A stretch of 64,000 nucleotides of DNA, taken from NCBI GenBank assembly GCA_045588365.1, contig JAZNEB010000024.1, forward strand, positions 114,854 to 178,853. The letters run 5' to 3'. This stretch comes from Clostridia bacterium. GTDB taxonomy: Bacteria; Bacillota; Clostridia; CAKSNL01; HGM11501. Both the position numbers and the translations under genes were made by a program. Below the pieces are notes generated by a model. The model was not told the origin of the DNA and made no database searches. It saw nothing but the letters and a program-made list of their open reading frames with translations. Shown here piece after piece: positions 1 through 64,000 of the stretch (its first letter is position 1; the number at the start of each line of letters is the position of its first letter).

Positions 1-702
1 ATATATCAACCAGGTATTCTTCTGTTAAAGAATTCACCTTAGAATTCATATAAGGGCCTATTTCTCCTGCTTTGTCTATATTGTCCCATGCTTCATTGGG
101 CTTTAAGAGACATATTTCTTCAGGTGTCCAGTGACTATCGCTTTTTAATTTCTTCGGAACTACCTTTACATAACGCACCTTGATATTGGCACCATAGCCG
201 TACTTCCGGCATAAAATATCGGAATATCTGTTTTTGGCATCGAAGGTCATTATATCAAAGTCGTAATAGTTTACTCCGTCCTCAGACACCGATATATAAC
301 CTTCCTCCATTGCTTGTGAAGGATGCAGGTTGTTATTTCCCGATGCCGCCCAGGGGCGCCATACTCTCGAATATACCCTTACGCCCGAAAATAAGCGAGC
401 TTCTTTCAAATCAATTATAACCTCCACGGGGTTTTCGGCCAAGCTGTTCCAGGAAGCTGCCGCCGAATGAATCGACATATGCTCTGAATTGAAATCTGTA
501 TCGTCCGAGGAAATTTTGGAGTCGGCAATTTTTTCACTGCCGTAATTGATTACGACTCCCTCCCCCAATTTAAAGGTTATATCCCAAACGCTTTCGGTCT
601 TAAGCAGGGCTTCGTCAGCATAAGGATCAATCAGGCTGCCTTCTGCAAAGACTGTTGCACTAATACTTAAACATAGTACCAGTGACAAAAAAATACTGCA
701 AA
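1..702 (-). CDS. Secreted protein with F5/8 type C (discoidin)-like domain; start near 702, 3' end runs off the window
   Basis: Minus-strand ORF begins MKKICSIFLSLVLCLSISATVFA (signal peptide) and continues without a stop to position 1. It contains a ...GVRVYSRVW... block resembling the discoidin-like repeats of the 3476-aa protein. Absent from the ORF track because it is truncated. Confidence 0.5.
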
Positions 703-739
703 TTTTCTTCATTCCCTTTCCTCCTATAGTAGCATTTTG

Positions 740-1285
740 TTATTTTTCGTATAATTCAATGGATTCCTTGCCGTCTGCCTCCTCCAAAAAAACCTTTACT
801 ATTTCAGATTTGGAGGTGGGAATATTTTTCCCTATAAAGTCAGGACGGATGGGAAGCTCTCTGTGTCCTCTGTCAACTATTGCCGCAAGCTTTATCTTGG
901 AAGGTCTTCCCATTTCCATCAGGGCATCCATTGCGGCACGGACTGTCCTTCCCGTAAATATAACGTCGTCGGTCAGAATGACCTCCTTGCCCTTTATATC
1001 AAAATCTATATTCGTTCCCGATACCACAGGCTCCTTTGTTTTGTCTTCCTTAAGGTCGTCTCTGTATAAGGTGATATCCAGCTCCCCTACAGGAACATCT
1101 ATTCCTTCTATCTGATAAATACATTGCGAAAGCCTTTTTGCAAAGGGAACTCCTCTTGTCTTTATGCCAACAAGGCAAAGCTTTCTGACATCTTCCGTAT
1201 TTTCAAGGATTTCGTGGGCAATTCTTTTTATACTGCGGTTTAATATATCCGCATCGTATAATACAGTTTTAAGCTTCATATTCAA
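740..1285 (-). CDS. pyrR: Bifunctional pyrimidine operon regulator / uracil phosphoribosyltransferase PyrR
   Basis: 181 aa, VLYDADILNRSIKRIAHEILENTED...LVGIKTRGVPFAKRL...ILTDDVIFTGRTVRAAMDAL; typical PyrR length and PRPP-binding motif. The ORF begins with TTG; an ATG (MKLKTV) lies 2 codons in. Confidence 0.9.
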   Translation of the reverse strand: MNMKLKTVLYDADILNRSIKRIAHEILENTEDVRKLCLVGIKTRGVPFAKRLSQCIYQIEGIDVPVGELDITLYRDDLKEDKTKEPVVSGTNIDFDIKGKEVILTDDVIFTGRTVRAAMDALMEMGRPSKIKLAAIVDRGHRELPIRPDFIGKNIPTSKSEIVKVFLEEADGKESIELYEK

Positions 1286-1292
1286 TAATAAA

Positions 1293-1318
1293 TAAAGGCT
1301 CCCACAAGGGAGCCTTTA
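1293..1318 (-). terminator. GC-rich hairpin plus U-rich tract between pyrP and pyrR; terminator or attenuator
   Basis: AAAGGCTCCC-ACAA-GGGAGCCTTT perfect 10-bp stem; on the minus strand it is followed by AUUUAUUAUU, immediately upstream of pyrR. Confidence 0.45.
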
Positions 1319-1331
1319 TCTTTTCTCCTTT

Positions 1332-2678
1332 TTACTGCTCTTTAGCTCCTTTGAGCATAAGGTTTGCCAATATACCTAAAATCAAAGCTGTTGCAATATT
1401 TGTAAGTGTAACTGCACCGAAGTTGATAGCAAGTCCGCCGATACCGCAGATTAAAATTACGCTTACTACGAAAAGGTTCTTGTTCTGTTCCAGGTCAACC
1501 TTCTGAATCATCTTAAGACCTGATACAGCTATGAAACCGTAAAGTGCGATACATACACCGCCCATGATGCAGGGAGGAATAGAATCAACGAATGCAACGA
1601 AGGGTCTGAAGAAAGCAACGATGACAGAAAGAATTGCAGCAGTTGCAATTGTTACAACGGAAGCATTCTTTGTGATAGCTACGCAGCCAACAGATTCACC
1701 GTAGGTTGTGTTGGGGCATCCGCCGAAGAATGCACCAACCATGGAGCCAACACCATCTCCAAGCAGAGTTCTGTGGAGACCGGGATTTTCTAAAAGATCC
1801 TGATCGATAATTGTGCTTAAGTTCTTGTGGTCTGCAATATGTTCAGCAAATACAACGAAAGCAATGGGAACATAAGCAACTGCGATTGTTGCAATATAAG
1901 CGCCTGTTATTTCACCAAAGCCCCCGAAAGCTGTAAGGAATGTGAACTTTGGAATTGTGAAGAAAGTGGAAAGTCCGAATCCGTCAGCTGTTAAAGCTGT
2001 GAAATAGCTGAAGTCTATAATCTTTATGGCATCAATTCCTGCCGCATTGCCGATAACGGTCATAACAGCTGCAACTACATAACCTGCAAGGATACCGATG
2101 ATGAAGGGAATGAGCTTTGCCATTTTCTTACCGTAAACGGAAGCAGCCATTGTAACTGCAAGTGTTACAAGACCAACGATGATGCAAGCATAGGGAGAAC
2201 CGCAGCCTGCTACTTCGCCGTTCTGAAGGTCGCCAACAGCGTTTCCTGCCAAGGATAAACCGATGATGGAAACTGTGGGGCCGATTACAACTGTGGGCAT
2301 AAGTACGTTAATCCACTTAACGCCTGCAAGCTTTACGATAAGTGCGATTATTACATATACAAGACCTGCAAACACAGCACCGATGATAAGACCTGCATAG
2401 CCCAAAGCCATGGATACGCCACCTGCAAACGCAGCAGCCATAGAACCTAAGAAAGCAAAGGAGCTTCCAAGGAAAACAGGACTGTTAAACTTTGTGAATA
2501 AAAGATATACCAATGTTCCGAGACCTGCACCAAAAAGTGCTGCAGCGGGCTGCATACCATTTCCGATGATAATCGGAACTACCAATGTTGCCGCCATAAT
2601 TGCCAGAAGCTGCTGGATAGCAAAAATAATAATCTGACCGAAAGCGGGCTTGTCTTTTACGCCATAAATCATTTTCAT
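1332..2678 (-). CDS. pyrP: Uracil permease (NCS2 xanthine/uracil permease family)
   Basis: About 448 aa polytopic membrane protein, MKMIYGVKDKPAFGQIIIFAIQQLLAIMAATLVVPIIIG...; NCS2 family features. The likely start is MKMIYG, preceded by GGAGG. The ORF-track N-terminal extension overlaps the attenuator hairpin. Confidence 0.85.
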   Translation of the reverse strand: MKMIYGVKDKPAFGQIIIFAIQQLLAIMAATLVVPIIIGNGMQPAAALFGAGLGTLVYLLFTKFNSPVFLGSSFAFLGSMAAAFAGGVSMALGYAGLIIGAVFAGLVYVIIALIVKLAGVKWINVLMPTVVIGPTVSIIGLSLAGNAVGDLQNGEVAGCGSPYACIIVGLVTLAVTMAASVYGKKMAKLIPFIIGILAGYVVAAVMTVIGNAAGIDAIKIIDFSYFTALTADGFGLSTFFTIPKFTFLTAFGGFGEITGAYIATIAVAYVPIAFVVFAEHIADHKNLSTIIDQDLLENPGLHRTLLGDGVGSMVGAFFGGCPNTTYGESVGCVAITKNASVVTIATAAILSVIVAFFRPFVAFVDSIPPCIMGGVCIALYGFIAVSGLKMIQKVDLEQNKNLFVVSVILICGIGGLAINFGAVTLTNIATALILGILANLMLKGAKEQ

Positions 2679-2695
2679 TTTTACCGACCTCCAAT

Positions 2696-2800
2696 TTTTT
2701 TCAAAAAAACACCTTGTCCGACGCAAACGGACAAGGTGTAAAATGTCAAAATCCAAAAAAGCTCTTGCCGACGTCTCTGCATCGAATTAAAGATTTTTTT
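2696..2800 (-). promoter_or_regulatory. PyrR-dependent transcription attenuator in the pyrP leader
   Basis: Minus-strand RNA reads ...UUUAAUUCGAUGCAGAGACGUCGGCAAGAGC..., close to the PyrR binding-loop consensus UUUAAnUCCAGAGAGGCUnGCAAG. This is followed by a perfect 11-bp hairpin CACCUUGUCCG-loop-CGGACAAGGUG plus UUUUUUU, placed directly before the RBS and start of pyrP. Confidence 0.6.
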
Positions 2801-2857
2801 GCTAACAGAATTATATCACATTCCATTTAATTTGTAAAGCAAATTTTGACAAATTAT

Positions 2858-5635
2858 TTATTTTTTTACTCTGGAAATTATGTATGCGGTTCTTCCCAGT
2901 ATAATTGCCGCTTCGGCTCTTATTATGCTCGAATCTGGGCGGAATGTTCCCATCTCATCACTGCCTGTTAAAATACCCGCATCGTATAAAGCATAGATTT
3001 CTTTTCCGTATTTCTGCTCCCTTGAAACATCGGGAACTGTTCTCGAATTTATTTTGGTAAGCCAGCTTGCCTCAACGCTTCCGTAGAAAATATATGCCAT
3101 TTCCGCCCTTGTGGCAACCTTGTTGTAGTCAGCAAAGTCCCCATCCTTTATTATGCCTTTATTTATTGCATAATTTACATAGGGGCCGAACCAATCTCCG
3201 CCATTTGAATCAAAGGCCTCATTATCCTTTTTATTATTGCTGTAAAGACGGGCTGCCATGGTAATAGCTTCTGCCAGAGTCATTGTTCCTTCAGGATTGA
3301 AGGTGGTATCACTGTTACCCTGCATCAGTCCCGCTTCGCAAACAGTCATTACATTGTCATAATACCAGTTGGCTTCCGTAACGTCGGCAAAGCTCTTACC
3401 AAAGCTCTTGACGTTGAATTTCACATATCCCGTAAAGCTTTCGCCCTCGTAGGTATAGCCCGTAAACGAAACCTGAGCCACTCCCTTAAATCCGTTTTGG
3501 GGAATGAAGGTTACATCATTTATGGAAGGGTCTCTGTCTATATAATAGCTCTTTCCTGCAGTATGCTCATACTGGCTCGCCGTTCCGTAGTTTACATAAA
3601 GCTTTCCTGCCGCTGAATTCATAACTCCCAGCTTGATGTAATAGATGGATTCGTCCAGAGCCTCAAGACAGGCGGTATTGAATTCTCCTACAGTAAGCTG
3701 CTTGCCTGACTTATTTACATTGTTATAGATTATTTCCGCCTTATCTGTAGCTGTCTCTTCATCCGATGAATCTGCGCCCTTATATGTTATTTTTATCTTT
3801 CCCGATACTGCATTGGCTGAGGATGAAGATGAATAACCCGTGTATGAAAGGGTAACTGTTCCTTTATAGTTTTTCTTGGGTACAAAGCTTACATATTTTA
3901 TATAGGGAGAGGCCGAATTATAGTACTTCTTGGATGCAGAAACCTTTGCTTCGTCGTCCCCGTCGTAGTCATAGTAAAGGGTTCCGTACGAAGATGAGGG
4001 AAGCGAAAACTTCATGCTGTACAAAGCTTTTCCCGTAACCTTCTTGTATGCAGTATTTATCTTTGTATAGCTCATGGTAACAGTTTTGTTTACATCTGCT
4101 TCCACTGTGATTGTCTGAATTTCTTCGTCTTCATCGTCCTCGTCATCATCACCGTCTGCCGACTTTATCTTGACGGAAATTTTACCCTCGTAATATTTGG
4201 AGCTTGTATAATAGCCCTTATATTCCAAAGTAATTGTTCCCGAATAGTCATAATCCGGAACCAGAGTCAAATCGGAAATATCAGGGTCCTCGTCATAGTA
4301 AAAACCGTCCCCTTTTGCCACTTTATCCTCGTCGTCCCCGTCGTAGTCATAGTATAAAACTGCCTTGCTTGATGAGGGAATGGTTGTAAATACTATCTTT
4401 ATAAGCTCTTCGTCAACACTGTCTTCAAAGTTGTCGTAAAAATCGTCCCCGTCAAACTCCAGTTCGTCGTCGTTATACACTGATAAGGAAATGGTATCAA
4501 TGTCATAATCCTCGTCCTCATCTTCATCCTCTTCATCATCTGACGAGGTGGATTTAACCTTTATTTCTATTTTAGCCTCATAGTACTTACTTGAGGTGTA
4601 ATAGCCCTTATATGTAAGTGTAACGGTTCCCGAGGTTCCTTTCTTGGGAACAAAGTAAACATCTGAAATCTCATCCTCACTTGAGTACAGAAATTCATCT
4701 GTCTTGGTTACTTTCTTTTCGTCATCGCCTTTGTAATCATAATAAAGTGTGCCCTGACTTGTGGAGGGAAGCTTGGTAAATACAATCCCTAAAAGCTCCT
4801 TGTCTGCCGCATCCTCACAAACATCTGCAAAATCGTCTCCGTCAAATGCCAATGTCTTGTTGTTGTAAACGCTATAGGATATCTTATCTGCTTCAATTTC
4901 TTTTTCTATTGTTATCTTTATTGTTCCCGAAAGAGTCGGGTATGATGTTTTGCTTCCGTAAGCCGTATAAGCTATTTCAATCGTTCCCTCTTTTTTGGGA
5001 ACAAAGGCTATATTATCAAGCTCTGATGAGTCAAGCTTTTCATTTTTCTTTATTGCTTCCTGATCATCCCCGTCATAGTCATAATAGAGCTTTCCGTAGG
5101 TAGTTGAAGGAAGTGCGGGAATTTTTATATAGCCGAATTTTTCACCTGTGGCTTTTTTGTAGGCTCCCGAAAAATCATCCTTATCAAAATATACTTCTTT
5201 TCCCTGTTTTCCCGTATATTCTATATCTTCTAAGGCAGGCTCGTCTTCTTCTGTTTCATTGCTTCCCTCTGATGAGCTGCTGTCATTTGAAGAGTCGCTC
5301 TCATTTGAAGAATCGCTTTCGCTTGAAGAATCGCTTTCGCTTGAAGAATCGCCTTCGCTTGAAGAATCGCTTTCGCTCGAAGAATCGCTCTCACTTGAAG
5401 AATCGCTTTCGCTTGAAGAATCGCCTTCGCTTGAAGAATCGCTTTCGCTCGAAGAGTCGCTCTCACTTGAAGAATCGCTTTCGCTTGAAGAATCGCCTTC
5501 TGTTGCTCCGGTGCTTTCTTCAGTATTTCCCTCTGTTGCTTCTTCCTCCCCGAGCACTCCAAATGTGTAAACACCCGACATAATTATCGACATAATCAAT
5601 ATTAAGGATATAATTTTCAAAATGTTTTTTTTCAT
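2858..5635 (-). CDS. Cell-surface protein: signal peptide, Ser/Asp-rich linker, about five repeated YDYDGDD-containing beta-rich modules, three C-terminal SLH domains
   Basis: The start is likely MKKNILKIISLILIMSIIMSG at 5635; the upstream ORF extension overlaps the carD terminator. The C terminus has three FADV...W / TRAE SLH-like repeats (FADVTEANWYYDNV..., FGPYVNYAINKGII..., EIYALYDAGILTGS...). Confidence 0.8.
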   Translation of the reverse strand: MKKNILKIISLILIMSIIMSGVYTFGVLGEEEATEGNTEESTGATEGDSSSESDSSSESDSSSESDSSSEGDSSSESDSSSESDSSSESDSSSEGDSSSESDSSSESDSSNESDSSNDSSSSEGSNETEEDEPALEDIEYTGKQGKEVYFDKDDFSGAYKKATGEKFGYIKIPALPSTTYGKLYYDYDGDDQEAIKKNEKLDSSELDNIAFVPKKEGTIEIAYTAYGSKTSYPTLSGTIKITIEKEIEADKISYSVYNNKTLAFDGDDFADVCEDAADKELLGIVFTKLPSTSQGTLYYDYKGDDEKKVTKTDEFLYSSEDEISDVYFVPKKGTSGTVTLTYKGYYTSSKYYEAKIEIKVKSTSSDDEEDEDEDEDYDIDTISLSVYNDDELEFDGDDFYDNFEDSVDEELIKIVFTTIPSSSKAVLYYDYDGDDEDKVAKGDGFYYDEDPDISDLTLVPDYDYSGTITLEYKGYYTSSKYYEGKISVKIKSADGDDDEDDEDEEIQTITVEADVNKTVTMSYTKINTAYKKVTGKALYSMKFSLPSSSYGTLYYDYDGDDEAKVSASKKYYNSASPYIKYVSFVPKKNYKGTVTLSYTGYSSSSSANAVSGKIKITYKGADSSDEETATDKAEIIYNNVNKSGKQLTVGEFNTACLEALDESIYYIKLGVMNSAAGKLYVNYGTASQYEHTAGKSYYIDRDPSINDVTFIPQNGFKGVAQVSFTGYTYEGESFTGYVKFNVKSFGKSFADVTEANWYYDNVMTVCEAGLMQGNSDTTFNPEGTMTLAEAITMAARLYSNNKKDNEAFDSNGGDWFGPYVNYAINKGIIKDGDFADYNKVATRAEMAYIFYGSVEASWLTKINSRTVPDVSREQKYGKEIYALYDAGILTGSDEMGTFRPDSSIIRAEAAIILGRTAYIISRVKK
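5259..5500 (-). repeat. Perfect tandem 18/36-bp repeat encoding (SESDSS)n
   Basis: gaagaatcgctttcgcttgaagaatcgccttcgctt... repeats about 13 times on the + strand. It is in frame within the SLH protein and generates repeat-driven spurious ORFs in other frames. Confidence 0.9.
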
Positions 5636-5715
5636 AGCCTTCGTCCTTTCTTTATACTTTTTAAACCTTATGCTTTTATAATACATTAAAACCCCCGCAA
5701 AGTCAATGCAAATAA

Positions 5716-5741
5716 AAAAAGAAGGCGACAGCCTTCTTTTC
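5716..5741 (-). terminator. Rho-independent terminator after carD-like gene
   Basis: Minus strand: GAAGGCUGUCGCCUUC followed by UUUUUUU, immediately after the stop at 5740. Confidence 0.6.
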
Positions 5742-6288
5742 ATATTCTTTCAGGAGTTAATTCCCCAAGCATAAAGGGAATAACCTCCGACTTTTCAATT
5801 TTAAAAATAGTTTTAAGCTCTTCTACCAAAAGGTCTTCCACTTCCACATAAAAGTATTCGTCCAGCTTGTGAAGCCTTTTACCCTGCTCTGAAAGTTCTT
5901 CCTTATGGAGCTTTATGGTTTTTACAAAAGAAGCTATTGACGCTCTGTCCGCTTCGTTTATAGCCGCCTTGTACTTATCCCGTCTTGCCCTGTCATTTTC
6001 AATCCACTCTGAAGGCTTTGCTTCTTTCACAATGAGTATAAATTCCTCGGCGGTTATAATTTTCCTGAGCTTGGTTTCGGCTGTTTTCCCCTCTACCGGC
6101 ACGAAAAAAACCGCACTTGACTTTCTGACCGGGGTAAGTATGTAGTAGCTTATTTTTTTATCTGCAATTTTTCTCTCTTCTATTGCACTTATACTGCAAA
6201 GACCCTCTCCGCCGTAAAGCACCATATCCCCTAAATTATACATGTCTGCCTCACTCATTTTCATTAGTATGCTTATATTATACCACAA
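5740..6288 (-). CDS. CarD/CdnL family transcriptional regulator (RNA polymerase-binding)
   Basis: N-terminal YNLGDMVLYGGEGLCSISAIEERKIADKKISYYIL matches the CarD_CdnL_TRCF fold pattern; about 170 aa. Confidence 0.7.
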   Translation of the reverse strand: MWYNISILMKMSEADMYNLGDMVLYGGEGLCSISAIEERKIADKKISYYILTPVRKSSAVFFVPVEGKTAETKLRKIITAEEFILIVKEAKPSEWIENDRARRDKYKAAINEADRASIASFVKTIKLHKEELSEQGKRLHKLDEYFYVEVEDLLVEELKTIFKIEKSEVIPFMLGELTPERI

Positions 6289-6339
6289 AACTCCCGTCTG
6301 TTCAAGGGATATTTTGACAAAAAAAGCCGAAATAACCCT

Positions 6340-7512
6340 TTATTTTCCTTGTCTTTTTGCACATTCTATTAAAGATCCCCTGTCATTTTTTATATTTTCC
6401 TCTATCACTTCATCAAGGAGATAATTAAGGATAGTTCCTATTTTTCTTCCGCCGAAACCCAGTTCCTTAAGCTCATCTCCTCCTATAACAAGATCTGTTA
6501 TTTTGGTGCAGGATTTTTCGCATTCATCAATCATTGATAAAATTTCCTTTAATCTTGCATCATCAATTTCTTCTTTAAGGCGTTTAAGCTCTGCCGTCAT
6601 TTTTAATATCTCACAATCAAAATCTCTCAAAAGATATTTTATTGCCTTAATATCAGAAAAAGCTTTTCCGTAAAGCTTCACCAACGACAAAACCTCATGA
6701 GTTGTTTTTTTGTCCGCCTTGAGACTTCCCATAACTTCCTTTATTTCCGCAAAGGTCAGGCCATCAAGCAAAAGCGCAAAATTTACGGAAAGACTTTCTG
6801 AAATTTCCCCGGCAAATTCAGGGTTTATCTTTTCAAACAGGGGATTTATCACCGAAAAAACACTTTTAAACGAAGATATTACCCTTCCTTTATCCCTTCC
6901 CGCCATAAGCTTTTTAAGCTCAGAATAAATCCTCTCTTTTGAAATATTCAATAAAAGCTCTTTGTTTTTAAGTAAGGACTCCTCCGTATTTTTATCTATG
7001 GCAAATCCAAGTGTTGCGGAAAACCTTAATGCCCTCATTATTCTTAAGGCATCCTCGGAAAATCTTCTGTCGGGCTCTCCCACACATTTTATTATTTTTT
7101 TATCAAGGTCCTCCTTTCCCGAAAGAGGGTCGAAAAGATTTAAATTTTTATCCATCGCCATGGCGTTTACCGTAAAATCACGTCTCATTAAATCTTCTTT
7201 CAATTCTTTGGTAAATAAAACCTTTTCGGGATGGCGGGAATCTGAATATTTCCCGTCAATGCGGTAGGTGGTGATTTCAATGGCTTTTCCGTCTATGACA
7301 GGAGCTATTGTTCCGTGTTTTTCTCCCGACAACACCTTTTTTTCGCGGGGGAAACACCTTTTTATTTCTTCGGGAAGCGCATTTGTGGCAATGTCAAAAT
7401 CAGAAGGTGTCTTTCCCATTAAAATATCCCTTACACAACCGCCCACAAGATAGGCAGAAAAGCCATTTTTCTCAAGGCTTTCTATGGCATATAAGACATC
7501 CTTGCCTAACAT
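6340..7512 (-). CDS. cca: CCA-adding tRNA nucleotidyltransferase
   Basis: LVGGCVRDILMGKTPSDFDIATNALPEEIKRCF... polymerase-beta nucleotidyltransferase head plus tRNA-NT body; 390 aa. Confidence 0.85.
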   Translation of the reverse strand: MLGKDVLYAIESLEKNGFSAYLVGGCVRDILMGKTPSDFDIATNALPEEIKRCFPREKKVLSGEKHGTIAPVIDGKAIEITTYRIDGKYSDSRHPEKVLFTKELKEDLMRRDFTVNAMAMDKNLNLFDPLSGKEDLDKKIIKCVGEPDRRFSEDALRIMRALRFSATLGFAIDKNTEESLLKNKELLLNISKERIYSELKKLMAGRDKGRVISSFKSVFSVINPLFEKINPEFAGEISESLSVNFALLLDGLTFAEIKEVMGSLKADKKTTHEVLSLVKLYGKAFSDIKAIKYLLRDFDCEILKMTAELKRLKEEIDDARLKEILSMIDECEKSCTKITDLVIGGDELKELGFGGRKIGTILNYLLDEVIEENIKNDRGSLIECAKRQGK

Positions 7513-7581
7513 TTTTACTCCCCTTTCTTTTTTATCAGTTAAAAATCCTTGCCGTTCCGTCCTTTGCTATCGACAGCATCT

Positions 7582-9477
7582 CTACCTTTCCTTGTAATAG
7601 TCTCCCAAAACCACCTTATCATTGGTTTCTATACTGTCCTTTACCCTTTTATTCTGCAGTGCAATATATTCCTGCTGGTCTGCAAACAGCTCTTCCTCTG
7701 ACGGCAGATAGTACATACTGCTGTCCATCCAGCCCCAGGTTTCAAAATAGGCAAAGCCGGGATTTTCGGGATCTAAAATATCGTTTCCTATATATCTTCC
7801 CTCATCGGAAAGACCGAAAAGATTCACTATGGTAGGCGCCCAGTCAATGGTCATCATGGGCTTTGACACCTCTAAGGGCTTTATCCCCTCTGCATATATA
7901 AACGCAGGAACTGTGTAAGAAAGAGTGTCCCCCTTCCATTCATTTAAAAGCTCAGAGTCAGAAACCCCGTAAGCAAAGTGGTCCGTATAGCCGATAATTA
8001 CGGTATCTTTCAGGAGGTCATCCTCTTTGAGTCTTTCTAAAAGAAGCCTGAAAAATTCATCTGTATCGTGTGCTAAAATTTCTATGTTATTTTTTTCTTC
8101 GGGAATTTCTTCATTTATGCGGTCTTCCCATATTTCCTTTGCCAAAAGAAGCTTGGGACTGTCTCCCTTATAAGGAAGATGCGCCGAGTAGGTTATGAAA
8201 AAGTTGAAAAACGGGGTTTCTTCCGTCATCTTTTCATAGATTTCATCATTCTTAAGTATGCTGCTGTCAAGCTCCGCCTCTGTCCCCGTAAGATTAAAAT
8301 CCTGAAAGGAATTATACTTATCATAGCCGAAGCTTTTATGCATAATACCTCTGTTATAAAACTCAGGACTGTTAAAATGGAAAGAATTTACCCCATAACC
8401 CTTTTCCTTGAAAAGTCGTGCCAGCGCATAGGGAAAGCTGTTGGTGCTGAAGTTTGATGCACTTACGGCACTTACAGGTGTAAAAAATCCCGTGTTGAAG
8501 GCAAATTCCGAGCTGAAGGTAAAGCCCACCCCGAAAAAGGGCGCATTGTAATTGGTGAAATTTATGCCCTTATTCATCATTTTATAAAGAGTGGGCGTGT
8601 TTTTTTCATCTATCATCCATGTATCCATGCTCTCCATCATTACGGCGATGACATTTTTACCCTCAAAAAGTCCCGTATACTTATGAACCGAAGGTTCGCC
8701 CTTGGCTTCAAAGTATTCATTTATTCCGTGTAAATCCTCCTCGGAATATTTTCCCTCGAAAAAAATATTCTTGCAAAGGTCAAGATATGTAAAATGATAA
8801 AGTCCCGTTATTTCAAACGCCTTATTTATGTCATTGAAGTTTTTATATACCACTCTGGGCTTTTTCCATGTATCCCAGCCGTTTACGTTGTCTTTGTGAA
8901 TTTCAGGTCTCATGCCGATATGGGTAAAAGCCAATGTAAGCAGCGGTATGAGAAATATTAAAATTCCTGTTTTCTTGCCTGTTTTCGGTTTGGTCCACGA
9001 AAAGAGGCCTATTATAAGAGAAATAAGCGCCGCCGACACATATATAATGACCCTTTCATCCACCATATTAAGGGCATAGCCGCAATAGTCCTTTCCCTCA
9101 CCTGCAAGAGCGATGCTTTTAAGCCAGAAAAACTGGTCAAATATTCTGTGATATATATACTGACTTAAGGAAAGGCATATAAAGGCCATAGAAATAGCAA
9201 AGAAAACTATTCTTCCCGCTTTTTTTGGCATAAGAAAAACACAGAAGAAAACAAATATAAAAACCCAGCAAAGCTCAAATATATAAGACACGGTTTTTAC
9301 ATAGCCCTCCGTAAAAAAGCCCGTCCCCTGAATACCTTTAACCAGCATATCAGGGAAAATAAGAGCGAGAGATAAAAATAAAATAAAGTAATATCTTTTT
9401 ATAAATTCAAGTGTCTTTTTCAAACAATACACCGCCCGAAGTTTATTTAATCTACAACATTTTACATATTTCAACAA
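7582..9477 (-). CDS. LTA synthase-like membrane sulfatase / phosphoglycerol transferase family protein
   Basis: N-terminal multi-TM region followed by an extracytoplasmic alkaline-phosphatase-superfamily (sulfatase) domain; 631 aa. Confidence 0.7.
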   Translation of the reverse strand: MLKYVKCCRLNKLRAVYCLKKTLEFIKRYYFILFLSLALIFPDMLVKGIQGTGFFTEGYVKTVSYIFELCWVFIFVFFCVFLMPKKAGRIVFFAISMAFICLSLSQYIYHRIFDQFFWLKSIALAGEGKDYCGYALNMVDERVIIYVSAALISLIIGLFSWTKPKTGKKTGILIFLIPLLTLAFTHIGMRPEIHKDNVNGWDTWKKPRVVYKNFNDINKAFEITGLYHFTYLDLCKNIFFEGKYSEEDLHGINEYFEAKGEPSVHKYTGLFEGKNVIAVMMESMDTWMIDEKNTPTLYKMMNKGINFTNYNAPFFGVGFTFSSEFAFNTGFFTPVSAVSASNFSTNSFPYALARLFKEKGYGVNSFHFNSPEFYNRGIMHKSFGYDKYNSFQDFNLTGTEAELDSSILKNDEIYEKMTEETPFFNFFITYSAHLPYKGDSPKLLLAKEIWEDRINEEIPEEKNNIEILAHDTDEFFRLLLERLKEDDLLKDTVIIGYTDHFAYGVSDSELLNEWKGDTLSYTVPAFIYAEGIKPLEVSKPMMTIDWAPTIVNLFGLSDEGRYIGNDILDPENPGFAYFETWGWMDSSMYYLPSEEELFADQQEYIALQNKRVKDSIETNDKVVLGDYYKER

Positions 9478-9528
9478 GGTTGATTATATACCATATTTCC
9501 AAAAAAATCAATCTTTAACTAAAACCTC

Positions 9529-9558
9529 TTGCAAATCCCTTCTTTTTCTGCTATAATA
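9529..9558 (+). promoter_or_regulatory. Sigma-A type promoter for proS
   Basis: TTGCAA - 17 bp - TATAAT (cttgcaaatcccttctttttctgctataat), about 35 bp upstream of the proS RBS. Confidence 0.4.
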
Positions 9559-9593
9559 TTACACTGTATAATAATGCAAAAGGGGTTTTTAAA

Positions 9594-11288
9594 ATGAAAG
9601 CTACAAAATTACTTATGCCCACCTTGAGAGAGGCTCCCGCAGAAGCGGAGATTGCAAGCCACATTCTCATGATGCGTGCAGGTCTTATATCAAAGCTTGC
9701 CGCAGGCGTATATTCATATTTACCTTTGGGACTTCGTGTTCTTCAGAATACCGAGCGTATAATCCGTGAGGAAATGAATAAGGCAGGTGCTCAGGAGCTT
9801 TTGATGAGTGCTCTTCTCCCTGCAGAATGCTATCAGAAGTCAGGCAGATGGGACCGCTTCGGAGACGATATGTTTCGTCTTAAAGACCGTAATGAAAGGG
9901 ATTTCTGCTTAGGTCCCACCCACGAAGAAATTTTCACACAGACGGTTATTGACTCTGTTCACTCCTATAAGGACTATCCTTATACCCTTTATCAGATTCA
10001 GACCAAATACCGTGATGAGCGCCGTCCCAGATTCGGCGTTATGCGTACAAGAGAATTTTTAATGAAGGATGCTTACAGCTTCGATATTTCCAAAGAGGGA
10101 CTTGATGCTTCCTACGATGCAATGTACGACGCTTATAAGAAAACCTTTGACCGCATGGGCCTTGACTATATGATAGTTGATGCCGACACAGGTGCTATGG
10201 GCGGCTCAGGAAGTCAGGAATTCATGGTGATATCCGACGTTGGCGAGGATACTATTGCCTACTGCGAAGCATGCCGTTATTCTGCAAATATCGAAAAGGC
10301 TGTTTGTATCAAGGGCGAGTCCTCCAAAGAAGAAATGAAGGAAATGAATAAGGTTGAAACTCCCGATGCAAAAACCATCGAAGAGGTTGCCGCTTTCTTC
10401 GGCAAAGAGGCTAAAGACTTTGTTAAGACCATGATTTATAAAGCTGACGAAAAAATCGTTGCAGTTTTAGTTCGTGGAGACAGGGAAATCAACGAAATCA
10501 AGCTGGCAAATACTTTGGGTGTAGCGGAAGTTGCCCTTGCCGATGCATCAGATGTTGTTTCCGTAACAGGTGCTAAGGTCGGCTTTGCAGGTCCCGTAGG
10601 TCTTAAGATTGACGTTATAGCAGATAACGAAGTTATGGGAATGAGAAACTTTATAGTTGGCGCAAACGAAGACGATTGCCACATAGAAAATGTAAATCCC
10701 GAAAGAGACTTCAAGGCAACTTTAGTTGCTGATATCCGTTGCATCGCTGACGGCGATATCTGTCCCGTTTGCGGCAAAGAAATTAAAACTGCTCAGGGTA
10801 TTGAGGTAGGACATATCTTTAAGCTGGGCACAAAATATTCCGAAGCACTGGGTCTTAACTTTACCGATGATTCAGGAGAAGCAAAGCCCGTAATAATGGG
10901 CTGCTACGGAATAGGCATCAACCGTTGTGTTGCCGCTATAATTGAACAGAATCACGACGAGGCGGGCATTATCTGGCCTATGGACGTCGCTCCCTACAAG
11001 GTGGTTGTTGTTCCCGTAAATTATTCTGATGAAACCCAGAAGGCTTTGGCTGACGAAATTACCGAAAAACTGGAAAATGCGGGAATTGAGGTTATTTTAG
11101 ACGACAGAGACGAACGTCCAGGCGTTAAATTCAAGGACTGGGATTTAATCGGCATACCCGTAAGAATTACAATAGGCAAAAAGGCAGCAGAGGGCATTTG
11201 CGAATATAAGTTAAGGTGCGAAAAGGAATATTCGGAAATGGCAAAGGATGATGCCATAGCTTCTGCAATTTCAAAGGTAAGAAAATAA
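9594..11288 (+). CDS. proS: Prolyl-tRNA synthetase (bacterial type with editing insertion)
   Basis: [32 protein letters not shown]...; class II aaRS motifs, INS domain, C-terminal anticodon-binding domain; 564 aa. Confidence 0.95.
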
Positions 11289-11325
11289 TAATAAAGCTAT
11301 AGATTTAAAGAAAGGAGAGTTTAAT

Positions 11326-12318
11326 ATGTCCCTTCAGGCACAGGTAATAGGCATTGATCTGGGAACCACCTCGGTTTTGGTTTATGTCCCCGATAAAGGC
11401 GTTGTTTTAAGAGAGCCTTCTTTGGTTGCAATTGATGCATCCACTAAAAAAATCCGTGCAGTAGGAAGCGAAGCGGAAGCTCTTCTTTCAAAATCTCCCG
11501 GTGAGGTTTTAGCTATCCGCCCTCTTAAGGACGGAGTTATATCCGACTATTTCACCACAGAAAAAATGCTCCGCACCTTCCTTTTGAGAGTGTGTAAAAA
11601 CAGAATTATAAAGCCAAAGGTTGTTATTTCTGTTCCCAGCTCAGTTACGGAGGTTGAAAAGCGTGCCGTGGTTGAGGCGGCAGAAGCAGCAGGTGCAATG
11701 CAGGCTCTCGCCATTGAAGAGCCTCTGGCGGCGGCTATCGGCGCAGGAGTGGATATTTCAAAGCCTCTTGGCACTTTGGTGGTAGATATCGGGGGCGGCA
11801 CTACAGACACCGCTGTCATTTCTTTCGGCGGCATAGTAAAGGCTCATTCAATTAAAACTGCGGGAAACCGTCTGGATGAAGCTATAGTCCGTTACATAAG
11901 AGACAAGTATGGTGTAGCTATAGGAGAACGTACCGCCGAGGAGATAAAGATAAATATCGGCTGTGTATTCCCCAGGGATGACGAGCTTTCCATGGAGGTT
12001 TTAGGCAGAAGCTTGGTTTCAGGTCTTCCCAAAACCATTACCGTTACGGGCTCGGAGCTTTTAGCCCCTCTTACCGAATGTTTTTACGATATTATTGATT
12101 CCATACATCAGACACTTTCCGTTACCCCTCCCGAGCTTGTAAGTGATTTAAGCTCCACGGGTATTGTTTTAACGGGCGGAGGAAGCCTTATTTCAGGCGC
12201 TGCAGGCCTTATACAACGAGAAACCGGCTTAGTTGTTCACCCTGCTGATGACGCTGTGGCTTCCGTTGCCAAGGGAACAGGTCTGGCACTTTCAGTAATC
12301 GAGTATATGAACCAATGA
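11326..12318 (+). CDS. mreB: Rod shape-determining protein MreB/Mbl (actin-like ATPase)
   Basis: IGIDLGTTSVLVYV...VIDIGGGTTDTAVIS... actin-fold phosphate-binding motifs; 330 aa. Confidence 0.85.
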   Translation: MSLQAQVIGIDLGTTSVLVYVPDKGVVLREPSLVAIDASTKKIRAVGSEAEALLSKSPGEVLAIRPLKDGVISDYFTTEKMLRTFLLRVCKNRIIKPKVVISVPSSVTEVEKRAVVEAAEAAGAMQALAIEEPLAAAIGAGVDISKPLGTLVVDIGGGTTDTAVISFGGIVKAHSIKTAGNRLDEAIVRYIRDKYGVAIGERTAEEIKINIGCVFPRDDELSMEVLGRSLVSGLPKTITVTGSELLAPLTECFYDIIDSIHQTLSVTPPELVSDLSSTGIVLTGGGSLISGAAGLIQRETGLVVHPADDAVASVAKGTGLALSVIEYMNQ

Positions 12319-14495
12319 GTATTTTTTCCAAACGGCCGGCACTTGTTTTAATAAGCTTTATCTTGGGAGTATTTTTATATAGATACTCCCTTTTTCTTTC
12401 GTTGCTCTTTTTAGCTCTTTCTCTTTTATCTTTGATTTTTCTCGGGAAAAAGGGACTCGTTCTTATTTTATGTGCAGTTCTTTTTTCTTTCGGCGGATTA
12501 TATACATCCTCAACAGAAAAATCAAAAACCAATGAGGCTCAAAGTCTTTTGGATAAGACAGACTATATAAAGGGAACCGTAATCTCCATTCCCGAAGAAG
12601 AAATTTACGGTTTTTCCGCCATTGTTGATTCAGATGGCGGAAAAATCTTTTTAATGACAAAGGAAAGCACCTTTAAATATAAAGACGAAATTATCCTTAA
12701 GGGAAAATTCTCCCTCCCCGATAAAAAGAGCAGAAGCTTTGATTTTGATTATTCGGACTATCTTAAAAGCAAGGGGATTTACATAACCTGCTTTGCAGAA
12801 GAAGTCATATCTTTAAGAAATTCGAGAAGCTCTTTTAATATAGTTGATATTGCCGCAGCATTAAAGGAATATCTTTTGAAAAAAGCGTCTTCCCTTTGGT
12901 CGGATGAAACTTTAATGTTTGCCCGTTCCATTTTGCTTGGGGATTCCTCTCTTTCATCTCAGGAGTTCAGGGAAAAGCTTGCAAACGCCAGCATCTCCCA
13001 TGTAGTCTCCGTGTCGGGAACCCACGTTTCTTTAGTGGCGGCAGCAGTGATGTTCCTTATAAATAAGCTTTCTTTAAAAAAGCGTTATCTTAAGTTTATA
13101 ACCCTTCCTTTTGTGTGCTTTTTCGTTATTTTGGTATCCCCGGCACCCTCTGCCATGCGCTCTTTACTTATGTTTATCCCCTTTGTCGTTGCATGGATTT
13201 ACTTTTTCAGTTATGACGCCCTAACATCCTTGATTGTTTCAGGGACTTTAATTTTGCTTTATAATCCATTCTCGGCTTTTTCACTTAATTTTCTTTTATC
13301 CTTCGGAGCCATTTGGGGAATTATACTTTTCACAAAGCCCTTTATAAGATATCTTAAAATAATTCCCATCCCGTATATTACCGATTGCCTTTCGGTTACT
13401 CTTGCGGCGCAGGTTTTCATTTTGCCCGTTTTACTTTTCACTTTCGGGAAAATCCCGCTGTTTTCCCTTCTGGCAAATCTCCTGATTGTGCCGCTTATAC
13501 CCTTTATTATGGGTTTTGGTTATTTAGCTCTGGCTTTGCCCGGAGGACTTTTCTTTGACTTTCTTACAGATTTGCTCATTGGCGCTTCAATTAAAATTGC
13601 CGGATTTTTCGGCAAAGCTCCTTTTTCCAATCTGAGCCCTGCATACTCTCCCGCCCTTTTTATGGCGACATTCATATCTTTTATACTTTTGCTGGTTTTC
13701 TTTTTCATAAAGAAAAACAAAATAGCTTCATTTATACTTTTGAACCTTTGCCTTTTATCACTTTTATTAACCTTCATCTCGCCTTCTGTATTTCCCCTTG
13801 AGGAAACCCGCTTTTTAGATTGCGAAAGAGGCTCATGCACCATTGCTATAAACGGAAGCTGCTCTGTAATGGTTGACCTTGAATCAAGCGAAAATGATTT
13901 TTCCAAAAACACCTTAATACCCTATCTTAAACGTAATGGCCATTCCTCTCTTGACGTATTGGCTTTAACGGAATATAATAACAGTGATGAAATTATTTTC
14001 TTTCTTCAAAGCTTTCCCGTAAGATATCTTATCCTTCCCGAAAATACAAAAGACGATTTGCTTTTGGATTTTGCAAAATCTAAAGGCTGCAAGGTTATTT
14101 TTGCATCGGAAAATGACTCCTTTACTATCGGAGGAATAACTCTTTTCGTTCCCTATGAGGCCTTGGGCAAAGCTACCTATATCATTGAAAATAACGGTGG
14201 CCGTTCCCTTGTTACGGGAGATATAAATGTTTACGAGGAAGAGGCTTTGGCAGAAAGTCTTTCCGAATCCAGAACGCCAATAGATGTACTCATCGCTCCC
14301 CGAAACGGAAATAAAGGGTCCTGCACCGCTTCTTTACTTAAGAGTGCAAATCCAAAAAGTGTAATAGTAAGTACAAACCGTAACCTTTCGGACAATTTTG
14401 CTGAAAGACTCCATGGTTTTAACCTTTTATCCACAAAAGATTCAGGAGATATAGTCCTTAAAAAGGGCATGATAATACCATATAAAAAGAGGTGA
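12315..14495 (+). CDS. comEC: ComEC/Rec2 DNA internalisation competence protein
   Basis: Polytopic membrane core with SHVVSVSGTHVSLVAAAVMFLI (competence domain) plus a C-terminal metallo-beta-lactamase-like region; 726 aa; 4-bp overlap with mreB. Confidence 0.85.
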   Translation: MSIFSKRPALVLISFILGVFLYRYSLFLSLLFLALSLLSLIFLGKKGLVLILCAVLFSFGGLYTSSTEKSKTNEAQSLLDKTDYIKGTVISIPEEEIYGFSAIVDSDGGKIFLMTKESTFKYKDEIILKGKFSLPDKKSRSFDFDYSDYLKSKGIYITCFAEEVISLRNSRSSFNIVDIAAALKEYLLKKASSLWSDETLMFARSILLGDSSLSSQEFREKLANASISHVVSVSGTHVSLVAAAVMFLINKLSLKKRYLKFITLPFVCFFVILVSPAPSAMRSLLMFIPFVVAWIYFFSYDALTSLIVSGTLILLYNPFSAFSLNFLLSFGAIWGIILFTKPFIRYLKIIPIPYITDCLSVTLAAQVFILPVLLFTFGKIPLFSLLANLLIVPLIPFIMGFGYLALALPGGLFFDFLTDLLIGASIKIAGFFGKAPFSNLSPAYSPALFMATFISFILLLVFFFIKKNKIASFILLNLCLLSLLLTFISPSVFPLEETRFLDCERGSCTIAINGSCSVMVDLESSENDFSKNTLIPYLKRNGHSSLDVLALTEYNNSDEIIFFLQSFPVRYLILPENTKDDLLLDFAKSKGCKVIFASENDSFTIGGITLFVPYEALGKATYIIENNGGRSLVTGDINVYEEEALAESLSESRTPIDVLIAPRNGNKGSCTASLLKSANPKSVIVSTNRNLSDNFAERLHGFNLLSTKDSGDIVLKKGMIIPYKKR

Positions 14496-14499
14496 TTTT

Positions 14500-15495
14500 A
14501 TGAATTTTGCCGAGCTTAAGAAAAATCTTAAAGAGGGTCTTTCTTCTCTGTACTATTTTTACGGAGAGGAGGTTTATCTTTTAAATTATATGAAAGATAA
14601 ATTAACCCAGATGGCAATAGACTCTGACTTTGCAGAATTCAATCATCTTATTTTATCAGGAAGAGACTTATCAAAGGACAAAATTGAGGATTTCTTTGAA
14701 GCCTACCCTGTTATGAGCGAAAGGAAGCTTCTTTATATAAAGGATGCTTCTCTCTTTTCCTCAAAGGGGGAGGATTATCTTCCCTTGTTGTCAGATATCC
14801 CCGACTATGTAACTGTCCTGATTACGGAGGACTCTCCCGATAAAAGGAGCAGGGTTTATAAGGAGCTTTCCAAAAAAGCCGTAATATGCGAATTTACCTA
14901 TCTTGAAAGACCCGAGCTTAAAAGCCATATATCAAAAAAGCTCTCCTCGGAGAAAAAAGATATGAATCCAAAGGATATGGACTATCTTTTGGAGCTTACT
15001 GGGCCTGATTTAACCAATATCAGACTTCAGCTTCAAAAGCTCATTGCCTTTTCGGGCGGAAGAAATCTTATTACCAAAGAGGACATAGATAAAAATATCA
15101 CTCCTCCCCTTCTTTCCAGAATTTATGATATTTCCGAAGCTGTTTTATCAAAAAATCCGGACTATGCCTTAAAGCTTTTATCTGACCTTAAGAAAGGCAA
15201 CGAGTCCGCCTTAAGAATTTTGTCCGTCTTAGGCTCTTATTTTTCGGACCTTTACAGAGCATACGTTCTTTCCAGAGAGAATTTAAGCTATAACGATATG
15301 CTCACGGCCATGAATTTGCCTCCCACAAGAAAATTTGTAGCAGATAAAATGTTCAAAAGGGTTAAAAATGTCAATCCCGAATTTTTAAGAAGCTGTATTT
15401 CCGCCTGCTCCAAAGCTGAAAATCAGGTGAAAATGGGTGTTCTTTCAGACTGGCAGACATTGGAGCTCACAGTTTTAAGTTTTCTTAATTCCTGA
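14500..15495 (+). CDS. holA: DNA polymerase III delta subunit
   Basis: 331 aa. Conserved comEC-holA synteny; N-terminal LYYFYGEEVYLLNYMKDKL matches the delta subunit pattern. Confidence 0.8.
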   Translation: MNFAELKKNLKEGLSSLYYFYGEEVYLLNYMKDKLTQMAIDSDFAEFNHLILSGRDLSKDKIEDFFEAYPVMSERKLLYIKDASLFSSKGEDYLPLLSDIPDYVTVLITEDSPDKRSRVYKELSKKAVICEFTYLERPELKSHISKKLSSEKKDMNPKDMDYLLELTGPDLTNIRLQLQKLIAFSGGRNLITKEDIDKNITPPLLSRIYDISEAVLSKNPDYALKLLSDLKKGNESALRILSVLGSYFSDLYRAYVLSRENLSYNDMLTAMNLPPTRKFVADKMFKRVKNVNPEFLRSCISACSKAENQVKMGVLSDWQTLELTVLSFLNS

Positions 15496-15512
15496 TAATA
15501 AGGGGTGTTTTT

Positions 15513-15926
15513 ATGTGGTTCATACTTTCTATTTTATCTGCTTTTTTTGCGGCAACCACTTCAATTCTCGCCAAGGTTGGTATTGACGGGGTAAACTCAA
15601 ATCTGGCCACAGCAATAAGGACGGTTGTGGTGGTTTTTATGGCGTGGGGTATGGTTTTTCTGACCAACGCTCAGGGCGGTCTTTCCGATATAAGTAAAAA
15701 AAGCTGGATTTTCCTTATTGCATCAGGTCTTGCAACCGGTGCATCATGGCTTTGCTATTATAAAGCGCTCCAGTTGGGAGAAGCATCAAAGGTTGTTCCT
15801 ATTGATAAATTGAGTGTTGTCATCACTTTGATTTTAGCATTCACATTTCTCCATGAACAATTTACTCCAAAATCCCTTATCGGTTGTGTTTTAATCGGCA
15901 TCGGAACTTTGGTCATGGTTATATAA
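15513..15926 (+). CDS. EamA-like small DMT-family transporter (4-TM half-size)
   Basis: 137 aa, four hydrophobic helices, EamA-type ...KVVPIDKLSVVITLILAFTFLHEQFT... Confidence 0.6.
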   Translation: MWFILSILSAFFAATTSILAKVGIDGVNSNLATAIRTVVVVFMAWGMVFLTNAQGGLSDISKKSWIFLIASGLATGASWLCYYKALQLGEASKVVPIDKLSVVITLILAFTFLHEQFTPKSLIGCVLIGIGTLVMVI

Positions 15927-15962
15927 AATTAAACTTTACATAGCTTAAGTGAAAGAAAAGTC

Positions 15963-15995
15963 TTGACTTTTTTGAAGATTTGTAGTATTATCTTA
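15963..15995 (+). promoter_or_regulatory. Promoter for tRNA-Arg
   Basis: TTGACT - 17 bp - TATTAT, ending about 10 bp before the tRNA 5' end. Confidence 0.35.
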
Positions 15996-16004
15996 ATGTT
16001 GTCT

Positions 16005-16081
16005 GTGCATGTAGCTCAGCTGGATAGAGCACTTGGCTACGGACCAAGGTGTCGAGGGTTCGAATCCTTTCATGCACGCCA
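16005..16081 (+). tRNA. tRNA-Arg (anticodon ACG) with encoded CCA
   Basis: Cloverleaf read by hand: acceptor GUGCAUG/CAUGCAC, D arm GCUC-AGCUGGAUA-GAGC, anticodon stem CUUGG/CCAAG with loop CUACGGA, T arm GAGGG-UUCGAAU-CCUUU, discriminator G, CCA. Confidence 0.85.
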
Positions 16082-16117
16082 AACAAAAAACCACCCACGG
16101 GTGGTTTTTTTGTTTGC
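16082..16117. terminator. Bidirectional rho-independent terminator after the tRNA
   Basis: AAACAAAAAACCACCCACGGGTGGTTTTTTTGTTTG: a palindrome with poly-A/poly-T arms. Confidence 0.6.
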
Positions 16118-16261
16118 GGTTTCAATCTTAAGGATTCGAACCCTGAGAGGGCATTTAGCGTATAAAAAAAGTTGCCAGGGGCAAGTTTTTTAGCTAAATG
16201 GTGCGTAGGCGGGTACCGAAACCGCAGGTTTGGGTCGCCGAGCAAGGGAGATGCGTAGCAT

Positions 16262-16323
16262 ATCCTTCCTTTCATGCACGCCAAACAAAAACACCATCCT
16301 TTTGGGTGGTGTTTTTGTTTTTC
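16262..16323 (+). repeat. Direct duplicate of the tRNA-Arg 3' end (about 26 nt) plus a second, related bidirectional terminator
   Basis: CCTTTCATGCACGCCAAACAAAAA is identical to the tRNA 3' portion plus the start of its terminator, followed by CACCATCCTTTTGGGTGGTGTTTTTGTTTTT. Inverted T-arm-like copies CTTAAGGATTCGAACCCTG(A/T)GAGGGCAT occur at 16128-16160 and 16455-16485. Confidence 0.6.
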
Positions 16324-16488
16324 AATGGATTTGAAAGGATTCGAAAGGCGTGTCCAAGAAAATGATTGATTATCATTTTCCACGCCGTGGCTTTCTCGCA
16401 AGAAAGCGAATCCGTCGTGGCCTCTTTCCCTCTGTATGCGTGGAAGCTTACTTTCTTAAGGATTCGAACCCTGTGAGGGCATCGCTTT

Positions 16489-17043
16489 CTATTCCCTGAT
16501 TTCATAATCAAAGCTAATCATTCTTACGCCGAAAAGTTCTTCTGCCCGGTCGTTATTCAATGTGCGAGAAAAAGCCCGTCCCCGACGATCGATGTAAAGA
16601 GCATCTACTCGGTCAACATTATCTGGACCGGCGCTCCAACCTGTATCCATATAAAATTCAGCACTGCCGGCATAGTAATAGATTTCGGAGGCATTATACC
16701 CTAAAAGCTCTGTAGTATCTACGTCGGAAAGGTCAAGCAGAGTAAAGGAAAGAACCTCATTCCCGTCTTCTTTTGTTTCCTTACTTGGAATGTATATGGT
16801 ATATTTTTTATTGATGACAGAAGCTGTAGAAAAAATGTTTATATCATATTCATCAAACTCACAAACAGCGGTATCGGAAATTGTAATGATTTCTCCGTTC
16901 AGCGAATATTTCAAGGTGAAATCTATTTCTTTTTTTCCTTCATAAATAAATTCTTTAACCAAAGTTATTACAGGCATACTAAAGCAAAAAATAATGAAAG
17001 CATTTAAGGCTATTCCAATAGCAATAAGTAAAGCTTTTTTCAT
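16489..17043 (-). CDS. Small N-terminally membrane-anchored protein; candidate immunity protein (paralog of 55080-55646 and 55664-56236)
   Basis: 184 aa, MKKALLIAIGIALNAFIIFCFSMPVITLVKEFI... with conserved C-terminal AEELFGVRMISFDYEIRE; about 60% identical to the two locus-2 paralogs. Confidence 0.6.
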   Translation of the reverse strand: MKKALLIAIGIALNAFIIFCFSMPVITLVKEFIYEGKKEIDFTLKYSLNGEIITISDTAVCEFDEYDINIFSTASVINKKYTIYIPSKETKEDGNEVLSFTLLDLSDVDTTELLGYNASEIYYYAGSAEFYMDTGWSAGPDNVDRVDALYIDRRGRAFSRTLNNDRAEELFGVRMISFDYEIRE

Positions 17044-17096
17044 AAAAATCCCCTTTTATTTCACTTCTTTGAGTGCAGAAATTACGGAATCTTTTA

Positions 17097-17447
17097 TCAA
17101 TTGTCAGTTGTTTCTCCTTTCGTTTTGATAAAGCCTATGAAAAACACTATACTCCATAAAAAAATCGCAATTCCATACTCCGCTATGGCGATAACTTTTC
17201 CGATGGAAAGCTCGTCGTATTTACTTATAAATGTAACATACGGAAGTAGGAAAATGCATATTTCCAAAAGTCCTTTGAAAAAATTACCTTTACTTGTTTT
17301 CATTTCCATCATGACAAGATAAAAAGGATGTGCCGACATTATGGGAAGCATTATAAATAGATTTTCTGAATTTAAAATTCTGAAAAAAAGTAATAATATC
17401 GAAGGGATGCTTTTTATCAAAAATTTTTTTACCGCTTCTTTTTTCAT
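17097..17447 (-). CDS. Small 3-TM membrane protein (holin-like or immunity candidate)
   Basis: 116 aa, three hydrophobic helices; sits between the PG-binding toxin-like gene and the small anchored protein. Confidence 0.45.
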   Translation of the reverse strand: MKKEAVKKFLIKSIPSILLLFFRILNSENLFIMLPIMSAHPFYLVMMEMKTSKGNFFKGLLEICIFLLPYVTFISKYDELSIGKVIAIAEYGIAIFLWSIVFFIGFIKTKGETTDN

Positions 17448-17464
17448 GACATCACCTTTTTCTT

Positions 17465-18535
17465 TTATTTTCCGTTTACTATAATTCCGTCAGAAAGAAT
17501 AATATTTTCTAAATATCTAACTTTAGGAATTATGCCCAGGACTTGCAAAACTCCTCCGTTTATAAGCATAGTCTGCGCTATTTGACTGCAATTGGAGAAA
17601 AGCAAATTATATCTAGGATTTTTTGTAGCGATATTTATTCCACTTTCTAAAATTTTCTTTCCCTGCTCGGGGGTTATTTTGTATTTTAACCCCTTATCAT
17701 ATTGTTCCGTACAAAAATCCCCATTTGATGTTGGAGTTTTAATTGTTGCTCCCCAAAGAAATTTATCGGTAGTTTCTTCATCAAAAACTCCTATTCGCAT
17801 ATCTGATTGAACACCAAAAGGCCATACTCCTGCTTTAGAGTGCTTAATGTAACTAAATAAAATACTTTCTCCATCTTCGTTTATCAAAAGCAACCCTGCA
17901 TGTCCGGCTCCATACGCACCTTGATTATCAATCAGATAATACGCCTGTGTAATACTTTCAGTATCATAATTTCTTAAATTATCTACCGTAACATCTATTG
18001 CTATCTGAGCTGTTCTTCTATCATTTTCCGTTGCTATAGCATACGCCTCATCAAAAACTGTCAGCAATTTATACTTCGCTGAATCCTCGCCATAGTTATA
18101 TGCATCGGGGTCTTCGCTCCATTCGCCCTTTGCATTATAGCCCGGCTTTATTACTCCCGATTCTTTTATTTTGCTTGTTTCCGGGCTTTTGCTCTCTGCA
18201 TCTGAATTCATAAAATATAAATCCTCTGTTTCAGAAACATCGGAAGAAAACATGTTTTCTTTCTCCTTCTTTTTATCGCTTATAGCTTTCCAGGTTTTGT
18301 CTCCCACAATACCGTCGGGAACAAGACCGTTTTCCTCCTGAAACTTTATGACAGCATTAAATGTGTTTATACCAAAAATTCCGTCTTCCGAAAGCTGTCT
18401 TCCCAAGGCGTCGGTATAGCCCATAGAATTAAGCTCCTTTTGAAGCACCTTTATTGTTTCGGGTGAGCCTGTATGGACAGATAATGTACTGCCCTCATCT
18501 TTTAACTCTTCAAATTCAAATTCGTTGTTATTCAT
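17465..18535 (-). CDS. PG_binding_1-domain protein with C-terminal permuted papain-fold (LRAT/NlpC-P60-like) domain; candidate cell-wall-targeting toxin or lysin
   Basis: 356 aa with no signal peptide. N terminus LQKELNSMGYTDALGRQLSEDGIFGINTFNAVIKFQEENGLVPDGIVGDKTW (peptidoglycan-binding repeat). C terminus AYYLIDNQGAYGAGHAGLLLIN...YNLLFSNCSQIAQTML, aligning with the His...NCEH block of 58418-60136. Confidence 0.6.
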   Translation of the reverse strand: MNNNEFEFEELKDEGSTLSVHTGSPETIKVLQKELNSMGYTDALGRQLSEDGIFGINTFNAVIKFQEENGLVPDGIVGDKTWKAISDKKKEKENMFSSDVSETEDLYFMNSDAESKSPETSKIKESGVIKPGYNAKGEWSEDPDAYNYGEDSAKYKLLTVFDEAYAIATENDRRTAQIAIDVTVDNLRNYDTESITQAYYLIDNQGAYGAGHAGLLLINEDGESILFSYIKHSKAGVWPFGVQSDMRIGVFDEETTDKFLWGATIKTPTSNGDFCTEQYDKGLKYKITPEQGKKILESGINIATKNPRYNLLFSNCSQIAQTMLINGGVLQVLGIIPKVRYLENIILSDGIIVNGK

Positions 18536-18718
18536 TTTATCATATTTCCTCCTTATTTACAATAATTTTTTGAAAGTGCTTACGCACTAACCCCCTATCT
18601 ATAACTATTATAACACAAAAAGTTAAATTTATCAAGAATAAATTAACCTAATGGGCGTATTTATTTTGATGTGTTGCCTTTAGAATAGGTTTTGAACTTA
18701 TTTTCCCTTCAAAAAACA

Positions 18719-18995
18719 CTTGCTTTTTTCTACATTATATGTTAGAATGTTTTATAATGTAAAAAAGCTATGAACGGGAAAGTAAGTTTTTCATTTTCTG
18801 TAAAGAGAGGGAGTGCCGTGGGCTGAAAGCCTCCCCGTGAAAAGAAATTCCGAAGTTCGCCCGGGAGCTGCATTTCTGAAACCAAGTAGGATTTGCCGTT
18901 TTGCCTTGCGTCAAAGGATTAAAGTGCCTTTTTTAAGGAATTAGGGTGGTACCGCGGATTTTTTCGTCCCTGCTTTTGCAGGGACTTATTTTTTT
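18719..18995 (+). promoter_or_regulatory. T-box riboswitch leader (Phe specifier) with promoter and terminator, upstream of pheS-pheT
   Basis: Promoter TTGCTT-17-TGTTAGAAT; stem I with an AGAGA GA-motif; UUC present in a candidate specifier loop (gaaattccgaaguucgcc); canonical T-box AATTAGGGTGGTACCGCG at 18939-18956; terminator GUCCCUGC-UUUU-GCAGGGAC plus U9 at 18966-18995. Confidence 0.8.
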
Positions 18996-19017
18996 ATTAT
19001 ACCAAAGGAGTGTTAAA

Positions 19018-20037
19018 ATGAAACAACAGCTCGAACAAATCAAACAGGAGGCAATTTCTGCTCTTGAAAATGCCCACCTTATGTCTGAAATTGAAGATTT
19101 CAGAATTGCCTTCTTAGGTAAAAAGGGAAAGCTTACATCTGTTTTAAGAGGAATGGGTGCTCTTTCTCCCGAAGAAAGGCCCGTTATCGGACAGATGGCA
19201 AACGAAATAAGAGAATTTATTGAAAAGAACGTTGAAGAAAGGAAGGGTGCAATCCTTAAAGAGGAGAAATCCAGAAAGCTTCGTGAAGAAATTATTGACG
19301 TAACTCTTCCCGGCAAGAGAAAGAACAGTGCAAATCTCCACCCCCTTGCAAAGGTGTCAAGAGACCTTGAAAACATCTTTTTGGGAATGGGCTTTTCCAT
19401 CGTTGAAGGACCCGACGTGGAGTACGACCACTATTGCTTTGAGGCCTTAAATATGCCTAAGGACCATCCTGCAAGAGACACTCAGGATACCTTCTATATT
19501 ACAGAGAACATTCTTCTTCGTACCCAGACTTCTTCCGTACAGATAAGAACCATGGAAAATCAGAAGCCGCCCATAAGAATTATCTCCCCCGGCAGAGTTT
19601 ACCGTTCCGACACGGTGGATGCCACTCATTCTCCCCTTTTCCATCAGCTTGAAGGGCTTGTAATTGACAAGGGCATCACCATGAGCGATCTGGTGGGAAC
19701 ACTTGAAACCTTTGTAAAATCCTTATACGGCGACGATATTAAAATCCGTTTCCGTCCCCACCACTTCCCCTACACTGAGCCCAGTGCCGAGGTTGACATG
19801 TCCTGCTTTGCCTGCGGACAGAAGGGCTGTCCCATCTGTAAGGGCGAAGGCTGGATTGAAATCTTAGGCTGCGGTATGGTTCACGAAAAGGTTTTGGAGG
19901 ATGCAGGAATTGACCCCAAGGTATATTCCGGCTTTGCTTTCGGTATTGGTCTTGAACGAGTTGCCATGATGAAATATGATATTGATGATATGCGTCTGCT
20001 TTACGAAAACGATGTTCGTTTTCTCAAGCAGTTTTAA
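19018..20037 (+). CDS. pheS: Phenylalanyl-tRNA synthetase alpha subunit
   Basis: [20 protein letters not shown]... through class II core motifs ([30 protein letters not shown]). The ORF-track start at 18946 overlaps the T-box terminator, so the true start is the ATG at 19018 with RBS AAAGGAG. Confidence 0.95.
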
Positions 20038-20051
20038 AGGAGGTGCCTTAA

Positions 20052-22430
20052 ATGAATTTACCTTTAAGCTGGCTTAAAGACTACATGGATATAAATTTAG
20101 ACGATGTAAAAGGCTTTTGTGATGCCATGACAATGTCAGGCTCCAAGGTTGAAACCTTTGAGGAGCTTGGAAACAAGTTTTCAAATGTTGTTACAGGCAA
20201 AATCGAATCCATCGTTCCCCATCCCGATTCTGACCACATGGTTATCTGTATGGTAAACGTGGGAACAGAAACCTTGAAAATCGTAACAGGCGCTCCCAAT
20301 GCAAAAGAAGGTGCAACCGTTGCAGTTGCCATGATTGGTGCAGTTTTACCGGGAGATTTCAAAATAAAGAAGTCCCGTCTCCGTGGAGAGGATTCTTTCG
20401 GTATGCTCTGCTCCCACGACGAACTGGGACTTTCCTTCGCCGATGTTCCCGGCGCCTCTGAAGACGGAATTATTCTTTTCCCTGAGGAAATGAACTTACC
20501 CTTAGGCCTTGATGTAAAAAAGGCTTTAGGTCTTGACGAAGTGGTGGTTGAATTTGAAATCACCCCCAACAGACCCGACTGTCTTTCCATCAACGGTCTT
20601 GCAAGAGAGGCTGCGGCAACCTTCCGTATTCCCTTTAATATGCCCAAGGTGGAAGTTAAAGGTTCGGGCGGAGACGTAAATGACTATGCCAAGGTTTCCG
20701 TTTTAGCTCCCGACCTTTGCCCCAGATATGCTGCGAGAGTTGTTAAAAATGTAAAAATCGAACCCTCTCCCGCCTGGATGCAGAAGCGTTTGTCCGCTGC
20801 AGGTCTTCGCCCCATAAACAATATAGTTGACATAACAAACTATATCTTACTTGAATATGGTCAGCCCATGCACGCCTTTGACTTAGAATTCTTAGAGGGC
20901 AGAGAAATCATTGTCCGCCGTGCCAAAGACGGTGAAACCATCAAGACCTTAGATGAGCAGGACAGAACCTTAACAAGCGAAAATCTGGTTATTTCCGATG
21001 CCAAAAAGGCAGTTGCCGTTGCAGGTGTTATGGGCGGCTTCAATTCTGAAATTACCGAAAATACTAAGGCAATATTGTTTGAATGTGCCAACTTCTTCGG
21101 TCCTTCCGTAAGAAGAACAGCATCTTCCATTGGCCTTCGAACCGACGCTTCCGCAAAGTATGAAAAGGGTCTTGACCCCGAAAATGTACTTCCTGCACTT
21201 AACCGTGCCTGCCAGCTTATCGAAATGCTTGGAGCAGGTGAGGTTGTTGACGGAATTATCGACGTAAACAATTCAGAAAAGTTTGAAAAGAAAATTCCTT
21301 TCAGTCCCGAGAGAATCAATAAGTTTTTAGGCATGAATATCTCGGAAGAATTTATGATTGACGTTCTTACCCGTCTTGAGCTTAAGGTTGAAGATGGCTA
21401 TTGCCATATTCCCTCTTTCAGAAGTGATATTTACGGCGAGGCTGATATTGCCGAGGAAGTTATGAGAATGTACGGCTATGACAAGATTAACCACACACTT
21501 CCCGTAGCTCAGGTTACAAGCGCCCTTAGAACACCCAGACAGAAATTGGAATGTCTCTTATCTGATACATTGGCATCCTTTGGCTACTATCAGATTATGA
21601 CCTATAGCTTCACAGATCCCAAGCTTTTGTCCTATGTAAATGAAGATTCTGATAAAGCAATTCATCTTTCAAATCCTCTGGGCGTTGAAAACTCTGTAAT
21701 GAGAACAAGCATCCTTTCAAGCCTTCTTGAAATTTTGTCCACAAACTACCGTTACAGAAATCCTGCAGCACAGCTTTTTGAAATCGGAACGGTTTATCTT
21801 CCCAAGAGTCTCCCCTTAGAGGAGCTTCCCGTAGAAAAGAAGCTTATCGCACTGGGATGCTACGGAAAAGACTGCGACTATCTTACCATTAAGGGCACGG
21901 TTGAAGAACTTTTGGAGGAAGCAGGAATTTATAACTATTCCTTTGAAAGGGCATCTGAAGAAGCTTGCTTCCATCCCGGAAAAGCCGCTTATATCTATGC
22001 AGGAGATAAGAAAATCGGTATTTTGGGCGAAGTTCATCCCGACGTTTTGGAAAAGTTTGAAATTGAAGACAGAGCCTATGTCTGCGAAATGGACTTTGAG
22101 GAAGTTTTCGCACTTTCAAACGATTCTCCCAAGTATAAAAAGGTTGCAAAAATGCCTGCTATCCAGCGTGATATTGCAGTTTTGGTGGATAAGGAAGTTC
22201 CCGTTGCCAAAATCAGGGACATCATTGTAAAAACCTCAGGAAAGAACTTAGAATCCGTTACTCTCTTTGACGTATATGAGGGCAAGCAGATTCCCGAGGG
22301 CAAAAAGAGCGTTGCTTACAATGCTGTTTACAGAAGTGCAACCGAAACCTTAAAGGACGAGGAAATAAGCCGTATCTTTAATAAAATAATAAAGAACTTA
22401 GAGCGTGAACTTGGCGCTGAGTTACGATAA
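20052..22430 (+). CDS. pheT: Phenylalanyl-tRNA synthetase beta subunit
   Basis: 792 aa with tRNA-binding, B3/B4, B5 and ferredoxin-fold anticodon-binding regions, directly downstream of pheS. Confidence 0.95.
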   Translation: MNLPLSWLKDYMDINLDDVKGFCDAMTMSGSKVETFEELGNKFSNVVTGKIESIVPHPDSDHMVICMVNVGTETLKIVTGAPNAKEGATVAVAMIGAVLPGDFKIKKSRLRGEDSFGMLCSHDELGLSFADVPGASEDGIILFPEEMNLPLGLDVKKALGLDEVVVEFEITPNRPDCLSINGLAREAAATFRIPFNMPKVEVKGSGGDVNDYAKVSVLAPDLCPRYAARVVKNVKIEPSPAWMQKRLSAAGLRPINNIVDITNYILLEYGQPMHAFDLEFLEGREIIVRRAKDGETIKTLDEQDRTLTSENLVISDAKKAVAVAGVMGGFNSEITENTKAILFECANFFGPSVRRTASSIGLRTDASAKYEKGLDPENVLPALNRACQLIEMLGAGEVVDGIIDVNNSEKFEKKIPFSPERINKFLGMNISEEFMIDVLTRLELKVEDGYCHIPSFRSDIYGEADIAEEVMRMYGYDKINHTLPVAQVTSALRTPRQKLECLLSDTLASFGYYQIMTYSFTDPKLLSYVNEDSDKAIHLSNPLGVENSVMRTSILSSLLEILSTNYRYRNPAAQLFEIGTVYLPKSLPLEELPVEKKLIALGCYGKDCDYLTIKGTVEELLEEAGIYNYSFERASEEACFHPGKAAYIYAGDKKIGILGEVHPDVLEKFEIEDRAYVCEMDFEEVFALSNDSPKYKKVAKMPAIQRDIAVLVDKEVPVAKIRDIIVKTSGKNLESVTLFDVYEGKQIPEGKKSVAYNAVYRSATETLKDEEISRIFNKIIKNLERELGAELR

Positions 22431-22436
22431 ATAATA

Positions 22437-22462
22437 AGCACCGCCTTTGGCGGTGCTTATCA
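22437..22462. terminator. Palindromic terminator AAGCACCGCC-TTT-GGCGGTGCTT (copy 1 of 3 in the window)
   Basis: 8-bp GC-rich stem; near-identical copies at 54944-54970 and 60281-60312. Confidence 0.6.
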
Positions 22463-22481
22463 AAAATGAAAGGAATAAGCC

Positions 22482-23219
22482 ATGTCTGTTTGCATTAAGG
22501 CGAGGGTTGAGTCCTATGATGTTACCCCCGGTAATTTAATTCGTCAGTCATCAGTTTTCCGTCTTTGCCAAAAGGCTGCCTGCGACGATTTGGATAATTT
22601 CGGAGGAAGCTTTGAAAAGCTCCTTGAAAACAACCTTGCTTTTGTAATTACAAAAATGGAAATCACCTATTTCAAGGACATAAAAACCTATGACGAAATA
22701 GAAGTAATTTCCCGTCCCAGAGGAATTTCAGGTCCCGCTTTTATAAGGGACTATGAGATCACAAAAAACGGAGAAAGGCTTGCTTACGCTTCCTCTTACT
22801 GGGTTTTGATTGACGTTGCCAAAAGGAAATTCAAAAGACCTTCATCCCTTGAGGGGATTTGCGAAATTGTTCCCGATATGGAAAACATCTATCCCATGGA
22901 AATGAAAAAAATCCACTTGGACACAAAAGAAATGGAAAAGGTTGATGAAAGACGGGTATACTATGGAAGCATTGACAGAAACAACCACATGAATAACACC
23001 TTCTATCCCGATATTCTTTTTGACTATCTACCCTCAGGATTTTTAGACACCCTTACGGGAAAAACCATAACAATCCAGTACAGCTCCGAAATTCTTTTGG
23101 GCGAAAGCTTCACGGTTTATACAAAAGAAGACGGAAATGACTTTTTCCTTTGTGCCAGAAACGAAGAGTCCCAAAAGGATATTTTTTCTGCACAGATTAC
23201 ACTAAGTAAAAAGGACTGA
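22482..23219 (+). CDS. Acyl-ACP thioesterase
   Basis: 245 aa, double hotdog-fold pattern of the acyl-ACP thioesterase family (…LAFVITKMEITYFKDIK…NNHMNNTFYPDIL…). Confidence 0.75.
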   Translation: MSVCIKARVESYDVTPGNLIRQSSVFRLCQKAACDDLDNFGGSFEKLLENNLAFVITKMEITYFKDIKTYDEIEVISRPRGISGPAFIRDYEITKNGERLAYASSYWVLIDVAKRKFKRPSSLEGICEIVPDMENIYPMEMKKIHLDTKEMEKVDERRVYYGSIDRNNHMNNTFYPDILFDYLPSGFLDTLTGKTITIQYSSEILLGESFTVYTKEDGNDFFLCARNEESQKDIFSAQITLSKKD

Positions 23220-23223
23220 TATA

Positions 23224-24204
23224 ATGATAAATATAGCTATTGCGGGCTACGGAAATTTAGGACGTGGCGTTGAATGTGCCATAAAGCAGAATCCTGACCT
23301 TTCTCTTTACGGGGTTTTCTCAAGAAGAAATCCCGATAGCGTAAAGACCTTAACCGGTGCTTCTGTCTATGCCATGGACGATATATTAAATCACAAGGAG
23401 AATATTGACGTTTTGATTATCTGCGGAGGAAGTGCAACGGACCTTCCCGTTCAGACCCCCTCCCTCGCAAAGCATTTCAATGTGGTGGACAGCTTTGACA
23501 ATCATGCAAACATTCCCGCTCACTTTGAAAATGTGGATAAGGCGGCAAAAGAGGGTAAAAATGTTGCCATGATTTCCGTAGGCTGGGACCCCGGTATGTT
23601 CTCCTTAAACCGCCTTTACGCCTCTGCTATTCTTCCCCAGGGCAATGATTATACATTCTGGGGAAAAGGTGTCAGCCAGGGCCATTCTGACGCTATAAGA
23701 CGTATTTCGGGGATTTTGGATGCAAAGCAGTACACCATTCCCTTAGAAGAAGCATTAAATGCCGTAAGAAGCGGAGAAAATCCTACACTCACAGCACGCC
23801 AGAAGCATAAGAGAGAATGCTTTGTTGTTGCAGAGGAGGGCGCTGATTTAGAGCGTATCGAAAGAGAAATCAAGACCATGCCCAACTATTTCGAGCCTTA
23901 TGATACTACCGTTCATTTCATTTCCATGGAGGAAATGAAGAAAAACCACAATACTCTTCCCCATGGGGGCTTCGTTATAAGAAGCGGAAAAACAGGGCTT
24001 ATCGGCGAAAACACCGAAATTATAGAGTACAGCTTAAAGCTTGACTCCAACCCCGAATTTACCGCATCCGTTTTAGTTTGCTTTGCAAGGGCGGTTTACC
24101 GCCTGAAAAAGGATGGTCAGACAGGCGGAAAAACAGTGTTTGATGTACCTCCCTCCTACCTTTCAGCCGAAAGTGCAGAAAATTTAAGAGCACATCTTTT
24201 ATAA
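23224..24204 (+). CDS. ddh: meso-Diaminopimelate D-dehydrogenase
   Basis: MINIAIAGYGNLGRGVECAIK...VGWDPGMFSLNRLYA...FWGKGVSQGHSDAIRRI...KHKRECFVV...LPHGGFVIRSG..., co-linear with the Corynebacterium-type Ddh. Confidence 0.85.
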   Translation: MINIAIAGYGNLGRGVECAIKQNPDLSLYGVFSRRNPDSVKTLTGASVYAMDDILNHKENIDVLIICGGSATDLPVQTPSLAKHFNVVDSFDNHANIPAHFENVDKAAKEGKNVAMISVGWDPGMFSLNRLYASAILPQGNDYTFWGKGVSQGHSDAIRRISGILDAKQYTIPLEEALNAVRSGENPTLTARQKHKRECFVVAEEGADLERIEREIKTMPNYFEPYDTTVHFISMEEMKKNHNTLPHGGFVIRSGKTGLIGENTEIIEYSLKLDSNPEFTASVLVCFARAVYRLKKDGQTGGKTVFDVPPSYLSAESAENLRAHLL

Positions 24205-24207
24205 AAT

Positions 24208-24241
24208 AAAAGGTATAAGGATTAATCCTTATACCTTTTAT
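24208..24241. terminator. Bidirectional terminator between ddh and the giant SLH gene
   Basis: AAAAGGTATAAGGAT-TAA-TCCTTATACCTTTT perfect palindrome. Confidence 0.6.
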
Positions 24242-24286
24242 TATGCAAAAAATATCCCAAGGCTTCTGCCTTGGGATATTTTAATT

Positions 24287-27200
24287 TTATCTGCCTAAGA
24301 GATTCATTAATCTGGTAAGCATAACTACTGCTTCTGCTCTGGTAGCTTCCTTCTTAGCACCGAAGGTTCCGTCGGGGTATCCTGAGATAACGCCCTTGTC
24401 AGCTGCCCAGTTAACCTGGTAGTTTGCATAGGTGGAAATTTCAGCCTTATCAGCAAAGCTTGCTTCGCCTGAGATTTCCCACTCTGCTCCAACCTTGGTA
24501 GCATAACGGTAAATCATGGTTGCCATCTGTTCTCTTGTAATCTTTGCATAGGGTGAGAATGTGTCTTCAGTAGTACCCATTGTGATACCCTGATTTACTG
24601 CCCATGCAACTGCATTAGCGAACCAGTCGCCTACATTTACGTCTGCAAAGTTCTCAGAGCCGTCTGATGTCTGACCTGATATCTTATAAAGAATCTGGCA
24701 GAACTCAGCTCTTGTAATATCGCTGTCGGGGTCAAAGGCTGTCTCTGACTTACCGTTTACGATATAGTCAACATACATATTGCTGATGGCTTCCTTAGCC
24801 CAGTGATTCTGAATGTCAGCAAGGTCTGTTGCCTGACGAACCTTTCTTACATAGGGATATACTGTCAGGCTGCCTGTAACTCCTGTGTTTGCATAAGGAA
24901 CTGTGTAAGCAGCGTCAAGATACCAGCCTACAAATTCGTATCCTGCCTCTACAGCGGGAGCTGAAAGAACTGTGCCCTTGGTAACTGCCTGTGTTCCGAC
25001 ACCTGAAATTACAACCTGGAACTTATCGCTTACGCCGCCGAAGCCGCCGCCACCGAAGCTTTCAGGCTTATCGTCATCGGATGAGTCGCCTCCGCCGCCC
25101 TGAGGTCTCTGAGGCTGACCGCCTGACTGCTTGAGTTCCCAAACAGCAACGAATGTCACGTCTTCATCAGGCATTACGAATGGGTCGCCTGCGCTGTAAA
25201 GAGTATATTCTTCTCCTTCTGCTACAACCTCTCCAGTCCAGTTCCAGCCCTTAAAGGTATAGCCAGTAAGCTTAAGGCTGCTTGATGCGATGGTGATTTC
25301 GTCGCCTTCCATATAGAACTTGGAAGCGGGAACGGTTCCCTTTGCACCGTGTTCGTCAACGTAGGTTACCTTACGACGGGTAACACCCTCTGCATCAGCA
25401 ATGATGTGAATGTCGCCTCTTGCGTTGAATATTGTAATTACACCGATTTCATCGCCGGGATTTAAGCTCATAAGAGATACTTCGCCGGGAACGGTTGTCT
25501 TTACATAAGAGAAGTCAAGACCGCATACAAGAACGTGTCCGTCCTGTGTGATTTCGGTAATTTCGTTGGGAAGCTCCTCTCCCTCGTGAGCTACCAATGT
25601 AACCTCTAAGGTTTCACCCTTTGTAGCTGTCGTAGGAGTATCAGCTGTTGTGGAAAGACCAACTAAGTCGGTTGTTACCTTAACTTCGCCGGGAGCAACG
25701 GCAACTGTACTTACCTTAACAACTGCATCTGCATAAAGGTCAGCAATCTTGAATTCTTCTGTCTTTGTACCCTTTCTTGTAACCTCACCCTTAACAGCAA
25801 CGTTCTTTTCTGTTGCTACTCTTTCAATAAGGTTGATGTCGGCAACGGAGAAGTTGGAGTTTCCTCTCTTCATCCAGATATAAAGACCGTCCAATTCAAT
25901 GGGATCAAATGTGATTGCCTGAAGTGTTTCATTTGCTAAAAGAGTACCTGTCTTGAAGGGAGTGTCAGCAATAACGCTGTCAACTATTGCATAGAGCTTA
26001 TATTCTCTTACGCCCTGTCCTGCTGCATAAGCATTGGGGCTTGTTAAGTGAATTCTGTGCTGCCAGCTCATGGAAGAAAGTGTAACTCTTCTTCCGAATA
26101 TAGCGGTAATATCAAGGTCGTTATTTACAGAGTCGTAGCTTCCGCCATGACCTGCTGTATCGGACCAGACATCAGTTGTATTGTTGTTATCAAATGCTCT
26201 GTGGATACCGTAGTCTCTGCCGGAATTTCTAAAGCCATTTGTGGTAAGAGTCCATGTATCATCAAACAGCAAGGGCTTTTCTTCATAGGTAGTCTGGATG
26301 TTTTCTTCGATTTCCCATACAGCCTCATATCCGTCTTCTATGATGGTTGCAACAAATACTGTATCCTCATGACGCTTTGCATCGAAGGGAGATACTGAAA
26401 CCTCACCAATTACTTCGCCTGTTTCCTTATCTACTCTCTTAGCAATAACTGTTACGTTAGCATCCTGAGAACCGAATGTTACAGAGTGGATTTCTTCTTC
26501 CACATAGCCTGCGGGAACACTTACGTCATCGCCCATAACAAAGCTCATAACGAAGTCGAATTCTTCGGGAAGAACTGAGCTTCCGTTATCTAAGAAGAAG
26601 TCCTTTGTGATAACGATTGTCTCGCCCTGTGTATTGATGTAGGAGGGGTCAACTGTGGTAATTACTTCGCCCTCTGCCACAACCCTGATTGCCGAAAGAG
26701 CAACTGCATCGTTGTAAACTACGCCGAAGGACACATCCCTGGGGTCAGTCTCTGAGAAGAGAGCTCTCTCTCCCTCAAAGGTGATTTCTGCAGGATTCAA
26801 GCTTCTTCCTGAACCGGGCTTGTAGAGACAGATTTCCATTATACTTGTAGGATTGGAAGTGGTAACAATGCAAAGTCTTAAGTATCTTGCAGTTACGTTT
26901 ACTTCCTCGCCGTTTATCATAAACTTGATGTCGTCGTAGGAATTTTTGTTTGAGCCCTTATCAAGAGTTGCCTTCCAGGTGTCTGAGGTGAGCCAGTTTA
27001 CACCGTCGTTTGATACCTGGAGATAAGCCTTATTCATTGTCTGACCGAACTGACGGTTTCCTCCGCTTACCCATACTCTGTGATATACTCTTACACCCGA
27101 GAAGGTGTGAGGAATCTGATAGTCAATTTCGATAACGGGATATGCCCCTGTTGTGCTGTCAGAGTAAATTTCAGCTGCTGCACTTTCAACTGTAAAGCCG

Positions 27201-30200
27201 CTGGATTTAAGCTTCTTGTCGTCATCGGAGTTTGTCATAATTTTTCCGTCGGCAGTTCTTCTTACAACACCTCTGTCAATGAGGTTTCCTACTCCGCCGC
27301 CGTTGGAATAGCCTGATACATACTTGATTGTGTTTGCGAAGTTATAGGGAAGAACTTCATCACTAAACAGCTTTTCACCGAAGCTTACATTAAGTACGGC
27401 AGACATTTCGCCGCCAAATACTTCGATTGTTGTTGCTACACCTGCAGTCTTTATTGCACTCAGTGCGCCCTTCTTGATGGTGAGCTTCATTGTTTCTGCA
27501 TCAAATGTATAGTTGGATGAAGAAACTGTCGCTCCGCCAACCTTAACGCCTGTTACGGGAAGGTCGGTATAAACAACAACTTCTTCATTTGCATTTGCCT
27601 TCTCAAGAGTTACAGAGGTCATAACGCCGCCGAACTCATTGTAAATTCTGAGAGAAGGTGCAAGGAATCTGATTGATGCCGCTGTAGCATACTGCGTATT
27701 TGAGATATAAATTCTTAAGTATCTTACTTCTGCATTCTTAGAGAAGCTGAGGTCGGTAGTTCTTGCACTGCCTGTTGCCTTTCCGTCGTAAAGCTTCTCC
27801 CATGTTTCAAAGTCATCAGAGCCAAAGATTTCAACCTTGGACCAGTTAGGCTGATACTTTCCTCCTTCATATCTTGCATAGTAACGAAGACCGCCGATTT
27901 CTGCTGTAGCACCAAAGTCGATGTCAAGATAATGGTTGTTGCCTTCGTTTGTTTCACCGTGGTAACGGTAACCACCTGTTAATTCTGCCAATGTTGATCT
28001 GAAGAATGCATTTACGGGGTGGTTTGCTCCCGCATTGTTCCATACAGAGTCAGGTCTTACTGCAAAATCGGGATATTCTGTGATGATATCAATTTCATCT
28101 GAAGCAAAGGTAGCATCGGTAGATAATGCATTTGCCTTTGTTGCCCAGTAACCCGAAAGAATTACCGAATAGGTGAGATATGAATTGTCCTCAAACTTAA
28201 CCAAAAGCTGAAGCTTTCCTGTTTCAAGACCCAACGCCTTATATACGTCAAATGCCTTACGGAAGTCGCTTCTTCCGATTGTAATTGTTTCTTCATTTGC
28301 TGTGAAGGGAATTACAGTTCCGTCAGATTTCAATACTACCTTGGTAACTGAAAGACCCTTTATGTTCTTAAGCTCAAGCTTTTCTGTTCTTGCTACAGAA
28401 GTGCCATTGTAGTAGCTGAACTTGAACTCGGTCTCTGTGCAGTCGTTAACCTTCAAGGTGGTCTCACTTACTTCGCCGCCTGCGAAATAAACCTTTAAGG
28501 GATATGTTCCAACTTCAAATTCTAAGAAGTATTCCTGGTCGATCGTAATTTTGTCTGCTTCAACCAGATATCTGGTGTTGGAAATTTCTTCTCCGTTAAA
28601 TTCAACCTTGGAAATTGCCTTTCCTGAAGGATAGGTAATATAGTTAACAACAACGTCTTCCTGAAGCTCGGGAGCACCCTTTTCAAACTCTAAAGTGCCC
28701 AATATTCTTGAAGAAGGCTTTAAGATACGGATAGCATTTGCTGTGGGATAGCCTGTATTACCGATATAGATTCTTAAGTATCTTACTTCGGTATTGCCAT
28801 CAAACCACAAATCGTTAATTCTTTCGCTTGTTGCGGAGCCTTCATAAAGGGTTTCCCAAGTTTCAAAGTCAGTTGAACCGGAAATTACAATCTGGCTCCA
28901 GTTGGGATCCAAGAAGGGAAGTCCGGTGGTGCCGTTGGTAGCAATTCTTGCAATGTAACGAACGCCGCCTACGGTTACGTTTTCACCGAAATCAACATCA
29001 AGGTAGTGGTTTCTTCCTTCATCGGTTGAAGCATGATAACGCTGACCTGCAGCCTCCTCTGAGATTTCTTCCTGGAAGAATGCGCCTGCAGGATGGTTAC
29101 TTACAGCATTGTTCCATACAGAGTCGGGTCTTATTGCGAAGTTTTCATAGTCAAGAATGTTAATTTCATCTGTATCAAAGGTTGCATTTACTGTCAAAAC
29201 ACCTGTCAAATCTGCTGCTGTTACCCAATCACCGGAAATGGTAATGGTATAAGTTAAGGTTGTATCATCCTCGAAGGTAACTACTACCTTATGCGCACCT
29301 TCTTCCAATCCCATTGCTGCATATACGTCAAATGCCTGACGGAATGCTGTTCTTGTGATTGTGATATTGCTTGTGTTTGCAGTAAAGGGAATTTCAACTG
29401 TTTCATCTTCAAAGAGAGTAACCTTGGTTACGTTAAGTCCCTTTACGTTATTGAGAACTATTTCTTCTGTTCTTCTGACTGAAGTTCCTGACAAGTAGGA
29501 GAACTTAAATTCTGTCATTAAGCTGTTTGCAACCTTAAGCGTTGCGGTAACAGGATCAGCAATATCATTAAAGTAAAGCTTAAGTTCATAGTCGCCTATA
29601 TTCATTCCAACTAAGCTTTCCTTTTTGATTGTAACTGTTCCGTATTCACCAATAAAGTAATCCTCGGAAGAAATTTCTTCTCCTTCAAGTTCAATCTTGG
29701 AAAGAGTCTTTCCGGAAGGATAGGTTACATAGTTAATTACAACATCATCTGCAATCTCTGTTGCTCCTGCTTCAAAACGTAATTCATTTGTTACTCTCGA
29801 GGTGGGCTTCAAGAAGCTTAAGGAGTTTGCTGTTACGTGAGCATTTACACCCTCGATGTAAATTCTTACATATCTTACGCTTGCATTGTCGCTAAATCCA
29901 AACTCGTTTATTCTCTGGCCGTTATTTGCAGCCCCTTCATAAAGCTTTGTCCATGTTTCAAAGTTTGTAGAACCGTAGATTATAACCTTCTTCCAGTCGG
30001 GAGTATAGTTTCCGCTTTCAAGCCTTGCCTGATAGCGCAAGCCGCCTACGGTTACAGTTTCACCGAAGTCAACATCGATATAGTGGAGCTTTCCTTCGGT
30101 TGTTTCGGCGTGGTAGTTATATCCGGTTACACCCTCTGCCGCTCTGGGATAGAAGAATGAGCTCATGGGATGGTTTTTCCATGCGTTATTCCATACAGAG

Positions 30201-33200
30201 TCTGCTCTTACAGCAAAGTTGTCAAGCTCTGTAACGTCAATTTCGTCATCATCGTAAGCTTTTAAAGAAGCATCAGACATTAATGTTATTTCCTGGAAGT
30301 CTGCCTTGGTGAACCAGTGACCTGTCATATTGATGGTGTAGATCATAGATACTCCGCCTTCAAACTCAACCTTTACTTTAATCTGTCCGCCATCCTTGCC
30401 CATTTCCTTATAAACATCAAATGCCTTACGGAAGTTGCTTCTTGTAATAGTAATTGTTTCTTCATCAGCGGTGAAAGGAATTTCCACTGTATTGTCCTCT
30501 AAAAGAGTAACCTTTGTTGCTGTGAGTCCCTTTACATTGTTTAATGTAATATTCTCCGCTCTTGTAAGAGATGTACCACTTCTGTAAGTGAACTTAAATT
30601 CAACCTGGCTGAAGTCAATTACATCAATGCTTGCAGATAAAACTTCACCTGTTCCAAAGGTTATCACAACCTCATGGCTTCCCTTTTCAAGAGAAAGTGC
30701 AAATTCTTCTGAAAGAACAATCTTTTTATCAACTAAAGTATAGTCTGTATTTAATGTAAGTTCTTCTTCGTCAACCTCTACCTTGGTAACCTCGGTAGCA
30801 TCAACTGTAAGAGTAATGTCGTCTATTATAACATCCTCAGGAACGGAAACGTCAATCTGTACATTTCCTTCATTTGTAATTCTGGGAAGATTTGCAATCT
30901 GAGCTGCAGTCTTGGTTACAACATCCTCATCATCAATGGGATCAATAAGACGGATTTCGGAGAATGCCCATACGTTCTGAACATAATTCGGATTATTTTC
31001 TGCAATTTCAGTCGCTTCAACCTTTAAGTATCTTGCCTTAAGGTTGTACTGTGTTCCGCCGTATACAGCCATCATGTCCTGACTTAAGTTGATTCTTGCA
31101 CCCGAGAACATATCAGACTTTAACCAGGTTTCTCCGTCCTCAGAAACATAGATATAGCCCTTGGTCATGTTCTGATGACCGCCGTTGTTTTCGAACAATT
31201 TGGTGCCATCGCCTGAAATTCTGCCGTAAACTCTTACACCGGAGAAGGTCTTCTCTTCGCCTAAGTCTATCTCAATCCATGCTGTTGTGGCATCGGCAGT
31301 TCCCTGTTTATTTGCTGCAACTGCATTTGCGATTTCAACAAACTGGCCTGATATTTTTCCGTAAGCGTTATCAAAAGCATAGATAAGCTTGTTAAGTGAG
31401 CTTGCTGTAGCAGTACCATTTGTGCTACCCAGTGTCAGTGCACTTTCTAAAGTTTCTTTTGCAGGAAGGTCTATATCTCCCTTTGCTAAGGGGTTAAAGT
31501 CGCCACCGATAAAGTTATGCGAAAGTTCTTCGCTCGGCCAATCTTCCTTATCCCTGGGCTTTAACACTTCAATTTCCATTATACAGGTGTACTTTGTTCC
31601 ACCGTTCTGGGTTGCGAGAGTTACAACCTTGATACCAACTAATTCCTCAGCCTCTTCAAGGTATATGCTCTTAGGCTGTCTGTCATAGCCTTCTGAACCC
31701 TGAACGTCGTACTTGGTATATAAAATTCTTCCGTCAATAATATGTCTTTCTTCGGTGCCGTCCGCAGTTTTATATATACCTATAAGTCTTACATCCATGG
31801 GGCTTGATCCATGGCTTGCGTCAGGTCTGTGATAGAGTCTTACACCGCCAACGGGAATTTCCTCATTGAACATAATTGTAACGGTCTTTGCATCTAAAAG
31901 TCCCTGTCCTGTTGCAGTTGTTTGGTGGTTTCCGTGCCAGCCGTTGGTGTAAAGGTTTCCTAATGTAACTCCGTCAAAAAGTCGGGGAGTCCATGTCTTG
32001 ACATTGGATTCAACAGGCTCTGCAGTTTCTCCGTCGTGAGTTGTTGAACCAACCTTGGTATTTGCCATATCTATATATACGGAAGGATCATAGAAGTCAG
32101 ATAAGCCTGCTGTCTGTGCAGGAGTCAAAGCAGCTTCATTTGCAATGGGATCTAAAAGTCTGATTTCAGAAACTGTCCAGTTTCCTGCTTCGCCACCGTA
32201 AAGCTTAGTTGCTACAAGCTTTACATATCTTGCCTTTATGTTCTTGGCTTCTTTGCCGAACTTTGTGGGAACATCCTGATAAAGAGCTGTTTTGCTTGCT
32301 GCAGCAAAGCCGTCTGTACTATACCAGTTTTCACCGTCTGAGGATAACAGGAGATAACCGTGTGTGAGTCCCTGCATACCTGACGCATAAACAGTTGTGG
32401 CATTTTCACGTCTGTTGTAAACTCTTAAGCCCGAGAAGGTAATCTCTCTGCCTAAGTCAAACTCAATCCACGCCTTTTCGTTTGCAGCTGTATTTACACA
32501 GTACAAGTATTCAAAATGACCGGGAGATGCACCTGTATAGCCCATTAAGTTATCATAAAGATATTTCGAAGGCCACTGAACGGGATTTTCCGCATTCTCT
32601 GCATCCGAACCGATTGTAACGGTTACAGGAGGCATGGAGAAATCACCGTCTGCAAAGGTCAAAGGATAGGTGATTTCTGCAGAAGGTCTCAATTCAACTG
32701 CCTTGGGCTTTAAGATTTCAATTTCCATAAGAGCAACAAATGAAGGATTTGTTGCAGGATTTTCACCCTGGAATACAAGGTCAATACCCACAAGGTCCTC
32801 TAAGGGGTCATCAAAATAGATGCTCTTACCGTCTAAGTCATAGCCAGAAGCATTTAATGTGAATGTAACATGATGTCTTGAAAGGGGAAGCTTCTTTGTT
32901 CCGCCGTTTCCGTCATCATAAATTCCTACAACGTCAAAGTAGCCGGGTGTTCCTGTTCCATTCTGTCTGGGATAAAGTCTTACACCGGCAACAGTTTTTT
33001 CGCCGTCAATAAAGTCGTCATTGAACATAACTGTAATGGTTCTGCCTGCATCATCTGTACCGCTTGCAGACTGCCAGCCGTAAAGGTTGAATGCAGAAGA
33101 CTCTATAACTCCGTCAAAGAGCTGAGATATATTATAGCTGCTTGCTAAAGCAGAACCGTAAGCAGAATTTTCAAGGTCGATATATTTATCCGCCTTGTAG

Positions 33201-34717
33201 TAATCCGTTCCGCCCATTGCTACTTTTGCTTCAGCTTCTTCCAAAAGTGCAACATAATTTGTAGCAGTATCTCCGTCTTCTTCATATCCGCCGGAAAGGG
33301 CGAGCTTCTGAACACCCGAAAGCTCATCATAAGCCTCTCTTGCAGCTTCAACTAAGCCCTTGTTTGTTTCAAAAGCATCGTCATCTTCAAAATCCAAATC
33401 TTCCAGTGCTTCAATCTTGGATATAACTGCAACAGCGGAAGCCTCTTCCTTATAAGAGGAAAGATTAGCCATATCAATTATATCATTGCCTCTGGGAGCC
33501 AGGAAACGGATTTCAGAATTTGCCTGATGTATACTACCTCTGTCTATAACAAGTCTTATGTATTTGGCGTTAACCATATCGTATGGGGTTTCGCCAAAGC
33601 TTACATAAAGGTCCTGTTTAAGAGTATTTTCCGCTGTAACAAGGTCAGCTCTTGCCCAGTTAGTGCCGTCTGCAGAAACCTCAAGGTAACCGCCGGAAAA
33701 TCTCTGATTTCCGCCGCCGTTTGACCAAGGTACATACTCTCCATCCACAACAGATGTTCTCTGATAAAGTCTGATACCGGAAAAGCTGAAAGGAACGTAA
33801 GATGTGATTGTGAAGGTAGCTGTGCAGCCTTCTTTCAAAGCTCCGTCCACTTTTTCAATGGCGTTCTGATAGCACATATATGTACCAAGATTATAGTCAG
33901 TAAGATTAGAGATAGCGCCTTCAATTACCGCATTAGCCGTTCTTTCTCCCTGTCTGGAAACTTCAATAGAATAGAAAGCAGGAGCAAAAGCCGGAACTTC
34001 TCCGGCACCTACGCCCTTGCCTGCGAAATCTGTATAATTCTCAGAAGGTTTCAATATATCAAGACCTGCAAATGCAGTAAAGCCAACACCGGGATTTCTT
34101 CCGCCCGAACCGTCAGCAACATGTGCAACAACTATTTTAAGTCCTTTAACGGTAGCATCGGCACCTTCTGCAAAGTAAACGTTTTTACGAACATTTGCAG
34201 CGTTGTCTCCGTCCTTTTCATAGTCTCCGACATCTCCAGAGAAAAGGATTTTTTCCCCGTCTTCATAAATACCTTTAACTATAATAAAGCGGGGAGCTCC
34301 ACCCAGATTATTTCTGGGCCAGATACCAATACCGCCAACTTCAATTCCTCCGTCGGTAAATTTTTCTTCATTAAACATAACCGTAATGGTCTTCTTAGCC
34401 AAAGCCGCTTCGGTAACTCCTGCAGCATCGGTCGTTGAATGCCATATGGTTGTGTAATTATCACTGTCAAAGAGGTTTGAAGCGCTTCCCTGAGCAACAC
34501 TTCCCACTTCACAGCTTTCTATGTAAGTTGCATAGTCATAGTAATCTGCTTCGGAAGCAAAAAGTTCTGCTTCTTCCTCCTCATCTTCAAATTCCTCTGC
34601 CTCAATAACTTCGGGTTCAAGTTCTGCCTCTTCCCCGAATATGGGCATGGTTGTAAAACCTGTGCATAAAGATACTAACATACACAAGCTTAAAACAACA
34701 GATAAGATTTTCTTCAT
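24287..34717 (-). CDS. Giant (3476 aa) SLH-anchored surface protein with multiple F5/8 type C (discoidin)-like domains, Ig-like repeats, two Listeria-Bacteroides-type repeats and three C-terminal SLH domains
   Basis: Signal peptide MKKILSVVLSLCMLVSLCTGFTTMPIFG. Recurring ...TITVMFNEE...GG(V/I)RLY.R... discoidin-like units; ...YEFVGWYLDAAYTV... (Flg_new-like); C terminus has three SLH-like repeats (AISNMYVDYIVNGKSETAFDPDSDITRAEF..., FADVNVGDWFANAVAWAVNQGI..., FADKAEISTYANYQVNWAADKGVISGY...). Confidence 0.85.
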   Translation of the reverse strand: MKKILSVVLSLCMLVSLCTGFTTMPIFGEEAELEPEVIEAEEFEDEEEEAELFASEADYYDYATYIESCEVGSVAQGSASNLFDSDNYTTIWHSTTDAAGVTEAALAKKTITVMFNEEKFTDGGIEVGGIGIWPRNNLGGAPRFIIVKGIYEDGEKILFSGDVGDYEKDGDNAANVRKNVYFAEGADATVKGLKIVVAHVADGSGGRNPGVGFTAFAGLDILKPSENYTDFAGKGVGAGEVPAFAPAFYSIEVSRQGERTANAVIEGAISNLTDYNLGTYMCYQNAIEKVDGALKEGCTATFTITSYVPFSFSGIRLYQRTSVVDGEYVPWSNGGGNQRFSGGYLEVSADGTNWARADLVTAENTLKQDLYVSFGETPYDMVNAKYIRLVIDRGSIHQANSEIRFLAPRGNDIIDMANLSSYKEEASAVAVISKIEALEDLDFEDDDAFETNKGLVEAAREAYDELSGVQKLALSGGYEEDGDTATNYVALLEEAEAKVAMGGTDYYKADKYIDLENSAYGSALASSYNISQLFDGVIESSAFNLYGWQSASGTDDAGRTITVMFNDDFIDGEKTVAGVRLYPRQNGTGTPGYFDVVGIYDDGNGGTKKLPLSRHHVTFTLNASGYDLDGKSIYFDDPLEDLVGIDLVFQGENPATNPSFVALMEIEILKPKAVELRPSAEITYPLTFADGDFSMPPVTVTIGSDAENAENPVQWPSKYLYDNLMGYTGASPGHFEYLYCVNTAANEKAWIEFDLGREITFSGLRVYNRRENATTVYASGMQGLTHGYLLLSSDGENWYSTDGFAAASKTALYQDVPTKFGKEAKNIKARYVKLVATKLYGGEAGNWTVSEIRLLDPIANEAALTPAQTAGLSDFYDPSVYIDMANTKVGSTTHDGETAEPVESNVKTWTPRLFDGVTLGNLYTNGWHGNHQTTATGQGLLDAKTVTIMFNEEIPVGGVRLYHRPDASHGSSPMDVRLIGIYKTADGTEERHIIDGRILYTKYDVQGSEGYDRQPKSIYLEEAEELVGIKVVTLATQNGGTKYTCIMEIEVLKPRDKEDWPSEELSHNFIGGDFNPLAKGDIDLPAKETLESALTLGSTNGTATASSLNKLIYAFDNAYGKISGQFVEIANAVAANKQGTADATTAWIEIDLGEEKTFSGVRVYGRISGDGTKLFENNGGHQNMTKGYIYVSEDGETWLKSDMFSGARINLSQDMMAVYGGTQYNLKARYLKVEATEIAENNPNYVQNVWAFSEIRLIDPIDDEDVVTKTAAQIANLPRITNEGNVQIDVSVPEDVIIDDITLTVDATEVTKVEVDEEELTLNTDYTLVDKKIVLSEEFALSLEKGSHEVVITFGTGEVLSASIDVIDFSQVEFKFTYRSGTSLTRAENITLNNVKGLTATKVTLLEDNTVEIPFTADEETITITRSNFRKAFDVYKEMGKDGGQIKVKVEFEGGVSMIYTINMTGHWFTKADFQEITLMSDASLKAYDDDEIDVTELDNFAVRADSVWNNAWKNHPMSSFFYPRAAEGVTGYNYHAETTEGKLHYIDVDFGETVTVGGLRYQARLESGNYTPDWKKVIIYGSTNFETWTKLYEGAANNGQRINEFGFSDNASVRYVRIYIEGVNAHVTANSLSFLKPTSRVTNELRFEAGATEIADDVVINYVTYPSGKTLSKIELEGEEISSEDYFIGEYGTVTIKKESLVGMNIGDYELKLYFNDIADPVTATLKVANSLMTEFKFSYLSGTSVRRTEEIVLNNVKGLNVTKVTLFEDETVEIPFTANTSNITITRTAFRQAFDVYAAMGLEEGAHKVVVTFEDDTTLTYTITISGDWVTAADLTGVLTVNATFDTDEINILDYENFAIRPDSVWNNAVSNHPAGAFFQEEISEEAAGQRYHASTDEGRNHYLDVDFGENVTVGGVRYIARIATNGTTGLPFLDPNWSQIVISGSTDFETWETLYEGSATSERINDLWFDGNTEVRYLRIYIGNTGYPTANAIRILKPSSRILGTLEFEKGAPELQEDVVVNYITYPSGKAISKVEFNGEEISNTRYLVEADKITIDQEYFLEFEVGTYPLKVYFAGGEVSETTLKVNDCTETEFKFSYYNGTSVARTEKLELKNIKGLSVTKVVLKSDGTVIPFTANEETITIGRSDFRKAFDVYKALGLETGKLQLLVKFEDNSYLTYSVILSGYWATKANALSTDATFASDEIDIITEYPDFAVRPDSVWNNAGANHPVNAFFRSTLAELTGGYRYHGETNEGNNHYLDIDFGATAEIGGLRYYARYEGGKYQPNWSKVEIFGSDDFETWEKLYDGKATGSARTTDLSFSKNAEVRYLRIYISNTQYATAASIRFLAPSLRIYNEFGGVMTSVTLEKANANEEVVVYTDLPVTGVKVGGATVSSSNYTFDAETMKLTIKKGALSAIKTAGVATTIEVFGGEMSAVLNVSFGEKLFSDEVLPYNFANTIKYVSGYSNGGGVGNLIDRGVVRRTADGKIMTNSDDDKKLKSSGFTVESAAAEIYSDSTTGAYPVIEIDYQIPHTFSGVRVYHRVWVSGGNRQFGQTMNKAYLQVSNDGVNWLTSDTWKATLDKGSNKNSYDDIKFMINGEEVNVTARYLRLCIVTTSNPTSIMEICLYKPGSGRSLNPAEITFEGERALFSETDPRDVSFGVVYNDAVALSAIRVVAEGEVITTVDPSYINTQGETIVITKDFFLDNGSSVLPEEFDFVMSFVMGDDVSVPAGYVEEEIHSVTFGSQDANVTVIAKRVDKETGEVIGEVSVSPFDAKRHEDTVFVATIIEDGYEAVWEIEENIQTTYEEKPLLFDDTWTLTTNGFRNSGRDYGIHRAFDNNNTTDVWSDTAGHGGSYDSVNNDLDITAIFGRRVTLSSMSWQHRIHLTSPNAYAAGQGVREYKLYAIVDSVIADTPFKTGTLLANETLQAITFDPIELDGLYIWMKRGNSNFSVADINLIERVATEKNVAVKGEVTRKGTKTEEFKIADLYADAVVKVSTVAVAPGEVKVTTDLVGLSTTADTPTTATKGETLEVTLVAHEGEELPNEITEITQDGHVLVCGLDFSYVKTTVPGEVSLMSLNPGDEIGVITIFNARGDIHIIADAEGVTRRKVTYVDEHGAKGTVPASKFYMEGDEITIASSSLKLTGYTFKGWNWTGEVVAEGEEYTLYSAGDPFVMPDEDVTFVAVWELKQSGGQPQRPQGGGGDSSDDDKPESFGGGGFGGVSDKFQVVISGVGTQAVTKGTVLSAPAVEAGYEFVGWYLDAAYTVPYANTGVTGSLTVYPYVRKVRQATDLADIQNHWAKEAISNMYVDYIVNGKSETAFDPDSDITRAEFCQILYKISGQTSDGSENFADVNVGDWFANAVAWAVNQGITMGTTEDTFSPYAKITREQMATMIYRYATKVGAEWEISGEASFADKAEISTYANYQVNWAADKGVISGYPDGTFGAKKEATRAEAVVMLTRLMNLLGR
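27790..30790 (-). repeat. Three tandem internal repeats of about 1 kb (about 335 aa each) inside the giant gene
   Basis: The protein blocks (T/V)EFKFSY.SGTS..R(T/A)E.I.L(N/K)N(V/I)KGL..TKV.L..D.TV.IPFTA.....ITI.R..FR.AFDVY...G recur at about aa 1310, 1640 and 1975. The DNA copies are diverged by roughly 20-30%. Confidence 0.6.
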
Positions 34718-35010
34718 GAAACCACTCCTTTACAATTGCTTCTTATCACTTTATGTCTGTATGGTCATAAGCGTTAAAACCGCATGCCGCAAGGGTTCCC
34801 ACCCTCTTTTCAGGCACAAATGAGCTTTCGACATTTACTCATTTATGCGACAATGAGCGCATTATGACATCATACTGTATCTTATATAATACATCAAAAT
34901 ACCCCCCGGTGTCAACAAAAATAAATTTTTTTCTCCTTTATTTTTTCTCTTTTTTTATTTTAGGACACTTTGCACAAATTCTTTGTTTTTTTCTGTGCAA
35001 TTTCACCACC

Positions 35011-35047
35011 AGGTTTTCTTTTTCGCAATAAAAAAAGACGGATTTTC
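35011..35047 (-). terminator. Terminator after the AEC transporter gene
   Basis: AAAAAAAGACGGA-UUUU-CCGUCUUUUU. Confidence 0.55.
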
Positions 35048-35058
35048 CGTCTTTTTCC

Positions 35059-35994
35059 TTATCTTGCTCCCAGCATAAAAATTATAGGAATTGTAATTGC
35101 CGAAAGGGCGTGGGATATAAGTGCCATTCCTGCCGCCTTTGCGGTGTCCTTGCCGTAGGCTCCCGGAATAACCACGGTATTTAATCCAAGGGGCATGGAA
35201 ATAAAGCAAAGAGCACATTTATATGTAATATCGTCAAGATTCAGGTAAGGTGCAATTAAAATGAATATCAGGGGTATTATCACAAGACGTATAATGCTCA
35301 CCAGATAAACCTTTCCGTCCGTAAAGGTTTTCTTAAGGCTTATGGTAGCTATGGTAATACCCGTAAGGAGCATTGCCACAGGGCTCATACACGCCTTTGC
35401 CGAGGATACAACATCCTCCAGAAAGCCGGGCATTTTAATTCCCGTAAGTCCCAAAAAGGCGCCTATTATCATGGCTATGAACATGGGATTGCATAAAGCC
35501 TTTAACCTTTCCTTAAAGCTTTGTCTGTTTCCTGTCCCCCCTATTAAAAGAGAGGGCACAGCCCAGAGATAAATGGCAATCCAGCCGGGAAGAGTAAAGG
35601 TTATGTACTGTAAAAAGATTTCGGGGAACAGTGCTTCAACCACCGCATTTCCCATAAATCCGAAATTGGCAAATATAAGTCCGTAGGCGTAGATATTCTG
35701 CTCATACTTGTCTTTTGAAAGAGCTTTCACCAAAAGAAGCATAATAGGAATCATAATAAGAACCAAAACGGCACTTGTCAGAAAGATATTTCCCGTTTCC
35801 TTAAATTTATCCACCGTAAAATCATTGGCAAAGGTTAAAAGCACCAGTGCCGGAACGAACAGTACATTTTCAAGTCTCGATAAAACCAGTCGTGTACTTT
35901 CGGGAAGGACATTTACCTTCCCCAATACATAGCCTATTATAATGAAGGTAAATAAAAAACCTATTTTGTCTAATGTAGATATAAATAATTCCAT
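35059..35994 (-). CDS. AEC-family (auxin efflux carrier / malate permease-like) transporter
   Basis: 311 aa with about 10 TM helices and the two-repeat AEC architecture; N terminus MELFISTLDKIGFLFTFIIIGYVLGK. Confidence 0.7.
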   Translation of the reverse strand: MELFISTLDKIGFLFTFIIIGYVLGKVNVLPESTRLVLSRLENVLFVPALVLLTFANDFTVDKFKETGNIFLTSAVLVLIMIPIMLLLVKALSKDKYEQNIYAYGLIFANFGFMGNAVVEALFPEIFLQYITFTLPGWIAIYLWAVPSLLIGGTGNRQSFKERLKALCNPMFIAMIIGAFLGLTGIKMPGFLEDVVSSAKACMSPVAMLLTGITIATISLKKTFTDGKVYLVSIIRLVIIPLIFILIAPYLNLDDITYKCALCFISMPLGLNTVVIPGAYGKDTAKAAGMALISHALSAITIPIIFMLGAR

Positions 35995-36002
35995 TTTGTC
36001 TC

Positions 36003-36797
36003 CTAAAATCTTATGCCTAAAAGCTTCCGGGCATTTTTATAAAGCATTTTTTTGTTCTCTCTTTTGGAAAAGCCGAAGCTTAAAAGCTTTTCCACCGTTC
36101 CCCTGGGGTTGTGCATCGGAAAATCGGAGCCGAAAAGAACCTTGTCTGTTCCGTGATTTTCTATAATCCTTATTGCCTGAGCACTGTCCATAAAATCAAT
36201 AGAGCTTGAAGCGTCAAGATACAAGTTATCGAATTTACCCACAAGATACTCTTCAGCCTCGTCCCACACACTGTAGCCTCCAAGGTGTGCTGCAATTACC
36301 GTAAGGTCGGGGAAGGCCGCACACACATTTGCAACCCTTTTGGGATGTGAAAGGTCCGAATTTTTGTCTCCCACATGAAAAAGAACGGGCAGACTGCCTC
36401 TTGCTGCCTCGTACACAGGAAGAGCCTTTTCCTCGTCAAGAGCAAAATTCTGAAAATCCGAATGAATTTTAATTCCCAGAAGACCAAGGCTTTTTATTCT
36501 TTCGGTTTCTCCCTTTATATCGGGAAAGTCAGGGTGCATTGTCCCGAAGCCCACAAACTCCCTGTTTTCCGAAACCAGCTTTGCTATATAGTCGTTTATA
36601 TGCTCCACCTGTTCAGGCTTTGTGGCGGTGGAATGAATGAGGCATTTTGCTATCCTGCCTTTCTTCATCTCATTTTTTATGTTTTCCACATTTCCCACAC
36701 TGTACATAGAAACTCCGTAGTAATCGCCTGTTGCCCTTGTGGCTTTCTCGGCAATCTTTTCGGGAAATACATGGACGTGTGCATCAAAAACCTTCAT
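36003..36797 (-). CDS. Amidohydrolase-2 family metal-dependent hydrolase (TIM barrel)
   Basis: MKVFDAHVHVFPEKI... HxH metal motif and conserved His/Asp downstream; 264 aa. Confidence 0.65.
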   Translation of the reverse strand: MKVFDAHVHVFPEKIAEKATRATGDYYGVSMYSVGNVENIKNEMKKGRIAKCLIHSTATKPEQVEHINDYIAKLVSENREFVGFGTMHPDFPDIKGETERIKSLGLLGIKIHSDFQNFALDEEKALPVYEAARGSLPVLFHVGDKNSDLSHPKRVANVCAAFPDLTVIAAHLGGYSVWDEAEEYLVGKFDNLYLDASSSIDFMDSAQAIRIIENHGTDKVLFGSDFPMHNPRGTVEKLLSFGFSKRENKKMLYKNARKLLGIRF

Positions 36798-36860
36798 TTG
36801 TCAACGCTCCTTTGTCAATTCCCTACATTATACGCTTTAAGTCTCTTTTTGTCAACAATT

Positions 36861-37184
36861 TCAGCTTATAAAATCCTCGAAAATCATAAGAGCTTTTTCA
36901 AGATTTTCCGTTACAATCCCTTCTTTTAATATTTCCTCGTCCTTTTGTCTTAAGGGTGATGCTTTCCCGCTCCTCACCATCTCCTCTTTATCGCCCTTAA
37001 GTGCCAGAATTACAATTTCACCGTTATCAGATAAAATCAGCTTATATAAAATTTCTGCCTTGTTTTCAATTTTCGCCGAGCTTGCCTCCTTTAATTTTAT
37101 ACTTTCCTTTTCTCCCGTAAATATAAAGGCAGAAGAAAAAATAAACACAAAAAGGCATATAAGACCGAAAATTTTTTTAATCAT
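36861..37184 (-). CDS. Small secreted hypothetical protein
   Basis: 107 aa with N-terminal signal peptide MIKKIFGLICLFVFIFSSAFIFTG. Confidence 0.4.
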   Translation of the reverse strand: MIKKIFGLICLFVFIFSSAFIFTGEKESIKLKEASSAKIENKAEILYKLILSDNGEIVILALKGDKEEMVRSGKASPLRQKDEEILKEGIVTENLEKALMIFEDFIS

Positions 37185-37322
37185 AAAAAATCCCCTTTTT
37201 TAGTTTTCCTTGCCATAGTATTCCCTTTATAAAAAAAATGATACTTTGTAATACTTTTTTAAAAAATATGTGTTATAATGTGTATCGTGGGGTTTTATCC
37301 CCTATCGGTTTTACGGAAAGGG

Positions 37323-39560
37323 ATGATTTTTTTGGCAGAAAGAAAAAAAGTTTCTCACAGACGAAAAAGAAGAAAAAAATTACATTTATCTGCTTTTATA
37401 TTTAAATGCATTCTTGTCTTATTGGCTCTGTCCGTTATTGCGGGAGCTGCCGTTTGTATTTTTACCGAGCCTATTGATGCAACCTTGTTAAGTATGAAAA
37501 TGTCCTCGGTGATATACTACGAAAATGACCAGGGCGAAAAGGTAATCGTTCAGAATCTTTACAGCGATGAAAACCGAACCTGGGTGGATTTTGAGAAAAT
37601 TCCACTCAATATGAAAAACGCCTTTATCGCCATTGAGGACGAAAGATTTTATTCCCATCCCGGCTTCGACTTAAAAAGACTGGGCGGTGCAGTAATAAAT
37701 ACAGGTCTTCGCATTTTCGACAAAAACCGTCCCGTTTACGGTGGAAGTACCATCACCCAGCAGCTGGTTAAAAACTTAACCGGGGAGGACGAGCGTTCCT
37801 TCCTCCGCAAGGCAAAGGAAATTTACAGAGCCTTCCGCCTTGAAAAGGATATGTCCAAAAACGATATTTTGGAGCTTTACTTAAACTCTATATATTTAAG
37901 TCAGAACTGTAACGGTGTAGGTGCCGCATCAAGAACCTATTTTGCCAAGGAAGTGTCCGAGCTTTCTTTGGCAGAATGTGCCTCCATCGCAGGCATTACC
38001 CAGTACCCCTCTCTTTACGACCCCTACAGAAATCCCGAAGCCAACAAAGAAAAGCAGCTTTTAGTCCTTGGCAAAATGCTTGAGCTTGGTATGATTTCAG
38101 AGGAAGAATATGTTGATGCCAAGGATGAAGAGCTTACCTTTGCAAGGGCTGAGGGGCATTCCAATACATACTATTCTTATTTTGTTGATACCGTCATTGA
38201 AGAGGTTATGAACGATTTAACAGGCGAATACAACTATACCCAGACCATGGCAGAAAGTATGCTCTATACAGGCGGTCTTCAGATTAAATGTACCATCGAC
38301 CCCCAGATTCAGGCTGTACTGGAAAAGGTTTATACCTCTGAGGAAAACTATATTAAAAAAGGCGACGAAATGATGCAGTCCGCCATGGTTGTTACAGAAG
38401 CTTCTACAGGCGAAATAAAGGGTATCGTGGGAGGCATGGGAGAAAAAAGCGGTTCCAGAACCTTTAACCGTGCCACCGCTTTAAGACAGCCGGGTTCTTC
38501 CATAAAGCCCATCGCTGTCTATGCTCCCGCCATAGAAAACGGAGTTATCAACGAAGCTACCGTTATAGATGACTTTGAAACCACATTTATTATTGACGGC
38601 GGCACTGAATGGACCCCCAGAAATTCGGGAAATTCATTTTTAGGACCTGTTTCTCTCCGTACTGCCGTTGCAAAATCCTTAAATATTCCTGCCGCAAAGG
38701 TTTTGGAGGAAACGGGAATAAATACTTCATATAACTTTTTAACCCAGAAGCTGGGAATAACGTCTTTAGTTGAAAAAAGACAGACTGCCGAGGGCATAGT
38801 TTCGGACAAAGCTCTGGCAGCCCTTTCTCTGGGCGGTCTTACCGACGGAGTTTCACCCATAGAAATGGCAAGCGCCTATGCTCCCTTTATAAACAACGGG
38901 TATTATATAACGCCTCACACTTATACGGAAATTTACGATTTCAACGGGGAGCTTTTATTCAGAAAACGTCCCGAAACGCACCGTGCAATGAAAGATTCCA
39001 CAGCCACTATCGTAACTGACCTTTTAACCTCCGTTGTCAAGGAAGGAACGGGTACTTCGGCTTATTTCCCTGGTCCCGAGCTGGCGGGAAAGACAGGTAC
39101 CACCACCAACAACCACGACAAATGGTTTGTAGGCTATACCCCCTCACTGGTTGCTGCAACCTGGGTGGGCTATGACAACCCTTCTGCCATAAATTCCTAC
39201 GGAAATCCTGCGGCAAGACTCTGGCAGGCTGTAATGTCAAAAATCGATTATTCAAAAAGACCAAAAAGCTTTTCAAGAGTTCTTTCCTATGAGGGATTAG
39301 AAGAATATCATATCTGTTCTGTCAGCGGTCTTTTAGCCCGTGATTTCTGCATAGAGGCAGACACGGTTTATTCGGTGCTTTTAGACGATAAATCCTACAG
39401 AGCTCTGGACGAATGTGAGGAGGACGCTCATTTCGAAGAGTTACCCGATGAGGAAATTATCCCTCCTGAGGGAGATTTGCCTCCTCAGGATGTTATTCCG
39501 GATGTCCCCGAGAATGACAGTGATGCTTCAAACACTGCCCCATCTGTAACAGAATTATAA
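37323..39560 (+). CDS. Class A penicillin-binding protein (transglycosylase + transpeptidase), PBP1A-like
   Basis: N-terminal TM anchor, GT51 motifs (EDERFYSHPGFD, GGSTITQQLVKN) and transpeptidase SxxK (SSIKP), SxN, KTG(T). The start could also be the ATG at 37278. Confidence 0.85.
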   Translation: MIFLAERKKVSHRRKRRKKLHLSAFIFKCILVLLALSVIAGAAVCIFTEPIDATLLSMKMSSVIYYENDQGEKVIVQNLYSDENRTWVDFEKIPLNMKNAFIAIEDERFYSHPGFDLKRLGGAVINTGLRIFDKNRPVYGGSTITQQLVKNLTGEDERSFLRKAKEIYRAFRLEKDMSKNDILELYLNSIYLSQNCNGVGAASRTYFAKEVSELSLAECASIAGITQYPSLYDPYRNPEANKEKQLLVLGKMLELGMISEEEYVDAKDEELTFARAEGHSNTYYSYFVDTVIEEVMNDLTGEYNYTQTMAESMLYTGGLQIKCTIDPQIQAVLEKVYTSEENYIKKGDEMMQSAMVVTEASTGEIKGIVGGMGEKSGSRTFNRATALRQPGSSIKPIAVYAPAIENGVINEATVIDDFETTFIIDGGTEWTPRNSGNSFLGPVSLRTAVAKSLNIPAAKVLEETGINTSYNFLTQKLGITSLVEKRQTAEGIVSDKALAALSLGGLTDGVSPIEMASAYAPFINNGYYITPHTYTEIYDFNGELLFRKRPETHRAMKDSTATIVTDLLTSVVKEGTGTSAYFPGPELAGKTGTTTNNHDKWFVGYTPSLVAATWVGYDNPSAINSYGNPAARLWQAVMSKIDYSKRPKSFSRVLSYEGLEEYHICSVSGLLARDFCIEADTVYSVLLDDKSYRALDECEEDAHFEELPDEEIIPPEGDLPPQDVIPDVPENDSDASNTAPSVTEL

Positions 39561-39562
39561 AA

Positions 39563-39596
39563 AAATCCCTGAGCAAAGGCTCAGGGATTTTTTTAT
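39563..39596. terminator. Bidirectional terminator between the PBP and nagB-like genes
   Basis: AAAAAATCCCTGAGC-AAAG-GCTCAGGGATTTTTTT. Confidence 0.6.
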
Positions 39597-39601
39597 TGAA
39601 A

Positions 39602-40540
39602 TTAGTTACATTCAGCAACAAGGGGACCTGCCAATTCAGCAAGATAGAATAATCTGCCGGGCATTGTAGGCATAAATGTTGAAGGAATGCTCTTATCGGG
39701 ACCATAGTGGAGTGTGGTAAGGAAGCTCATTCCCTGCCAACCCATTCCACGGCCAAGTGCGCCGTCGCAGCCGCCGATAATGTAGTCAGCCTGCATGAAG
39801 AGGCCGGGGCCGATGGTGTTTGCACGGCAAGGAACCAATGTTGTACGGCTCTTGAAGCTGGTGATTGCATTCTGCTCTATTGTTAAAGGATGAAGCTTTG
39901 CAGCGATTCTGTAATTCTGGCTCTTCCATTCTTCAACTGTTGCAAATTCTGCACCGAAGTGAGGCTCCCAGAAAGCGATATGGCACATTCTGCCGATACC
40001 GAATACCAAAACGAGCTTTGCGCCCTCTGCCTTTAACTTTGCAATCTTTTCAGGATATGTAGGAAGGTTCTGCTTTGTAGCAAAGTTTCTCTGGCTTTCG
40101 GGAACTGTGTTTTCTCCAAGCTTGTTGAAGAAAGCTTCCTTCATGCTGTACTCGAAGGATGCAGGATTTGTGTTGTCAAGGGTGTTACCCTCTGCATCTG
40201 CCCATTCGTCCATATTGAAGGTGTAAACGTGGTCGCACTTAATATTCCATTCGTTAATGAAATAGGAAGCCCACTTATACATACCCATGGGGCCAACGGG
40301 TAGAATCATAGCAAGCTTCTTGCCCTCTTCCTTTGCTTTCTTGATCTGCATTGCGATTTCGTGTCCCATAAGAGTATCGAACTCATAGATGTTCTGACAT
40401 TCAACGGGATTAAAATCCTTGTGCCAGAAATTTTCTCTTGCAACTCCCTTTTCGCAGCAAGCATCAATTTTCGCCATATCCCAGCCTTCGGGATAGAAGC
40501 CTTCCAAAAGGCTGCCTTTTACTGTTGATAAAAAGTCCAT
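39602..40540 (-). CDS. Glucosamine-6-phosphate deaminase/isomerase-like (NagB/6-phosphogluconolactonase superfamily) protein
   Basis: ...[16 protein letters not shown]...[14 protein letters not shown]... aligns to the NagB signature (FNLDEY). Confidence 0.6.
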
Positions 40541-40576
40541 GATTTTTATTCCTTTCTTTATATAAATTTTAATCTT

Positions 40577-41275
40577 TTACGGTAACAATCTCTTGGTCAA
40601 CATTCTGGGCCAGGAAAGCTCCTGAATGAAACCTTCTGCATAAGGAACGCCTGACTGAATTCCTCTGAAGCGTGAGCAGGTCTTTACGAACTCAGCAAAG
40701 TCAATGTGATCGTGGTCTCTCATCCACTTAAGCTGGCTTTCATGACATTCAAGCATCTCAAGCTTTAAGTCAATTTCTTCTGTAATGTCAACATACTCTG
40801 TGGGAATGAAGTTCATTCCTGCCAGGTTGTCCATATAGAAAATGGGAGTTACTTCCGCAACGCCCTCTCTTCCGTAGTGAGGAACGCTTGCAGCAAAGGA
40901 TGCATCAAAAACAAGCTTTGATACTGCAAGATGGTCGGGCATATAGTCCGTCTTGGAATGAGTGATGATAAAATCGGGCTTTCTTTCTTTTATAAGGTCA
41001 ACAATTTTATCACGCTGTGCCATATCGCAGCCGTTGGGAAGAAGGTCGCCAATATCCATTGTTACAACTTCAATACCTGCCAAGCTGCCTGCCTTTTTAG
41101 CTTCTCCTATTCTTATTTCACGAAGCTCCTTGGGCTGGATTATTGCATGACCCATATCGCCGTTTGCCACGTGGCACACAGTAACCTTGTCGCCTCTTTT
41201 TACGCATTTTGCCAATGTTCCGCTGCATCCGATTTCTATATCATCAGGATGACATCCGATTGCTAATACATTCAT
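40577..41275 (-). CDS. PIG-L/LmbE family N-acetylglucosaminyl deacetylase
   Basis: MNVLAIGCHPDDIEIGCSGTLAKCVKRGDKVTVCHVANGDMGH: the canonical (A/C)HPDDE zinc motif. Confidence 0.75.
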   Translation of the reverse strand: MNVLAIGCHPDDIEIGCSGTLAKCVKRGDKVTVCHVANGDMGHAIIQPKELREIRIGEAKKAGSLAGIEVVTMDIGDLLPNGCDMAQRDKIVDLIKERKPDFIITHSKTDYMPDHLAVSKLVFDASFAASVPHYGREGVAEVTPIFYMDNLAGMNFIPTEYVDITEEIDLKLEMLECHESQLKWMRDHDHIDFAEFVKTCSRFRGIQSGVPYAEGFIQELSWPRMLTKRLLP

Positions 41276-41372
41276 GAATTAACCCTCTCTTTCAATATTT
41301 TCATAACGGTAAATATATAGCATACACATTGTATCATATAAATGTTAAAATTTCAAGAATTTTCTTTTATAT

Positions 41373-41409
41373 TAAAAAAAAGCTGAACGACAGTGTCGTT
41401 CAGCTTTTT
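41373..41409 (-). terminator. Terminator after the Cys-rich giant SLH gene
   Basis: AGCUGAACGACA-G-UGUCGUUCAGCU flanked by A/U runs. Confidence 0.55.
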
Positions 41410-41414
41410 ATCAC

Positions 41415-44400
41415 TTATTCATTTTTAAGATAACCGGTGAAAAATTCTGCGATTTCAGCTCTTGTTGCAAAAGCCTTAGGCATAAGATTTCCTTTGCTTC
41501 TTTCTTTTATAAATCCTTTGCCGACTGCCCAGTTCAGTGAAGAAATTGCATATTCAGAAATTTCAGAAGCATCATCAAAGTGGAGATTTTCCTCCATTGT
41601 AAGAGCGTTCATTCCTTTGTATACAGCATATCTTAACATAATTGCTGCAAGCTGTTCACGGGTAACATTTTTATCCGGTGCAAATTCGTTTTCCGTTACG
41701 CCGTTTACAATACCGTTCTGCTTTGCCCAGGATACTGCATTTCCGTAATACGCCCCCATATCCACATCGGAGAAGGGTATTGAACGATTTGTTGCAGGCT
41801 CTCCCTCTGCACGATAAAGAATTGTAACAAGCATTGCTCTTGTGAGGTTACCTTCCGGTTCAAATTCGTCATCCGATACTCCAACCATAAGATTATTGCT
41901 TACAACATATAAAACATAAGGGTAGAACTTATCTGTTTCCTTAACATCTTTGAATTCAATTTTTTCCACCTTATTCCATTTAGCAAAAAGTGTAAAGCTC
42001 TTTATCACCTTTGTATTAAAATCATAAGCTTTTTCCAGTAACTCATCGGTATACCAACCACCAAATTCAAATCCTTCTCTTACGGGAGCTTCAGGCTCTG
42101 CAATAGTTTCATTCATTTTCACAGATTTCTTTTCCACATTACTTCCGCCATTGGTTTCAAACTTCACAGTATAAACGACACTTCCTCCGCCACCGCCTGT
42201 GGCAACTCTCTTAGGTGCGTCTTTATCATTATATACAACTGCATAGGTTGAGAATTTATCCGTTTTGAAGGAGAAGCTGTTATCCCCCTTGTTGAAATTG
42301 CCTTCTATTACATCTGTAACAATATTTCCTGTTTCATCCTCGTGAATACGGATAATTCTGTAAGTTCTCTTTTTTGATTTATCCGTGTTTATAAGTTCTT
42401 CGGGAATCTCAATCGTGATAGTTATTTTGCCCGAAGTCTCCGTAATCTGTGTTTCTGCTACTTCATTATCTGAAACAACTTCCTTGAACAGTTCAATATT
42501 AAGATACATACCGATTTCCGTTGTTTCATCAAGCCCGTTTTCTTCCTCTCCGATTACAGCTTCCGCCACTTCCTTATCAGTTGCAGAAACTTCATTGACC
42601 GGAATATCTGTAACATCAAGATAAACTCCTACTGTAGCATTTCCACTTGCAACAGATGCCTGTTCCTCTTCAGTAAGAACACTGTTAAACAATTCCACTC
42701 CGTTCTGAACTTTAAGTGTTGCATTTGCTCCATTGTTTTCTGCTTTTGTTGTATTTGTAACAGCCTCTTCAACACTCTGTTCTACTATAAGAGTATCGTA
42801 TGCACCGCATTTGCAGGTTCTTTTAAAGTTACCTTCTCTGTCTTCTTTCCAGTCCCCAAAGCTATGAGCTTTTACAACTTCTTCAGAACATACAGAGCAT
42901 TTTCCGCTGTGCGTTCCATCCTTATTATCAGCCCAGGAATTCACCTTGTGCTCAGCCTTTTCTGCTGCCGTACAGGTTTCGCCGTTTTCACAATAGCGTA
43001 TATGGCCGCTTTCGCCGCCTGTTTCCCAAGCTCCAAAGCGATGTTTGTGCTTAAGCATGGGAATTGCTTCATCCATGCTGTGACTGCATACAAGGCAGGT
43101 ATAGGTAATTACGCCTTCTTCGGTTTCTGTTGCTTCCTTTGTTATTTCGCCGTCATTCCACATATGGTTCTGACGCTGATATGCCGTGCATCCGTTTTCG
43201 TTTATGCAAACGTGTGTATGTGTTTCATCATCATCGGCAATCCATTTACCAAAGCTGTGGTCGCACACAATTTTTGAAATAACCTCGGATTTTTCAAATC
43301 CACAATCAACGCAGGCATATTTCTTAATACCGGTTTCTGTTACTGTTGCCTCTTTTACTGTCTCGCCTTCATCTAAAGCATGCTCCCTGGTGCGTTCTCC
43401 TTTGCAAACAGAACAGGTCTTTTTATGAGCAGTGCCTCCTTCTGAAGTCCACTTGCTCCATTCATGGTTTTCTGTTTCAGATATACCGCAGCCTTCACGC
43501 TTACAGCTATGCGAATGTACATCTGCCACCGCATTAACGCCGGTATCTTCCCATTCATCCCAGTCGTGGTCTAAAGCAGGAAGTATTACATCTTCCTCAT
43601 TAAGCTTGCTGTTTCCTTCTATATCACTAAATTTGCCATTACATCCTTCGCAGCAGTAATAGGAAATGTTTCCGTCTTCGGTACAGGTAGCAGCTTTTCC
43701 GGGGGTATTCGTCATTTTATGCTTATGTTCAAGAACCGGTATTTCACGTTCATCAATATGGCTATTGTCATTCTGACATATGCGCTGTTCCGTACCTTCC
43801 GTTGTTTCTGTGGGAGCGACAACTACTTCCCAGTCACTCCATTTATGACCGAGGGCAGGACGTGTTGTATAATTTTCATAGCCGCATACATCGCAGGATA
43901 TGTAATTCTGTCCCTCATCATCGCAGGTCTCGGCCTGAACTACTTCGCTTTTAATGTTATGCGTTTCCGTTTCGGAGAAATCGCAGCCCTCGTTAAGGCA
44001 AAAATGTATATGCTCATCTGCATCTTTGCTTTCCCACTTGCCTAAATTATGATTATCAGGCTCAGATGCCACACTTTCTTCCTTGTTTTCCGGACAATGC
44101 TGGCAGGTGTAGAGTATGGATCCTTCTTTTACGCAAGTAGGCTCTGTTATGCTCTTTCCATTGTCCCATTCGTGTTCTTCTGTGCGTGTTCCCTCACAAA
44201 CAGAGCAGGTCTTTTTGTGATTTTCTTTTCCGTCTGTATCCCACTTTCCAAAGTCGTGGGTGTCTTCTTCCGTTTCACCGCATTCCTTTACAAGACAGAT
44301 TCGGCTGTGCTTATCTTCACCGACATCTTCCCACTTGCTCCATTCGTGCTCTGTAACTTTAATAGCTTCGGTATTTGTAGCGCCACATTCGCTTGTACAG

Positions 44401-46688
44401 GTATATGTTGTTTCGCCTTCTTCATAGCAGGTAGGAGCTTTTGTTTCCGTTCCGTCATCCCAGGTGTGGTCTTCGGTTTTAGTTTTGCCGCATTCACAGC
44501 TTCCTGTATGGGTGCCGTCTTCGTTATCCTTCCAGTTTGTAAATTCGCAGGTGTGATTATCTACTGTAGGAACATCGTAACGGTAGAGGCTTATGGCATA
44601 CTGGTTATCATTGGTGGGTGTGGTATCAGTTTCGGAATCCCAACCCTCAGAACCTACCAGAGCCCAGTCTTCACCGCAGATAAAGTAATATTCGGTATCG
44701 CCATCTTCGTTGACGTACTCACGGAAACGAAGTGTAAACATGGCTCCGCCTATAGCGTAGTAGTTGGCAGGATACATAAGCAAGTCGCCTTCTGCTATGT
44801 TTTCATCTATGTTGCCTCGCGCTACCTGTTCGGCGTGGGTATAACCGTCCATATCGTCACGGTATGTGTCATCATCCACCTCTGTAGTGTAGAAATCGAT
44901 TGCCCACGCACCGCCGTCCCACATACCATACTCACCATTAACATAACGTGGAACACCCATATAGCCGGTATTATAAAGGCTATAACTCTGGAATGAATAA
45001 ACGCAATAGTTGGGAAGCAAAGGCATAACCGTAGTCAATCCCATCTCCGTAAAATTCCATTGTTCGGGATTTACGTCAAGCATAAATTCCGAAGGAACTG
45101 CATTTCCCACATAATTCTGATTGAGCAGTGAAATGCTTCCGTCCTCATACGGAACAACTTCAATGGCATTGATGTTTTCACCGCAATCAATAATTCCCTG
45201 TTCATTGGTTTCTCCCGAAGTTTCTTCATCAAGACCTCCCAAAGCAAAATACTTATCGCCGATTTTTGCAACAAAGATATACATATCTTCTTCGTTGATA
45301 TCATCAAGTGAAGTTATTTTTGTGTAAACGGGATTTTCGAGACCGCAGTTATCGCATTTTCCCGTATCTGTATTAAATGCGTGACCTGTAGCCGGAACCT
45401 TTGAAGCCATAGCTTCTTCCCAATACTCATTTTCTTTGCTCTCATCCATAAACATTCCGCAATCTTCACAAAGCCAATATGGGCCGGAACCCGGTTCAAA
45501 GCAAGAAGGTTCTATTACCTCACCTTCTATGTGTATTGCATTCGGATGCCATATCTCGCCGCAGTTGTCACAATAGTTATCATCGCCGTATTCATGACCT
45601 GGAGCATAAACGGTGAGATAATATTCATAATTGCTGTAACCTTCGGGAAGCACGATATACTCCGTTGCTTCGGCGTTGGCAAAATATATCTTACAATCCT
45701 CGCAGTACCAGTATTCAAGGTTTCCGTCCTCTGTGCAGGTTGCTTCAACTGCCGCATTATGTATCATATCCGGGTGCTCACAACGTTCCATATACAGCAT
45801 AATGTTATGGGCACGGTTGTCAATAGCGTCACCGTTTTCATCCTCGGACCAGGAAAGTACCGCGGAAAATTTCGGCTGAGCACCACTGTCATCAAACAGT
45901 ATCAGTGGGCTGTTAAGTGCCCATCCGAAAAGATATCCCTTGTCAGCTGCGTAATCACTCAGTTCCGTACTCTGTTCAAAACGGATGGACTGGGGAAAAA
46001 CGTCATAAGAGGTATCTACGTCGCAGAGATTCTCTCCGTGAACCACGATTTTTCCGTCCAAAACCGTCATATATCCATTATCGGGCGAAAGGATATATGT
46101 ATCCGAAAGTTCTTTATAGGTGAAAAACTCTACTGTATCAGAATCTACCGTAACAGAACCGTCTTCTTCAACAAATTCGGAAAGGTCTATTGCCACACGT
46201 GAACCGTCTTCATTTGTTTCGTTGCCCATTGCGTAGAGCTTTCCGTTATACTCTCCCACAAACAGGAATTTAAAACCGTCCAGATATGGGGTTAATGTGT
46301 GCATACCGCTATTTGCATAGTCATCCTCGTCATAATAAGGATGCTCGGAAGGCACAAAAAGTTCAAAATTCTCTTCAGTTTTACTGTACTCACAGCCCAC
46401 ACAATCATTGCTGTGTACTCCGGGGGTGATAACAACATCTGCCGGTGAAATTTCCTCAGTCATCCCCTCGTCAGAGTAACATTTATCGCAGGTATAATAA
46501 CTGCAGTACCAGAACTCGATATTCCCCGGCGTGGTGCAGTTGCCCATAGTAGCCTCGATATGGGTAACACTGCCGCTGTGCGATGCATGAGCATTTTCTT
46601 CCGCAAGTGCAACCGCCGGCATCAAGCCCGCAATCATAATTATAGCCATAACTACGCCCATCAGTTTCCTGAATTTTCTTATTTTCAT
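41415..46688 (-). CDS. Giant (1757 aa) secreted Cys/His-rich repeat protein with a Listeria-Bacteroides repeat and three C-terminal SLH domains
   Basis: Signal peptide MKIRKFRKLMGVVMAIIMIAGLMPAVALA. About 20 reiterated modules of about 30 aa of the form H.W......H...C...C / E.TC...G...Y.C..C; ...EGFEFGGWYTDELLEKAYDFNTKV... (Flg_new-like). C terminus has three SLH repeats (FKDVKETDKFYPYVLYVVSNNLMVGV..., FSDVDMGAYYGNAVSWAKQNGIVNGV..., FDDASEISEYAISSLNWAVGKGFIKE...). Confidence 0.8.
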   Translation of the reverse strand: MKIRKFRKLMGVVMAIIMIAGLMPAVALAEENAHASHSGSVTHIEATMGNCTTPGNIEFWYCSYYTCDKCYSDEGMTEEISPADVVITPGVHSNDCVGCEYSKTEENFELFVPSEHPYYDEDDYANSGMHTLTPYLDGFKFLFVGEYNGKLYAMGNETNEDGSRVAIDLSEFVEEDGSVTVDSDTVEFFTYKELSDTYILSPDNGYMTVLDGKIVVHGENLCDVDTSYDVFPQSIRFEQSTELSDYAADKGYLFGWALNSPLILFDDSGAQPKFSAVLSWSEDENGDAIDNRAHNIMLYMERCEHPDMIHNAAVEATCTEDGNLEYWYCEDCKIYFANAEATEYIVLPEGYSNYEYYLTVYAPGHEYGDDNYCDNCGEIWHPNAIHIEGEVIEPSCFEPGSGPYWLCEDCGMFMDESKENEYWEEAMASKVPATGHAFNTDTGKCDNCGLENPVYTKITSLDDINEEDMYIFVAKIGDKYFALGGLDEETSGETNEQGIIDCGENINAIEVVPYEDGSISLLNQNYVGNAVPSEFMLDVNPEQWNFTEMGLTTVMPLLPNYCVYSFQSYSLYNTGYMGVPRYVNGEYGMWDGGAWAIDFYTTEVDDDTYRDDMDGYTHAEQVARGNIDENIAEGDLLMYPANYYAIGGAMFTLRFREYVNEDGDTEYYFICGEDWALVGSEGWDSETDTTPTNDNQYAISLYRYDVPTVDNHTCEFTNWKDNEDGTHTGSCECGKTKTEDHTWDDGTETKAPTCYEEGETTYTCTSECGATNTEAIKVTEHEWSKWEDVGEDKHSRICLVKECGETEEDTHDFGKWDTDGKENHKKTCSVCEGTRTEEHEWDNGKSITEPTCVKEGSILYTCQHCPENKEESVASEPDNHNLGKWESKDADEHIHFCLNEGCDFSETETHNIKSEVVQAETCDDEGQNYISCDVCGYENYTTRPALGHKWSDWEVVVAPTETTEGTEQRICQNDNSHIDEREIPVLEHKHKMTNTPGKAATCTEDGNISYYCCEGCNGKFSDIEGNSKLNEEDVILPALDHDWDEWEDTGVNAVADVHSHSCKREGCGISETENHEWSKWTSEGGTAHKKTCSVCKGERTREHALDEGETVKEATVTETGIKKYACVDCGFEKSEVISKIVCDHSFGKWIADDDETHTHVCINENGCTAYQRQNHMWNDGEITKEATETEEGVITYTCLVCSHSMDEAIPMLKHKHRFGAWETGGESGHIRYCENGETCTAAEKAEHKVNSWADNKDGTHSGKCSVCSEEVVKAHSFGDWKEDREGNFKRTCKCGAYDTLIVEQSVEEAVTNTTKAENNGANATLKVQNGVELFNSVLTEEEQASVASGNATVGVYLDVTDIPVNEVSATDKEVAEAVIGEEENGLDETTEIGMYLNIELFKEVVSDNEVAETQITETSGKITITIEIPEELINTDKSKKRTYRIIRIHEDETGNIVTDVIEGNFNKGDNSFSFKTDKFSTYAVVYNDKDAPKRVATGGGGGSVVYTVKFETNGGSNVEKKSVKMNETIAEPEAPVREGFEFGGWYTDELLEKAYDFNTKVIKSFTLFAKWNKVEKIEFKDVKETDKFYPYVLYVVSNNLMVGVSDDEFEPEGNLTRAMLVTILYRAEGEPATNRSIPFSDVDMGAYYGNAVSWAKQNGIVNGVTENEFAPDKNVTREQLAAIMLRYAVYKGMNALTMEENLHFDDASEISEYAISSLNWAVGKGFIKERSKGNLMPKAFATRAEIAEFFTGYLKNE

Positions 46689-46896
46689 ATCCGTCTCTCC
46701 TTTTCATATTGCATAATCGCACTTTCCGTTGACTAAAACAACCTCTTGTGCTATAATCTTATTATAAAATAAGTTTTATAATAAAACCCCACACTTTTTT
46801 AAAAAATTGGTGTGGGAAAGATGAAAAAGTGTGGGATTTGGTGTGGTACAGGTTGAAAAAGCTGCTTTTAAGAGGCGGGATCTTCTGGGAGATAAT

Positions 46897-47952
46897 ATGA
46901 TGAAAAAGAATTTTTCCGGCATACTTTTAATGCTTATTATGGCGATTTTCCTATCAGGCTGCAGCACTATCGGAAGCAAAACAGCCAATATGTCCGTTAT
47001 TTACTTAGTAACTTCGATAGTTTCTTTGCTGCTTTTAATTGCATACTTCATATTTATAGAAAAGAAGGAAATCTGGTTTTCGCTTTTGTTTATTTCGGTA
47101 TTCATTGTTAATACAGGTTATTTTTTACTGTCTGTTTCTGAAACTCTCGAAAAAGCACTTGTCTCTAACCGCATTGCTTATTTGGGCTCGGCATTTTTGC
47201 CCTTGTCAATGCTTATGACAATTATAAATGTTTCCAGGCTTAACTACAGAAAGTGGGTTCCTGCTGTTTTACTAGGAATTACACTCATCGCCCTTTTCAT
47301 TGCTGCCAGCCCAGGATATAGTGATATTTACTATAAATCTATTACACTTGAAGTCATAAACGGGGTATCCTTCCTTAAGAAAGAATATGGAGCATGGCAT
47401 GCTTTTTATCTTTATTATCTGGTATTATATTTCGCTTTGATGATCGCCATAACTATCTATGCTGCAGCAAAAAGAAATATTAAATCGGGTATTCAATCGG
47501 CAATAATTTTAGTATCGGTATTCGTAAATCTCTGCGTATGGTTGTTGGGCCAGCTTATAGATATGAACTTTGAATTTTTATCCATATCCTACATAATCAG
47601 CGAGCTGTTTCTCATTTCTGTATATCTGATGGTACAGAATGTCGAAAATCGTTTGAATGCGGTTTCGGAAAGTTCAGCTGTTTCAGAAGACTCCTCAACC
47701 GGAAAAGAAACAATCTCTGAAATGTATATGGAAAAATGCAGATATCTCGAAAAAAATGTTTCAACTCTTACACCAACCGAAAAAGTTATTTATAATTTTT
47801 ATCTTTCAGGTAAATCCACCAAAGAAATCATGAAGGAACTGAACATAACCGAAAACACCTTGAAATTCCACAATAAGAACATTTATTCAAAACTCGGGGT
47901 AACATCCAGAAAACAGCTTTTGGAATATGTAAATATCCTTAAATCAATTTAA
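46897..47952 (+). CDS. Membrane-bound LuxR-family transcriptional regulator (polytopic N-terminal domain + C-terminal HTH_LuxR)
   Basis: Six or more TM helices, then TPTEKVIYNFYLSGKSTKEIMKELNITENTLKFHNKNIYSKLGV (GerE/LuxR HTH); divergent from the Cys-rich SLH gene. Start taken at the MMKKNF ATG. Confidence 0.7.
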   Translation: MMKKNFSGILLMLIMAIFLSGCSTIGSKTANMSVIYLVTSIVSLLLLIAYFIFIEKKEIWFSLLFISVFIVNTGYFLLSVSETLEKALVSNRIAYLGSAFLPLSMLMTIINVSRLNYRKWVPAVLLGITLIALFIAASPGYSDIYYKSITLEVINGVSFLKKEYGAWHAFYLYYLVLYFALMIAITIYAAAKRNIKSGIQSAIILVSVFVNLCVWLLGQLIDMNFEFLSISYIISELFLISVYLMVQNVENRLNAVSESSAVSEDSSTGKETISEMYMEKCRYLEKNVSTLTPTEKVIYNFYLSGKSTKEIMKELNITENTLKFHNKNIYSKLGVTSRKQLLEYVNILKSI

Positions 47953-47960
47953 AAGAAAAT

Positions 47961-47990
47961 AAAAGAGTCCGAAGGACTCTTTTATTTTCT
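47961..47990. terminator. Bidirectional terminator between the LuxR regulator and the lipoprotein gene
   Basis: AAAGAGTCC-GAA-GGACTCTTT flanked by A/T runs. Confidence 0.6.
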
Positions 47991-48623
47991 TTTAAATTTT
48001 GTTTCTTTGAGGATTTCCCAGAACATATCAACCGTAGCTGCCTCTTTTCCCTCTTCCTCTCTGGAATTTGAGACAAACTCAAGACTGTTTCTTCCAAGCT
48101 CATAGTTAACATAAAAAGTTGCTTTCGAAAGGGCCTCGGGAGTATCCGCAGAATAAAGCTTATTTCCGTCGGTTTTATAGTAAAGCTCTGCATCAACATT
48201 ACCTAAAACTCCCAGAACGTCAACGCTTTCTATCATTCCTTTTAAAAGCTCATCCTCGCTCATACCCTTGGATGCAAGCAAATCGCTTAAATTCACATTA
48301 AGTTCATCCGCTAAAGACCCAAGGTACGCCAAAAGCGGCTTTCTTAATATCTCAAGCATCTTTTCCGATGCCTCGTCAAAGGTCTCCTCATCAAGATACA
48401 TCTTATATTTCCCGTCGTTGCCGAACTCGTAATACATTCCCACTTCGAGACCTTTATAGTTAACCTTTGTAAAATCCTCCCCTACCTCGGAGAACATTTC
48501 CTCGGCAAGCTCACTTATGTCAAGCTTTCCGTACCAGGTTCCAACCAGTGTTTTCTCGTTGCAGCCCGTAACAAAAAGTGTTGTTATAAAAATCAGGCAC
48601 AATATAAATGTGATTTTTTTCAT
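47982..48623 (-). CDS. Lipoprotein of unknown function
   Basis: MKKITFILCLIFITTLFVTGC lipobox; 213 aa, acidic. Confidence 0.5.
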   Translation of the reverse strand: MKKITFILCLIFITTLFVTGCNEKTLVGTWYGKLDISELAEEMFSEVGEDFTKVNYKGLEVGMYYEFGNDGKYKMYLDEETFDEASEKMLEILRKPLLAYLGSLADELNVNLSDLLASKGMSEDELLKGMIESVDVLGVLGNVDAELYYKTDGNKLYSADTPEALSKATFYVNYELGRNSLEFVSNSREEEGKEAATVDMFWEILKETKFKRK

Positions 48624-48653
48624 AATATCCTCCTTAAGCCAAGCCCATAAGAC

Positions 48654-49160
48654 TTATAAATTCGTTACTTTTCTTATGGTTGCAGCACCTTTTTCTAAAG
48701 ATACGCTTCCTGTACGGCATATTTCCAGAATATTGAAATCTCTCATCAGGTCGATAAACTCGTCAATCTTTCTGGTATCTCCCGTGAGACGGAACATAAT
48801 AGCTTCTTTTGTATAGTTGACGGTTTTTGCTCCGAAAGCATCTGCCGCCGTTAAAATATCCTCTCTTGTCCCGGGATTGTTTTCCATCTTAATCAGCATA
48901 AGCTCCGAGCTTACGGTTTCTTCTTTATTAAGCTCTCTTATGGAGGACACGTCAGGCAATTTATAAAGCTGATTTATAAGCTGTTCCTTGTTAAGCTCAT
49001 CACCGTCGAAAACCACGGTAATTCTGGAATATTCATTAGATTCCGTTTCGCTCACCGTAAGAGCACTTATATTAAAGCGTCTTCTTCTGAACATACTGGT
49101 AACTCTGTTTAATACACCAAATCTGTTTCTTACCAAAACCGCCAATGTATATCTTTCCAT
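48654..49160 (-). CDS. ilvH: Acetolactate synthase small (regulatory) subunit
   Basis: MERYTLAVLVRNRFGVLNRVTSMFRRRRFNISALTV... ACT domain plus C-terminal domain; 168 aa; directly downstream of ilvB. Confidence 0.85.
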   Translation of the reverse strand: MERYTLAVLVRNRFGVLNRVTSMFRRRRFNISALTVSETESNEYSRITVVFDGDELNKEQLINQLYKLPDVSSIRELNKEETVSSELMLIKMENNPGTREDILTAADAFGAKTVNYTKEAIMFRLTGDTRKIDEFIDLMRDFNILEICRTGSVSLEKGAATIRKVTNL

Positions 49161-49162
49161 TA

Positions 49163-50824
49163 TTATTTCTCCTTAACCTTGATATTATCCTTTTTATCCG
49201 GAATCTGCATGGGCAAAACTTCCTCAGCCTTGTCAATTATACAGTCTATTACGAAAGGTCCCTCAAAGGAAAAAGCCTCCGAAAGTGCTGTTTCAAGGTC
49301 AGAAAGATTTTCCGCCCGTCTGCCTTCTGCCCCGAAAGCCTTTGAAAGAGCCACAAAATCGGTTTTTCTCGTAACTTCCGTCCCTGAATAATGCTTTTCG
49401 TAAAAATGTGTCTGCCACTGGCGGACCATTCCCAAAACCCCGTTATTCATAATTAAAATAACTACGGGTATTTTCTCTGTTACCATTGTAGCCAGCTCTG
49501 TAAGATTCATGGAAAAGCTTCCGTCTCCCGTTATTAAAACCGACCTCTCACCTAAAGCTAACGAAGCTCCCATAGAAGCACCCATACCGAAGCCCATGGT
49601 CCCGAGACCACCTGAAGACAAAAACCGTTTTTCCTTTTTAAATTTTACAAATTGTGCAGTCCACATCTGATGCTGACCTACATCTGTTGCTACGGGAGTA
49701 TTTTCTCCAAGAAAGCCTGACAAAAGCTCCAAAATGTTTTTGGGAGTCATACCCTCTCTTTTGTCTTCATTTTCTTTTTCAATTTCCTTAAACTTTTTTA
49801 TTTCCTTCTGCCATTCAGGATTTTTCTTTTCGCCTACCAAAGGCAAAAGCTTTATTAAGGTTTCCTTTAAGTCCCCTCGGAGGCAGTGGTCTGTGGGCAT
49901 AATCTTTGAAAGCTCCGCCCCGTCGATATCTATATGAACTATCTTAGCCTTATCTGAAATCCTGCTTTTATCTCCTCTTGCCCTTTCTGAAAAACGTACG
50001 CCCAAAGCTATAATAAGGTCTGCATTTTCCATAGTTAGGGAGTTCGCTTTATTTCCGTGCATTCCCGAAAGCCCCAGATATCTTTCATTATCTGAGGGAA
50101 GAGTTGAAATTCCCATAAGGGAGCTTCCCATGGGAGCATCAATTTTTTCTGCCAGCTCCATCATCAATTCCTTGGCTCCCGAGGTGGAAAGACCACCACC
50201 GAAATAGATATAGGGCTTTTTGGCTTTATTGATAGCCTCTGCAGCCTCTTTAATCCTTATTTCCTTTGCGGAAAAAGGCTCATCCGTTTTTATTCCCGTC
50301 TTTTCGGTATATTCCCACATGGCTTTTTGCACATCACCGGGCACGTCAATTAAAACTGGCCCCTGTCTTCCCGATAATGCCAGAGAAAACGCCTCAATTA
50401 TTGTGTCCTGAAGCTCACTTACGTCATCCACAAAATAGTTATGCTTTGTGATTGGAAGTGTTATACCGGTTATATCTATCTCCTGAAAGTTGTCGTTTCC
50501 AATCTGGCTTGATGCCACATTTCCCGTGATTGCCACCATTGGCACAGAATCAAGGTGAGCTGTAGCAATACCAGTTACAAGATTTGTAGCTCCGGGACCC
50601 GAGGTTGCCATTACAACCCCTACTTCACCGGTTGCTCTTGAATATCCGTCTGCCGCATGGGCTGCCCCCTGCTCATGGCAGGTAAGGACATGGCGGATTT
50701 CATCCTTATATTTATAAAGAGAATCATAGACGTTTAATATCTGTCCTCCGGGATAGCCAAAGACAACCTTGCAATTTAAATCAATCAAAGTTCTGACTAA
50801 AATATCTGCACCTGACAAAAGCAT
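49163..50824 (-). CDS. ilvB: Acetolactate synthase large subunit (ThDP-dependent)
   Basis: 553 aa, ...GYPGGQILNVYDSL...; TPP-binding GDGSF...N motif. Confidence 0.85.
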   Translation of the reverse strand: MLLSGADILVRTLIDLNCKVVFGYPGGQILNVYDSLYKYKDEIRHVLTCHEQGAAHAADGYSRATGEVGVVMATSGPGATNLVTGIATAHLDSVPMVAITGNVASSQIGNDNFQEIDITGITLPITKHNYFVDDVSELQDTIIEAFSLALSGRQGPVLIDVPGDVQKAMWEYTEKTGIKTDEPFSAKEIRIKEAAEAINKAKKPYIYFGGGLSTSGAKELMMELAEKIDAPMGSSLMGISTLPSDNERYLGLSGMHGNKANSLTMENADLIIALGVRFSERARGDKSRISDKAKIVHIDIDGAELSKIMPTDHCLRGDLKETLIKLLPLVGEKKNPEWQKEIKKFKEIEKENEDKREGMTPKNILELLSGFLGENTPVATDVGQHQMWTAQFVKFKKEKRFLSSGGLGTMGFGMGASMGASLALGERSVLITGDGSFSMNLTELATMVTEKIPVVILIMNNGVLGMVRQWQTHFYEKHYSGTEVTRKTDFVALSKAFGAEGRRAENLSDLETALSEAFSFEGPFVIDCIIDKAEEVLPMQIPDKKDNIKVKEK

Positions 50825-50884
50825 ATAAACGCCTCCTTTTCTTTCATTAAACTTTATTTTATATCTATAATCTTATTTTGTCAA

Positions 50885-51532
50885 CTACCATATAAAGTTG
50901 GACCTTGCTGCTTCTCCGTTATCAATAAGTATATCCTGTGCGGTCATTGATTTGTTTATGACTGTTACAAAATATGCCCAATCGGCTATTTCAGAAGGTT
51001 CTGCCCATTTTTTTATAAGGGTTTCATCCATGATTTTACCCCAGAGCCGAGGGTCATTCATAACGTGGCTGTTAAGCTCCGTACGGACTCCCCCGGGAGA
51101 TAAGCTGTTGCTTGTGGCATTATATTTCGCAATTCTTAAGGCCACGTTTTTCATGTAGCTTACCATTCCGCCCTTGCTTGCAGCATACACGGGAAATTCT
51201 GCTCCCGTAGATGCGGAGGCGGATGCAATGAATAAAATGCTTTTTATGTTTTTATTTATTCCATACTTTTCGGTAACACGGATTGTTCCCTTTAGGTTTA
51301 TGTCAATATCATCTTCTGAATCCTGGACTCCTGCATTGTTGATTAAAATATCTATGCCTGAAATATCGGGAAGTTCTGAAGAAAAGATATCCCCCTGAAA
51401 GTGAGTATATTTTTCATGTTTAAGGCTTTCTTTTTCTATATCGATGCCAAAAACCTCATGGCCCTCGTCCAAAAACTTTTTGGCAATGGCATATCCTATA
51501 CCCTTAGAAGTTCCTGTAATTAAAACTCTCAT
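50885..51532 (-). CDS. Short-chain dehydrogenase/reductase (SDR) family oxidoreductase
   Basis: MRVLITGTSKGIGYAIAKKFLDEGHEV (TGxxxGxG) ... NNAG ... YAASK catalytic motif. The start is taken at MRVLITG because the ORF-track start overlaps the upstream gene. Confidence 0.7.
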   Translation of the reverse strand: MRVLITGTSKGIGYAIAKKFLDEGHEVFGIDIEKESLKHEKYTHFQGDIFSSELPDISGIDILINNAGVQDSEDDIDINLKGTIRVTEKYGINKNIKSILFIASASASTGAEFPVYAASKGGMVSYMKNVALRIAKYNATSNSLSPGGVRTELNSHVMNDPRLWGKIMDETLIKKWAEPSEIADWAYFVTVINKSMTAQDILIDNGEAARSNFIW

Positions 51533-52272
51533 TTCGTTCCCACCTTTATAAGATATTCTTTTCCCACTTCTTCTTTTTCCCACTTCTTAAGTATTCTGTA
51601 CCCTAATTTCGCAAAAATAAGTTCTGTCAAAAGCTCAATTAAAACGCCGGTCAGGGCACAGTTTATACACTGAATAAGACTCCAGCCGAAAAAGGCACGG
51701 CTTACCAAAAGGGCAAAAACCAGATTGTCAGAAAGCTGTCCCAATGTAGTTGATATATAAGTTCTTTTGAAAAAGGCTAAAAATCCTTTTTTGTTTTTGC
51801 AAAGCTTTTTCCCTACGAAGTGATTGGTGAAGTTATTTACAAAGGCAGATACCAAAAACGATACGGCACTTCCAAAAATCACATACCAGGAGCCGCCGAA
51901 GGTTTTGTCCAAAGCATTATTAATGGCTTCACCAAAAGAGGAATCAAAAGATGCTCCCCAGCTTCCCGGAATTTTACTTACCAGAAAGAAAACCAGACAA
52001 AGTCCCAGGTTTATTATAATTGCAATTACGGATATTTCCGTTGCCGCCTTTGGCCCGAAGCGGTTGGTTATTATATCCATGGTCAGAAAAGCAAACCAGG
52101 AAATGACCATTCCGCAGTCCAATGCCATAAATGAATAGGGCAAATGGATGCTTTTATTCGCCAGTAAATTCATGGAAAAAACCGTCAGTATAAAAAGCAC
52201 GAAAATAATTGACGGTACGGACTTTACCAAAAGACTTATCTCTTCTTTTTTTCTTTTAATCTTACCAATCAT
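51529..52272 (-). CDS. YhhQ/VUT-family queuosine-precursor transporter
   Basis: ...FLTMDIITNRFGPKAATEISVIAIIINLGL..., similar to E. coli YhhQ FLATDLTVRIFGAPLARRIIFAV; 6 TM helices; RBS GGAGGA before the MIGKIK start. Confidence 0.65.
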   Translation of the reverse strand: MIGKIKRKKEEISLLVKSVPSIIFVLFILTVFSMNLLANKSIHLPYSFMALDCGMVISWFAFLTMDIITNRFGPKAATEISVIAIIINLGLCLVFFLVSKIPGSWGASFDSSFGEAINNALDKTFGGSWYVIFGSAVSFLVSAFVNNFTNHFVGKKLCKNKKGFLAFFKRTYISTTLGQLSDNLVFALLVSRAFFGWSLIQCINCALTGVLIELLTELIFAKLGYRILKKWEKEEVGKEYLIKVGTK

Positions 52273-52380
52273 TTTATCCTCCAAATATAAAAGGGTAGCA
52301 TAATGCCACCCTTTTTTCCATAGTTTTATTCTGGGCTTACGCCCGAACAGGATGGTTACGAACTGTTCCAGGTAAAAATT
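52273..52380 (-). promoter_or_regulatory. Structured leader of the yhhQ-like gene: terminator-like hairpin before the RBS, possible preQ1-type aptamer
   Basis: Minus-strand RNA: GAACAG-UUCGUAACCAUC-CUGUUC hairpin, GGGC-GUAA-GCCC, AAUAAAACUAUGG tail (resembling the preQ1-I AAAAAACUA tail), then AAAAGGGUGGCAU-UAUGCUACCCUUUUAUAUUU, an intrinsic-terminator-like hairpin, immediately before GGAGGA-ATG. Confidence 0.35.
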
Positions 52381-52560
52381 TTTCAATAAAGAAAAATTTT
52401 TACCGAAGTTGACTCTTCGTTAAAAATGCGAATAGCATTTTAGAAGATGTCAACACATTATTTACCAAAATGCGAACAGCATTTTGTTTTTTTCAATAAA
52501 GAAAAATTTTTACCGAAGTTGACTCTTCGTTAAAAAATGCGAATAGCATTTTAGAAGTGT
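52373..52560. repeat. Tandem duplication of about 112 bp (2 copies) in the yhhQ-trehalase intergenic region
   Basis: TTTCAATAAAGAAAAATTTTTACCGAAGTTGACTCTTCGTTAAAAATGCGAATAGCATTTTAGAAG...TGTCAA... occurs twice; each copy carries the AAAAUGC-UAUUC-GCAUUUU hairpin and a TTGACA hexamer on the minus strand. Confidence 0.7.
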
Positions 52561-52579
52561 CAATCAGATATTTAGTTTT

Positions 52580-53809
52580 TTATTTATCATTTTCTTTAAC
52601 TAACTTCTTGGAGTAAAGATAAATCCCTGCACTCCAACCCATCATGGGTGGTGTCTTATATTCCTTGGTAGCAGAAACACTGCCGTCAATGGAATTGTAC
52701 TTTTCCCAGAGCTGTCCTGTTGCTTCAAAGTTCATATCAGCAACTTCAATGTATTTTTTAGCAAGTCGTATGGCATCCTCGGTATATCCGTAACGCATAA
52801 AGCCTTTCATTAACAAAAGCTGTAATGGAGGCCATCCGTGAGGGAAGTCCCACTGAAGATTCATTAAATCGTCTCTCTTTTCACAAGCGGCAACTGCATA
52901 TCTTCCTTCAAGGCGGGGAAGTAACTTCATGGTCTTTTCAGCCTGTTCTGCTGTAGCAAGTCCAACGAACAAAGGATAGAACATGGCAAGTGATACCAAG
53001 TCCCCTTTCTTTTTATTAACAAAATCATAGTCGCAGAACGCTCCAATTTCTTCGTCCCACATAAGCTCATTCATAAGGGTGGCTCTCTTTTCAGCTCTCT
53101 CTTCCCAGATGTTTTCTTCACCCAGGCCAAGCTCCTTTGAGAAGTAAGCCATATTGGTCTCAAGACCGTAAAGCATGGAGTTTAAGCACACAAAGTTAAA
53201 GTGATGATTGTAAACTCCCGCACGGGAGGAAAAGTCCCATCCGCTTTCTGCCCCTGACTGGAAGCTTAAGCTGTATTCTAAAATTTCTTCTTCGGATGTT
53301 GGCATCTCCCTATGTATTCTTCTGCAGTACTCCCTGGCGCATTTTTCATGCTTTGGGTCTGCCCCTAAATATCTGTTAAGGCCGCTTTCGGTCATTCTAT
53401 TTTTCTGCCAGAACTTATATTCCTTTGTTAAAGCATCATAGGCTGTTTTAAGCCATTCTTTATTGGGAAGAGCCTTGTAAACCTCTAAAACCATCATTGA
53501 CAAAAAGGGAGGTTGGCTTCTTGTTTCAAACATATGCCTGTTTGCATTGGGAACATAGCCAAAACGGTTTACCATGTAAATCATGTTGTCAACATTATCC
53601 CTTGCGCTTTCTTCCCTACCGCTTAAAAGCAGACCGAAGTTTGTGAAAAATGTACCCCAGTAGTAAATTTCGTTAAACATGGAACCAACACCTGCAACAG
53701 TGTAAGGCTTGGGCAACCCTATAAATCCATCAGGTCCCTCTGTATCTTCTGTTCTGAAACGGTAATTGCTGTCCCATGTTTTTTCAATGTACTTCTCAAC
53801 TTTATTCAT
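52580..53809 (-). CDS. treA: Alpha,alpha-trehalase (GH37 family)
   Basis: ...SGWDFSSR... and ...QWDFPHGWPPLQ... trehalase signature blocks; about 410 aa. Confidence 0.8.
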   Translation of the reverse strand: MNKVEKYIEKTWDSNYRFRTEDTEGPDGFIGLPKPYTVAGVGSMFNEIYYWGTFFTNFGLLLSGREESARDNVDNMIYMVNRFGYVPNANRHMFETRSQPPFLSMMVLEVYKALPNKEWLKTAYDALTKEYKFWQKNRMTESGLNRYLGADPKHEKCAREYCRRIHREMPTSEEEILEYSLSFQSGAESGWDFSSRAGVYNHHFNFVCLNSMLYGLETNMAYFSKELGLGEENIWEERAEKRATLMNELMWDEEIGAFCDYDFVNKKKGDLVSLAMFYPLFVGLATAEQAEKTMKLLPRLEGRYAVAACEKRDDLMNLQWDFPHGWPPLQLLLMKGFMRYGYTEDAIRLAKKYIEVADMNFEATGQLWEKYNSIDGSVSATKEYKTPPMMGWSAGIYLYSKKLVKENDK

Positions 53810-53931
53810 AAAATAACCTCCTTGATATGAATTCAAGAAAATTATACACTATTTTAAATTATTTTTGAATGCACTAAACGCTTAAAAAAATTGTACTTTT
53901 AGCTGCTTTTAGAATTAACCTTACTATCATT

Positions 53932-54897
53932 TCATTTTTTATCCATGTATCTAAGCTGCTGCGCTTTTGTGTTTCTCTCCCAGAAAACACCGTCTGAATA
54001 ACCCTGAATAGTTTTATCTTTATCTGCCATTTCAAGCCTTTTTTCACATATGGCGGCGTAGTCTTCGTTTTTCTCTATTCCAATAAAATGTCTTTTAAGT
54101 TTTTTTGCCACAACCGATGTGGTTCCCGAGCCTAAAAAGGGGTCAAAAATCACATCCCCCTCATTTGAGCTTGCCAAGATGAGCTTTGCAAGAAGCTTTT
54201 CGGGCTTTTGAGTGGGATGGGGCGTGTTTTCCGCCATGGACCAGTAGGGAACGGATAAATCGTCCCAGAAATTGGACGGATAGGTGTTTCTGAAATTTCC
54301 GTCTTTTGTTTCTTCCCAGTCCTTGGGTGCTCCGTCTTTTTTGTAAGGTGCCATTACCCTTCTTCTAATTTTTACGTCATCAACGTTGAAAGTATAATCC
54401 TTGCCAAAAGTAGCAAACCATATATCTTCCATGCCGTTTTTCCAGTTGCCTTTGGCCCCTCTGCCCTTTTCCCTTTGCCAGGTAATGCGGTTTTTTATGT
54501 GAAAATATTTTTTTAATACATTTCCTATTATCATGCCTGACTCCCAGTCGCAGCAAACATAAAGGGAGGCGTTTTTCTTTAAAAGAGGGAGTACTTTTTT
54601 AATCCAATTTTCGGTGTATTCTTCATATTCCTCTTCGGTGGTTTTCTTAAATTTATTTCCCCCGAAGTTTTTTTCCATATTATAAGGAGGATCTACAATA
54701 AGCAGGTCCACAAAAGCTTTTGGAAGAAAATCCATTATCTTTAAGGTGTCGCCCAACAGAGTTTTATCTAAAACTTCAGGTAAGGAAATCTCTTTTTCTA
54801 TTTTTAAGCACCGCGCAAGATAAAGCTTTTTTTCTTCTTCCATAAGCCTTATGGTCTTATTTCTCTCTGTCAAAGCTCCCACCTCCCCAAAGTACAA
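53932..54897 (-). CDS. Solitary DNA methyltransferase (N6-adenine/N4-cytosine, beta class)
   Basis: Motif IV LLIVDPPYN precedes motif I VIFDPFLGSGTTSVVA: the beta-class order typical of the N6_N4_Mtase family. No adjacent restriction endonuclease candidate. Confidence 0.8.
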   Translation of the reverse strand: MYFGEVGALTERNKTIRLMEEEKKLYLARCLKIEKEISLPEVLDKTLLGDTLKIMDFLPKAFVDLLIVDPPYNMEKNFGGNKFKKTTEEEYEEYTENWIKKVLPLLKKNASLYVCCDWESGMIIGNVLKKYFHIKNRITWQREKGRGAKGNWKNGMEDIWFATFGKDYTFNVDDVKIRRRVMAPYKKDGAPKDWEETKDGNFRNTYPSNFWDDLSVPYWSMAENTPHPTQKPEKLLAKLILASSNEGDVIFDPFLGSGTTSVVAKKLKRHFIGIEKNEDYAAICEKRLEMADKDKTIQGYSDGVFWERNTKAQQLRYMDKK

Positions 54898-54943
54898 TTA
54901 CTTATCATATATTGTACTTTAGGTTAAAAGAAAAGTCAAGAAA

Positions 54944-54970
54944 AAAAGCACCGCCAAGGGCGGTGCTTTT
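54944..54970. terminator. Palindromic terminator AAAGCACCGCC-AAG-GGCGGTGCTTTT (copy 2 of 3)
   Basis: Same 8-bp stem as 22437 and 60281; lies between the MTase and toxin/immunity cassette 2. Confidence 0.6.
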
Positions 54971-55079
54971 CAGGGGCAAATTACTTAAAAAGCAGTTTTA
55001 TACTAAGAAACTTATAATCTTCCGATCAAAAATGACTGTAACAAAAAGCGGGCGTCGCCTTTTGTCTGCCGTCACCACT

Positions 55080-55646
55080 TTACTTCTTCCTGATTTCATA
55101 GTCGAAGCTGATCATTCTTACGCCGAAAAGCTCTTCTGCTTTGTCGTTATGTATAATTTGGCTTTGACTATGTCCGTAATCATCTATATAAGAAACATCT
55201 ACACCATTCGGGTCATGGGGTGGATTATCTCCCCAACCGATATCCATATAAAAATTCGCATTTCCGGCATAGTAATAGATTCGAGTGGCATTATGCCCAA
55301 AAAGATCTGTAGTCTCTACGTCGGAAAGATCAAGTAAATTGAAGGAAAGATGCGCATCTGCGTCTTCTTTTGTTTCCTTACTTGGGATGTATATTTTATA
55401 TACCTTTTCAATTCCTGGCGCTGAATAAAATGTGAACTTATGGCGGTCAAACTCACAAACAGCAGTATCGGAAATGGTGATGACCTCTCCGTTTAGTGAA
55501 TACTTTAATGTAAAGTCTATTTCCTTTTTTCTTTCCGGAATAAATTCTTTAACCAAAGATATTACAGGCATACTAAAACAAAGAAAAATGAAAGCATATA
55601 AAACTGCGCCAATAGCAAAAACGGCAATGAGTAAAGTTTTTTTCAT
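55080..55646 (-). CDS. Small N-terminally anchored protein, candidate immunity protein (tandem paralog 1)
   Basis: 188 aa, MKKTLLIAVFAIGAVLYAFIFLCFSMPVISLVKEF...AEELFGVRMISFDYEIRKK. The first 60 aa are identical to the neighbouring paralog; the central region diverges. Confidence 0.6.
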   Translation of the reverse strand: MKKTLLIAVFAIGAVLYAFIFLCFSMPVISLVKEFIPERKKEIDFTLKYSLNGEVITISDTAVCEFDRHKFTFYSAPGIEKVYKIYIPSKETKEDADAHLSFNLLDLSDVETTDLFGHNATRIYYYAGNANFYMDIGWGDNPPHDPNGVDVSYIDDYGHSQSQIIHNDKAEELFGVRMISFDYEIRKK

Positions 55647-55663
55647 AAAAATCCCCTTTTATT

Positions 55664-56236
55664 TTACTTCTTCCTGATTTCATAGTCGAAACTAATCATT
55701 CTTACGCCGAAAAGCTCTTCTGCCTCGTCTGCAGTAAAGCTACCATAAACAATCTTTCCGTCCTTTTTGTAAGCAAATTCAACCCAGTCATCGCTGATAC
55801 TTTGGGGGGGAACGGGATGTTGCCCGGATTCATTCATATAGAAATTTCCATTTCCACCATAGAAATAAAGCTCCAGTATCTCTTTTCCAAATTTTTCATA
55901 TGTGTTCTCTTTCCGTAAATCAAGTAAAGTTATAAACAAAGCTTCATTGTCCATATCGGGCTTTTCCTTGCCCGGGATGTATATTTTATATACCTTTTCA
56001 ATTCCTGGCGCTGAATAAAATGTGAACTTATGGCGGTCAAACTCACAAACAGCAGTATCGGAAATGGTGATGACCTCTCCGTTTAGTGAATACTTTAAGG
56101 TGAAATCTATTTCTTTTTTTCTTTCCGGAATAAATTCTTTAACCAAAGATATTACAGGCATACTAAAACAAAGAAAAATGAAAGCATATAAAACTGCGCT
56201 AATAGCAAAAACGGCAATGAGTAAAGTTTTTTTCAT
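55664..56236 (-). CDS. Small N-terminally anchored protein, candidate immunity protein (tandem paralog 2)
   Basis: 190 aa. Same N- and C-terminal blocks; immediately downstream of the GHSKGG hydrolase gene through the conserved junction AAGTAAAATAAAAGGGGATTTTTATG. Confidence 0.6.
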   Translation of the reverse strand: MKKTLLIAVFAISAVLYAFIFLCFSMPVISLVKEFIPERKKEIDFTLKYSLNGEVITISDTAVCEFDRHKFTFYSAPGIEKVYKIYIPGKEKPDMDNEALFITLLDLRKENTYEKFGKEILELYFYGGNGNFYMNESGQHPVPPQSISDDWVEFAYKKDGKIVYGSFTADEAEELFGVRMISFDYEIRKK

Positions 56237-56248
56237 AAAAATCCCCTT

Positions 56249-57601
56249 TTATTTTACTTCTTTGAGTGCACCAATGGCGGACTCGATTTTGTGATTTTTA
56301 TATCCCCCGTACAAAATAGCTGCAACTTTTAATACGTCTATTAAGTTTGAAGGTGTTTTCGGAATGAATTTAAGTAAATGTGCCCATTCATTCTGATCCG
56401 GCAGGAAAGTTACATCAACATTTTCATTTACATACTTTTGGACATCGTGTAAAATCTCATTTTCCACTATGTAAGCTTTAATATTACCGGTATAATTTTC
56501 AGACGAAACTCCGTAGTCTTCTAAGTTTGCCCAGGCGGGATTGAAAACCACGGCATCGCAATTTGTAGCAGTTGCTGCGGCAATTGCCTCGGCACCACCC
56601 TTTGAGTGTCCCACAAAGGTTACCTTTTTATCCCCGGCATAATTTTTGAAAATCTTTGCATAAGCGATGGCTTCTTTCATATCTCTGGAATCGGGTCCTG
56701 AAACCTGTTCGAAATTGTTTTCCCAATCAATCCACTCTTTACTTCCCTCGTAAGCAACTATATATTCTGATGGGTCATAAGGATTGTCGTCTTTCTTAAT
56801 ATATACTCCCAGTTTTAACCCCTCTCTGCCACGGAAACAATGAAGCAATTCCCAGATGGATACTTCTTTATCGTCGTCACTTGAATTTTCATCATTATTA
56901 TATATATGCTGTGCAATTTCTGCGGCATCAAGATCAAAATCGGATATTTCATCCACCTTTGTGCTGAGATTTTTTAGGGGGACTTTGCCGGAAGGTAAAT
57001 CAAGCGCTACTGTTTCGTAGACAGGAGGCTTAAATAAATTAAATTCCTCATCTGCGTAATTAAATTCAGCTTGTTCTTCTTCGGTAAAACTTGTTTCGTT
57101 TTCTGATGGATAAGGGAACTTTACTTCTTTTGGGAAAGAATTATATAAGGCATCTTCATATATGCTTTGAGAAAAGTTTTCCGAAGAAGGCTCTTTCGCC
57201 TCATTATCTTTCTCTCTTTTTTTATCACTTATAGCTTTCCAGGTTTTATCACCTACAACACCATCGGGAAAAAGGCCGTTATCCTCCTGAAACTTTATAA
57301 CAGAATTAAATGTGTTTATGCCGTAAATGCCATCTTCCTCTAGCTTTTCACCTCTGCCGTCGGTATAGCCCATAGAATTAAGTTCCTTTTGTAATTCCTT
57401 TATGGTATAAGGTGAGCCGGAATGTACCGAAAGCTCTGATCCCTTTTCCTTTAAGCTTTCAAAATCTTCCTCATTTTCTGCGAAAGCATCCTCGGTTACC
57501 GCATTTTCCTTAATGCGGGCAGGGGAAGTTTCAAAGGCCTTGTCTATAGTGGCAAAAGCTCCGTGTTTTCGCGGATTATTAACATTATCACTGGCTTCCA
57601 C
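56249..57601 (-). CDS. PG_binding_1-domain protein with C-terminal alpha/beta-hydrolase (lipase/esterase-like, GHSKGG) domain; 5'-truncated relative to its paralog and lacking an ATG start
   Basis: One PG-binding repeat (LQKELNSMGYTDGRGEKLEEDGIYGINTFNSVIKFQEDNGLFPDGVVGDKTW). C terminus ...YIVAYEGSKEWIDWENNF...KVTFVGHSKGGAEAIAAA... (nucleophile elbow GxSxG). The reading frame stays open upstream to a stop at about 57656 with only a GTG at 57601. Confidence 0.6.
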   Translation of the reverse strand: MEASDNVNNPRKHGAFATIDKAFETSPARIKENAVTEDAFAENEEDFESLKEKGSELSVHSGSPYTIKELQKELNSMGYTDGRGEKLEEDGIYGINTFNSVIKFQEDNGLFPDGVVGDKTWKAISDKKREKDNEAKEPSSENFSQSIYEDALYNSFPKEVKFPYPSENETSFTEEEQAEFNYADEEFNLFKPPVYETVALDLPSGKVPLKNLSTKVDEISDFDLDAAEIAQHIYNNDENSSDDDKEVSIWELLHCFRGREGLKLGVYIKKDDNPYDPSEYIVAYEGSKEWIDWENNFEQVSGPDSRDMKEAIAYAKIFKNYAGDKKVTFVGHSKGGAEAIAAATATNCDAVVFNPAWANLEDYGVSSENYTGNIKAYIVENEILHDVQKYVNENVDVTFLPDQNEWAHLLKFIPKTPSNLIDVLKVAAILYGGYKNHKIESAIGALKEVK

Positions 57602-57644
57602 ATCATTTTGCGGAGAGACTGCTCCGCTGTCTGTGTTGGAGAGG

Positions 57645-58403
57645 TTAGTTATACTTTATAACACAAGCTATACCGTAGCAAATGACAGTTGATACTATTT
57701 TAATTAAACCTATATTCAAGTCATCTCCTATAGGTATAAACCAGATAAGCTGCGCTACTAATAGGATAAATCCCTTATACAGGATATCCCCTTTAGCTGC
57801 GAAGCGATAGCTTACAATCGCGGTATATATGGGTTCTGCTACCATCCAAAAGAGAAAAGCAACCACTGCCACAGTACTGTATTTTGTAAATATCAGTAAT
57901 AAATCGACGAGATAGAAGCATCCTGAAGGAACAAAGCACAAAAGAAACCATTTAACACCGTTTTTGTGACGGAAAGATATGTACTTTATGAAGCAAGCAA
58001 TTGCAAAGCAAAGGGTGATTCCTATTATCTGATAAATACCTGCGGTAAGCTCCATTTCTGCTATCATAGGCCAGTCATTAATACTGTTTCTAAAATAAGG
58101 AATGAACCATAATATTTGAGGAGAAATCAAAGCAAGATACATAAATATAGCACTTTTCTTATTTATGAAATAATAACTCACTCCTGCAAGATATAATGGA
58201 TTTACCATAAACAAATAAAAACTGAACAAAAATAAATTCTGCAATTCATCAGAATCAGATAATTCCAAATACAGCTGAAAAACAGCCACAGGTAACAGGC
58301 AGAGTAAAATCCATATAGCCGCTTTTACAACAATTTTCAAAAATTTCATAAAAATCACTCCATGTCTAAGCTTTAAGTAAATTTTATTGATAATGCCTTC
58401 CAA
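57645..58403 (-). CDS. Polytopic membrane protein (about 7 TM), candidate immunity or export/holin-like partner
   Basis: 252 aa, hydrophobic helices throughout, Trp/Tyr/Phe-rich; sandwiched between the two PG-binding genes. Confidence 0.5.
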   Translation of the reverse strand: MEGIINKIYLKLRHGVIFMKFLKIVVKAAIWILLCLLPVAVFQLYLELSDSDELQNLFLFSFYLFMVNPLYLAGVSYYFINKKSAIFMYLALISPQILWFIPYFRNSINDWPMIAEMELTAGIYQIIGITLCFAIACFIKYISFRHKNGVKWFLLCFVPSGCFYLVDLLLIFTKYSTVAVVAFLFWMVAEPIYTAIVSYRFAAKGDILYKGFILLVAQLIWFIPIGDDLNIGLIKIVSTVICYGIACVIKYN

Positions 58404-58417
58404 AATTGTTCCTTAAA

Positions 58418-60136
58418 TTACTTCTCTATTTCCGTTTTAAAAGTTAAATTCGGCGCATGCTTTTTCGCTATATTTACGCCCCCTATGTTAAGTATAGATA
58501 GTGCCACATGCTCACAATTTTGCTCCAACAAGTTGTATTGAAAATTTTCTGCTATGGTTATGGCCACAGCCTGTTCAAACATTGCCTTGCCAAGTGCCGG
58601 TTTAATTGAATATTGAGAACTGTTTTCATACTGTTCTGATATGTATTTACCAGATGTTGACACTCCATAACTCTTTTTGTTTTCAAGAAAATACTGAGTT
58701 TCGTACTTTCCCAAAACACTTATTCTCATTTCTGAGTCAGAATCTTTTAATTTATCCTGATCTTGAGGATAAAAGCTAAATAAAACTCCTTCTCCACTTT
58801 CGTTGACCAGCAAAACTCCAGCATGTCCCATTCCACTGGCCCCATCTGAATCATTTAAATAGTATGCTGTCGTAATTGATGTATCATCGAAATTTCTCAA
58901 ATCTGTTATAGCATAGTTTGCAGTATATTCCGCTACCTTATCACCATTTCCAATTGCTATCTCGCGAACCTCTGTCAATTCTTCCATCAAAGCTTCTTTT
59001 GCAGGGGTATTATTAAAATCCTGTTCCTTGCGATAATCTGTATTTATAATATTTCTTTGATCCGGATTGTTAATAAAGTTACGCACTTCCTCCTCGTCAA
59101 ATCCATATTTACCTACAAAAGTATCAACCATTGTTGTAGCTGCCTCTTTAATTTTTTCTTCAGCCTTGTCTTTTATCCATTCTTTCGCATCTTCAGCTTT
59201 TCCTTTTACCCATTCTTCTGCCTCTTCAACTTTTCCTTTGGCGTATCCAAGTACACAATCAAAATCCAAATCTGCTACATTTCCATAGTACAGCTCTGCT
59301 TGGTCTGGTATTTCTGCTTTTTCTTCCGGCAAAAAGGAAATCTCAGCATTTGCCCCGTCATAGCTTTTCTTTCTTCTCACTTTTTCAGCCGTTATACCCG
59401 AAGTTTTTTTCCGTTTATCACTTATAGCTTTCCAGGTTTTATCACCTACAACACCATCGGGAAAAAGGCCGTTATCCTCCTGAAACTTTATGACGGCATT
59501 GAATGTGTTTTTGCCGTAAATGCCATCTTCCTCTAGCTTTTCACCTCTGCCGTCGGTATAGCCCATAGAATTAAGTTCCTTTTGTAATTCCTTTATGGTA
59601 TAAGGTGAGCCGGAATGTACCGAAAGCACAGAACCCTTTTCCTTCAGGCTTTCAAAATCTTCCTCATTTTCTGCGAAAGCATCCTCGGTTACCGCATTTT
59701 CCTTAATGCGGGCAGGGGAAGTTTCAAAGGCCTTGTCTATAGTGGCAAAAGCTCCGTGTTCCCTTGGATTATTAACATTATCCCGGGCTTCCACATCATT
59801 TTGCGGAGAGACTGCTCCGCTGTCTGTGTTGGAGAGGTTAGTATAATTTTCCTCTTCTTCCTTTTTCTTTTTATCCACCATAGATTTCCAGGTTTTGTCG
59901 CCCACAACACCGTCGGGAAAAAGTCCGTTGTCCTCTTGGTATTTTATGACAGCATTAAATGTGTTTTTGCCGAAATCTCCGTCCTCTGAAAGCTTCCTTC
60001 CCCAGGCGTCAGTATAACCCCACTCATTTAAGCTTTTTTGCATTTCGCGTATAGCGATTGGGTCTCCTGTATGGACAGATAGCGTGCTACCCTCATCTTT
60101 TAAGTCTTCAAATTCAATTTCGTTGTTTTTATTCAT
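58418..60136 (-). CDS. Tandem PG_binding_1-domain protein with C-terminal permuted papain-fold LRAT/NlpC-P60-like domain (His...NCEH); candidate toxin or lysin
   Basis: 572 aa, no signal peptide. Two peptidoglycan-binding repeats (aa about 20-85 and 170-235), a Lys/Glu-rich coiled linker, and C terminus TAYYLNDSDGASGMGHAGVLLVNESGEGVLFSF...YNLLEQNCEHVALSILNIGG. The NCEH with an upstream catalytic His is the hallmark order of LRAT-type permuted NlpC/P60 enzymes. Confidence 0.65.
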   Translation of the reverse strand: MNKNNEIEFEDLKDEGSTLSVHTGDPIAIREMQKSLNEWGYTDAWGRKLSEDGDFGKNTFNAVIKYQEDNGLFPDGVVGDKTWKSMVDKKKKEEEENYTNLSNTDSGAVSPQNDVEARDNVNNPREHGAFATIDKAFETSPARIKENAVTEDAFAENEEDFESLKEKGSVLSVHSGSPYTIKELQKELNSMGYTDGRGEKLEEDGIYGKNTFNAVIKFQEDNGLFPDGVVGDKTWKAISDKRKKTSGITAEKVRRKKSYDGANAEISFLPEEKAEIPDQAELYYGNVADLDFDCVLGYAKGKVEEAEEWVKGKAEDAKEWIKDKAEEKIKEAATTMVDTFVGKYGFDEEEVRNFINNPDQRNIINTDYRKEQDFNNTPAKEALMEELTEVREIAIGNGDKVAEYTANYAITDLRNFDDTSITTAYYLNDSDGASGMGHAGVLLVNESGEGVLFSFYPQDQDKLKDSDSEMRISVLGKYETQYFLENKKSYGVSTSGKYISEQYENSSQYSIKPALGKAMFEQAVAITIAENFQYNLLEQNCEHVALSILNIGGVNIAKKHAPNLTFKTEIEK

Positions 60137-60280
60137 TTTATCATCCTTTCGTTAATTTTGCAAGTGTATTTACTCGAGTAACCCTGCATATAATATTATA
60201 ACACATTTAACTTGATATGTCAATACTTATTTTGCTTCTAAAGTTATTTATAACCTTTGGAGCGGCTTTTAAAGCACATA

Positions 60281-60312
60281 AAAAAGCACCGCCTTTGGCG
60301 GTGCTTTTTTAC
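60281..60312. terminator. Palindromic terminator AAAAAAGCACCGCC-TTT-GGCGGTGCTTTTTT (copy 3 of 3)
   Basis: Between cassette 2 and the AKR gene; same stem as 22437 and 54944. Confidence 0.6.
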
Positions 60313-60327
60313 CTTTTAGTTGTCTAT

Positions 60328-61173
60328 TTATCTCTTTATAAGATTAAAATACTCATTATCCCAGCGGGTAGGATCCCAGTAGGAACGGGTGTTGGTGTCA
60401 AGCTGTGCAATTTTTACCATATCTTCATCGGTTAAAGCAAAATCGAATACATCCTTGTTTGCGATAATTCTTTCCTTTTTAACGCTCTTGGGAATAACTA
60501 CATGGCCTGACTGTACGTGCCAGCGAACCATTACCTGAGCGCCGCTCTTTCCGTACTGCTGACCGATTTCGGTGATTACGGGATTATCAATTAAAGAGTG
60601 GTCCCGTCCGCCAAGTGGGCTCCAGGCTTCAACCTGAATTCCCATAGCCTTGCAGTATGCCTTAACATTCTTCTGCTGATAGGAAGGATGCATCTCAACC
60701 TGATTGATTGCAGGAAGAGTGTAGCCTCTGTCAAGTAAAGCCTGAATCTGATAAGGCTCAAAGTTACTTACACCGATAACACGAATTCTCTTTGCCTCAT
60801 AAAAGGACATCAAAACTTCGTAAGCTTCAATGAAATTGGGAACGGGCCAGTGAAGTAAAAGCTGGTCCCAGTATCCCCCGGGAGCTATGGAAAGAGACTT
60901 TTCAATGCCCTCTTTAACTGTGTTGGCTCTTATATCAGCAGAAGCAACCTTGCTGGTTAAGAAAATTTCTTCTCTCTTTATTCCGCTTTCAATTACGCCC
61001 TTTGCCACGTCTTCTTCATTGTTGTATGCAACGGCAGTATCAATGTGGCGATAGCCTGCTTCAATAGCCCATCTTACGGCTGTGCTTGTTTCTGCACCGG
61101 GCTCTGAATGGAAAACGCCAAGACCAATCTGGGGAATTTCCACGCCGTTGTTCAATTTAATCATAGGTATCAT
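60328..61173 (-). CDS. Aldo/keto reductase (2,5-diketo-D-gluconate reductase-like)
   Basis: MIPMIKLNNGVEIPQIGLGVF...HIDTAVAYNNEE... AKR catalytic tetrad context; 281 aa. Confidence 0.8.
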   Translation of the reverse strand: MIPMIKLNNGVEIPQIGLGVFHSEPGAETSTAVRWAIEAGYRHIDTAVAYNNEEDVAKGVIESGIKREEIFLTSKVASADIRANTVKEGIEKSLSIAPGGYWDQLLLHWPVPNFIEAYEVLMSFYEAKRIRVIGVSNFEPYQIQALLDRGYTLPAINQVEMHPSYQQKNVKAYCKAMGIQVEAWSPLGGRDHSLIDNPVITEIGQQYGKSGAQVMVRWHVQSGHVVIPKSVKKERIIANKDVFDFALTDEDMVKIAQLDTNTRSYWDPTRWDNEYFNLIKR

Positions 61174-61187
61174 AATTATTTTCCTTT

Positions 61188-62237
61188 CTACGCTCTGTTC
61201 TTTTCTGCAAGATTTAAAAGAGCTCTTATATATCCGTAGGCATAAGCGGTCTCCGCATAACCTTTTGTTACATCAACCATTCTGGGAGTGTGGTCCATTA
61301 TAAGTGTGCCGTTATATCCCACTTCAGCTAAGGTTTTCATGATAGGAAGCATATCGTTGCTGCCCTCGTCTATAAAGGTTTCCTCAAAGAAAGGAAGCTT
61401 GCCACGGACATTTCTGAAGTGAACAAGATAAATCTTGCCTTTTTCGTTAAATTCACGGATAGCCTGGAAAATATCACCGAAGGTATCGGGCGCCTCTAAG
61501 CAGCATCCGCAGCAAAATTCCATTCCAAGGAAAGGACTGTCGCAAATGGAATATGCCTTTCTGTAATCGTCATAGTTTTTAATGAGGCAGGCAACTCCGC
61601 CCATGCTCTCAACAGGAGGGTCATTGGGATGAAGTGCCAGACGAACGCCGTATTCCTCGGCAAAGGGAATTACCTTTTTAATGAAGTAGGTAAAAGTGTC
61701 CCACATTTCATCAATGGTATATTCTCTTCCGTGAGTGAGACCTGTCTTTACAAAGGTTTCTCTGTCAATGGGCTTTTGAGTGTATCTGGTCTCTGTTGTG
61801 GTCTTGCCATCGGTAAATACGCTCATATCACATATTCTTGTAAGTGAACCGCCTCTTGCAGGTGCATCCCAGTCGCTTGCCCAGCAACCGTCAGGCTCCC
61901 AGGTAAAGGTAGTGGTGTGAATTCCTGCCTCGGATAAAATTTTAAGGCAGTCGATGAAATGAGCTATTGCCTCATCTCTCTTTTCTGTTCCCAAAATTAT
62001 ATCCTCGTTTTTAGCTATATGAACGGAGCCCACGTTAAAGAGTGTGATTCCGTGTTTTGCAAGACGGTCCTTTAAGTCCTTTATAAACTTAACGGTAAAC
62101 TGCTCTTCGCTTATCCAGGTATAGCCGTGATTTATTCCCAGCTGCTCTAAAAATATCAAATCGGCTTCCGTTGCCAGTGGGTCAATTTTCGCACAGAGCT
62201 TGATGCCCGGTGCTAAAACGGGTAAATTCTTATGCAT
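61188..62237 (-). CDS. uxuA: D-mannonate dehydratase
   Basis: ...AEEYGVRLALHPNDPPV... aligns with E. coli UxuA VGVRMAVHPDDPP; 349 aa. Confidence 0.75.
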   Translation of the reverse strand: MHKNLPVLAPGIKLCAKIDPLATEADLIFLEQLGINHGYTWISEEQFTVKFIKDLKDRLAKHGITLFNVGSVHIAKNEDIILGTEKRDEAIAHFIDCLKILSEAGIHTTTFTWEPDGCWASDWDAPARGGSLTRICDMSVFTDGKTTTETRYTQKPIDRETFVKTGLTHGREYTIDEMWDTFTYFIKKVIPFAEEYGVRLALHPNDPPVESMGGVACLIKNYDDYRKAYSICDSPFLGMEFCCGCCLEAPDTFGDIFQAIREFNEKGKIYLVHFRNVRGKLPFFEETFIDEGSNDMLPIMKTLAEVGYNGTLIMDHTPRMVDVTKGYAETAYAYGYIRALLNLAEKNRA

Positions 62238-62249
62238 AAAAACCTCCGC

Positions 62250-63275
62250 TTATTTGCAGGAAATAAGGATTTTTCCTATGTTCTTTCCGCTCATCATTTT
62301 AGCTAAAGCTTCGGGTGTCTCGGAAAGAGGATAGATGTCGGAAACAATAGCTTCCACGGGAAGATTCTTTGAAAGTTCCAAAAGAGCATCAACGCCGTTG
62401 GCAAAGTCCTCCTGAGAATATAATCTTGAACCTATAAGGGTCTGCTCCTTAAAGGAAACCTTACCTAAGATAAATTCAACGGGTGCTCCTGATAATCCTA
62501 AGGACATAACAGTTCCGCCAACCTTACAGATATCGGGAAGCACCAAAAGGCTTGCCTTTGCACCTGTTGCATCGATAACGATGTCAAAGCCGGCGCCTTC
62601 TGTCTTTTCCTTTGCCACTTCCTTAAGGTCTGCTTCCATGGGATTAACTGTGTCAAGTGAAAGCTTTTTAGCAAGATTTATTCTGTCGGGATTTATTTCA
62701 GATACGGTAACGCTCTTTGCTCCGAGTCTTTTTGCATAGCTTGCAACAACAAGACCGATTGTTCCTGCACCTGCGATAAATACCTTTGATTTTTCGTTTA
62801 CTCCTGCTCTTCTGCAAACGTGAGCTGCAACTGCGAAAGGCTCGGACAGTGCCGCTACCTCGTCAGATAATCCGTCGGGAGCTTTAACTAATTTATCAAC
62901 ATCTGCAACGGTGTATTCTTCAAATCCGCCGTTTTTGTGAATTCCCAAAAGCTTTAAATTTTCGCAGGCATTTGAGTAGCCACTCTTACATGCTGCACAA
63001 GTGCCGCATTCAACAACGGGGTTTACAACAACTCTGTCCCCTGCCTTAAGGTCGCCCTTATAACCTTCGGGGAGAGTTTCAATGACGCCTAAAATTTCGT
63101 GGCACAAAACAACGGGAGCTTTTGCGGTCATATGAAGTCCCTTATAAACTGTGATATCAGAGCCGCAAACACCGCCATATACCATTTTAAGAAGTGCCTC
63201 GTTTCCCCGGGGAATGGGCTTTTCAAGCTCGGTCATTTCTAAATCGTTCCAATTTTTCAATAAAGCTGCTTTCAT
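62250..63275 (-). CDS. Zinc-dependent medium-chain alcohol/polyol dehydrogenase
   Basis: GGVCGSDITVYKG...CHE..G (catalytic Zn), CGTCAACKSG (structural Zn), GAGTIGLV Rossmann motif; 341 aa. Confidence 0.75.
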   Translation of the reverse strand: MKAALLKNWNDLEMTELEKPIPRGNEALLKMVYGGVCGSDITVYKGLHMTAKAPVVLCHEILGVIETLPEGYKGDLKAGDRVVVNPVVECGTCAACKSGYSNACENLKLLGIHKNGGFEEYTVADVDKLVKAPDGLSDEVAALSEPFAVAAHVCRRAGVNEKSKVFIAGAGTIGLVVASYAKRLGAKSVTVSEINPDRINLAKKLSLDTVNPMEADLKEVAKEKTEGAGFDIVIDATGAKASLLVLPDICKVGGTVMSLGLSGAPVEFILGKVSFKEQTLIGSRLYSQEDFANGVDALLELSKNLPVEAIVSDIYPLSETPEALAKMMSGKNIGKILISCK

Positions 63276-63300
63276 TATTTAACAACACCTTTCTTATATG

Positions 63301-64000
63301 TTAAGCCAATGGCTTACGTGAAATCAATGTTTCAAATACTTCTTCTTGGCCTTTTTCAAGGACAATATATTCGCCGGGATGATTTAATGCATTTACGGGA
63401 GCTGACTGGGGCTGGATACTGATAAAGCCCTTATCTCCGCCCTTATTCCATACAACCCAGTTTTTGAAGTTAGCTGAACGCTTGTAGCAGTACTCACCTA
63501 TTGTTGCCGTGTTAAAGCCTGAATCGGTATAGATATTATGAAGGTCAAGTCCCTCTGTGTTTCTTCCTGAAACAATCTGTCTGTCCTGCTCGGTTAAAGG
63601 AATTTCCTTTATTGCTTCAAAGTTTTCACCTGTTTCCCATGCTTTTCCCAAAGAAATGGATACGATGGGACGGGCATAAAACATTGTGTGAACGCCGAAT
63701 ACCAAAGGCATATTGCCCTCGCCCGTATTGAGGATGGAAAATCTCTGTTTGAGACCTTCATCACTTAAAGTGCAGGTTACTGTAAGACGGAAGGGGAAAG
63801 GATATCTTTCGCCCTTATTTTCATATTCGCCGATTGCCATGCTCTTTGACTTATAGATAAGCTTCATGGGAGCACTGTGCATAGAGCCGTGAATTCTATA
63901 AGGCTTATCGGGATAGGGGTGTGTCATGGTGTACTGCTTGCCTTCGAAGGGGAAACCGTTATTTGTAAGACGGTCGGGAGGCAAAAGCATAGGTGTTCCG
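63301..64000 (-). CDS. Aldose 1-epimerase (mutarotase) family protein; start lies beyond the window
   Basis: Galactose-mutarotase-like beta-sandwich motifs (...HPGEYIVLEKGQ..., ...VVWNKGG...). The ORF is open at the window edge. Confidence 0.55.
   Translation of the reverse strand, partial: GTPMLLPPDRLTNNGFPFEGKQYTMTHPYPDKPYRIHGSMHSAPMKLIYKSKSMAIGEYENKGERYPFPFRLTVTCTLSDEGLKQRFSILNTGEGNMPLVFGVHTMFYARPIVSISLGKAWETGENFEAIKEIPLTEQDRQIVSGRNTEGLDLHNIYTDSGFNTATIGEYCYKRSANFKNWVVWNKGGDKGFISIQPQSAPVNALNHPGEYIVLEKGQEEVFETLISRKPLA

Follow-up and report, generated by a model that had tools for sequence, protein, structure and literature searches.

Hairpin-rich modules bounded by tRNA-derived repeats form a strain-variable array 3′ of tRNA-Arg(ACG) in Clostridia

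Introduction

tRNA genes are classic docking sites for genomic islands, and the remains of decayed islands are usually dismissed as scar tissue. Williams reportedly dealt with tRNA sublocations in 2002 (NAR 30:866). Another kind of short non-coding sequence, the REP, carries a GTAG motif ahead of its hairpin. Fragments of tRNA genes have been recognized as products of element integration (PMC9897764).

In the window, by which we mean the whole 64,000-nt stretch of DNA analyzed here, a strain-variable stack of non-coding modules of ~200–330 bp sits 3′ of tRNA-Arg(ACG). The module boundaries are att (the 17-nt tRNA end with its own terminator), R (a repeat of 29 nt), or both. Our preferred reading, tentative and held with slightly less than even confidence, is that these form an array of integrase-less att/R-bounded (CIME-like) modules, that tRNA-Arg is a hot spot for insertion, and that recombination at the repeats has reshuffled the array.

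The locus shares several traits with known integrative elements. As in tyrosine-integrase att duplications and CIME accretion, direct copies of a tRNA 3′ end lie downstream of the intact gene. Repeat-bounded segments vary among relatives, are stacked in tandem and adjoin a variable cargo, as in the accretion of ICEs, IMEs and CIMEs, and the proximal unit provides the terminator of the tRNA, as in tRNA-docked elements. The units are att-bounded and devoid of recombination and transfer genes, the properties by which a CIME is recognized, and are non-coding. Unlike ICEs, IMEs and CIMEs, however, they span 200–330 bp rather than kilobases and are gene-free, and unlike integrase elements they came with no integrase or related full-length element in our searches. 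They also differ from classic att scars in that inverted T-arm repeats (R) are module boundaries too, and in that hairpins of non-tRNA origin are maintained by compensatory change.

Similarly, REP/BIME, BOX and MITE-like sequences are small, non-coding and hairpin-rich, vary in order and number with the strain, and lie between convergent or adjacent transcription units, all of which applies to the modules. A GTAG precedes hairpin P2 in the window as in REPs, but the corresponding bases are GAAG in the relatives L001 and L009. Unlike REPs and MITEs, the modules are not dispersed and have neither terminal inverted repeats nor target duplications; a covariance model found no unit copy outside the tRNA-Arg locus in ~287 kb (the window and 23 loci), a search space that is small next to a genome. 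L009 encodes a Y1 transposase with REP-like palindromes, but this REP/RAYT system is unrelated to the modules and does not occur in the window.

Two further groups invite comparison. Like tRNA-derived sRNAs (3′ external transcribed spacer sRNAs, YrlA), the units have an acceptor 3′ strand, CCA and a terminator, lie on the same strand directly 3′ of a tRNA gene, and conserve a secondary structure. In contrast to these sRNAs, they have no promoter, lie behind a strong terminator and occur in a narrow clade only, and unlike tRNA-like RNAs they are missed by the tRNA covariance model and ARAGORN. The single-stranded DNA signals ssoA, oriT and integron attC are likewise non-coding sequences of 130–200 nt with imperfect, bulged hairpins whose stems vary while the shape is kept; unlike at such signals, no Rep, relaxase or integron integrase lies near the array. 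The hexamer TAGCGT, known as CS-6 of ssoA (PMC4598088), occurs at 16157–16162 of the window and in L001, with TTGCGT in L009. An ssoA-type origin was rejected, as the hexamer lies outside a terminal loop and is not kept in L009, and no RSB-like sequence is present; a match of 6 nt within 370 nt carries no significance.

Results

Layout of the array

The features of the locus, from the tRNA promoter to the pheS leader, are as follows.

15963–15991, plus strand: sigma-70-type promoter of the tRNA gene (TTGACT-17-TATTAT), the sole promoter-like site in 15850–16650
16005–16081, plus strand: tRNA-Arg(ACG) with encoded CCA, one call each by ARAGORN and Rfam
16082–16118, plus strand: terminator 1, a hairpin of bidirectional type flanked by an A-run (5′) and a T-run (3′) (arms 16077–16096/16099–16118)
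16126–16154, plus strand: R1, first copy of the 29-nt repeat, from the repeat finder
16152–16200, plus strand: P0, a long hairpin (outer stem CATTTAGC/GCTAAATG, inner stem A7GTTGCC/GGCAAGT6)
16208–16239, plus strand: P2, an imperfect hairpin (GGCG, 3-nt bulge, ACC, G-G mismatch, variable tip, GGT, CGCC)
16247–16265, plus strand: P3, a short hairpin immediately 5′ of the tRNA-end copy, covarying with L009
16267–16291, plus strand: att copy, exact over 25 nt (the terminal 17 nt of the tRNA with its CCA, then 8 nt of trailer)
16283–16320, plus strand: terminator 2, homologous to terminator 1 (arms 16283–16299/16304–16320)
16321–16453, plus strand: module B, with R′, hairpins and a GAATCC half-site
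16454–16482, plus strand: R2, the 29-nt repeat again, with a single difference in the loop, closing the array
16489–18535, minus strand: adjacent cargo of three genes (184, 116 and 356 aa; GC 30–34%)
18711–18974, plus strand: pheS promoter and T-box leader (T-box 18761–18974), the right-hand anchor of the slot, conserved in all relatives

The window order is thus tRNA–term1–R–A1–att–term2–B–R–island. The intact tRNA-Arg(ACG) with encoded CCA, from which the original prediction set out, was confirmed by both ARAGORN and Rfam at 16005–16081, and its palindromic terminator by the repeat finder; the tRNA sequence shows no differences among relatives of the clade. Terminator 2 is found directly 3′ of the real tRNA in L001 and L007. 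Within R1, nt 16130–16144 match the reverse complement of the T-arm at every base, and nt 16141–16151 can form a mini-hairpin (CCCT-GAG-AGGG). P0 is terminator-like on either strand and covaries with L009, whereas the outer stem of P2 reads GGCG/CGCC in the window, GACC/GGTC in L001 and GGTG/CACC in L009. Module B contains R′ (16332–16345, an inverted copy of TTCGAATCCTTTCA), two hairpins at 16347–16386 and 16390–16407, and the GAATCC half-site at 16408–16413.

tRNA-derived repeats

The repeat finder returned an exact 25-nt direct repeat, TCCTTTCATGCACGCCAAACAAAAA, at 16065–16089 and 16267–16291. A direct copy of the tRNA 3′ end with a second terminator had been expected here and exists, although its length is 25 rather than 26 nt. 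The second repeat, R, reads TCTTAAGGATTCGAACCCTG(A/T)GAGGGCAT and occurs at 16126–16154 and 16454–16482; these are the two inverted T-arm segments previously placed at 16128–16160 and 16455–16485, positions that were off by 1–6 nt. The R bases AAGGATTCGAACCCT show 100% complementarity with the T-arm at 16055–16069, and the first 15–19 nt of both copies reproduce the T-arm exactly in reverse complement. The degenerate third piece suspected near 16340 is also real: TGAAAGGATTCGAA, 14 nt at 16332–16345, is 100% complementary to 16059–16072.

The tRNA-derived repeats and their paired terminators are beyond chance expectation. The R pattern has 2 matches where 0.00 are expected, the 17-nt tRNA end has 2 in 64 kb (0.00 expected), and GGATTCGAA occurs 4 times (0.83 expected), every time inside 16059–16468. 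All att copies start at one position, immediately 3′ of the TTCGAA of the T-loop. Since the distal copies do not include TTCGAA, a crossover inside the T-loop was rejected, and if an integrase was involved, exchange would have taken place within TCCTTTCATGCACGCCA(+8). Each att copy also carries an intact terminator, which counts in favor of an element, since an element replacing the tRNA 3′ end is expected to bring one.

The locus in relatives

The window was compared with L001, L007/L019, L009 and L016, giving five lineages, all represented by MAGs or metagenome contigs. The order in L001 is tRNA–term2–B–R–A2–att–term3. In L007 and L019 it is tRNA–term2–B followed by a 49-nt inverted tRNA-Arg fragment and the pheS promoter. 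R corresponds to one end of this inverted partial copy of tRNA-Arg, in truncated form, and the R copies are not scars of independent origin. L009 has tRNA–term–(R–A–att–term)x2, with a 210-nt tandem period and 97% matches. The search for an unoccupied site, suggested at the outset, yielded one candidate: L016 has only tRNA–term3, an apparently empty site on a contig that stops 46 nt past the tRNA. A units are missing from L007 and apparently from L016. In relatives at 71–74% holA identity the modules are absent, the tRNA-Arg acceptor stem is different and one terminator is present; relatives identified through PheS at ~82% identity differ in synteny.

R–(A–att–term2–B–R) of the window is a circular permutation of att–(term2–B–R–A–att) of L001, and the contiguous A–att–term2–B of the window is the junction expected if the L001 insert circularized. 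In L001, 330 bp lie between two att copies ahead of the same term3 that L016 has right after the tRNA, a difference that either an insertion or a deletion would give; att with term3 is 100% identical between the two, while L016 is elsewhere window-like (94%). A single array att–term1–R–A1–att–term2–B–R–A2–att–term3 gives the orders of L001 and L016 via deletion between att copies, and that of the window by loss of A2–att–term3 past the second R, the present place of the island. The L007/L019 and L009 orders need extra steps from such an array.

The block att–term2–B–R, 216 nt in length, is 99.5% identical between the window and L001/L007, with att as its exact start and R as its exact end. Its flanks reach only 81.4% identity (8.6 kb) and 85.6% identity (7.2 kb). 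This identity of the module despite 81–86% identity of the flanks argues for horizontal movement of the 216-nt module between species.

Could metagenome mis-joins at the invariant tRNA and short repeats of co-occurring relatives account for part of the pattern, namely the permuted module orders and the near-identity of module B across species? Every sequence is a MAG or metagenome contig, and the contigs of L015, L016 and L019 end inside or just past repeats. Nevertheless, module B has three different right-hand neighbors in three independent assemblies from different projects, repeats of 25–29 nt are far below the final k-mers of the assemblers (k141 in the contig names), and the repeats within the window stand without any comparison. 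Mis-assembly is very improbable as the source of this part of the pattern.

The variable slot and its cargo

The content of the slot between tRNA-Arg and pheS differs among genomes: the window has a low-GC three-gene island, L001/L017 have a gene for a giant surface protein, and the slot is empty in L007, L009 and L019, which lack the three island genes. The 356-aa cargo protein has a PG_binding_1 domain and a weak TseH-like match. As originally stated, the cassette starts at 16489, where the minus-strand 184-aa ORF ends, 6 nt past the second R. On its far (pheS) side, no tRNA-end copy or other direct repeat was found, and an island bounded by att or by a target duplication was rejected for want of a flanking repeat. 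The toxin-like three-gene island, which lies at the array's outer edge and is not bounded by att, is best read as one among several alternative cargos.

Recombinases, donors and a local origin

The original prediction explained the duplications by repeated integration and excision with loss of the integrase. It is supported in part: 3′-end copies bound modules that vary among close relatives, and the cargo of the slot differs. Every rearrangement seen could also come from ordinary recombination between the repeats. No integrase or fragment of one was seen in the 370-bp region 16119–16488, nor in the flanks of the relatives, and no ORF or frame of 15963–16511 has a Pfam match at E<=1. No tyrosine or serine recombinase is encoded among 30 scanned window ORFs, 25 of them beyond that segment, and no recombinase among the called genes around the array of L007, L008 and L009. 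Searches for a donor gave no match by blastn in 50,697 phage and 72,556 plasmid records, none in IMG/VR for exact patterns of R, att and B, and none in JGI metagenomes for the R pattern. Seven IMG/VR matches to a 16-mer of A are due to chance, the unit being missing, as are four JGI matches to an A–att pattern, which lie in coding DNA without a tRNA.

These results bear on the idea that the locus arose locally, without a mobile element, from a duplicated tRNA-Arg 3′ end and terminator and an inverted partial tRNA copy. Such products could result from slippage during replication, from template switching where the palindromic terminator and the T-arm fold back, and from unequal crossing-over, and the variants would then have spread across species by transformation and homologous recombination. 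The T-arm and terminators are quasi-palindromic and prone to template switching, terminators 1 and 2 are homologous, L009 has a recent tandem duplication of 210 nt, and the inverted tRNA copy of 49 nt is present in two lineages. The competence gene ComEC lies 1.5 kb upstream, and the searches made found no integrase. However, a local origin leaves the source and covariation of the non-tRNA hairpins (128 nt in A, ~110 nt in B) unexplained, homologies of 25 and 29 nt are marginal for RecA exchange between genomes of 81% identity, and the block edges fall exactly on att and R. We consider this origin unlikely.

Conservation of the hairpins

Pairing is kept in 98.7% of 150 pair cells across four units, which come from three lineages. 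Both-sided changes are seen in 11 of 42 pairs, compared with 0–1 in slid controls, and the covariation score is matched by none of 500 shuffles, in a set of just three independent sequences whose alignment was fitted to the structure model. A1 and A2 differ in 8 paired columns, and pairing survives in all of them. The fold is more stable than shuffled sequences (z = -5.9), and G-U is almost lacking, with one pair type in ~150 cells. Pairing in P2 and P3 kept by compensatory changes implies a function, which the notion of a scar does not supply. A structured sRNA conserved in relatives had been named as an outcome that would speak against the prediction, and this objection applies in part: the non-tRNA hairpins are kept in relatives through compensatory changes, which scars in plain decay would not show.

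In a covariance model, the T-arm-to-3′-end part of the real tRNA aligns on the two ends of the unit with a 128-nt gap, so that the unit is in form the 3′ part of a tRNA with an expanded T-loop. All full units end in CCA and an intrinsic terminator on the tRNA strand. The units might be genes, or a tandem family, for a tRNA-Arg-derived structured small RNA. It would comprise a T-stem-like closing helix AAGGA/TCCTT with the TTCGAA start of the T-loop, a 128-nt insert of four hairpins, the acceptor 3′ strand, discriminator, CCA and terminator. Its transcription would begin either at the strong tRNA promoter, with read-through into the unit, or at a promoter that went unrecognised, and tRNA-like trimming would follow. 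The paired cells, double changes, unbroken A1/A2 columns, fold stability, CCA-terminator ends and tRNA alignment given above all agree with such an RNA. Against it, the only promoter-like site in 15850–16650 is that of the tRNA, upstream of terminator 1; a strong terminator precedes each unit; and the first hairpin is itself terminator-like. In Rfam 15, tRNA and the T-box are the sole families to reach threshold, and E<=10 adds just terminator-driven noise. ARAGORN at thresholds of 80–90%, with and without introns, found nothing credible on the plus strand that would be a degenerate tRNA or tmRNA in segment A, where apparent tRNA landmarks (GTGCG..TAG, GAGCA, AGGG) are unsupported. An evolving RNA would usually show more G-U pairs, the units are missing in L007, apparently in L016, and in all relatives at 71–74% holA identity, and the covariation comes from the three structure-fitted sequences. 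A small RNA gene is a doubtful explanation of the units.

Discussion

Under the preferred reading of CIME-like modules, the units would be integrase-less miniature derivatives of mobile DNA that attaches at the 3′ end of tRNA-Arg. They may have entered by site-specific recombination within the 17–25-nt block of identity, through an integrase encoded elsewhere. Duplication, deletion and permutation would have followed by recombination between att copies and between R copies, either site-specific or homologous. The conserved hairpins would then probably act in cis as signals of the module, some of them as terminators and insulators.

Further points weigh against this reading. Homologous recombination between repeats of 25–55 nt can explain all the rearrangements with no integrase involved, excision as a circle is hard to reconcile with units as small as 200 bp, and short repeats in metagenome assemblies can give mis-joins.

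A bolder reading starts from the hairpin sets of ~130 nt that lie between the anti-T-arm sequence and the tRNA 3′ end. These may form a hitherto undescribed miniature, gene-less mobile cassette of folded signals (the mini-hairpin, P0, P2 and P3, with module B related) that docks at tRNA-Arg via its tRNA-derived ends. A recombinase would be supplied in trans and would possibly act on folded ssDNA, as with integron attC and CTX-phage attP; another version would be a new tRNA-derived structured RNA that is carried along by such cassettes. We give this reading a small share of our confidence only.

The supposed scars here are organized, hairpin-conserving modules of 200–330 bp, near-identical across species that are ~15–19% apart in the surrounding DNA. 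If the modules are relics only, the locus cleanly illustrates how modules at a tRNA hot spot are permuted, duplicated and lost through att repeats, and is a caution for the annotation of tRNAs and of MAGs. Active modules, by contrast, would rank with the smallest site-specific mobile units known, and would mark a hot spot at which uncultured gut Clostridia swap toxin and surface-protein cargo.

The tRNA-Arg gene and its repeat array

One tRNA gene only was called, by ARAGORN and Rfam alike: tRNA-Arg(ACG), with an encoded CCA. Upstream lies a sigma-70-like promoter (TTGACT-17-TATTAT), the sole such site within 15850–16650. The order of the elements downstream was obtained from a repeat finder and direct reading.

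Features of the slot between tRNA-Arg and pheS (window coordinates)
15963–15991: sigma-70-like promoter
16005–16081: tRNA-Arg(ACG)
16082–16118: terminator 1, first element 3′ of the tRNA
16126–16154: R1, 29-nt repeat, after terminator 1
R1 to 16266: segment A1
16267–16291: att, exact 25-nt copy of the last 17 nt of the tRNA and 8 nt of trailer
16283–16320: terminator 2, homologous to terminator 1
16321–16453: segment B
16454–16482: R2
16489, minus strand: stop codon of a 184-aa ORF, next after R2
16489–18535, minus strand: three-gene island, GC 30–34%
From 18711: pheS promoter region
18761–18974: T-box leader upstream of pheS-pheT (115 bits)

R1 and R2 are direct repeats, alike at 28 of 29 nt. 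Within both, AAGGATTCGAACCCT is a perfect reverse complement of the tRNA T-arm, and a third inverted piece, TGAAAGGATTCGAA, stands at the start of B. The R, tRNA-end and inverted-piece repeats exceed chance expectation. The original prediction of a tRNA-Arg accompanied by a copy of its 3′ end and inverted T-arm pieces is borne out by ARAGORN, Rfam and the repeat finder, with coordinates a few bases off. A 9-nt perfect inverted repeat (AGAAAGCGA at 16401–16409, TCGCTTTCT at 16482–16490) joins the second hairpin of B to the first bases past R2 at the island junction, and may be due to chance.

The same slot in related genomes

The source organism belongs to an uncultured gut Clostridia lineage, for which the collections contain no more than a few related contigs. 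These were compared from tRNA-Arg to the pheS promoter/T-box, the pheS promoter region being the conserved right-hand anchor of a variable slot.

Order of elements in the slot
Window: tRNA, terminator 1, R, A1, att, terminator 2, B, R, three-gene island
L001 (holA 93% aa): tRNA, terminator 2, B, R, A2, att, terminator 3, large surface-protein gene
L007 (holA as in L001): tRNA, terminator 2, B, 49-nt inverted tRNA-Arg fragment, pheS promoter
L019 (84% lineage): starts inside the inverted tRNA-Arg fragment of L007, then pheS promoter
L009 (80%): tRNA, terminator, two R-A-att-terminator units, third R, two 37-nt hairpins, pheS promoter
L016 (window-like, 94% nt): tRNA directly joined to terminator 3 of L001; contig then ends

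The tRNA fragments are common to this small clade, and their number and order differ among its members; the two L009 units repeat with a period of 210 nt and 97% matches. Relatives at 71–74% holA identity have no modules, a different tRNA-Arg acceptor stem and a single terminator.

The inverted T-arm fragments are not independent scars: R is what remains, at the T-arm end, of a partial copy of tRNA-Arg in inverted orientation. In two lineages (L007 9755–9803, L019 1–33) such a copy immediately precedes the pheS promoter. In L007 this 49-nt copy is 98% identical to tRNA positions 16021–16069 and spans the D-loop to the T-arm. Its 5′ part is degenerate and carries on the minus strand a TGTATAAA motif that could be a −10 element.

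The orders att-terminator 2-B-R-A-att (L001) and R-A-att-terminator 2-B-R (window) are mutual circular permutations. All att copies share one starting base, the first one 3′ of the T-loop TTCGAA. A single array, att-terminator 1-R-A1-att-terminator 2-B-R-A2-att-terminator 3, could give three of the observed orders: a deletion from the first att copy to the second would leave that of L001, one from the first att copy to the last would leave that of L016, and loss of A2-att-terminator 3 past the second R, a place now occupied by the island, would leave that of the window. The orders of L007/L019 and L009 need extra steps.

The modules are shared horizontally. The left and right flanks of the window are 81.4% (8.6 kb) and 85.6% (7.2 kb) identical to those of L001/L007, whereas the block att-terminator 2-B-R is 99.5% identical over 216 nt, with att and R as its exact edges; over att plus terminator 3, L001 and the window-like L016 share 100% identity. 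Such near-identity in divergent genomes would reflect either recent movement or tRNA-like constraint, the latter being unlikely, given that L009 lacks B and the short contig of L016 does not show it. This near-identity is the strongest evidence for mobile or exchanged modules. That purely local duplication and homologous exchange account for the array is unlikely, and an assembly artefact very improbable.

Other observations concern the surroundings. The 37-nt hairpin element of L009, GTCATAGGCAAAAGCGACAAGCTTTTGCC(G/T)AAGGCAT (10047–10083 and 10151–10187), starts in both copies 4 nt past a (T/C)CGAA motif and, like R, has GGCAT as its end; the window contains no copy. A 173-aa ORF of L009 (15761–16282) has a Y1_Tnp domain (IS200-like, possibly RAYT; 26.6 bits), with REP-like palindromes GTAGGGGCGATTCATGAATCGCCC inside and after it; of these, none was found in the window or the other loci. 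In L004 and L006 (71% relatives), a different insert, nearly identical between these two MAGs, follows tRNA-Arg directly (11180–11900), comprising a minus-strand gene and a divergently transcribed ORF, putatively helix-turn-helix (XRE-like), with no second copy of their own tRNA end within 10 kb. A 137-aa EamA-family protein (15513–15926) adjoining tRNA-Arg is 85–90% identical to proteins of many Clostridia (Agathobacter, Oscillospiraceae), while its neighbour holA falls to 71–74% in the closest genera outside its own; L002, L004 and L006 lack the EamA gene between holA and tRNA-Arg. The pattern points to horizontal spread or to unusual conservation.

Hairpins of the modules

Outside its tRNA-derived sequence, the R-A unit folds into a mini-hairpin and three further hairpins, P0, P2 and P3, with stability far above shuffles (z = −5.9). 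In a covariance model from A1 and A2, the real tRNA from T-arm to 3′ end aligns with both ends of the unit and leaves a gap of 128 nt between them, so the unit can be written as AAGGA-TTCGAA-[128 nt of hairpins]-TCCTT-TCATGCACGCCA. When four units from three lineages were aligned to the model, 98.7% of 150 pair cells were paired and 11 of 42 pairs had changed on both sides, against 0–1 in slid controls, figures to be read with three independent sequences, an alignment fitted to the model and stems almost purely Watson-Crick. A1 and A2 differ at 21 columns, 13 unpaired and 8 paired, and none of the 8 breaks a pair. In the outer stem of P2, for instance, the window has GGCG/CGCC, L001 has GACC/GGTC and L009 has GGTG/CACC. 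Selection, or else some palindrome-preserving process, therefore maintains the hairpins. With their A-runs and T-runs, P0 and terminators 1 to 3 look like bidirectional terminators, which explains their own conservation but not that of P2 and P3.

That the modules are a tRNA-derived structured RNA is improbable. The folding suits a small RNA gene, but the units have no promoter and a strong terminator ahead of each, give no Rfam match or tRNA-like detection, and are patchy among relatives. Against a dispersed repeat speaks a search of about 287 kb, which turned up no further copy.

Origin of the modules and the island

Simple integrase scars fit poorly. No recombinase, whole or fragmentary, was found in the array region, among 25 other window ORFs or near the array in relatives; no donor element turned up in any of the collections searched, and no repeat borders the toxin-like island at its distal end.

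The island has genes for three proteins: one of 356 aa, in which a PG_binding_1 domain and a weak TseH-like match were seen, one of 116 aa that is membrane-like, and the 184-aa protein, which has no Pfam match. It is absent from L007, L009 and L019; in L001/L017 its place is taken by a giant surface-protein gene (>1,780 aa, F5/8 type C and InlB B-repeat domains). On the reading favored below, the low-GC island counts among several alternative cargos placed at the array's outer edge. The window also contains two giant minus-strand ORFs, 24287–34717 (3,476 aa) and 41415–46688 (1,757 aa).

As the most economical account we tentatively favor, at somewhat short of even odds, an array of gene-less modules with att and R repeats as their boundaries, sited at a tRNA-Arg hot spot for insertion. 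They would be miniature derivatives of mobile DNA, resembling cis-mobilizable elements (CIMEs), that dock at the tRNA 3′ end, pass between species and are reshuffled by recombination at att/R repeats. Entry would be site-specific, through the 17–25-nt identity block and a trans-acting integrase, and the hairpins would act in cis. Williams reportedly described in 2002 how integrating elements give rise to fragments of tRNA genes. That elements leave such fragments on integration is well known (PMC9897764); what is unusual here is that the modules are miniature, have an inverted T-arm as a boundary and carry conserved hairpins.

Follow-up and report, generated by a model that had tools for sequence, protein, structure and literature searches.

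A probable polymorphic toxin–immunity cassette in a variable tRNA-Arg/pheST hotspot of an uncultured gut Clostridia bacterium

Three minus-strand genes, for proteins of 356, 116 and 184 aa, lie between tRNA-Arg(ACG) and the T-box leader of pheST in an uncultured gut Clostridia bacterium. Do they serve the turnover of the cell's own wall, are they the remnant of a phage or island, or do they encode a toxin together with its immunity functions? We addressed this question in the 64,000 nt stretch of DNA that contains the locus (referred to as the window). An initial annotation had placed the three ORFs exactly where we found them and had described them as a diverged copy of a second cluster (55-60 kb); the paralogy to that cluster was confirmed for all three cassette proteins. 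We consider it probable that the locus is a polymorphic toxin–immunity cassette inserted in a tRNA-Arg/pheST hotspot, with the components and the mechanism proposed below. Much less is known of the interbacterial toxins of the dominant gut Clostridia than of those of Proteobacteria and Bacteroidales, and the locus offers a compact candidate toxin–immunity system with clear strain-level cassette turnover at defined hotspots.

The coordinates of the features are collected in Table 1. All three ORFs are intact and have ribosome-binding sites, and one promoter-like site was found, a pattern match ~70 nt upstream of the start codon of the 356-aa protein. By reading of the sequence, the ATG of this gene is preceded by AGGAGG. 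The three genes would be transcribed as one operon. The GC content of the cassette is 0.30-0.37, versus 0.41 for the window. To the right, the T-box leader scored 115.4 bits (gathering score: 93; Rfam) and is followed by pheS and then pheT.

Table 1. Features of the tRNA-Arg/pheST interval in window coordinates (., no strand)
Feature	Position	Strand	Source or remark
tRNA-Arg(ACG), left landmark of the variable site	16005-16081	+	ARAGORN and Rfam
Two ~200-nt units (16065-16266 and 16267-16472)	16065-16472	+	no Rfam family match
Left cassette junction: inverted tRNA-Arg T-arm copy (AAGGATTCGAACCCT) in a 29-nt repeat	16454-16482	+	repeat search, blastn against L090
Segment missing from the L090 site (53 nt instead)	16473-18710	.	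2,238 nt; blastn
Gene for the 184-aa anchored protein	16489-17043	-	ORF list
Gene for the polytopic membrane protein, 116 aa	17097-17447	-	ORF list
Predicted toxin gene, 356 aa	17465-18535	-	ORF list
Toxin tip, residues 153-349: two helices and predicted permuted papain-like core	17489-18079	-	
Cys316 codon	17588-17590	-	within tip
His212 codon	17900-17902	-	within tip
Junction ('pre-toxin') motif GVIKPGYNAKGEWSEDPDAYNYGEDS, residues 127-152	18080-18157	-	alignment, nearly invariant
PG_binding_1 domain, residues 26-85	18281-18460	-	Pfam
Promoter-like site (TTGATA, 17 nt, TG-TATAAT)	18607-18635	-	consensus scan, 11/12 matches
T-box leader of pheST, right landmark of the variable site	18761-18974	+	Rfam

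We compared the interval with that of relatives, all of which are represented by metagenome assemblies. A scan of metagenomes with holA gave no match. The tRNA-Arg-proximal site was empty in two relatives with the same flanking synteny (L090 and L092), whose holA genes are 93% and 80% identical to that of the window. This outcome agrees with the occupancy check proposed in the initial annotation. Both have the order proS-mreB-comEC-holA-EamA-tRNA-Arg-Tbox-pheST without the cassette. In blastn alignments with L090, the left flank (window 16267-16472) corresponded to 11564-11769 with 99.5% identity and the right flank (window 18711-19100) to 11823-12212 with 95% identity. In L091 and L001, a giant gene for a surface protein occupied the site. 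In L001, the 5.6 kb upstream of pheS contain a giant minus-strand secreted-protein gene; an rRNA operon in this stretch was ruled out, as Rfam found none. The T-box element of pheST is present in L001 too, and the homology of the window to this genome likewise begins at 18710. The position of tRNA-Arg is the same in L090, L091 and L092, and head-bearing toxin cassettes were found at other loci in the assemblies of three relatives; the cassette position is a different locus in each genome. At the locus of the second cluster, the toxin content differs between strains with flanks that are 95% identical. We conclude that the tRNA-Arg/pheST interval is a variable hotspot.

The 356-aa protein is composed of an N-terminal PG_binding_1 head (Pfam; E 3e-15), a disordered linker, a junction motif with the core GVIKPGYNAKGEWSEDPD..YG and a C-terminal tip. 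The N terminus had been reported to be about 70% identical to a PG-binding repeat of the second cluster, and we obtained similar values: residues 3-92 are 73% identical to repeat 1 and 76% identical to repeat 2 of the 572-aa protein (58418-60136), and 77% identical to the 450-aa protein. In BLASTP searches, the 356-aa protein matched these two proteins with E 3e-58 and 9e-45, respectively. Look-ups of identical sequences for the 356-aa toxin (P0001) and for P0005 gave no hit. Among homologues, the tips diverge beyond the junction motif. Head and junction are retained with unrelated C-termini in P0006, P0016 and P0017, the junction being kept in the latter two despite an unrelated C-terminal domain. 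Within the window, the tips of the 356- and 572-aa proteins are LRAT-like and that of the 450-aa protein is lipase-like (Mbeg1-like; Pfam). The junction region (window 18065-18166) is 87% identical to L087 at the nucleotide level. From this conservation we infer that head and junction provide the handles by which recombination swaps the tips.

A hydropathy scan of the 356-aa protein revealed no signal peptide, that is, neither a hydrophobic N-terminus nor any other hydrophobic segment. LXG, WXG and PAAR domains were not found by Pfam, and the protein has no TPS or RHS shell. Secretion genes were detected neither in the neighbourhood of the cassette, which consists of housekeeping genes only, nor in eight related loci. 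Because the toxin has no signal peptide and no secretion system was found, its export route is not visible.

For the tip, the alignment of the C-terminal block with that of the 572-aa protein was reproduced as it had been annotated (GAGHAGLLLIN/GMGHAGVLLVN and NLLFSNCSQ/NLLEQNCEH), with 38% identity over 175 residues. The proposed permuted papain-type domain was found to have a conserved His: H212 is invariant in 12 sequences and is paired with C316, which is nearly invariant in the tip alignment. The residue following the Cys is D, S, E or N across the family. Since this position varies freely, the 'NCS' of the 356-aa protein is not a defect, and we rejected it as an inactivating change. In an AF2 model of the tip (mean pLDDT 69, and below 50 beside both catalytic residues), His212 opens a strand (212-219) and Cys316 opens a helix (316-326). 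Foldseek against the PDB, with the tip modelled at moderate confidence, gave matches to the head only, and a profile search of PDB sequences with the tip gave no match. The scores of the tips with Pfam TseH (PF25218) were 17.0-19.1 bits and thus below the cutoff of 27. Pfam LRAT (PF04970) did not match the 356-aa protein and scored 16.4 bits with the 572-aa paralogue (cutoff: 24.3). Neither the tip family nor the junction motif reached the threshold of any Pfam or NCBIfam family. On the basis of the alignments and the model, we predict that the tip, with its His212/Cys316 pair, belongs to the circularly permuted (LRAT-, YiiX- and TseH-like) members of the papain/NlpC-P60 superfamily.

Anantharaman and Aravind reportedly described in 2003 a permuted YiiX/YaeF branch of NlpC/P60 together with the LRAT/PLAAT acyltransferases. 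Unlike LRAT/PLAAT, the cassette tip has an NCSQ motif and no second His at the LRAT spacing. TseH and TsiH form an effector-immunity pair of the Vibrio cholerae T6SS (PDB 6v98; PMC4453574). The identity of the tip to TseH is 14%, and TseH is delivered by the T6SS into the Gram-negative periplasm, whereas the host of the cassette is Gram-positive and without T6SS. A search with the tip profile yielded 274 cluster representatives, and in the best 150 of these 274 the match lies near the C-terminus. When eight long proteins were examined, the tip was preceded by RHS repeats in five (P0096, P0108, P0172, P0065 and P0174) and by Peptidase_M23 in two.

The 116-aa protein had been described as a holin-like protein with three TM segments. 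It is indeed multi-pass, but has four hydrophobic stretches and not a clear three; two of them were called in a Kyte-Doolittle scan (threshold: 1.6) and the other two were read by eye. The protein is one copy of a ~120-aa TM module with the conserved motifs HPxYL, Y(K/R)EK and EM..LLPYF, and is 30% identical to the C-terminal half of the 252-aa protein of the second cluster (E 6e-5). No match was obtained in Pfam, NCBIfam or PHROGs, holin families included. A holin function would turn the locus into a leaderless toxin with a TcdE-like exporter, followed by a 184-aa immunity protein. Such an arrangement fits a 356-aa toxin without signal peptide and a small protein directly downstream of it that has three to four hydrophobic segments and a short charged C-terminus. 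Moreover, some clostridial toxins without a leader are known to depend on a holin for their export (PMC3369941, PMC9527704), as TcdA/B do on TcdE (PMC3369941). TcdE-type and endolysin-holin cassettes share with the present one the order of genes, in which the wall-binding protein without leader comes first and a small membrane protein with several passes comes next.

However, the membrane protein of our cassette follows the tip and not the head. The TM module was located directly after 7/7 LRAT-like toxins (two in the window and one each in L081, L082, L084, L085 and L087) and never after the lipase-tipped toxins that share the head (window, L083, L088 and L089). L084 contains three headless tip fragments, which need no export; a TM-module gene stands directly after two of them, and a gene of the 184-aa family after the third. 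The fragment of the NC(D/E)H type has the 572-aa toxin as its best match (51%), and the best match of the TM protein after it is the partner of the 572-aa toxin (39%, E 1e-23). A similar start of an orphan tip/immunity array was found in L085. The occurrence of the TM module in tandem-duplicated proteins of 250-290 aa also speaks against an exporter. Because the module tracks the tip subtype instead of the head and follows orphan tips, we rejected the holin role and regard the export arrangement as a whole as unlikely. Judged by its gene neighbourhood, the 116-aa protein more likely confers cognate immunity to the tip. For annotation, a holin should not be assumed wherever a small multi-pass protein adjoins a leaderless wall-binding protein. 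The families of the partner proteins evolve fast and are extremely narrow.

The third protein, of 184 aa, has an N-terminal anchor and a beta-rich ectodomain, and gave no match in NCBIfam or PHROGs. Its annotated paralogy to the small proteins of the second cluster was recovered (67% identity to the 188-aa protein, E 2e-86; 55% to the 190-aa protein, E 2e-62). Its assignment as immunity partner of the 356-aa toxin was not supported: the 184-aa family directly follows 4/4 lipase tips (window, L083, L088 and L089). Because of the family's place directly after lipase tips in these four independent contexts, the 184-aa protein is probably an orphan or extra immunity gene product here, as far as gene neighbourhood tells. 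Its targets may be lipase-tipped sister toxins, either from the other cluster of the genome or from neighbouring strains. In L087 and L084, members of the family are also present downstream of an LRAT toxin and TM pair; therefore, the family may also serve the LRAT-type toxin.

Polymorphic toxin systems of the Rhs, CDI and LXG types were defined by Zhang et al. 2012 (PMC3482391), who listed PG-binding domains as accessory adhesion domains of these toxins (PMC3482391). The cassette has in common with them a conserved N-terminal part joined to variable, mutually unrelated C-terminal tips, and an immediately downstream gene that co-varies with the tip and whose predicted role is protection. Further common features are the occurrence of the tip on RHS scaffolds and, in relatives, arrays of orphan tip and immunity cassettes downstream (L084, and similarly L085). 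The cassette of the window contains an orphan immunity gene only (184 aa) and no orphan tip. It differs from the known systems in that its toxin has no signal peptide, LXG/WXG, PAAR, TPS or RHS shell and thus no recognizable secretion or trafficking element. In addition, PG_binding_1 is the only head domain, the proteins are short (356-570 aa), and the junction, the tip and both immunity families are unmatched above the Pfam/NCBIfam thresholds.

We propose the following mechanism. The toxin would leave the producer by a route that is not visible in the sequence, and its head would attach it to the wall of related Gram-positive bacteria. The tip, as a cysteine hydrolase or acyltransferase, would then attack a substrate in the envelope, on the outer side of the membrane. 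This substrate could be an acyl ester in a phospholipid; alternatively, it could be a peptide amide, either in peptidoglycan or lipid-linked. We lean slightly to a lipid target. An extracytoplasmic site of action is suggested because both predicted immunity proteins are membrane-located. A more far-reaching proposal, which we put forward as tentative, is that the PG_binding_1 head and the GVIKPGYNAKGEWSEDPD junction represent an as yet undescribed, secretion-system-independent way of deploying leaderless polymorphic toxins in Gram-positive gut anaerobes. In that case, the tip would work from the wall on the outside of the neighbour's membrane, as an acyl hydrolase or transferase directed at lipids, and a new polytopic immunity module would neutralize it within the membrane. 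The tip family with its 274 cluster representatives is unmatched above the Pfam and NCBIfam thresholds, and the two predicted immunity families, one of which is intramembrane, are uncatalogued. A whole toxin family without export signal points to a delivery route yet to be found. For annotation, the locus indicates that the label 'peptidoglycan-binding domain protein' can hide toxins in these genomes.

Could the three genes instead encode an autolysin or wall-remodelling hydrolase with membrane regulators, by which the cell renews its own wall, divides or sporulates? PG_binding_1 heads also occur in SleB, SleC and numerous amidases, the superfamily of the tip takes in peptidoglycan peptidases, and two distant relatives have the tip fused to Peptidase_M23. 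Against such a function stands the absence of the cassette from the syntenic site of the closest relatives, together with its different loci in different genomes. Moreover, a single genome can carry multiple diverged paralogues with swapped tips, the same tip caps RHS proteins, orphan tip-plus-partner arrays exist, and the partner families are as narrow and fast-evolving as noted above. We rejected a housekeeping autolysin on the basis of variable occupancy and RHS-borne tips, and consider this explanation very improbable. The genes behave as recombining cassettes, and the initial annotation was right in setting them apart from housekeeping wall hydrolases.

A decaying, functionless prophage lysis module (endolysin and holin) or tRNA-integrated island remnant, to which the PHROG endolysin matches of the PG-binding head (best E 8e-15), the adjoining tRNA with its duplicated 3' ends and the low GC of the cassette would fit, is similarly hard to credit, as the PHROG matches were limited to the head with none for the tip, the 116-aa or the 184-aa protein, a scan of viral contigs with the tip profile was empty, the neighbours are housekeeping genes with no phage or integrase genes nearby, the three ORFs are intact with their expression signals, and the catalytic His and Cys are kept. 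The head resembles that of phage endolysins, but neither a holin family match, nor a known muralytic catalytic domain, nor a phage context was found, and the prophage lysis module was rejected for want of the latter.

In addition to the toxin–immunity genes, which we continue to regard as a probable polymorphic toxin cassette, the site contains sequences derived from the tRNA. Genomic islands can be linked to tRNA genes, and att-flanked mini-elements can accrete at tRNA 3' ends (CIME-like). The cassette had been annotated as mobile and recombining, beside att-like tRNA debris. Variable occupancy and recombining behaviour were confirmed, but no recognizable mobility mechanism was found. An integrase ORF is not present in 15900-18760; tRNA-derived repeats occur only to the left of the cassette (16055-16482), with no att-type repeats on the right. 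Because there is no integrase and att-type repeats are on one side only, mobility here means variable occupancy and nothing beyond it. The site is similar to CIME-like islands in its duplicated tRNA 3' end, variable ~200-nt units and variable cargo. It differs from them in that it has no integrase and no flanking direct att repeats, its repeats being confined to the left side, and in that the cassette junction lies in an inverted, not a direct, tRNA copy.

The debris itself was confirmed: positions 16267-16291 match 25 nt of the tRNA 3' end without a mismatch. Each of the two ~200-nt units opens with an exact repeat of the tRNA 3' end and a terminator-like hairpin, and copy number and order of the units vary between relatives. 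When the tRNA flank was scanned against Rfam with permissive settings, only the tRNA was detected. The 29-nt repeat of the left junction recurs at 16126-16154. In L090, the sequence at the place of the left junction runs on into an inverted tRNA-Arg copy of 49 nt. The T-arm has two inverted copies, and AAGGATTCGAACCCT gave three matches, compared with 0.12 expected.

The three ORFs of the cassette are tightly spaced, all on the minus strand, and an AGGAGG ribosome-binding site precedes the first of them, which encodes the proposed 356-aa toxin. The left flank consists of comEC, holA, a small EamA transporter gene and tRNA-Arg(ACG). The sequence description in the initial annotation proved correct for the ORFs, for the paralogy of the N-terminal head (residues 1-90 share 73-77% identity with the peptidoglycan (PG)-binding repeats in two proteins encoded at 56-60 kb, of 572 aa and 450 aa), for the C-terminal alignment (38% identity to the 572-aa protein over the aligned block) and for the small proteins, of which the 184-aa protein shares 55-67% identity with two second-cluster proteins.

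Features of the two toxin clusters and of related contigs (L handles); locations without a handle refer to the window
Feature	Location	Strand	Remark
356-aa ORF	17465-18535	-	ORF call
116-aa ORF	17097-17447	-	ORF call
184-aa ORF	16489-17043	-	ORF call
tRNA-Arg(ACG)	16005-16081		left flank of cassette
T-box leader	18761-18974		right flank of cassette, then pheS-pheT
Promoter-like site	18635-18607		sequence pattern
~200-nt unit regions	16065-16488; L090 11564-11822; L091 11564-11920; L092 11540-12190		
Second toxin cluster	52379-60136		572-aa toxin, 252-aa membrane protein, 450-aa toxin, 190-aa protein
Segment shared with L087, L088	52379-55672		trehalase, DNA methylase, 188-aa immunity gene
450-aa lipase-tipped toxin ORF	56249-57601	-	start codon GTG
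3,476-aa ORF	24287-34717	-	just downstream of pheST
Giant surface-protein genes	L001 1-5363; L091 12040-13935	-	secreted; tRNA-Arg/pheS interval
Tip-fragment array	L084 7877-12675		
Gene for 829-aa protein	L094 2-2822		ends in distant tip relative

About 12 database proteins, all from uncultured Clostridia, carry the C-terminal domain of the 356-aa protein. Their alignment resolved four regions: the head, a low-complexity linker that differs greatly in length, a junction motif with almost no variation, G(V/I)IKPGYNAKGEWSEDPDADNYGKDS, and the tip. PG_binding_1 was the sole Pfam match in the 356-aa protein (residues 26-85, E 3e-15), and no hydrophobic N-terminus was found. In the tip, H212 is invariant and C316 is kept in all sequences extending to that position. 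The residue following this Cys varies (D, S, E or N), so the NCSQ of the 356-aa protein is ordinary variation. In the moderate-quality AF2 model (mean pLDDT 69), a strand begins at the His and a helix at the Cys. No Pfam or NCBIfam family matched the tip above threshold; Pfam TseH and LRAT did so only below it, and Foldseek did not recover the tip. We therefore consider its placement in the superfamily likely, but its placement in any one family unproven.

Unrelated tips occur on the conserved head in three database proteins (P0016, P0017 and P0006) and in the window's 450-aa protein, whose tip is lipase-like by Pfam; P0016 and P0017 retain the junction motif as well. An exhaustive profile search with the tip only gave 274 cluster representatives, with the match near the C-terminus in the best 150 of the 274. 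In the long representatives (n=8), the tip lay behind RHS repeats (5/8), a Peptidase_M23 domain (2/8) or a PG-binding head (1/8). Because capping of RHS proteins and exchange on a conserved head are the defining architecture, the 356-aa protein is a predicted polymorphic toxin. PG-binding domains are counted among the accessory adhesion domains of such toxins (PMC3482391). The cassette would thus be a polymorphic toxin-immunity cassette that shares the known architecture but has an unusual, leaderless PG-binding head.

The 116-aa protein matches one half of the 252-aa membrane protein of the second cluster. Gene content downstream of homologues was inspected on eight further contigs. A protein of this membrane module, as one copy (130-141 aa) or as a tandem duplicate (252-293 aa), directly followed LRAT-like toxins in 7/7 cases, two of them in the window, and at the loci examined it never followed lipase-tipped toxins bearing the same head. 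On L084, a full toxin and its membrane partner are succeeded by a series of tip fragments that lack a head, together with more genes of the membrane module; this is a textbook orphan cassette array, useful for matching tips with immunity subtypes. One fragment, best matching the window's 572-aa toxin (51%), lies ahead of a membrane protein best matching that toxin's partner (39%, E 1e-23). An exporter serving the shared head would be expected with all head-bearing toxins and would have no reason to follow headless fragments. The observed distribution is exactly that expected of an immunity protein, and we conclude that the 116-aa protein is the putative cognate immunity protein of the tip. The holin-like role proposed initially is not borne out: the module ignores lipase-tipped toxins and trails headless fragments, and searches of Pfam, NCBIfam and PHROGs matched the 116-aa protein to no holin. 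A holin is kept as an unlikely alternative. The L084 array interleaves three headless fragments (67, 84 and 119 aa), one gene of the 184-aa family and four membrane-module genes. On L094, a distant metagenomic tip relative ends an 829-aa protein, and the 121-aa ORF that follows has three hydrophobic segments; P0148, an 829-aa representative, has an NPCBM and Peptidase_M23 architecture. Even distant members of the tip family may thus be paired with a small multi-pass protein.

The 184-aa family lies directly behind lipase tips in the window (two copies) and on the related contigs L083 (two copies), L088 and L089. The second cluster is strain-variable. Its trehalase-methylase-188-aa segment has 95% nt identity to L087 and L088; upstream of it, L088 carries a lipase toxin and L087 a different LRAT-like toxin with a 293-aa membrane protein. 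On L087, the 184-aa family keeps its chromosomal position ahead of the methylase and trehalase genes, with the toxin replaced. This pattern resembles the displacement that reportedly strands orphan immunity genes in other systems (PMC5361080). Given this persistence and the position behind lipase tips, the most plausible reading of the cassette's 184-aa gene is that of an orphaned or additional immunity gene directed against sister toxins with lipase tips, and not that of the immunity partner of the 356-aa toxin. With 8 clusters in a set of 5.8 billion, the family is tiny. It has a single membrane helix at the N-terminus and a beta-rich ectodomain that is predicted with confidence; no solved relative of this ectodomain was found, and neither immunity family matched Pfam, NCBIfam or PHROGs. 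Over its first ~40 residues the 450-aa toxin is the same as the 572-aa protein at residues 115-155, which places the start of its ORF in the linker ahead of the latter's second PG-binding repeat. Either this ORF is a copy whose first repeat was lost, or its annotated start may differ from the true one.

Both proposed immunity proteins are membrane-bound, which in other Gram-positive toxin systems is taken as a sign of extracytoplasmic toxin action (PMC12419801). These head-bearing toxins have no signal peptide, and no secretion genes were found near them in the window or at eight related loci. As to the substrate of the tip, its fusions to Peptidase_M23 and its match to TseH speak for peptidoglycan; matches to PLAAT, RID and CLN5, a sister toxin that bears a lipase tip on this head, and an immunity protein lying within the membrane speak for lipid, towards which we lean slightly.

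Occupancy of the tRNA-Arg to pheS interval was compared among relatives, metagenome assemblies throughout. L001, the closest PheS relative (86% nt identity), loses colinearity with the window to the left of 18710, where it has a giant minus-strand surface-protein gene. L090 (93% aa) and L092 (80% aa), reached via holA homologues, read proS-mreB-comEC-holA-EamA-tRNA-Arg, then T-box and pheST, with the cassette absent; L091 (93% aa) has a large minus-strand gene behind the tRNA. At base level, 2,238 nt of the window (16473-18710) stand against 53 nt in L090. The left junction falls within an inverted copy of the tRNA-Arg T-arm, which in L090 runs on for 49 nt. No integrase was found at the cassette, and no tRNA-derived repeats to its right. 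Judged from sequence, this stretch between tRNA-Arg and pheS is a recombination hotspot whose cargo varies, with no insertion mechanism visible. Head-bearing toxin cassettes lie at other loci, among unrelated housekeeping genes, in the assemblies of three of these relatives. Nucleotide identity in the head (~80% between the window's two clusters) and junction (87% to L087) offers substrates for homologous exchange. Of the initial interpretation, recombining cassettes and a variable tRNA-proximal site are upheld; the roles given to the two small proteins are not. Large surface-protein genes seem to move within the same neighbourhood.

Behind the tRNA, the window has one ~200-nt unit more than L090. 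At the start of each unit the tRNA 3' end is perfectly repeated (TCCTTTCATGCACGCCA), together with a terminator-like hairpin, and the T-arm recurs in inverted orientation within the unit; none matched an Rfam family. L090 has one copy, the window two, L091 two in the opposite order and L092 three. The units may represent att-flanked mini-elements that accreted here, or else a small, unrecognised type of repeat targeting the tRNA 3' end.

Follow-up and report, generated by a model that had tools for sequence, protein, structure and literature searches.

The 1757-aa protein encoded on the minus strand of the window, i.e., the whole 64,000-nucleotide stretch of DNA analysed here, is probably a secreted, SLH-anchored protein with a head-stalk-anchor layout and a metal-clamped stalk, and its divergently transcribed neighbour would be a one-component regulator acting via GTGTGGG repeats. 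In the model that we favour, the C-terminal SLH repeats would fix the secreted protein to the cell wall, and the stalk (aa 712-1303) would consist of 17 small three-stranded beta-sheet modules in line, with a tetrahedral site, presumably occupied by a metal that is most likely zinc, clamping each module junction. Three ligands of each clamp would come from one module, namely the His or Cys of the second strand and the CxnC knuckle, and the fourth would be the first His of the following module, giving about 16 clamps in the array and several more in the N-terminal units. These clamps may substitute for a hydrophobic core and thereby yield a stiff rod, which would hold the lineage-specific, Cys-poor domains X1 and X2 off the wall. 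The regulator, with its lipobox, 7TM sensor and LuxR/GerE helix-turn-helix, most likely binds the GTGTGGG repeats. These would share sequence with the −35 region of the promoter that serves the surface protein and would follow the promoter of the regulator itself, a position that would suit activation of the surface protein and autorepression of the regulator.

Layout of the surface protein and its orphan domains

The surface-protein gene and its parts are as follows.

41415..46688, minus strand: surface-protein gene, 1757 aa, from the list of open reading frames
46602..46688, minus strand: Sec-type signal peptide, aa 1-29, with a basic N-terminus, a hydrophobic core and cleavage after residue 29 between AVALA and EE, as read from the translation
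46377..46589, minus strand: N-terminal Cys/His unit, aa 34-104, made up of a type C unit and a short H..CxxC knuckle
45777..46376, minus strand: head domain X1, aa 105-304, Cys-poor, without family match
45324..45776, minus strand: Cys/His units, aa 305-455, two of type C with a short knuckle after each
44556..45323, minus strand: head domain X2, aa 456-711, orphan, beta-rich
42780..44555, minus strand: contiguous 17-module Cys/His array, aa 712-1303; 16 metal sites predicted between modules
42204..42779, minus strand: domain Y, aa 1304-1495, Cys-free, pre-anchor, common to many relatives
41979..42173, minus strand: Flg_new (Listeria-Bacteroides repeat), aa 1506-1570, Pfam PF09479, E 5.6e-19
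41436..41921, minus strand: three SLH repeats, aa ~1590-1751, Pfam PF00395, E 9.6e-31, in three stretches
41377..41409, minus strand: terminator-like hairpin with a 15-bp stem and T-run, downstream of the gene

A preliminary description had claimed an SLH protein of 1757 aa with an array of Cys/His modules, which is confirmed by the Pfam SLH matches and by a total of 23 Cys/His units, 17 contiguous (aa 712-1303) and six N-terminal (aa 34-104 and 305-455). Three tandem SLH repeats at one terminus place the protein in the SLH-anchored class, and this region matches the Sap SLH structure in the PDB. The Flg_new region, preceded by a GGGGG linker, matches the internalin B B-repeat in the PDB (E 3.8e-6), and a Pfam scan of the protein gave no match in aa 1-1500. 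An exact-protein look-up returned no record of the 1757-aa protein; a 1761-aa orthologue with 97.8% identity occurs in L001, a Clostridia MAG. Open reading frames on the opposite strand (e.g., 44049-44996) had been set aside as artefacts, which fits the 97.8% conservation of the overlapping gene in this orthologue. The differences between the two genes number 20/16/50 by minus-frame codon position, a third-position bias that is likewise consistent with artefacts.

The N-terminal region had also been described as similarly Cys-dense, which does not hold, since its Cys/His units alternate with the Cys-poor X1 and X2. There are 40 Cys, 34 His and 18 Trp in the 592 aa of the array, and five Cys and seven His in the 943 aa of the Cys-poor regions. 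Neither X1 nor X2 could be assigned to any Pfam, NCBIfam or PADLOC family. Homologues of X1 are confined to the close family, and a search of 1.84 billion representatives with X2 found 13 proteins only, 11 of which match beyond the first ~38 residues, at 60-84% identity. An internal duplication relating X1 to X2 was considered and is not established, the similarity being short, weak (E 0.02) and limited to their starts. The AlphaFold2 (AF2) model of X2 is mostly beta and of low confidence (pLDDT 65, pTM 0.73), and a Foldseek search with it against the PDB gave nothing at E<=0.001 and no functional lead. A beta-trefoil assignment for X2 was rejected, as the matches behind it were weak (the RyR N-terminal domain at TM 0.32/0.46, and Kunitz STI) and are distrusted. 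Domain Y is likewise without a family in the Pfam, NCBIfam and PADLOC scans, and phmmer matches it in 32 relatives, where it precedes dockerin, sortase-type or TM anchors. The head-stalk-anchor layout fits the adhesin-like character that had been suggested, whereas no ligand or binding activity can be inferred.

The divergent regulator and its candidate operator

The regulator gene and the intergenic region carry the following features.

46897..47952, plus strand: regulator gene, 351 aa, with lipobox signal L19-S-G-C22, 7TM sensor region and GerE/LuxR helix-turn-helix
46786..46848, no strand assigned: candidate operator, three direct GTGTGG[GT]A copies (46810-17, 46829-36 and 46841-48, plus strand) and an inverted copy (46786-93)
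46729..46757, plus strand: promoter-like site facing the regulator gene, TTGACT-17-TATAAT with TG, 11/12, by consensus match only
46761..46766, minus strand: putative TATAAT −10-like hexamer facing the surface-protein gene, read from the sequence
47949..47995, no strand assigned: bidirectional terminator-like hairpin after the regulator gene, 20-bp stem

The divergent gene had been read as a membrane-bound LuxR regulator, and both Pfam and hydropathy bear this out. HisKA_7TM (PF16927) matches aa 59-262 of the longer GTG ORF above the Pfam cut-off, at 54.7 bits, and GerE (PF00196) matches the C-terminal helix-turn-helix at 52.5 bits, against a cut-off of 23.5. With a GGAGA ribosome-binding site 4 nt in front of it, the ATG at 46897 is favoured as the start over the GTG at 46831. 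Pfam found neither a Response_reg (receiver) nor an autoinducer-binding domain, which argues against both a two-component response regulator and a quorum-sensing LuxR. Its NCBIfam matches, the SdiA model among them (22 bits vs. a cut-off of 350), cover only the helix-turn-helix and fall far under their cut-offs. The C-terminal helix-turn-helix resembles those of NarL, FixJ, CsgD and BglJ, and the combination of HisKA_7TM and GerE is shared with LuxR/GerE one-component membrane regulators, from which this protein differs by its N-terminal lipobox. In the literature on HisKA_7TM and PF16927 we found no function, and the architecture is apparently unstudied. The regulator family has more than 3125 members.

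The candidate operator region includes a 16-nt inverted repeat that is 94% complementary. On the minus strand facing the surface-protein gene, a promoter scan gave no full sigma-70 match; the −35 position belonging to the −10-like hexamer is poor and overlaps GTGTGGGG. The operator motif recurs in the intergenic regions of L065, L066, L068, L072, L073 and L074, and the TTGACT...TATAAT arrangement recurs in L073 and L074. In 1801 bp of intergenic sequence GTRTGGG was observed 13 times vs. 0.39 expected, a 33-fold excess for a motif that was defined from these same regions. Orthologous regulators (37-69% identity) adjoin family members in the same six loci and in L003, and the divergent pairing of HisKA_7TM plus GerE with the surface protein is found at eight independent loci whose flanking genes differ. 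Module-array proteins lacking the X head (P0005 and P0010) have no such regulator nearby, so the pairing belongs to the X-head family rather than to the modules as such. We found no precedent for such a conserved regulator pairing in the searchable literature. The recurrence of the pair amid differing flanks, together with the enriched intergenic motif, lends reasonable support to the proposal that the surface protein is under dedicated regulation.

Alternatively, the regulator and the surface-protein gene may be mere neighbours, with the regulator controlling itself or other genes and the motif reflecting common ancestry. We regard this as unlikely, though it has several points in its favour: the regulator family is large, and close homologues are paired with an unrelated 878-aa protein in L075 and stand without a large protein partner in L076; the family loci L004, L005 and L069 have no neighbouring regulator; and the motif was recognised after the fact. 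However, the pairing holds at 37-44% regulator identity among wholly different flanking genes, and L003 retains the pair despite an altered relative orientation. Moreover, the motif is kept while the intergenic sequence outside it has diverged among loci, including as a perfect 9-bp inverted repeat in L068.

The Cys/His modules and their predicted metal clamps

The 23 units fall into ten of type A, H-x(2-5)-W-x(8-14)-H-x3-C-x(1-6)-C-x(7-8)-H; six of type B, H-x-W...[PA]-T-[C]-x2-[ED]-G-x5-Y-x-C-x(2-3)-C; four long units of type C; and three short H...CxxC knuckles. Strict motif patterns find 8 and 7 matches in the protein, whereas 2000 shuffles gave on average 0.02 and 0.17. In an alignment of 39 A-B-A-B segments every His/Cys column is either invariant or conserved to 90% or more, and His and Cys interchange at ligand positions among homologues. 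A failure of the Cys/His register on alignment had been named as an outcome that would speak against the reading, and the register instead proved nearly invariant across homologues. Tandem Repeats Finder detected no DNA tandem repeat in the array.

A confident AlphaFold2 model of four modules (aa 1075-1218) is all-beta with a pLDDT of 93.6, and DSSP assigns three strands to each module; its pTM is 0.57, a value to be expected of a rod. The modules are thus predicted to be single three-stranded beta-sheets placed end to end. The model has no match among solved structures in the PDB, and its sole matches in BFVD are two metagenomic 'viral' proteins with the same modules, which are probably bacterial sequences. 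The modules had been left without a named family, which is right for Pfam and NCBIfam; two 2025 papers use ad hoc names (see below). No family emerged for them when the whole protein or isolated units were scanned against Pfam, NCBIfam and PADLOC; on the whole protein, Pfam gave no RYYR-CCHC, zinc-ribbon or C2H2 match at E<=1, and the best Pfam match of isolated units was to Zn_ribbon_15 (22.8 bits, under the 28.9 cut-off). Relatives gather summed matches to RYYR-CCHC, zf-C2H2 and zf-met, and a literature search on RYYR-CCHC yielded no function. More than 3600 predicted proteins from Clostridia of the gut and rumen carry the modules, with cohesin, dockerin, CAP, LRR, peptidase and lectin-like domains as partners. 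Annotation names carried by relatives (RpoP, Tad3, C2H2 zinc finger) are misleading.

The closest described counterparts are ZBD1/ZBD2 (= CTD2/CTD4) of the Thomasclavelia ramosa IgA protease (UniProt Q9AES2; PDB 9qa6 sequence), which the modules match by phmmer at E 1.6e-10 in two stretches, aligning C-A and A-B units. These domains were treated as an uncharacterized metal-binding "periscope" fold in two 2025 papers (PMC12237041, PMC12415215), with H2C2 and C3H zinc sites predicted where subdomains meet, the zinc occupancy of which is 'pending experimental validation' (PMC12237041). The protease structures end at residue 876 and so lack the modules (PMC12237041), and SAXS of isolated CTD2 is compatible with an extended rod (PMC12415215).

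Further indications of metal binding come from covariation among 646 modules of relatives. Modules that have the T-[C/H] ligand are followed by one beginning with a single His in 589 of 590 cases, whereas those that lack it are followed by one beginning with [H/C]-x-H in 42 of 56; the Fisher p of 1e-52 for this compensation overstates independence, as the counts take in related sequences and repeats. Of 217 type A modules, 216 have a further ligand residue 7-9 positions after the knuckle, His in 195 and Cys in 21, and modules at the end of an array have neither the internal His nor the one that would follow. That a lost ligand is replaced by an extra His/Cys at the start of the next module argues for a four-ligand metal clamp at each junction, the ligand assignment resting on this covariation in sequence. 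Within aa 1075-1218 the predicted ligand sets include H1088/C1092/C1095/H1103 and C1126/C1129/C1142/H1144. Of the two possibilities raised earlier, zinc-ribbon or knottin-like units, metal binding is thus supported indirectly, by the near-invariant register, the His/Cys swaps, the compensatory relocation of the fourth ligand and the homology to the predicted H2C2/C3H sites of the IgA protease, and the module fold is probably zinc-clamped; the knottin part is unsupported.

One could instead suppose that the modules are functional and no mere spacer, i.e., that some 20 high-affinity sites capture, buffer or sense surface metal, or that the modules bind a host or glycan ligand. The site density of the array is indeed high, with the Cys and His counts given above, and the PNAS authors have speculated that function may depend on environmental zinc. 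However, each predicted site has a full set of four Cys/His ligands, as is usual for structural, slowly exchanging zinc, no zinc-uptake genes lie beside the locus within the window, and the modules recur in thousands of proteins whose heads and anchors are unrelated, a distribution that a generic scaffold fits better than a specific binder. We therefore give such a function rather little credence. It is highly improbable that the modules are metal-free, knottin- or EGF-like units with disulfide-bonded Cys and incidental His: the protein is extracellular and Cys-rich, and its short modules superficially resemble disulfide-rich repeats, but His is as conserved as Cys and interchanges with it at the same columns, the relocated fourth ligand is His or Cys equally, Cys pairing within modules that mostly hold two Cys and two His gives no account of the conserved His, the hosts are Gram-positive gut Clostridia and strict anaerobes, and the IgA protease, with 24 Cys, has zero disulfides in experimental or predicted structures (PMC12237041).

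Relation to known systems and implications

We note several differences between the 1757-aa protein and the IgA protease, which share conserved predicted H2C2/C3H ligand sets in register. First, the protease has 3 + 2 modules split by a beta-barrel, whereas the array here is an unbroken 17 with six more units. Second, its head is an M64 peptidase and its anchor a sortase motif, in contrast to the two orphan domains and the SLH repeats here. Third, a dedicated conserved neighbouring regulator accompanies the 1757-aa protein, and none is reported for the protease. For a module family that is barely characterized so far, the 1757-aa protein is an unusually long representative.

The head-stalk-anchor arrangement on a Gram-positive surface is also that of periscope proteins (SasG/Aap G5-E repeats and Sgo_0707 SHIRT; PMC8201768, PMC9704523), the stalk of which, like the one predicted here, is made up of single-layer beta-sheets and has no large hydrophobic core. 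In both, related proteins differ in stalk length, with arrays of 6, 7, 9, 11, 12, 14 or 17 knuckles among family members here (9 in the syntenic orthologue L073 vs. 17 in the 1757-aa protein), and the anchor also varies among relatives (SLH, dockerin or sortase-type signals). However, canonical periscope stalks are built from near-identical DNA repeats that expand and contract, whereas the modules here are diverged and of several types, and rigidity here is proposed to come from Cys/His metal clamps, unlike in canonical periscope stalks. The zinc sites of Aap are also dissimilar to the Cys/His sites predicted here, as they lack Cys and mediate dimerisation. Classical zinc ribbons and C2H2 zinc fingers (Zn_ribbon_15, zf-C2H2, zf-met and RYYR-CCHC PF23674) likewise combine His/Cys partners with a CxxC knuckle that sits on a beta-hairpin, but none of these models reaches its curated cut-off on the 1757-aa protein. 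Moreover, classical ribbons and fingers close one domain and bind nucleic acid, whereas the modules here are extracellular and tandem, with predicted ligands spanning two consecutive modules.

The modules are widespread, yet have no database family or experimental structure. A dedicated family model would correct the RpoP, Tad3 and C2H2 labels, and the covariation yields a putative wiring rule, whereby module i contributes three ligands and module i+1 the fourth. With its long uninterrupted array, the 1757-aa protein lends itself better to structural work and metal analysis than do the 3 + 2 modules of the IgA protease. More tentatively, and with considerable doubt, the modules may represent a widespread extracellular fold of gut Clostridia with little core, junctions locked by zinc clamps that neighbouring modules share, and zinc-dependent display; here the stalk and the lipoprotein-type 7TM-LuxR regulator, working via the GTGTGGG repeats, would make up a conserved two-gene unit and thus a self-contained sense-and-display cassette for an orphan head. 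If so, stalk stiffness, and with it the display of the head, would depend on zinc. The conserved regulator and its motif may offer a handle on how the display of large surface proteins is controlled in uncultured gut anaerobes.

Layout of the surface-protein gene

The locus, from an uncultured gut Clostridia bacterium, is centered on one long gene:

41415..46688, minus strand: surface-protein gene, a 1757-aa ORF

A 1761-aa orthologue with 97.8% identity occupies the same locus on L001, a fecal MAG contig, and carries a 4-residue NEDG insertion around aa 495, in the Cys-poor head domain X2. The differences between the two genes are distributed 20/16/50 over the minus-frame codon positions, and this concentration on third positions indicates that the long ORF is a real gene and that the ORFs on its opposite (plus) strand are by-products, which agrees with the preliminary description of those ORFs as artefacts. 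The protein begins with a Sec-type signal peptide and ends, according to Pfam, with one Flg_new domain (E 5.6e-19) and three SLH repeats (E 9.6e-31) following a Gly linker; the first 1500 residues have no Pfam or NCBIfam match.

Two further SLH proteins are encoded on the minus strand of the window. The first (24287-34717) is a giant of 3476 aa with five F5/8 type C (discoidin) domains, CBM_X2, Flg_new and three SLH repeats, in which no Cys/His modules were found (12 Cys, no CxxC). The other (2858-5743; 961 aa) has a long Ser/Asp/Glu-rich repeat of the SESDSSSE type near its N-terminus. The host seems to attach several of its large surface proteins through SLH repeats.

Cys/His modules and their proposed ligand wiring

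The 1757-aa protein contains 23 Cys/His units, i.e., 10 of type A (short), 6 of type B, 4 of type C (long) and 3 short H..CxxC knuckles, which come after type C units. Seventeen of these form an unbroken run (aa 712-1303), and the other six lie in the N-terminal third, alternating with the Cys-poor domains X1 (aa 105-304) and X2 (aa 456-711). Within the 592 aa of the array there are 40 Cys and 34 His, compared with just 5 Cys and 7 His across the 943 aa of Cys-poor sequence. Two strict module patterns match 8 and 7 times, versus 0.02 and 0.17 in shuffled sequence, showing that the serial modules are real and far above chance. At the DNA level, no tandem repeat was found in the array.

An AF2 model of four consecutive modules (A-B-A-B, aa 1075-1218), built from a 39-sequence alignment, is confident (mean pLDDT 93.6) and consists of beta-strands throughout, three to each module. 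A Foldseek search of the PDB with this model returned no analogue (top TM-score <=0.19). In the same alignment, conservation is complete or at least 90% at the internal His, at both Cys of the knuckle and at the His that opens the next module; in some sequences, Cys takes the place of this opening His. The sole Cys change between the surface protein and its 97.8%-identical orthologue, C1012Y (nt 43653-43655), affects the additional leading Cys of a CC-E-G-C knuckle, which is consistent with a non-ligand role for that residue.

Covariation was analyzed in 646 distinct type B modules from 230 proteins. In 589 of 590 cases with the T-[C/H] ligand present, a single His opens the next module; in 42 of 56 cases without it, [H/C]-x-H does so (Fisher p 1e-52, a value that overstates independence because the sequences are related). 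Among type A modules with an internal His, 216 of 217 have His (195) or Cys (21) 7-9 residues past the knuckle. Array-ending modules, which have no successor, lack both the internal and the following His. The pattern is plain in these alignments, in which the putative junction site always keeps four ligands. The simplest reading would be that every junction is clamped by a single site, for which module i supplies three of the four ligands and module i+1 the remaining one; both the identity and the occupancy of the metal are inferred. The 17-module array would then provide 16 such sites. The ligand covariation and the lack of a Pfam or NCBIfam match support the earlier proposal of serial units, predicted to bind metal, outside any named family; the knottin option was not upheld.

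Relatives, head domains and anchors

The modules have a precedent: they had been noticed in a single IgA protease in 2025. This Thomasclavelia ramosa enzyme (9qa6_A, E 1.6e-10) is the sole relative among sequences of solved structures, and the matched parts are the regions named ZBD1/ZBD2 in one 2025 paper (PMC12237041) and CTD2/CTD4 in a second (PMC12415215). The module family is large: among 8000 candidates examined, more than 3614 proteins carry the modules at E<=0.001, with hosts in Oscillospiraceae, Lachnospiraceae, Ruminococcaceae, Erysipelotrichaceae and others, and with partner domains including cohesin, dockerin, SLH, Flg_new, CAP and LRR.

Some of these relatives gather summed sub-threshold Pfam matches to RYYR-CCHC, Tad3 and zf-C2H2, none of which was found for the surface protein itself. 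In three of them (P0008, P0012, P0149), the whole-protein scores for RYYR-CCHC, Tad3 (an anti-Thoeris phage protein) and C2H2 zinc fingers exceed threshold because many weak partial matches are summed, and one source labels a module-family member RpoP. Such labels seem to be misleading and to have arisen from a repeat that lacks its own model. The same modules occur in two BFVD entries from metagenomic 'phage' bins, A0A8S5QLF9 (SLH fragment) and A0A8S5SUG5 (LRR protein), with Foldseek E-values of 4.5e-9 and 3.1e-6, respectively; both probably stem from bacterial DNA placed in viral bins or from genes adjacent to a prophage.

X2 is an orphan domain, with 13 matching representatives among 1.84 billion proteins, 11 of which extend beyond the first ~38 residues at 60-84% identity. 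Its predicted model is weak (pLDDT 65), and a fold search with it gave no reliable match. X1, likewise, occurs only within this small family. Domain Y (aa 1304-1495) is common to many relatives, immediately before their anchors. Across orthologues, X head, stalk and Y are kept and the anchor is swapped:

Surface protein of the window: SLH anchor
L073 2704-6516 and L074 2669-6799 (loci in other genomes), and relatives P0122 and P0139: dockerin anchor
Relatives P0124-P0126: PQTGD sorting signal plus TM helix

Array length ranges from 6 to 17 knuckles among family members; the syntenic L073 orthologue carries 9 modules. Because of this variation, the array acts like a variable-length stalk, as canonical periscope repeats do, but it differs from them in having no DNA-level tandem repeat. 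At another locus, L069 (1-8142), three large genes of this kind (>1786, 893 and 713 aa) follow one another in tandem on the same strand, and no regulator is seen there.

A paired membrane regulator and a shared intergenic motif

46897-47952, plus strand: regulator gene (Pfam HisKA_7TM and GerE)
46951-46962, plus strand: regulator lipobox L-S-G-C (aa 19-22), conserved as L[ST]GC in 5 of 6 orthologues
46729-46757: strong promoter-like site TTGACT-17-TATAAT, facing the regulator gene
46766-46761: TATAAT facing the surface-protein gene, with a GTGTGGG-type motif at the would-be -35 place
47949-47995: bidirectional terminator-like hairpin (20-bp stem) between the regulator gene and a convergent ORF
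47982-48623, minus strand: that ORF, a putative 213-aa lipoprotein (signal ending VTGC)

The regulator has about seven TM helices after its N-terminal lipobox signal, and such a lipoprotein-type signal is unusual on a polytopic transcription regulator. It contains neither a receiver nor an autoinducer domain, which makes it a one-component membrane regulator. The putative convergent lipoprotein has no Pfam match, and the hairpin overlaps its predicted 3' end.

An orthologous regulator lies divergently beside a family member in L065, L066/L067, L068, L072, L073 and L074, and co-directionally upstream of one in L003, with different flanking genes at each locus. No regulator was seen in L004, L005 or L069, nor alongside array proteins without the X head, and two closer regulator homologues are located elsewhere (L075, L076).

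The 208-bp intergenic region contains three direct copies and one inverted copy of GTGTGG[GT]A, which jointly make a 16-nt inverted repeat (94% complementary). The window contains 13 occurrences of the 7-mer GTRTGGG, three of them inside a 48-bp stretch of this region. The same motif is present between the paired genes of the other loci, e.g., as a perfect CCCCATACT-N3-AGTATGGGG in L068; the intergenic regions of paired loci hold 13 GTRTGGG matches in 1801 bp versus 0.39 expected, for a motif defined on those regions. The recurring pairing with differing flanks and the common motif support the dedicated membrane LuxR regulator proposed in the preliminary description. Toward the surface-protein gene, TATAAT is the sole promoter-like element, and we infer a layout that would suit activation of that gene and self-repression of the regulator gene.

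The surface protein thus joins a barely characterized kind of module, to which the present analysis adds an uninterrupted 17-module array, a covariation-based ligand-wiring rule and a conserved regulator-plus-motif unit.
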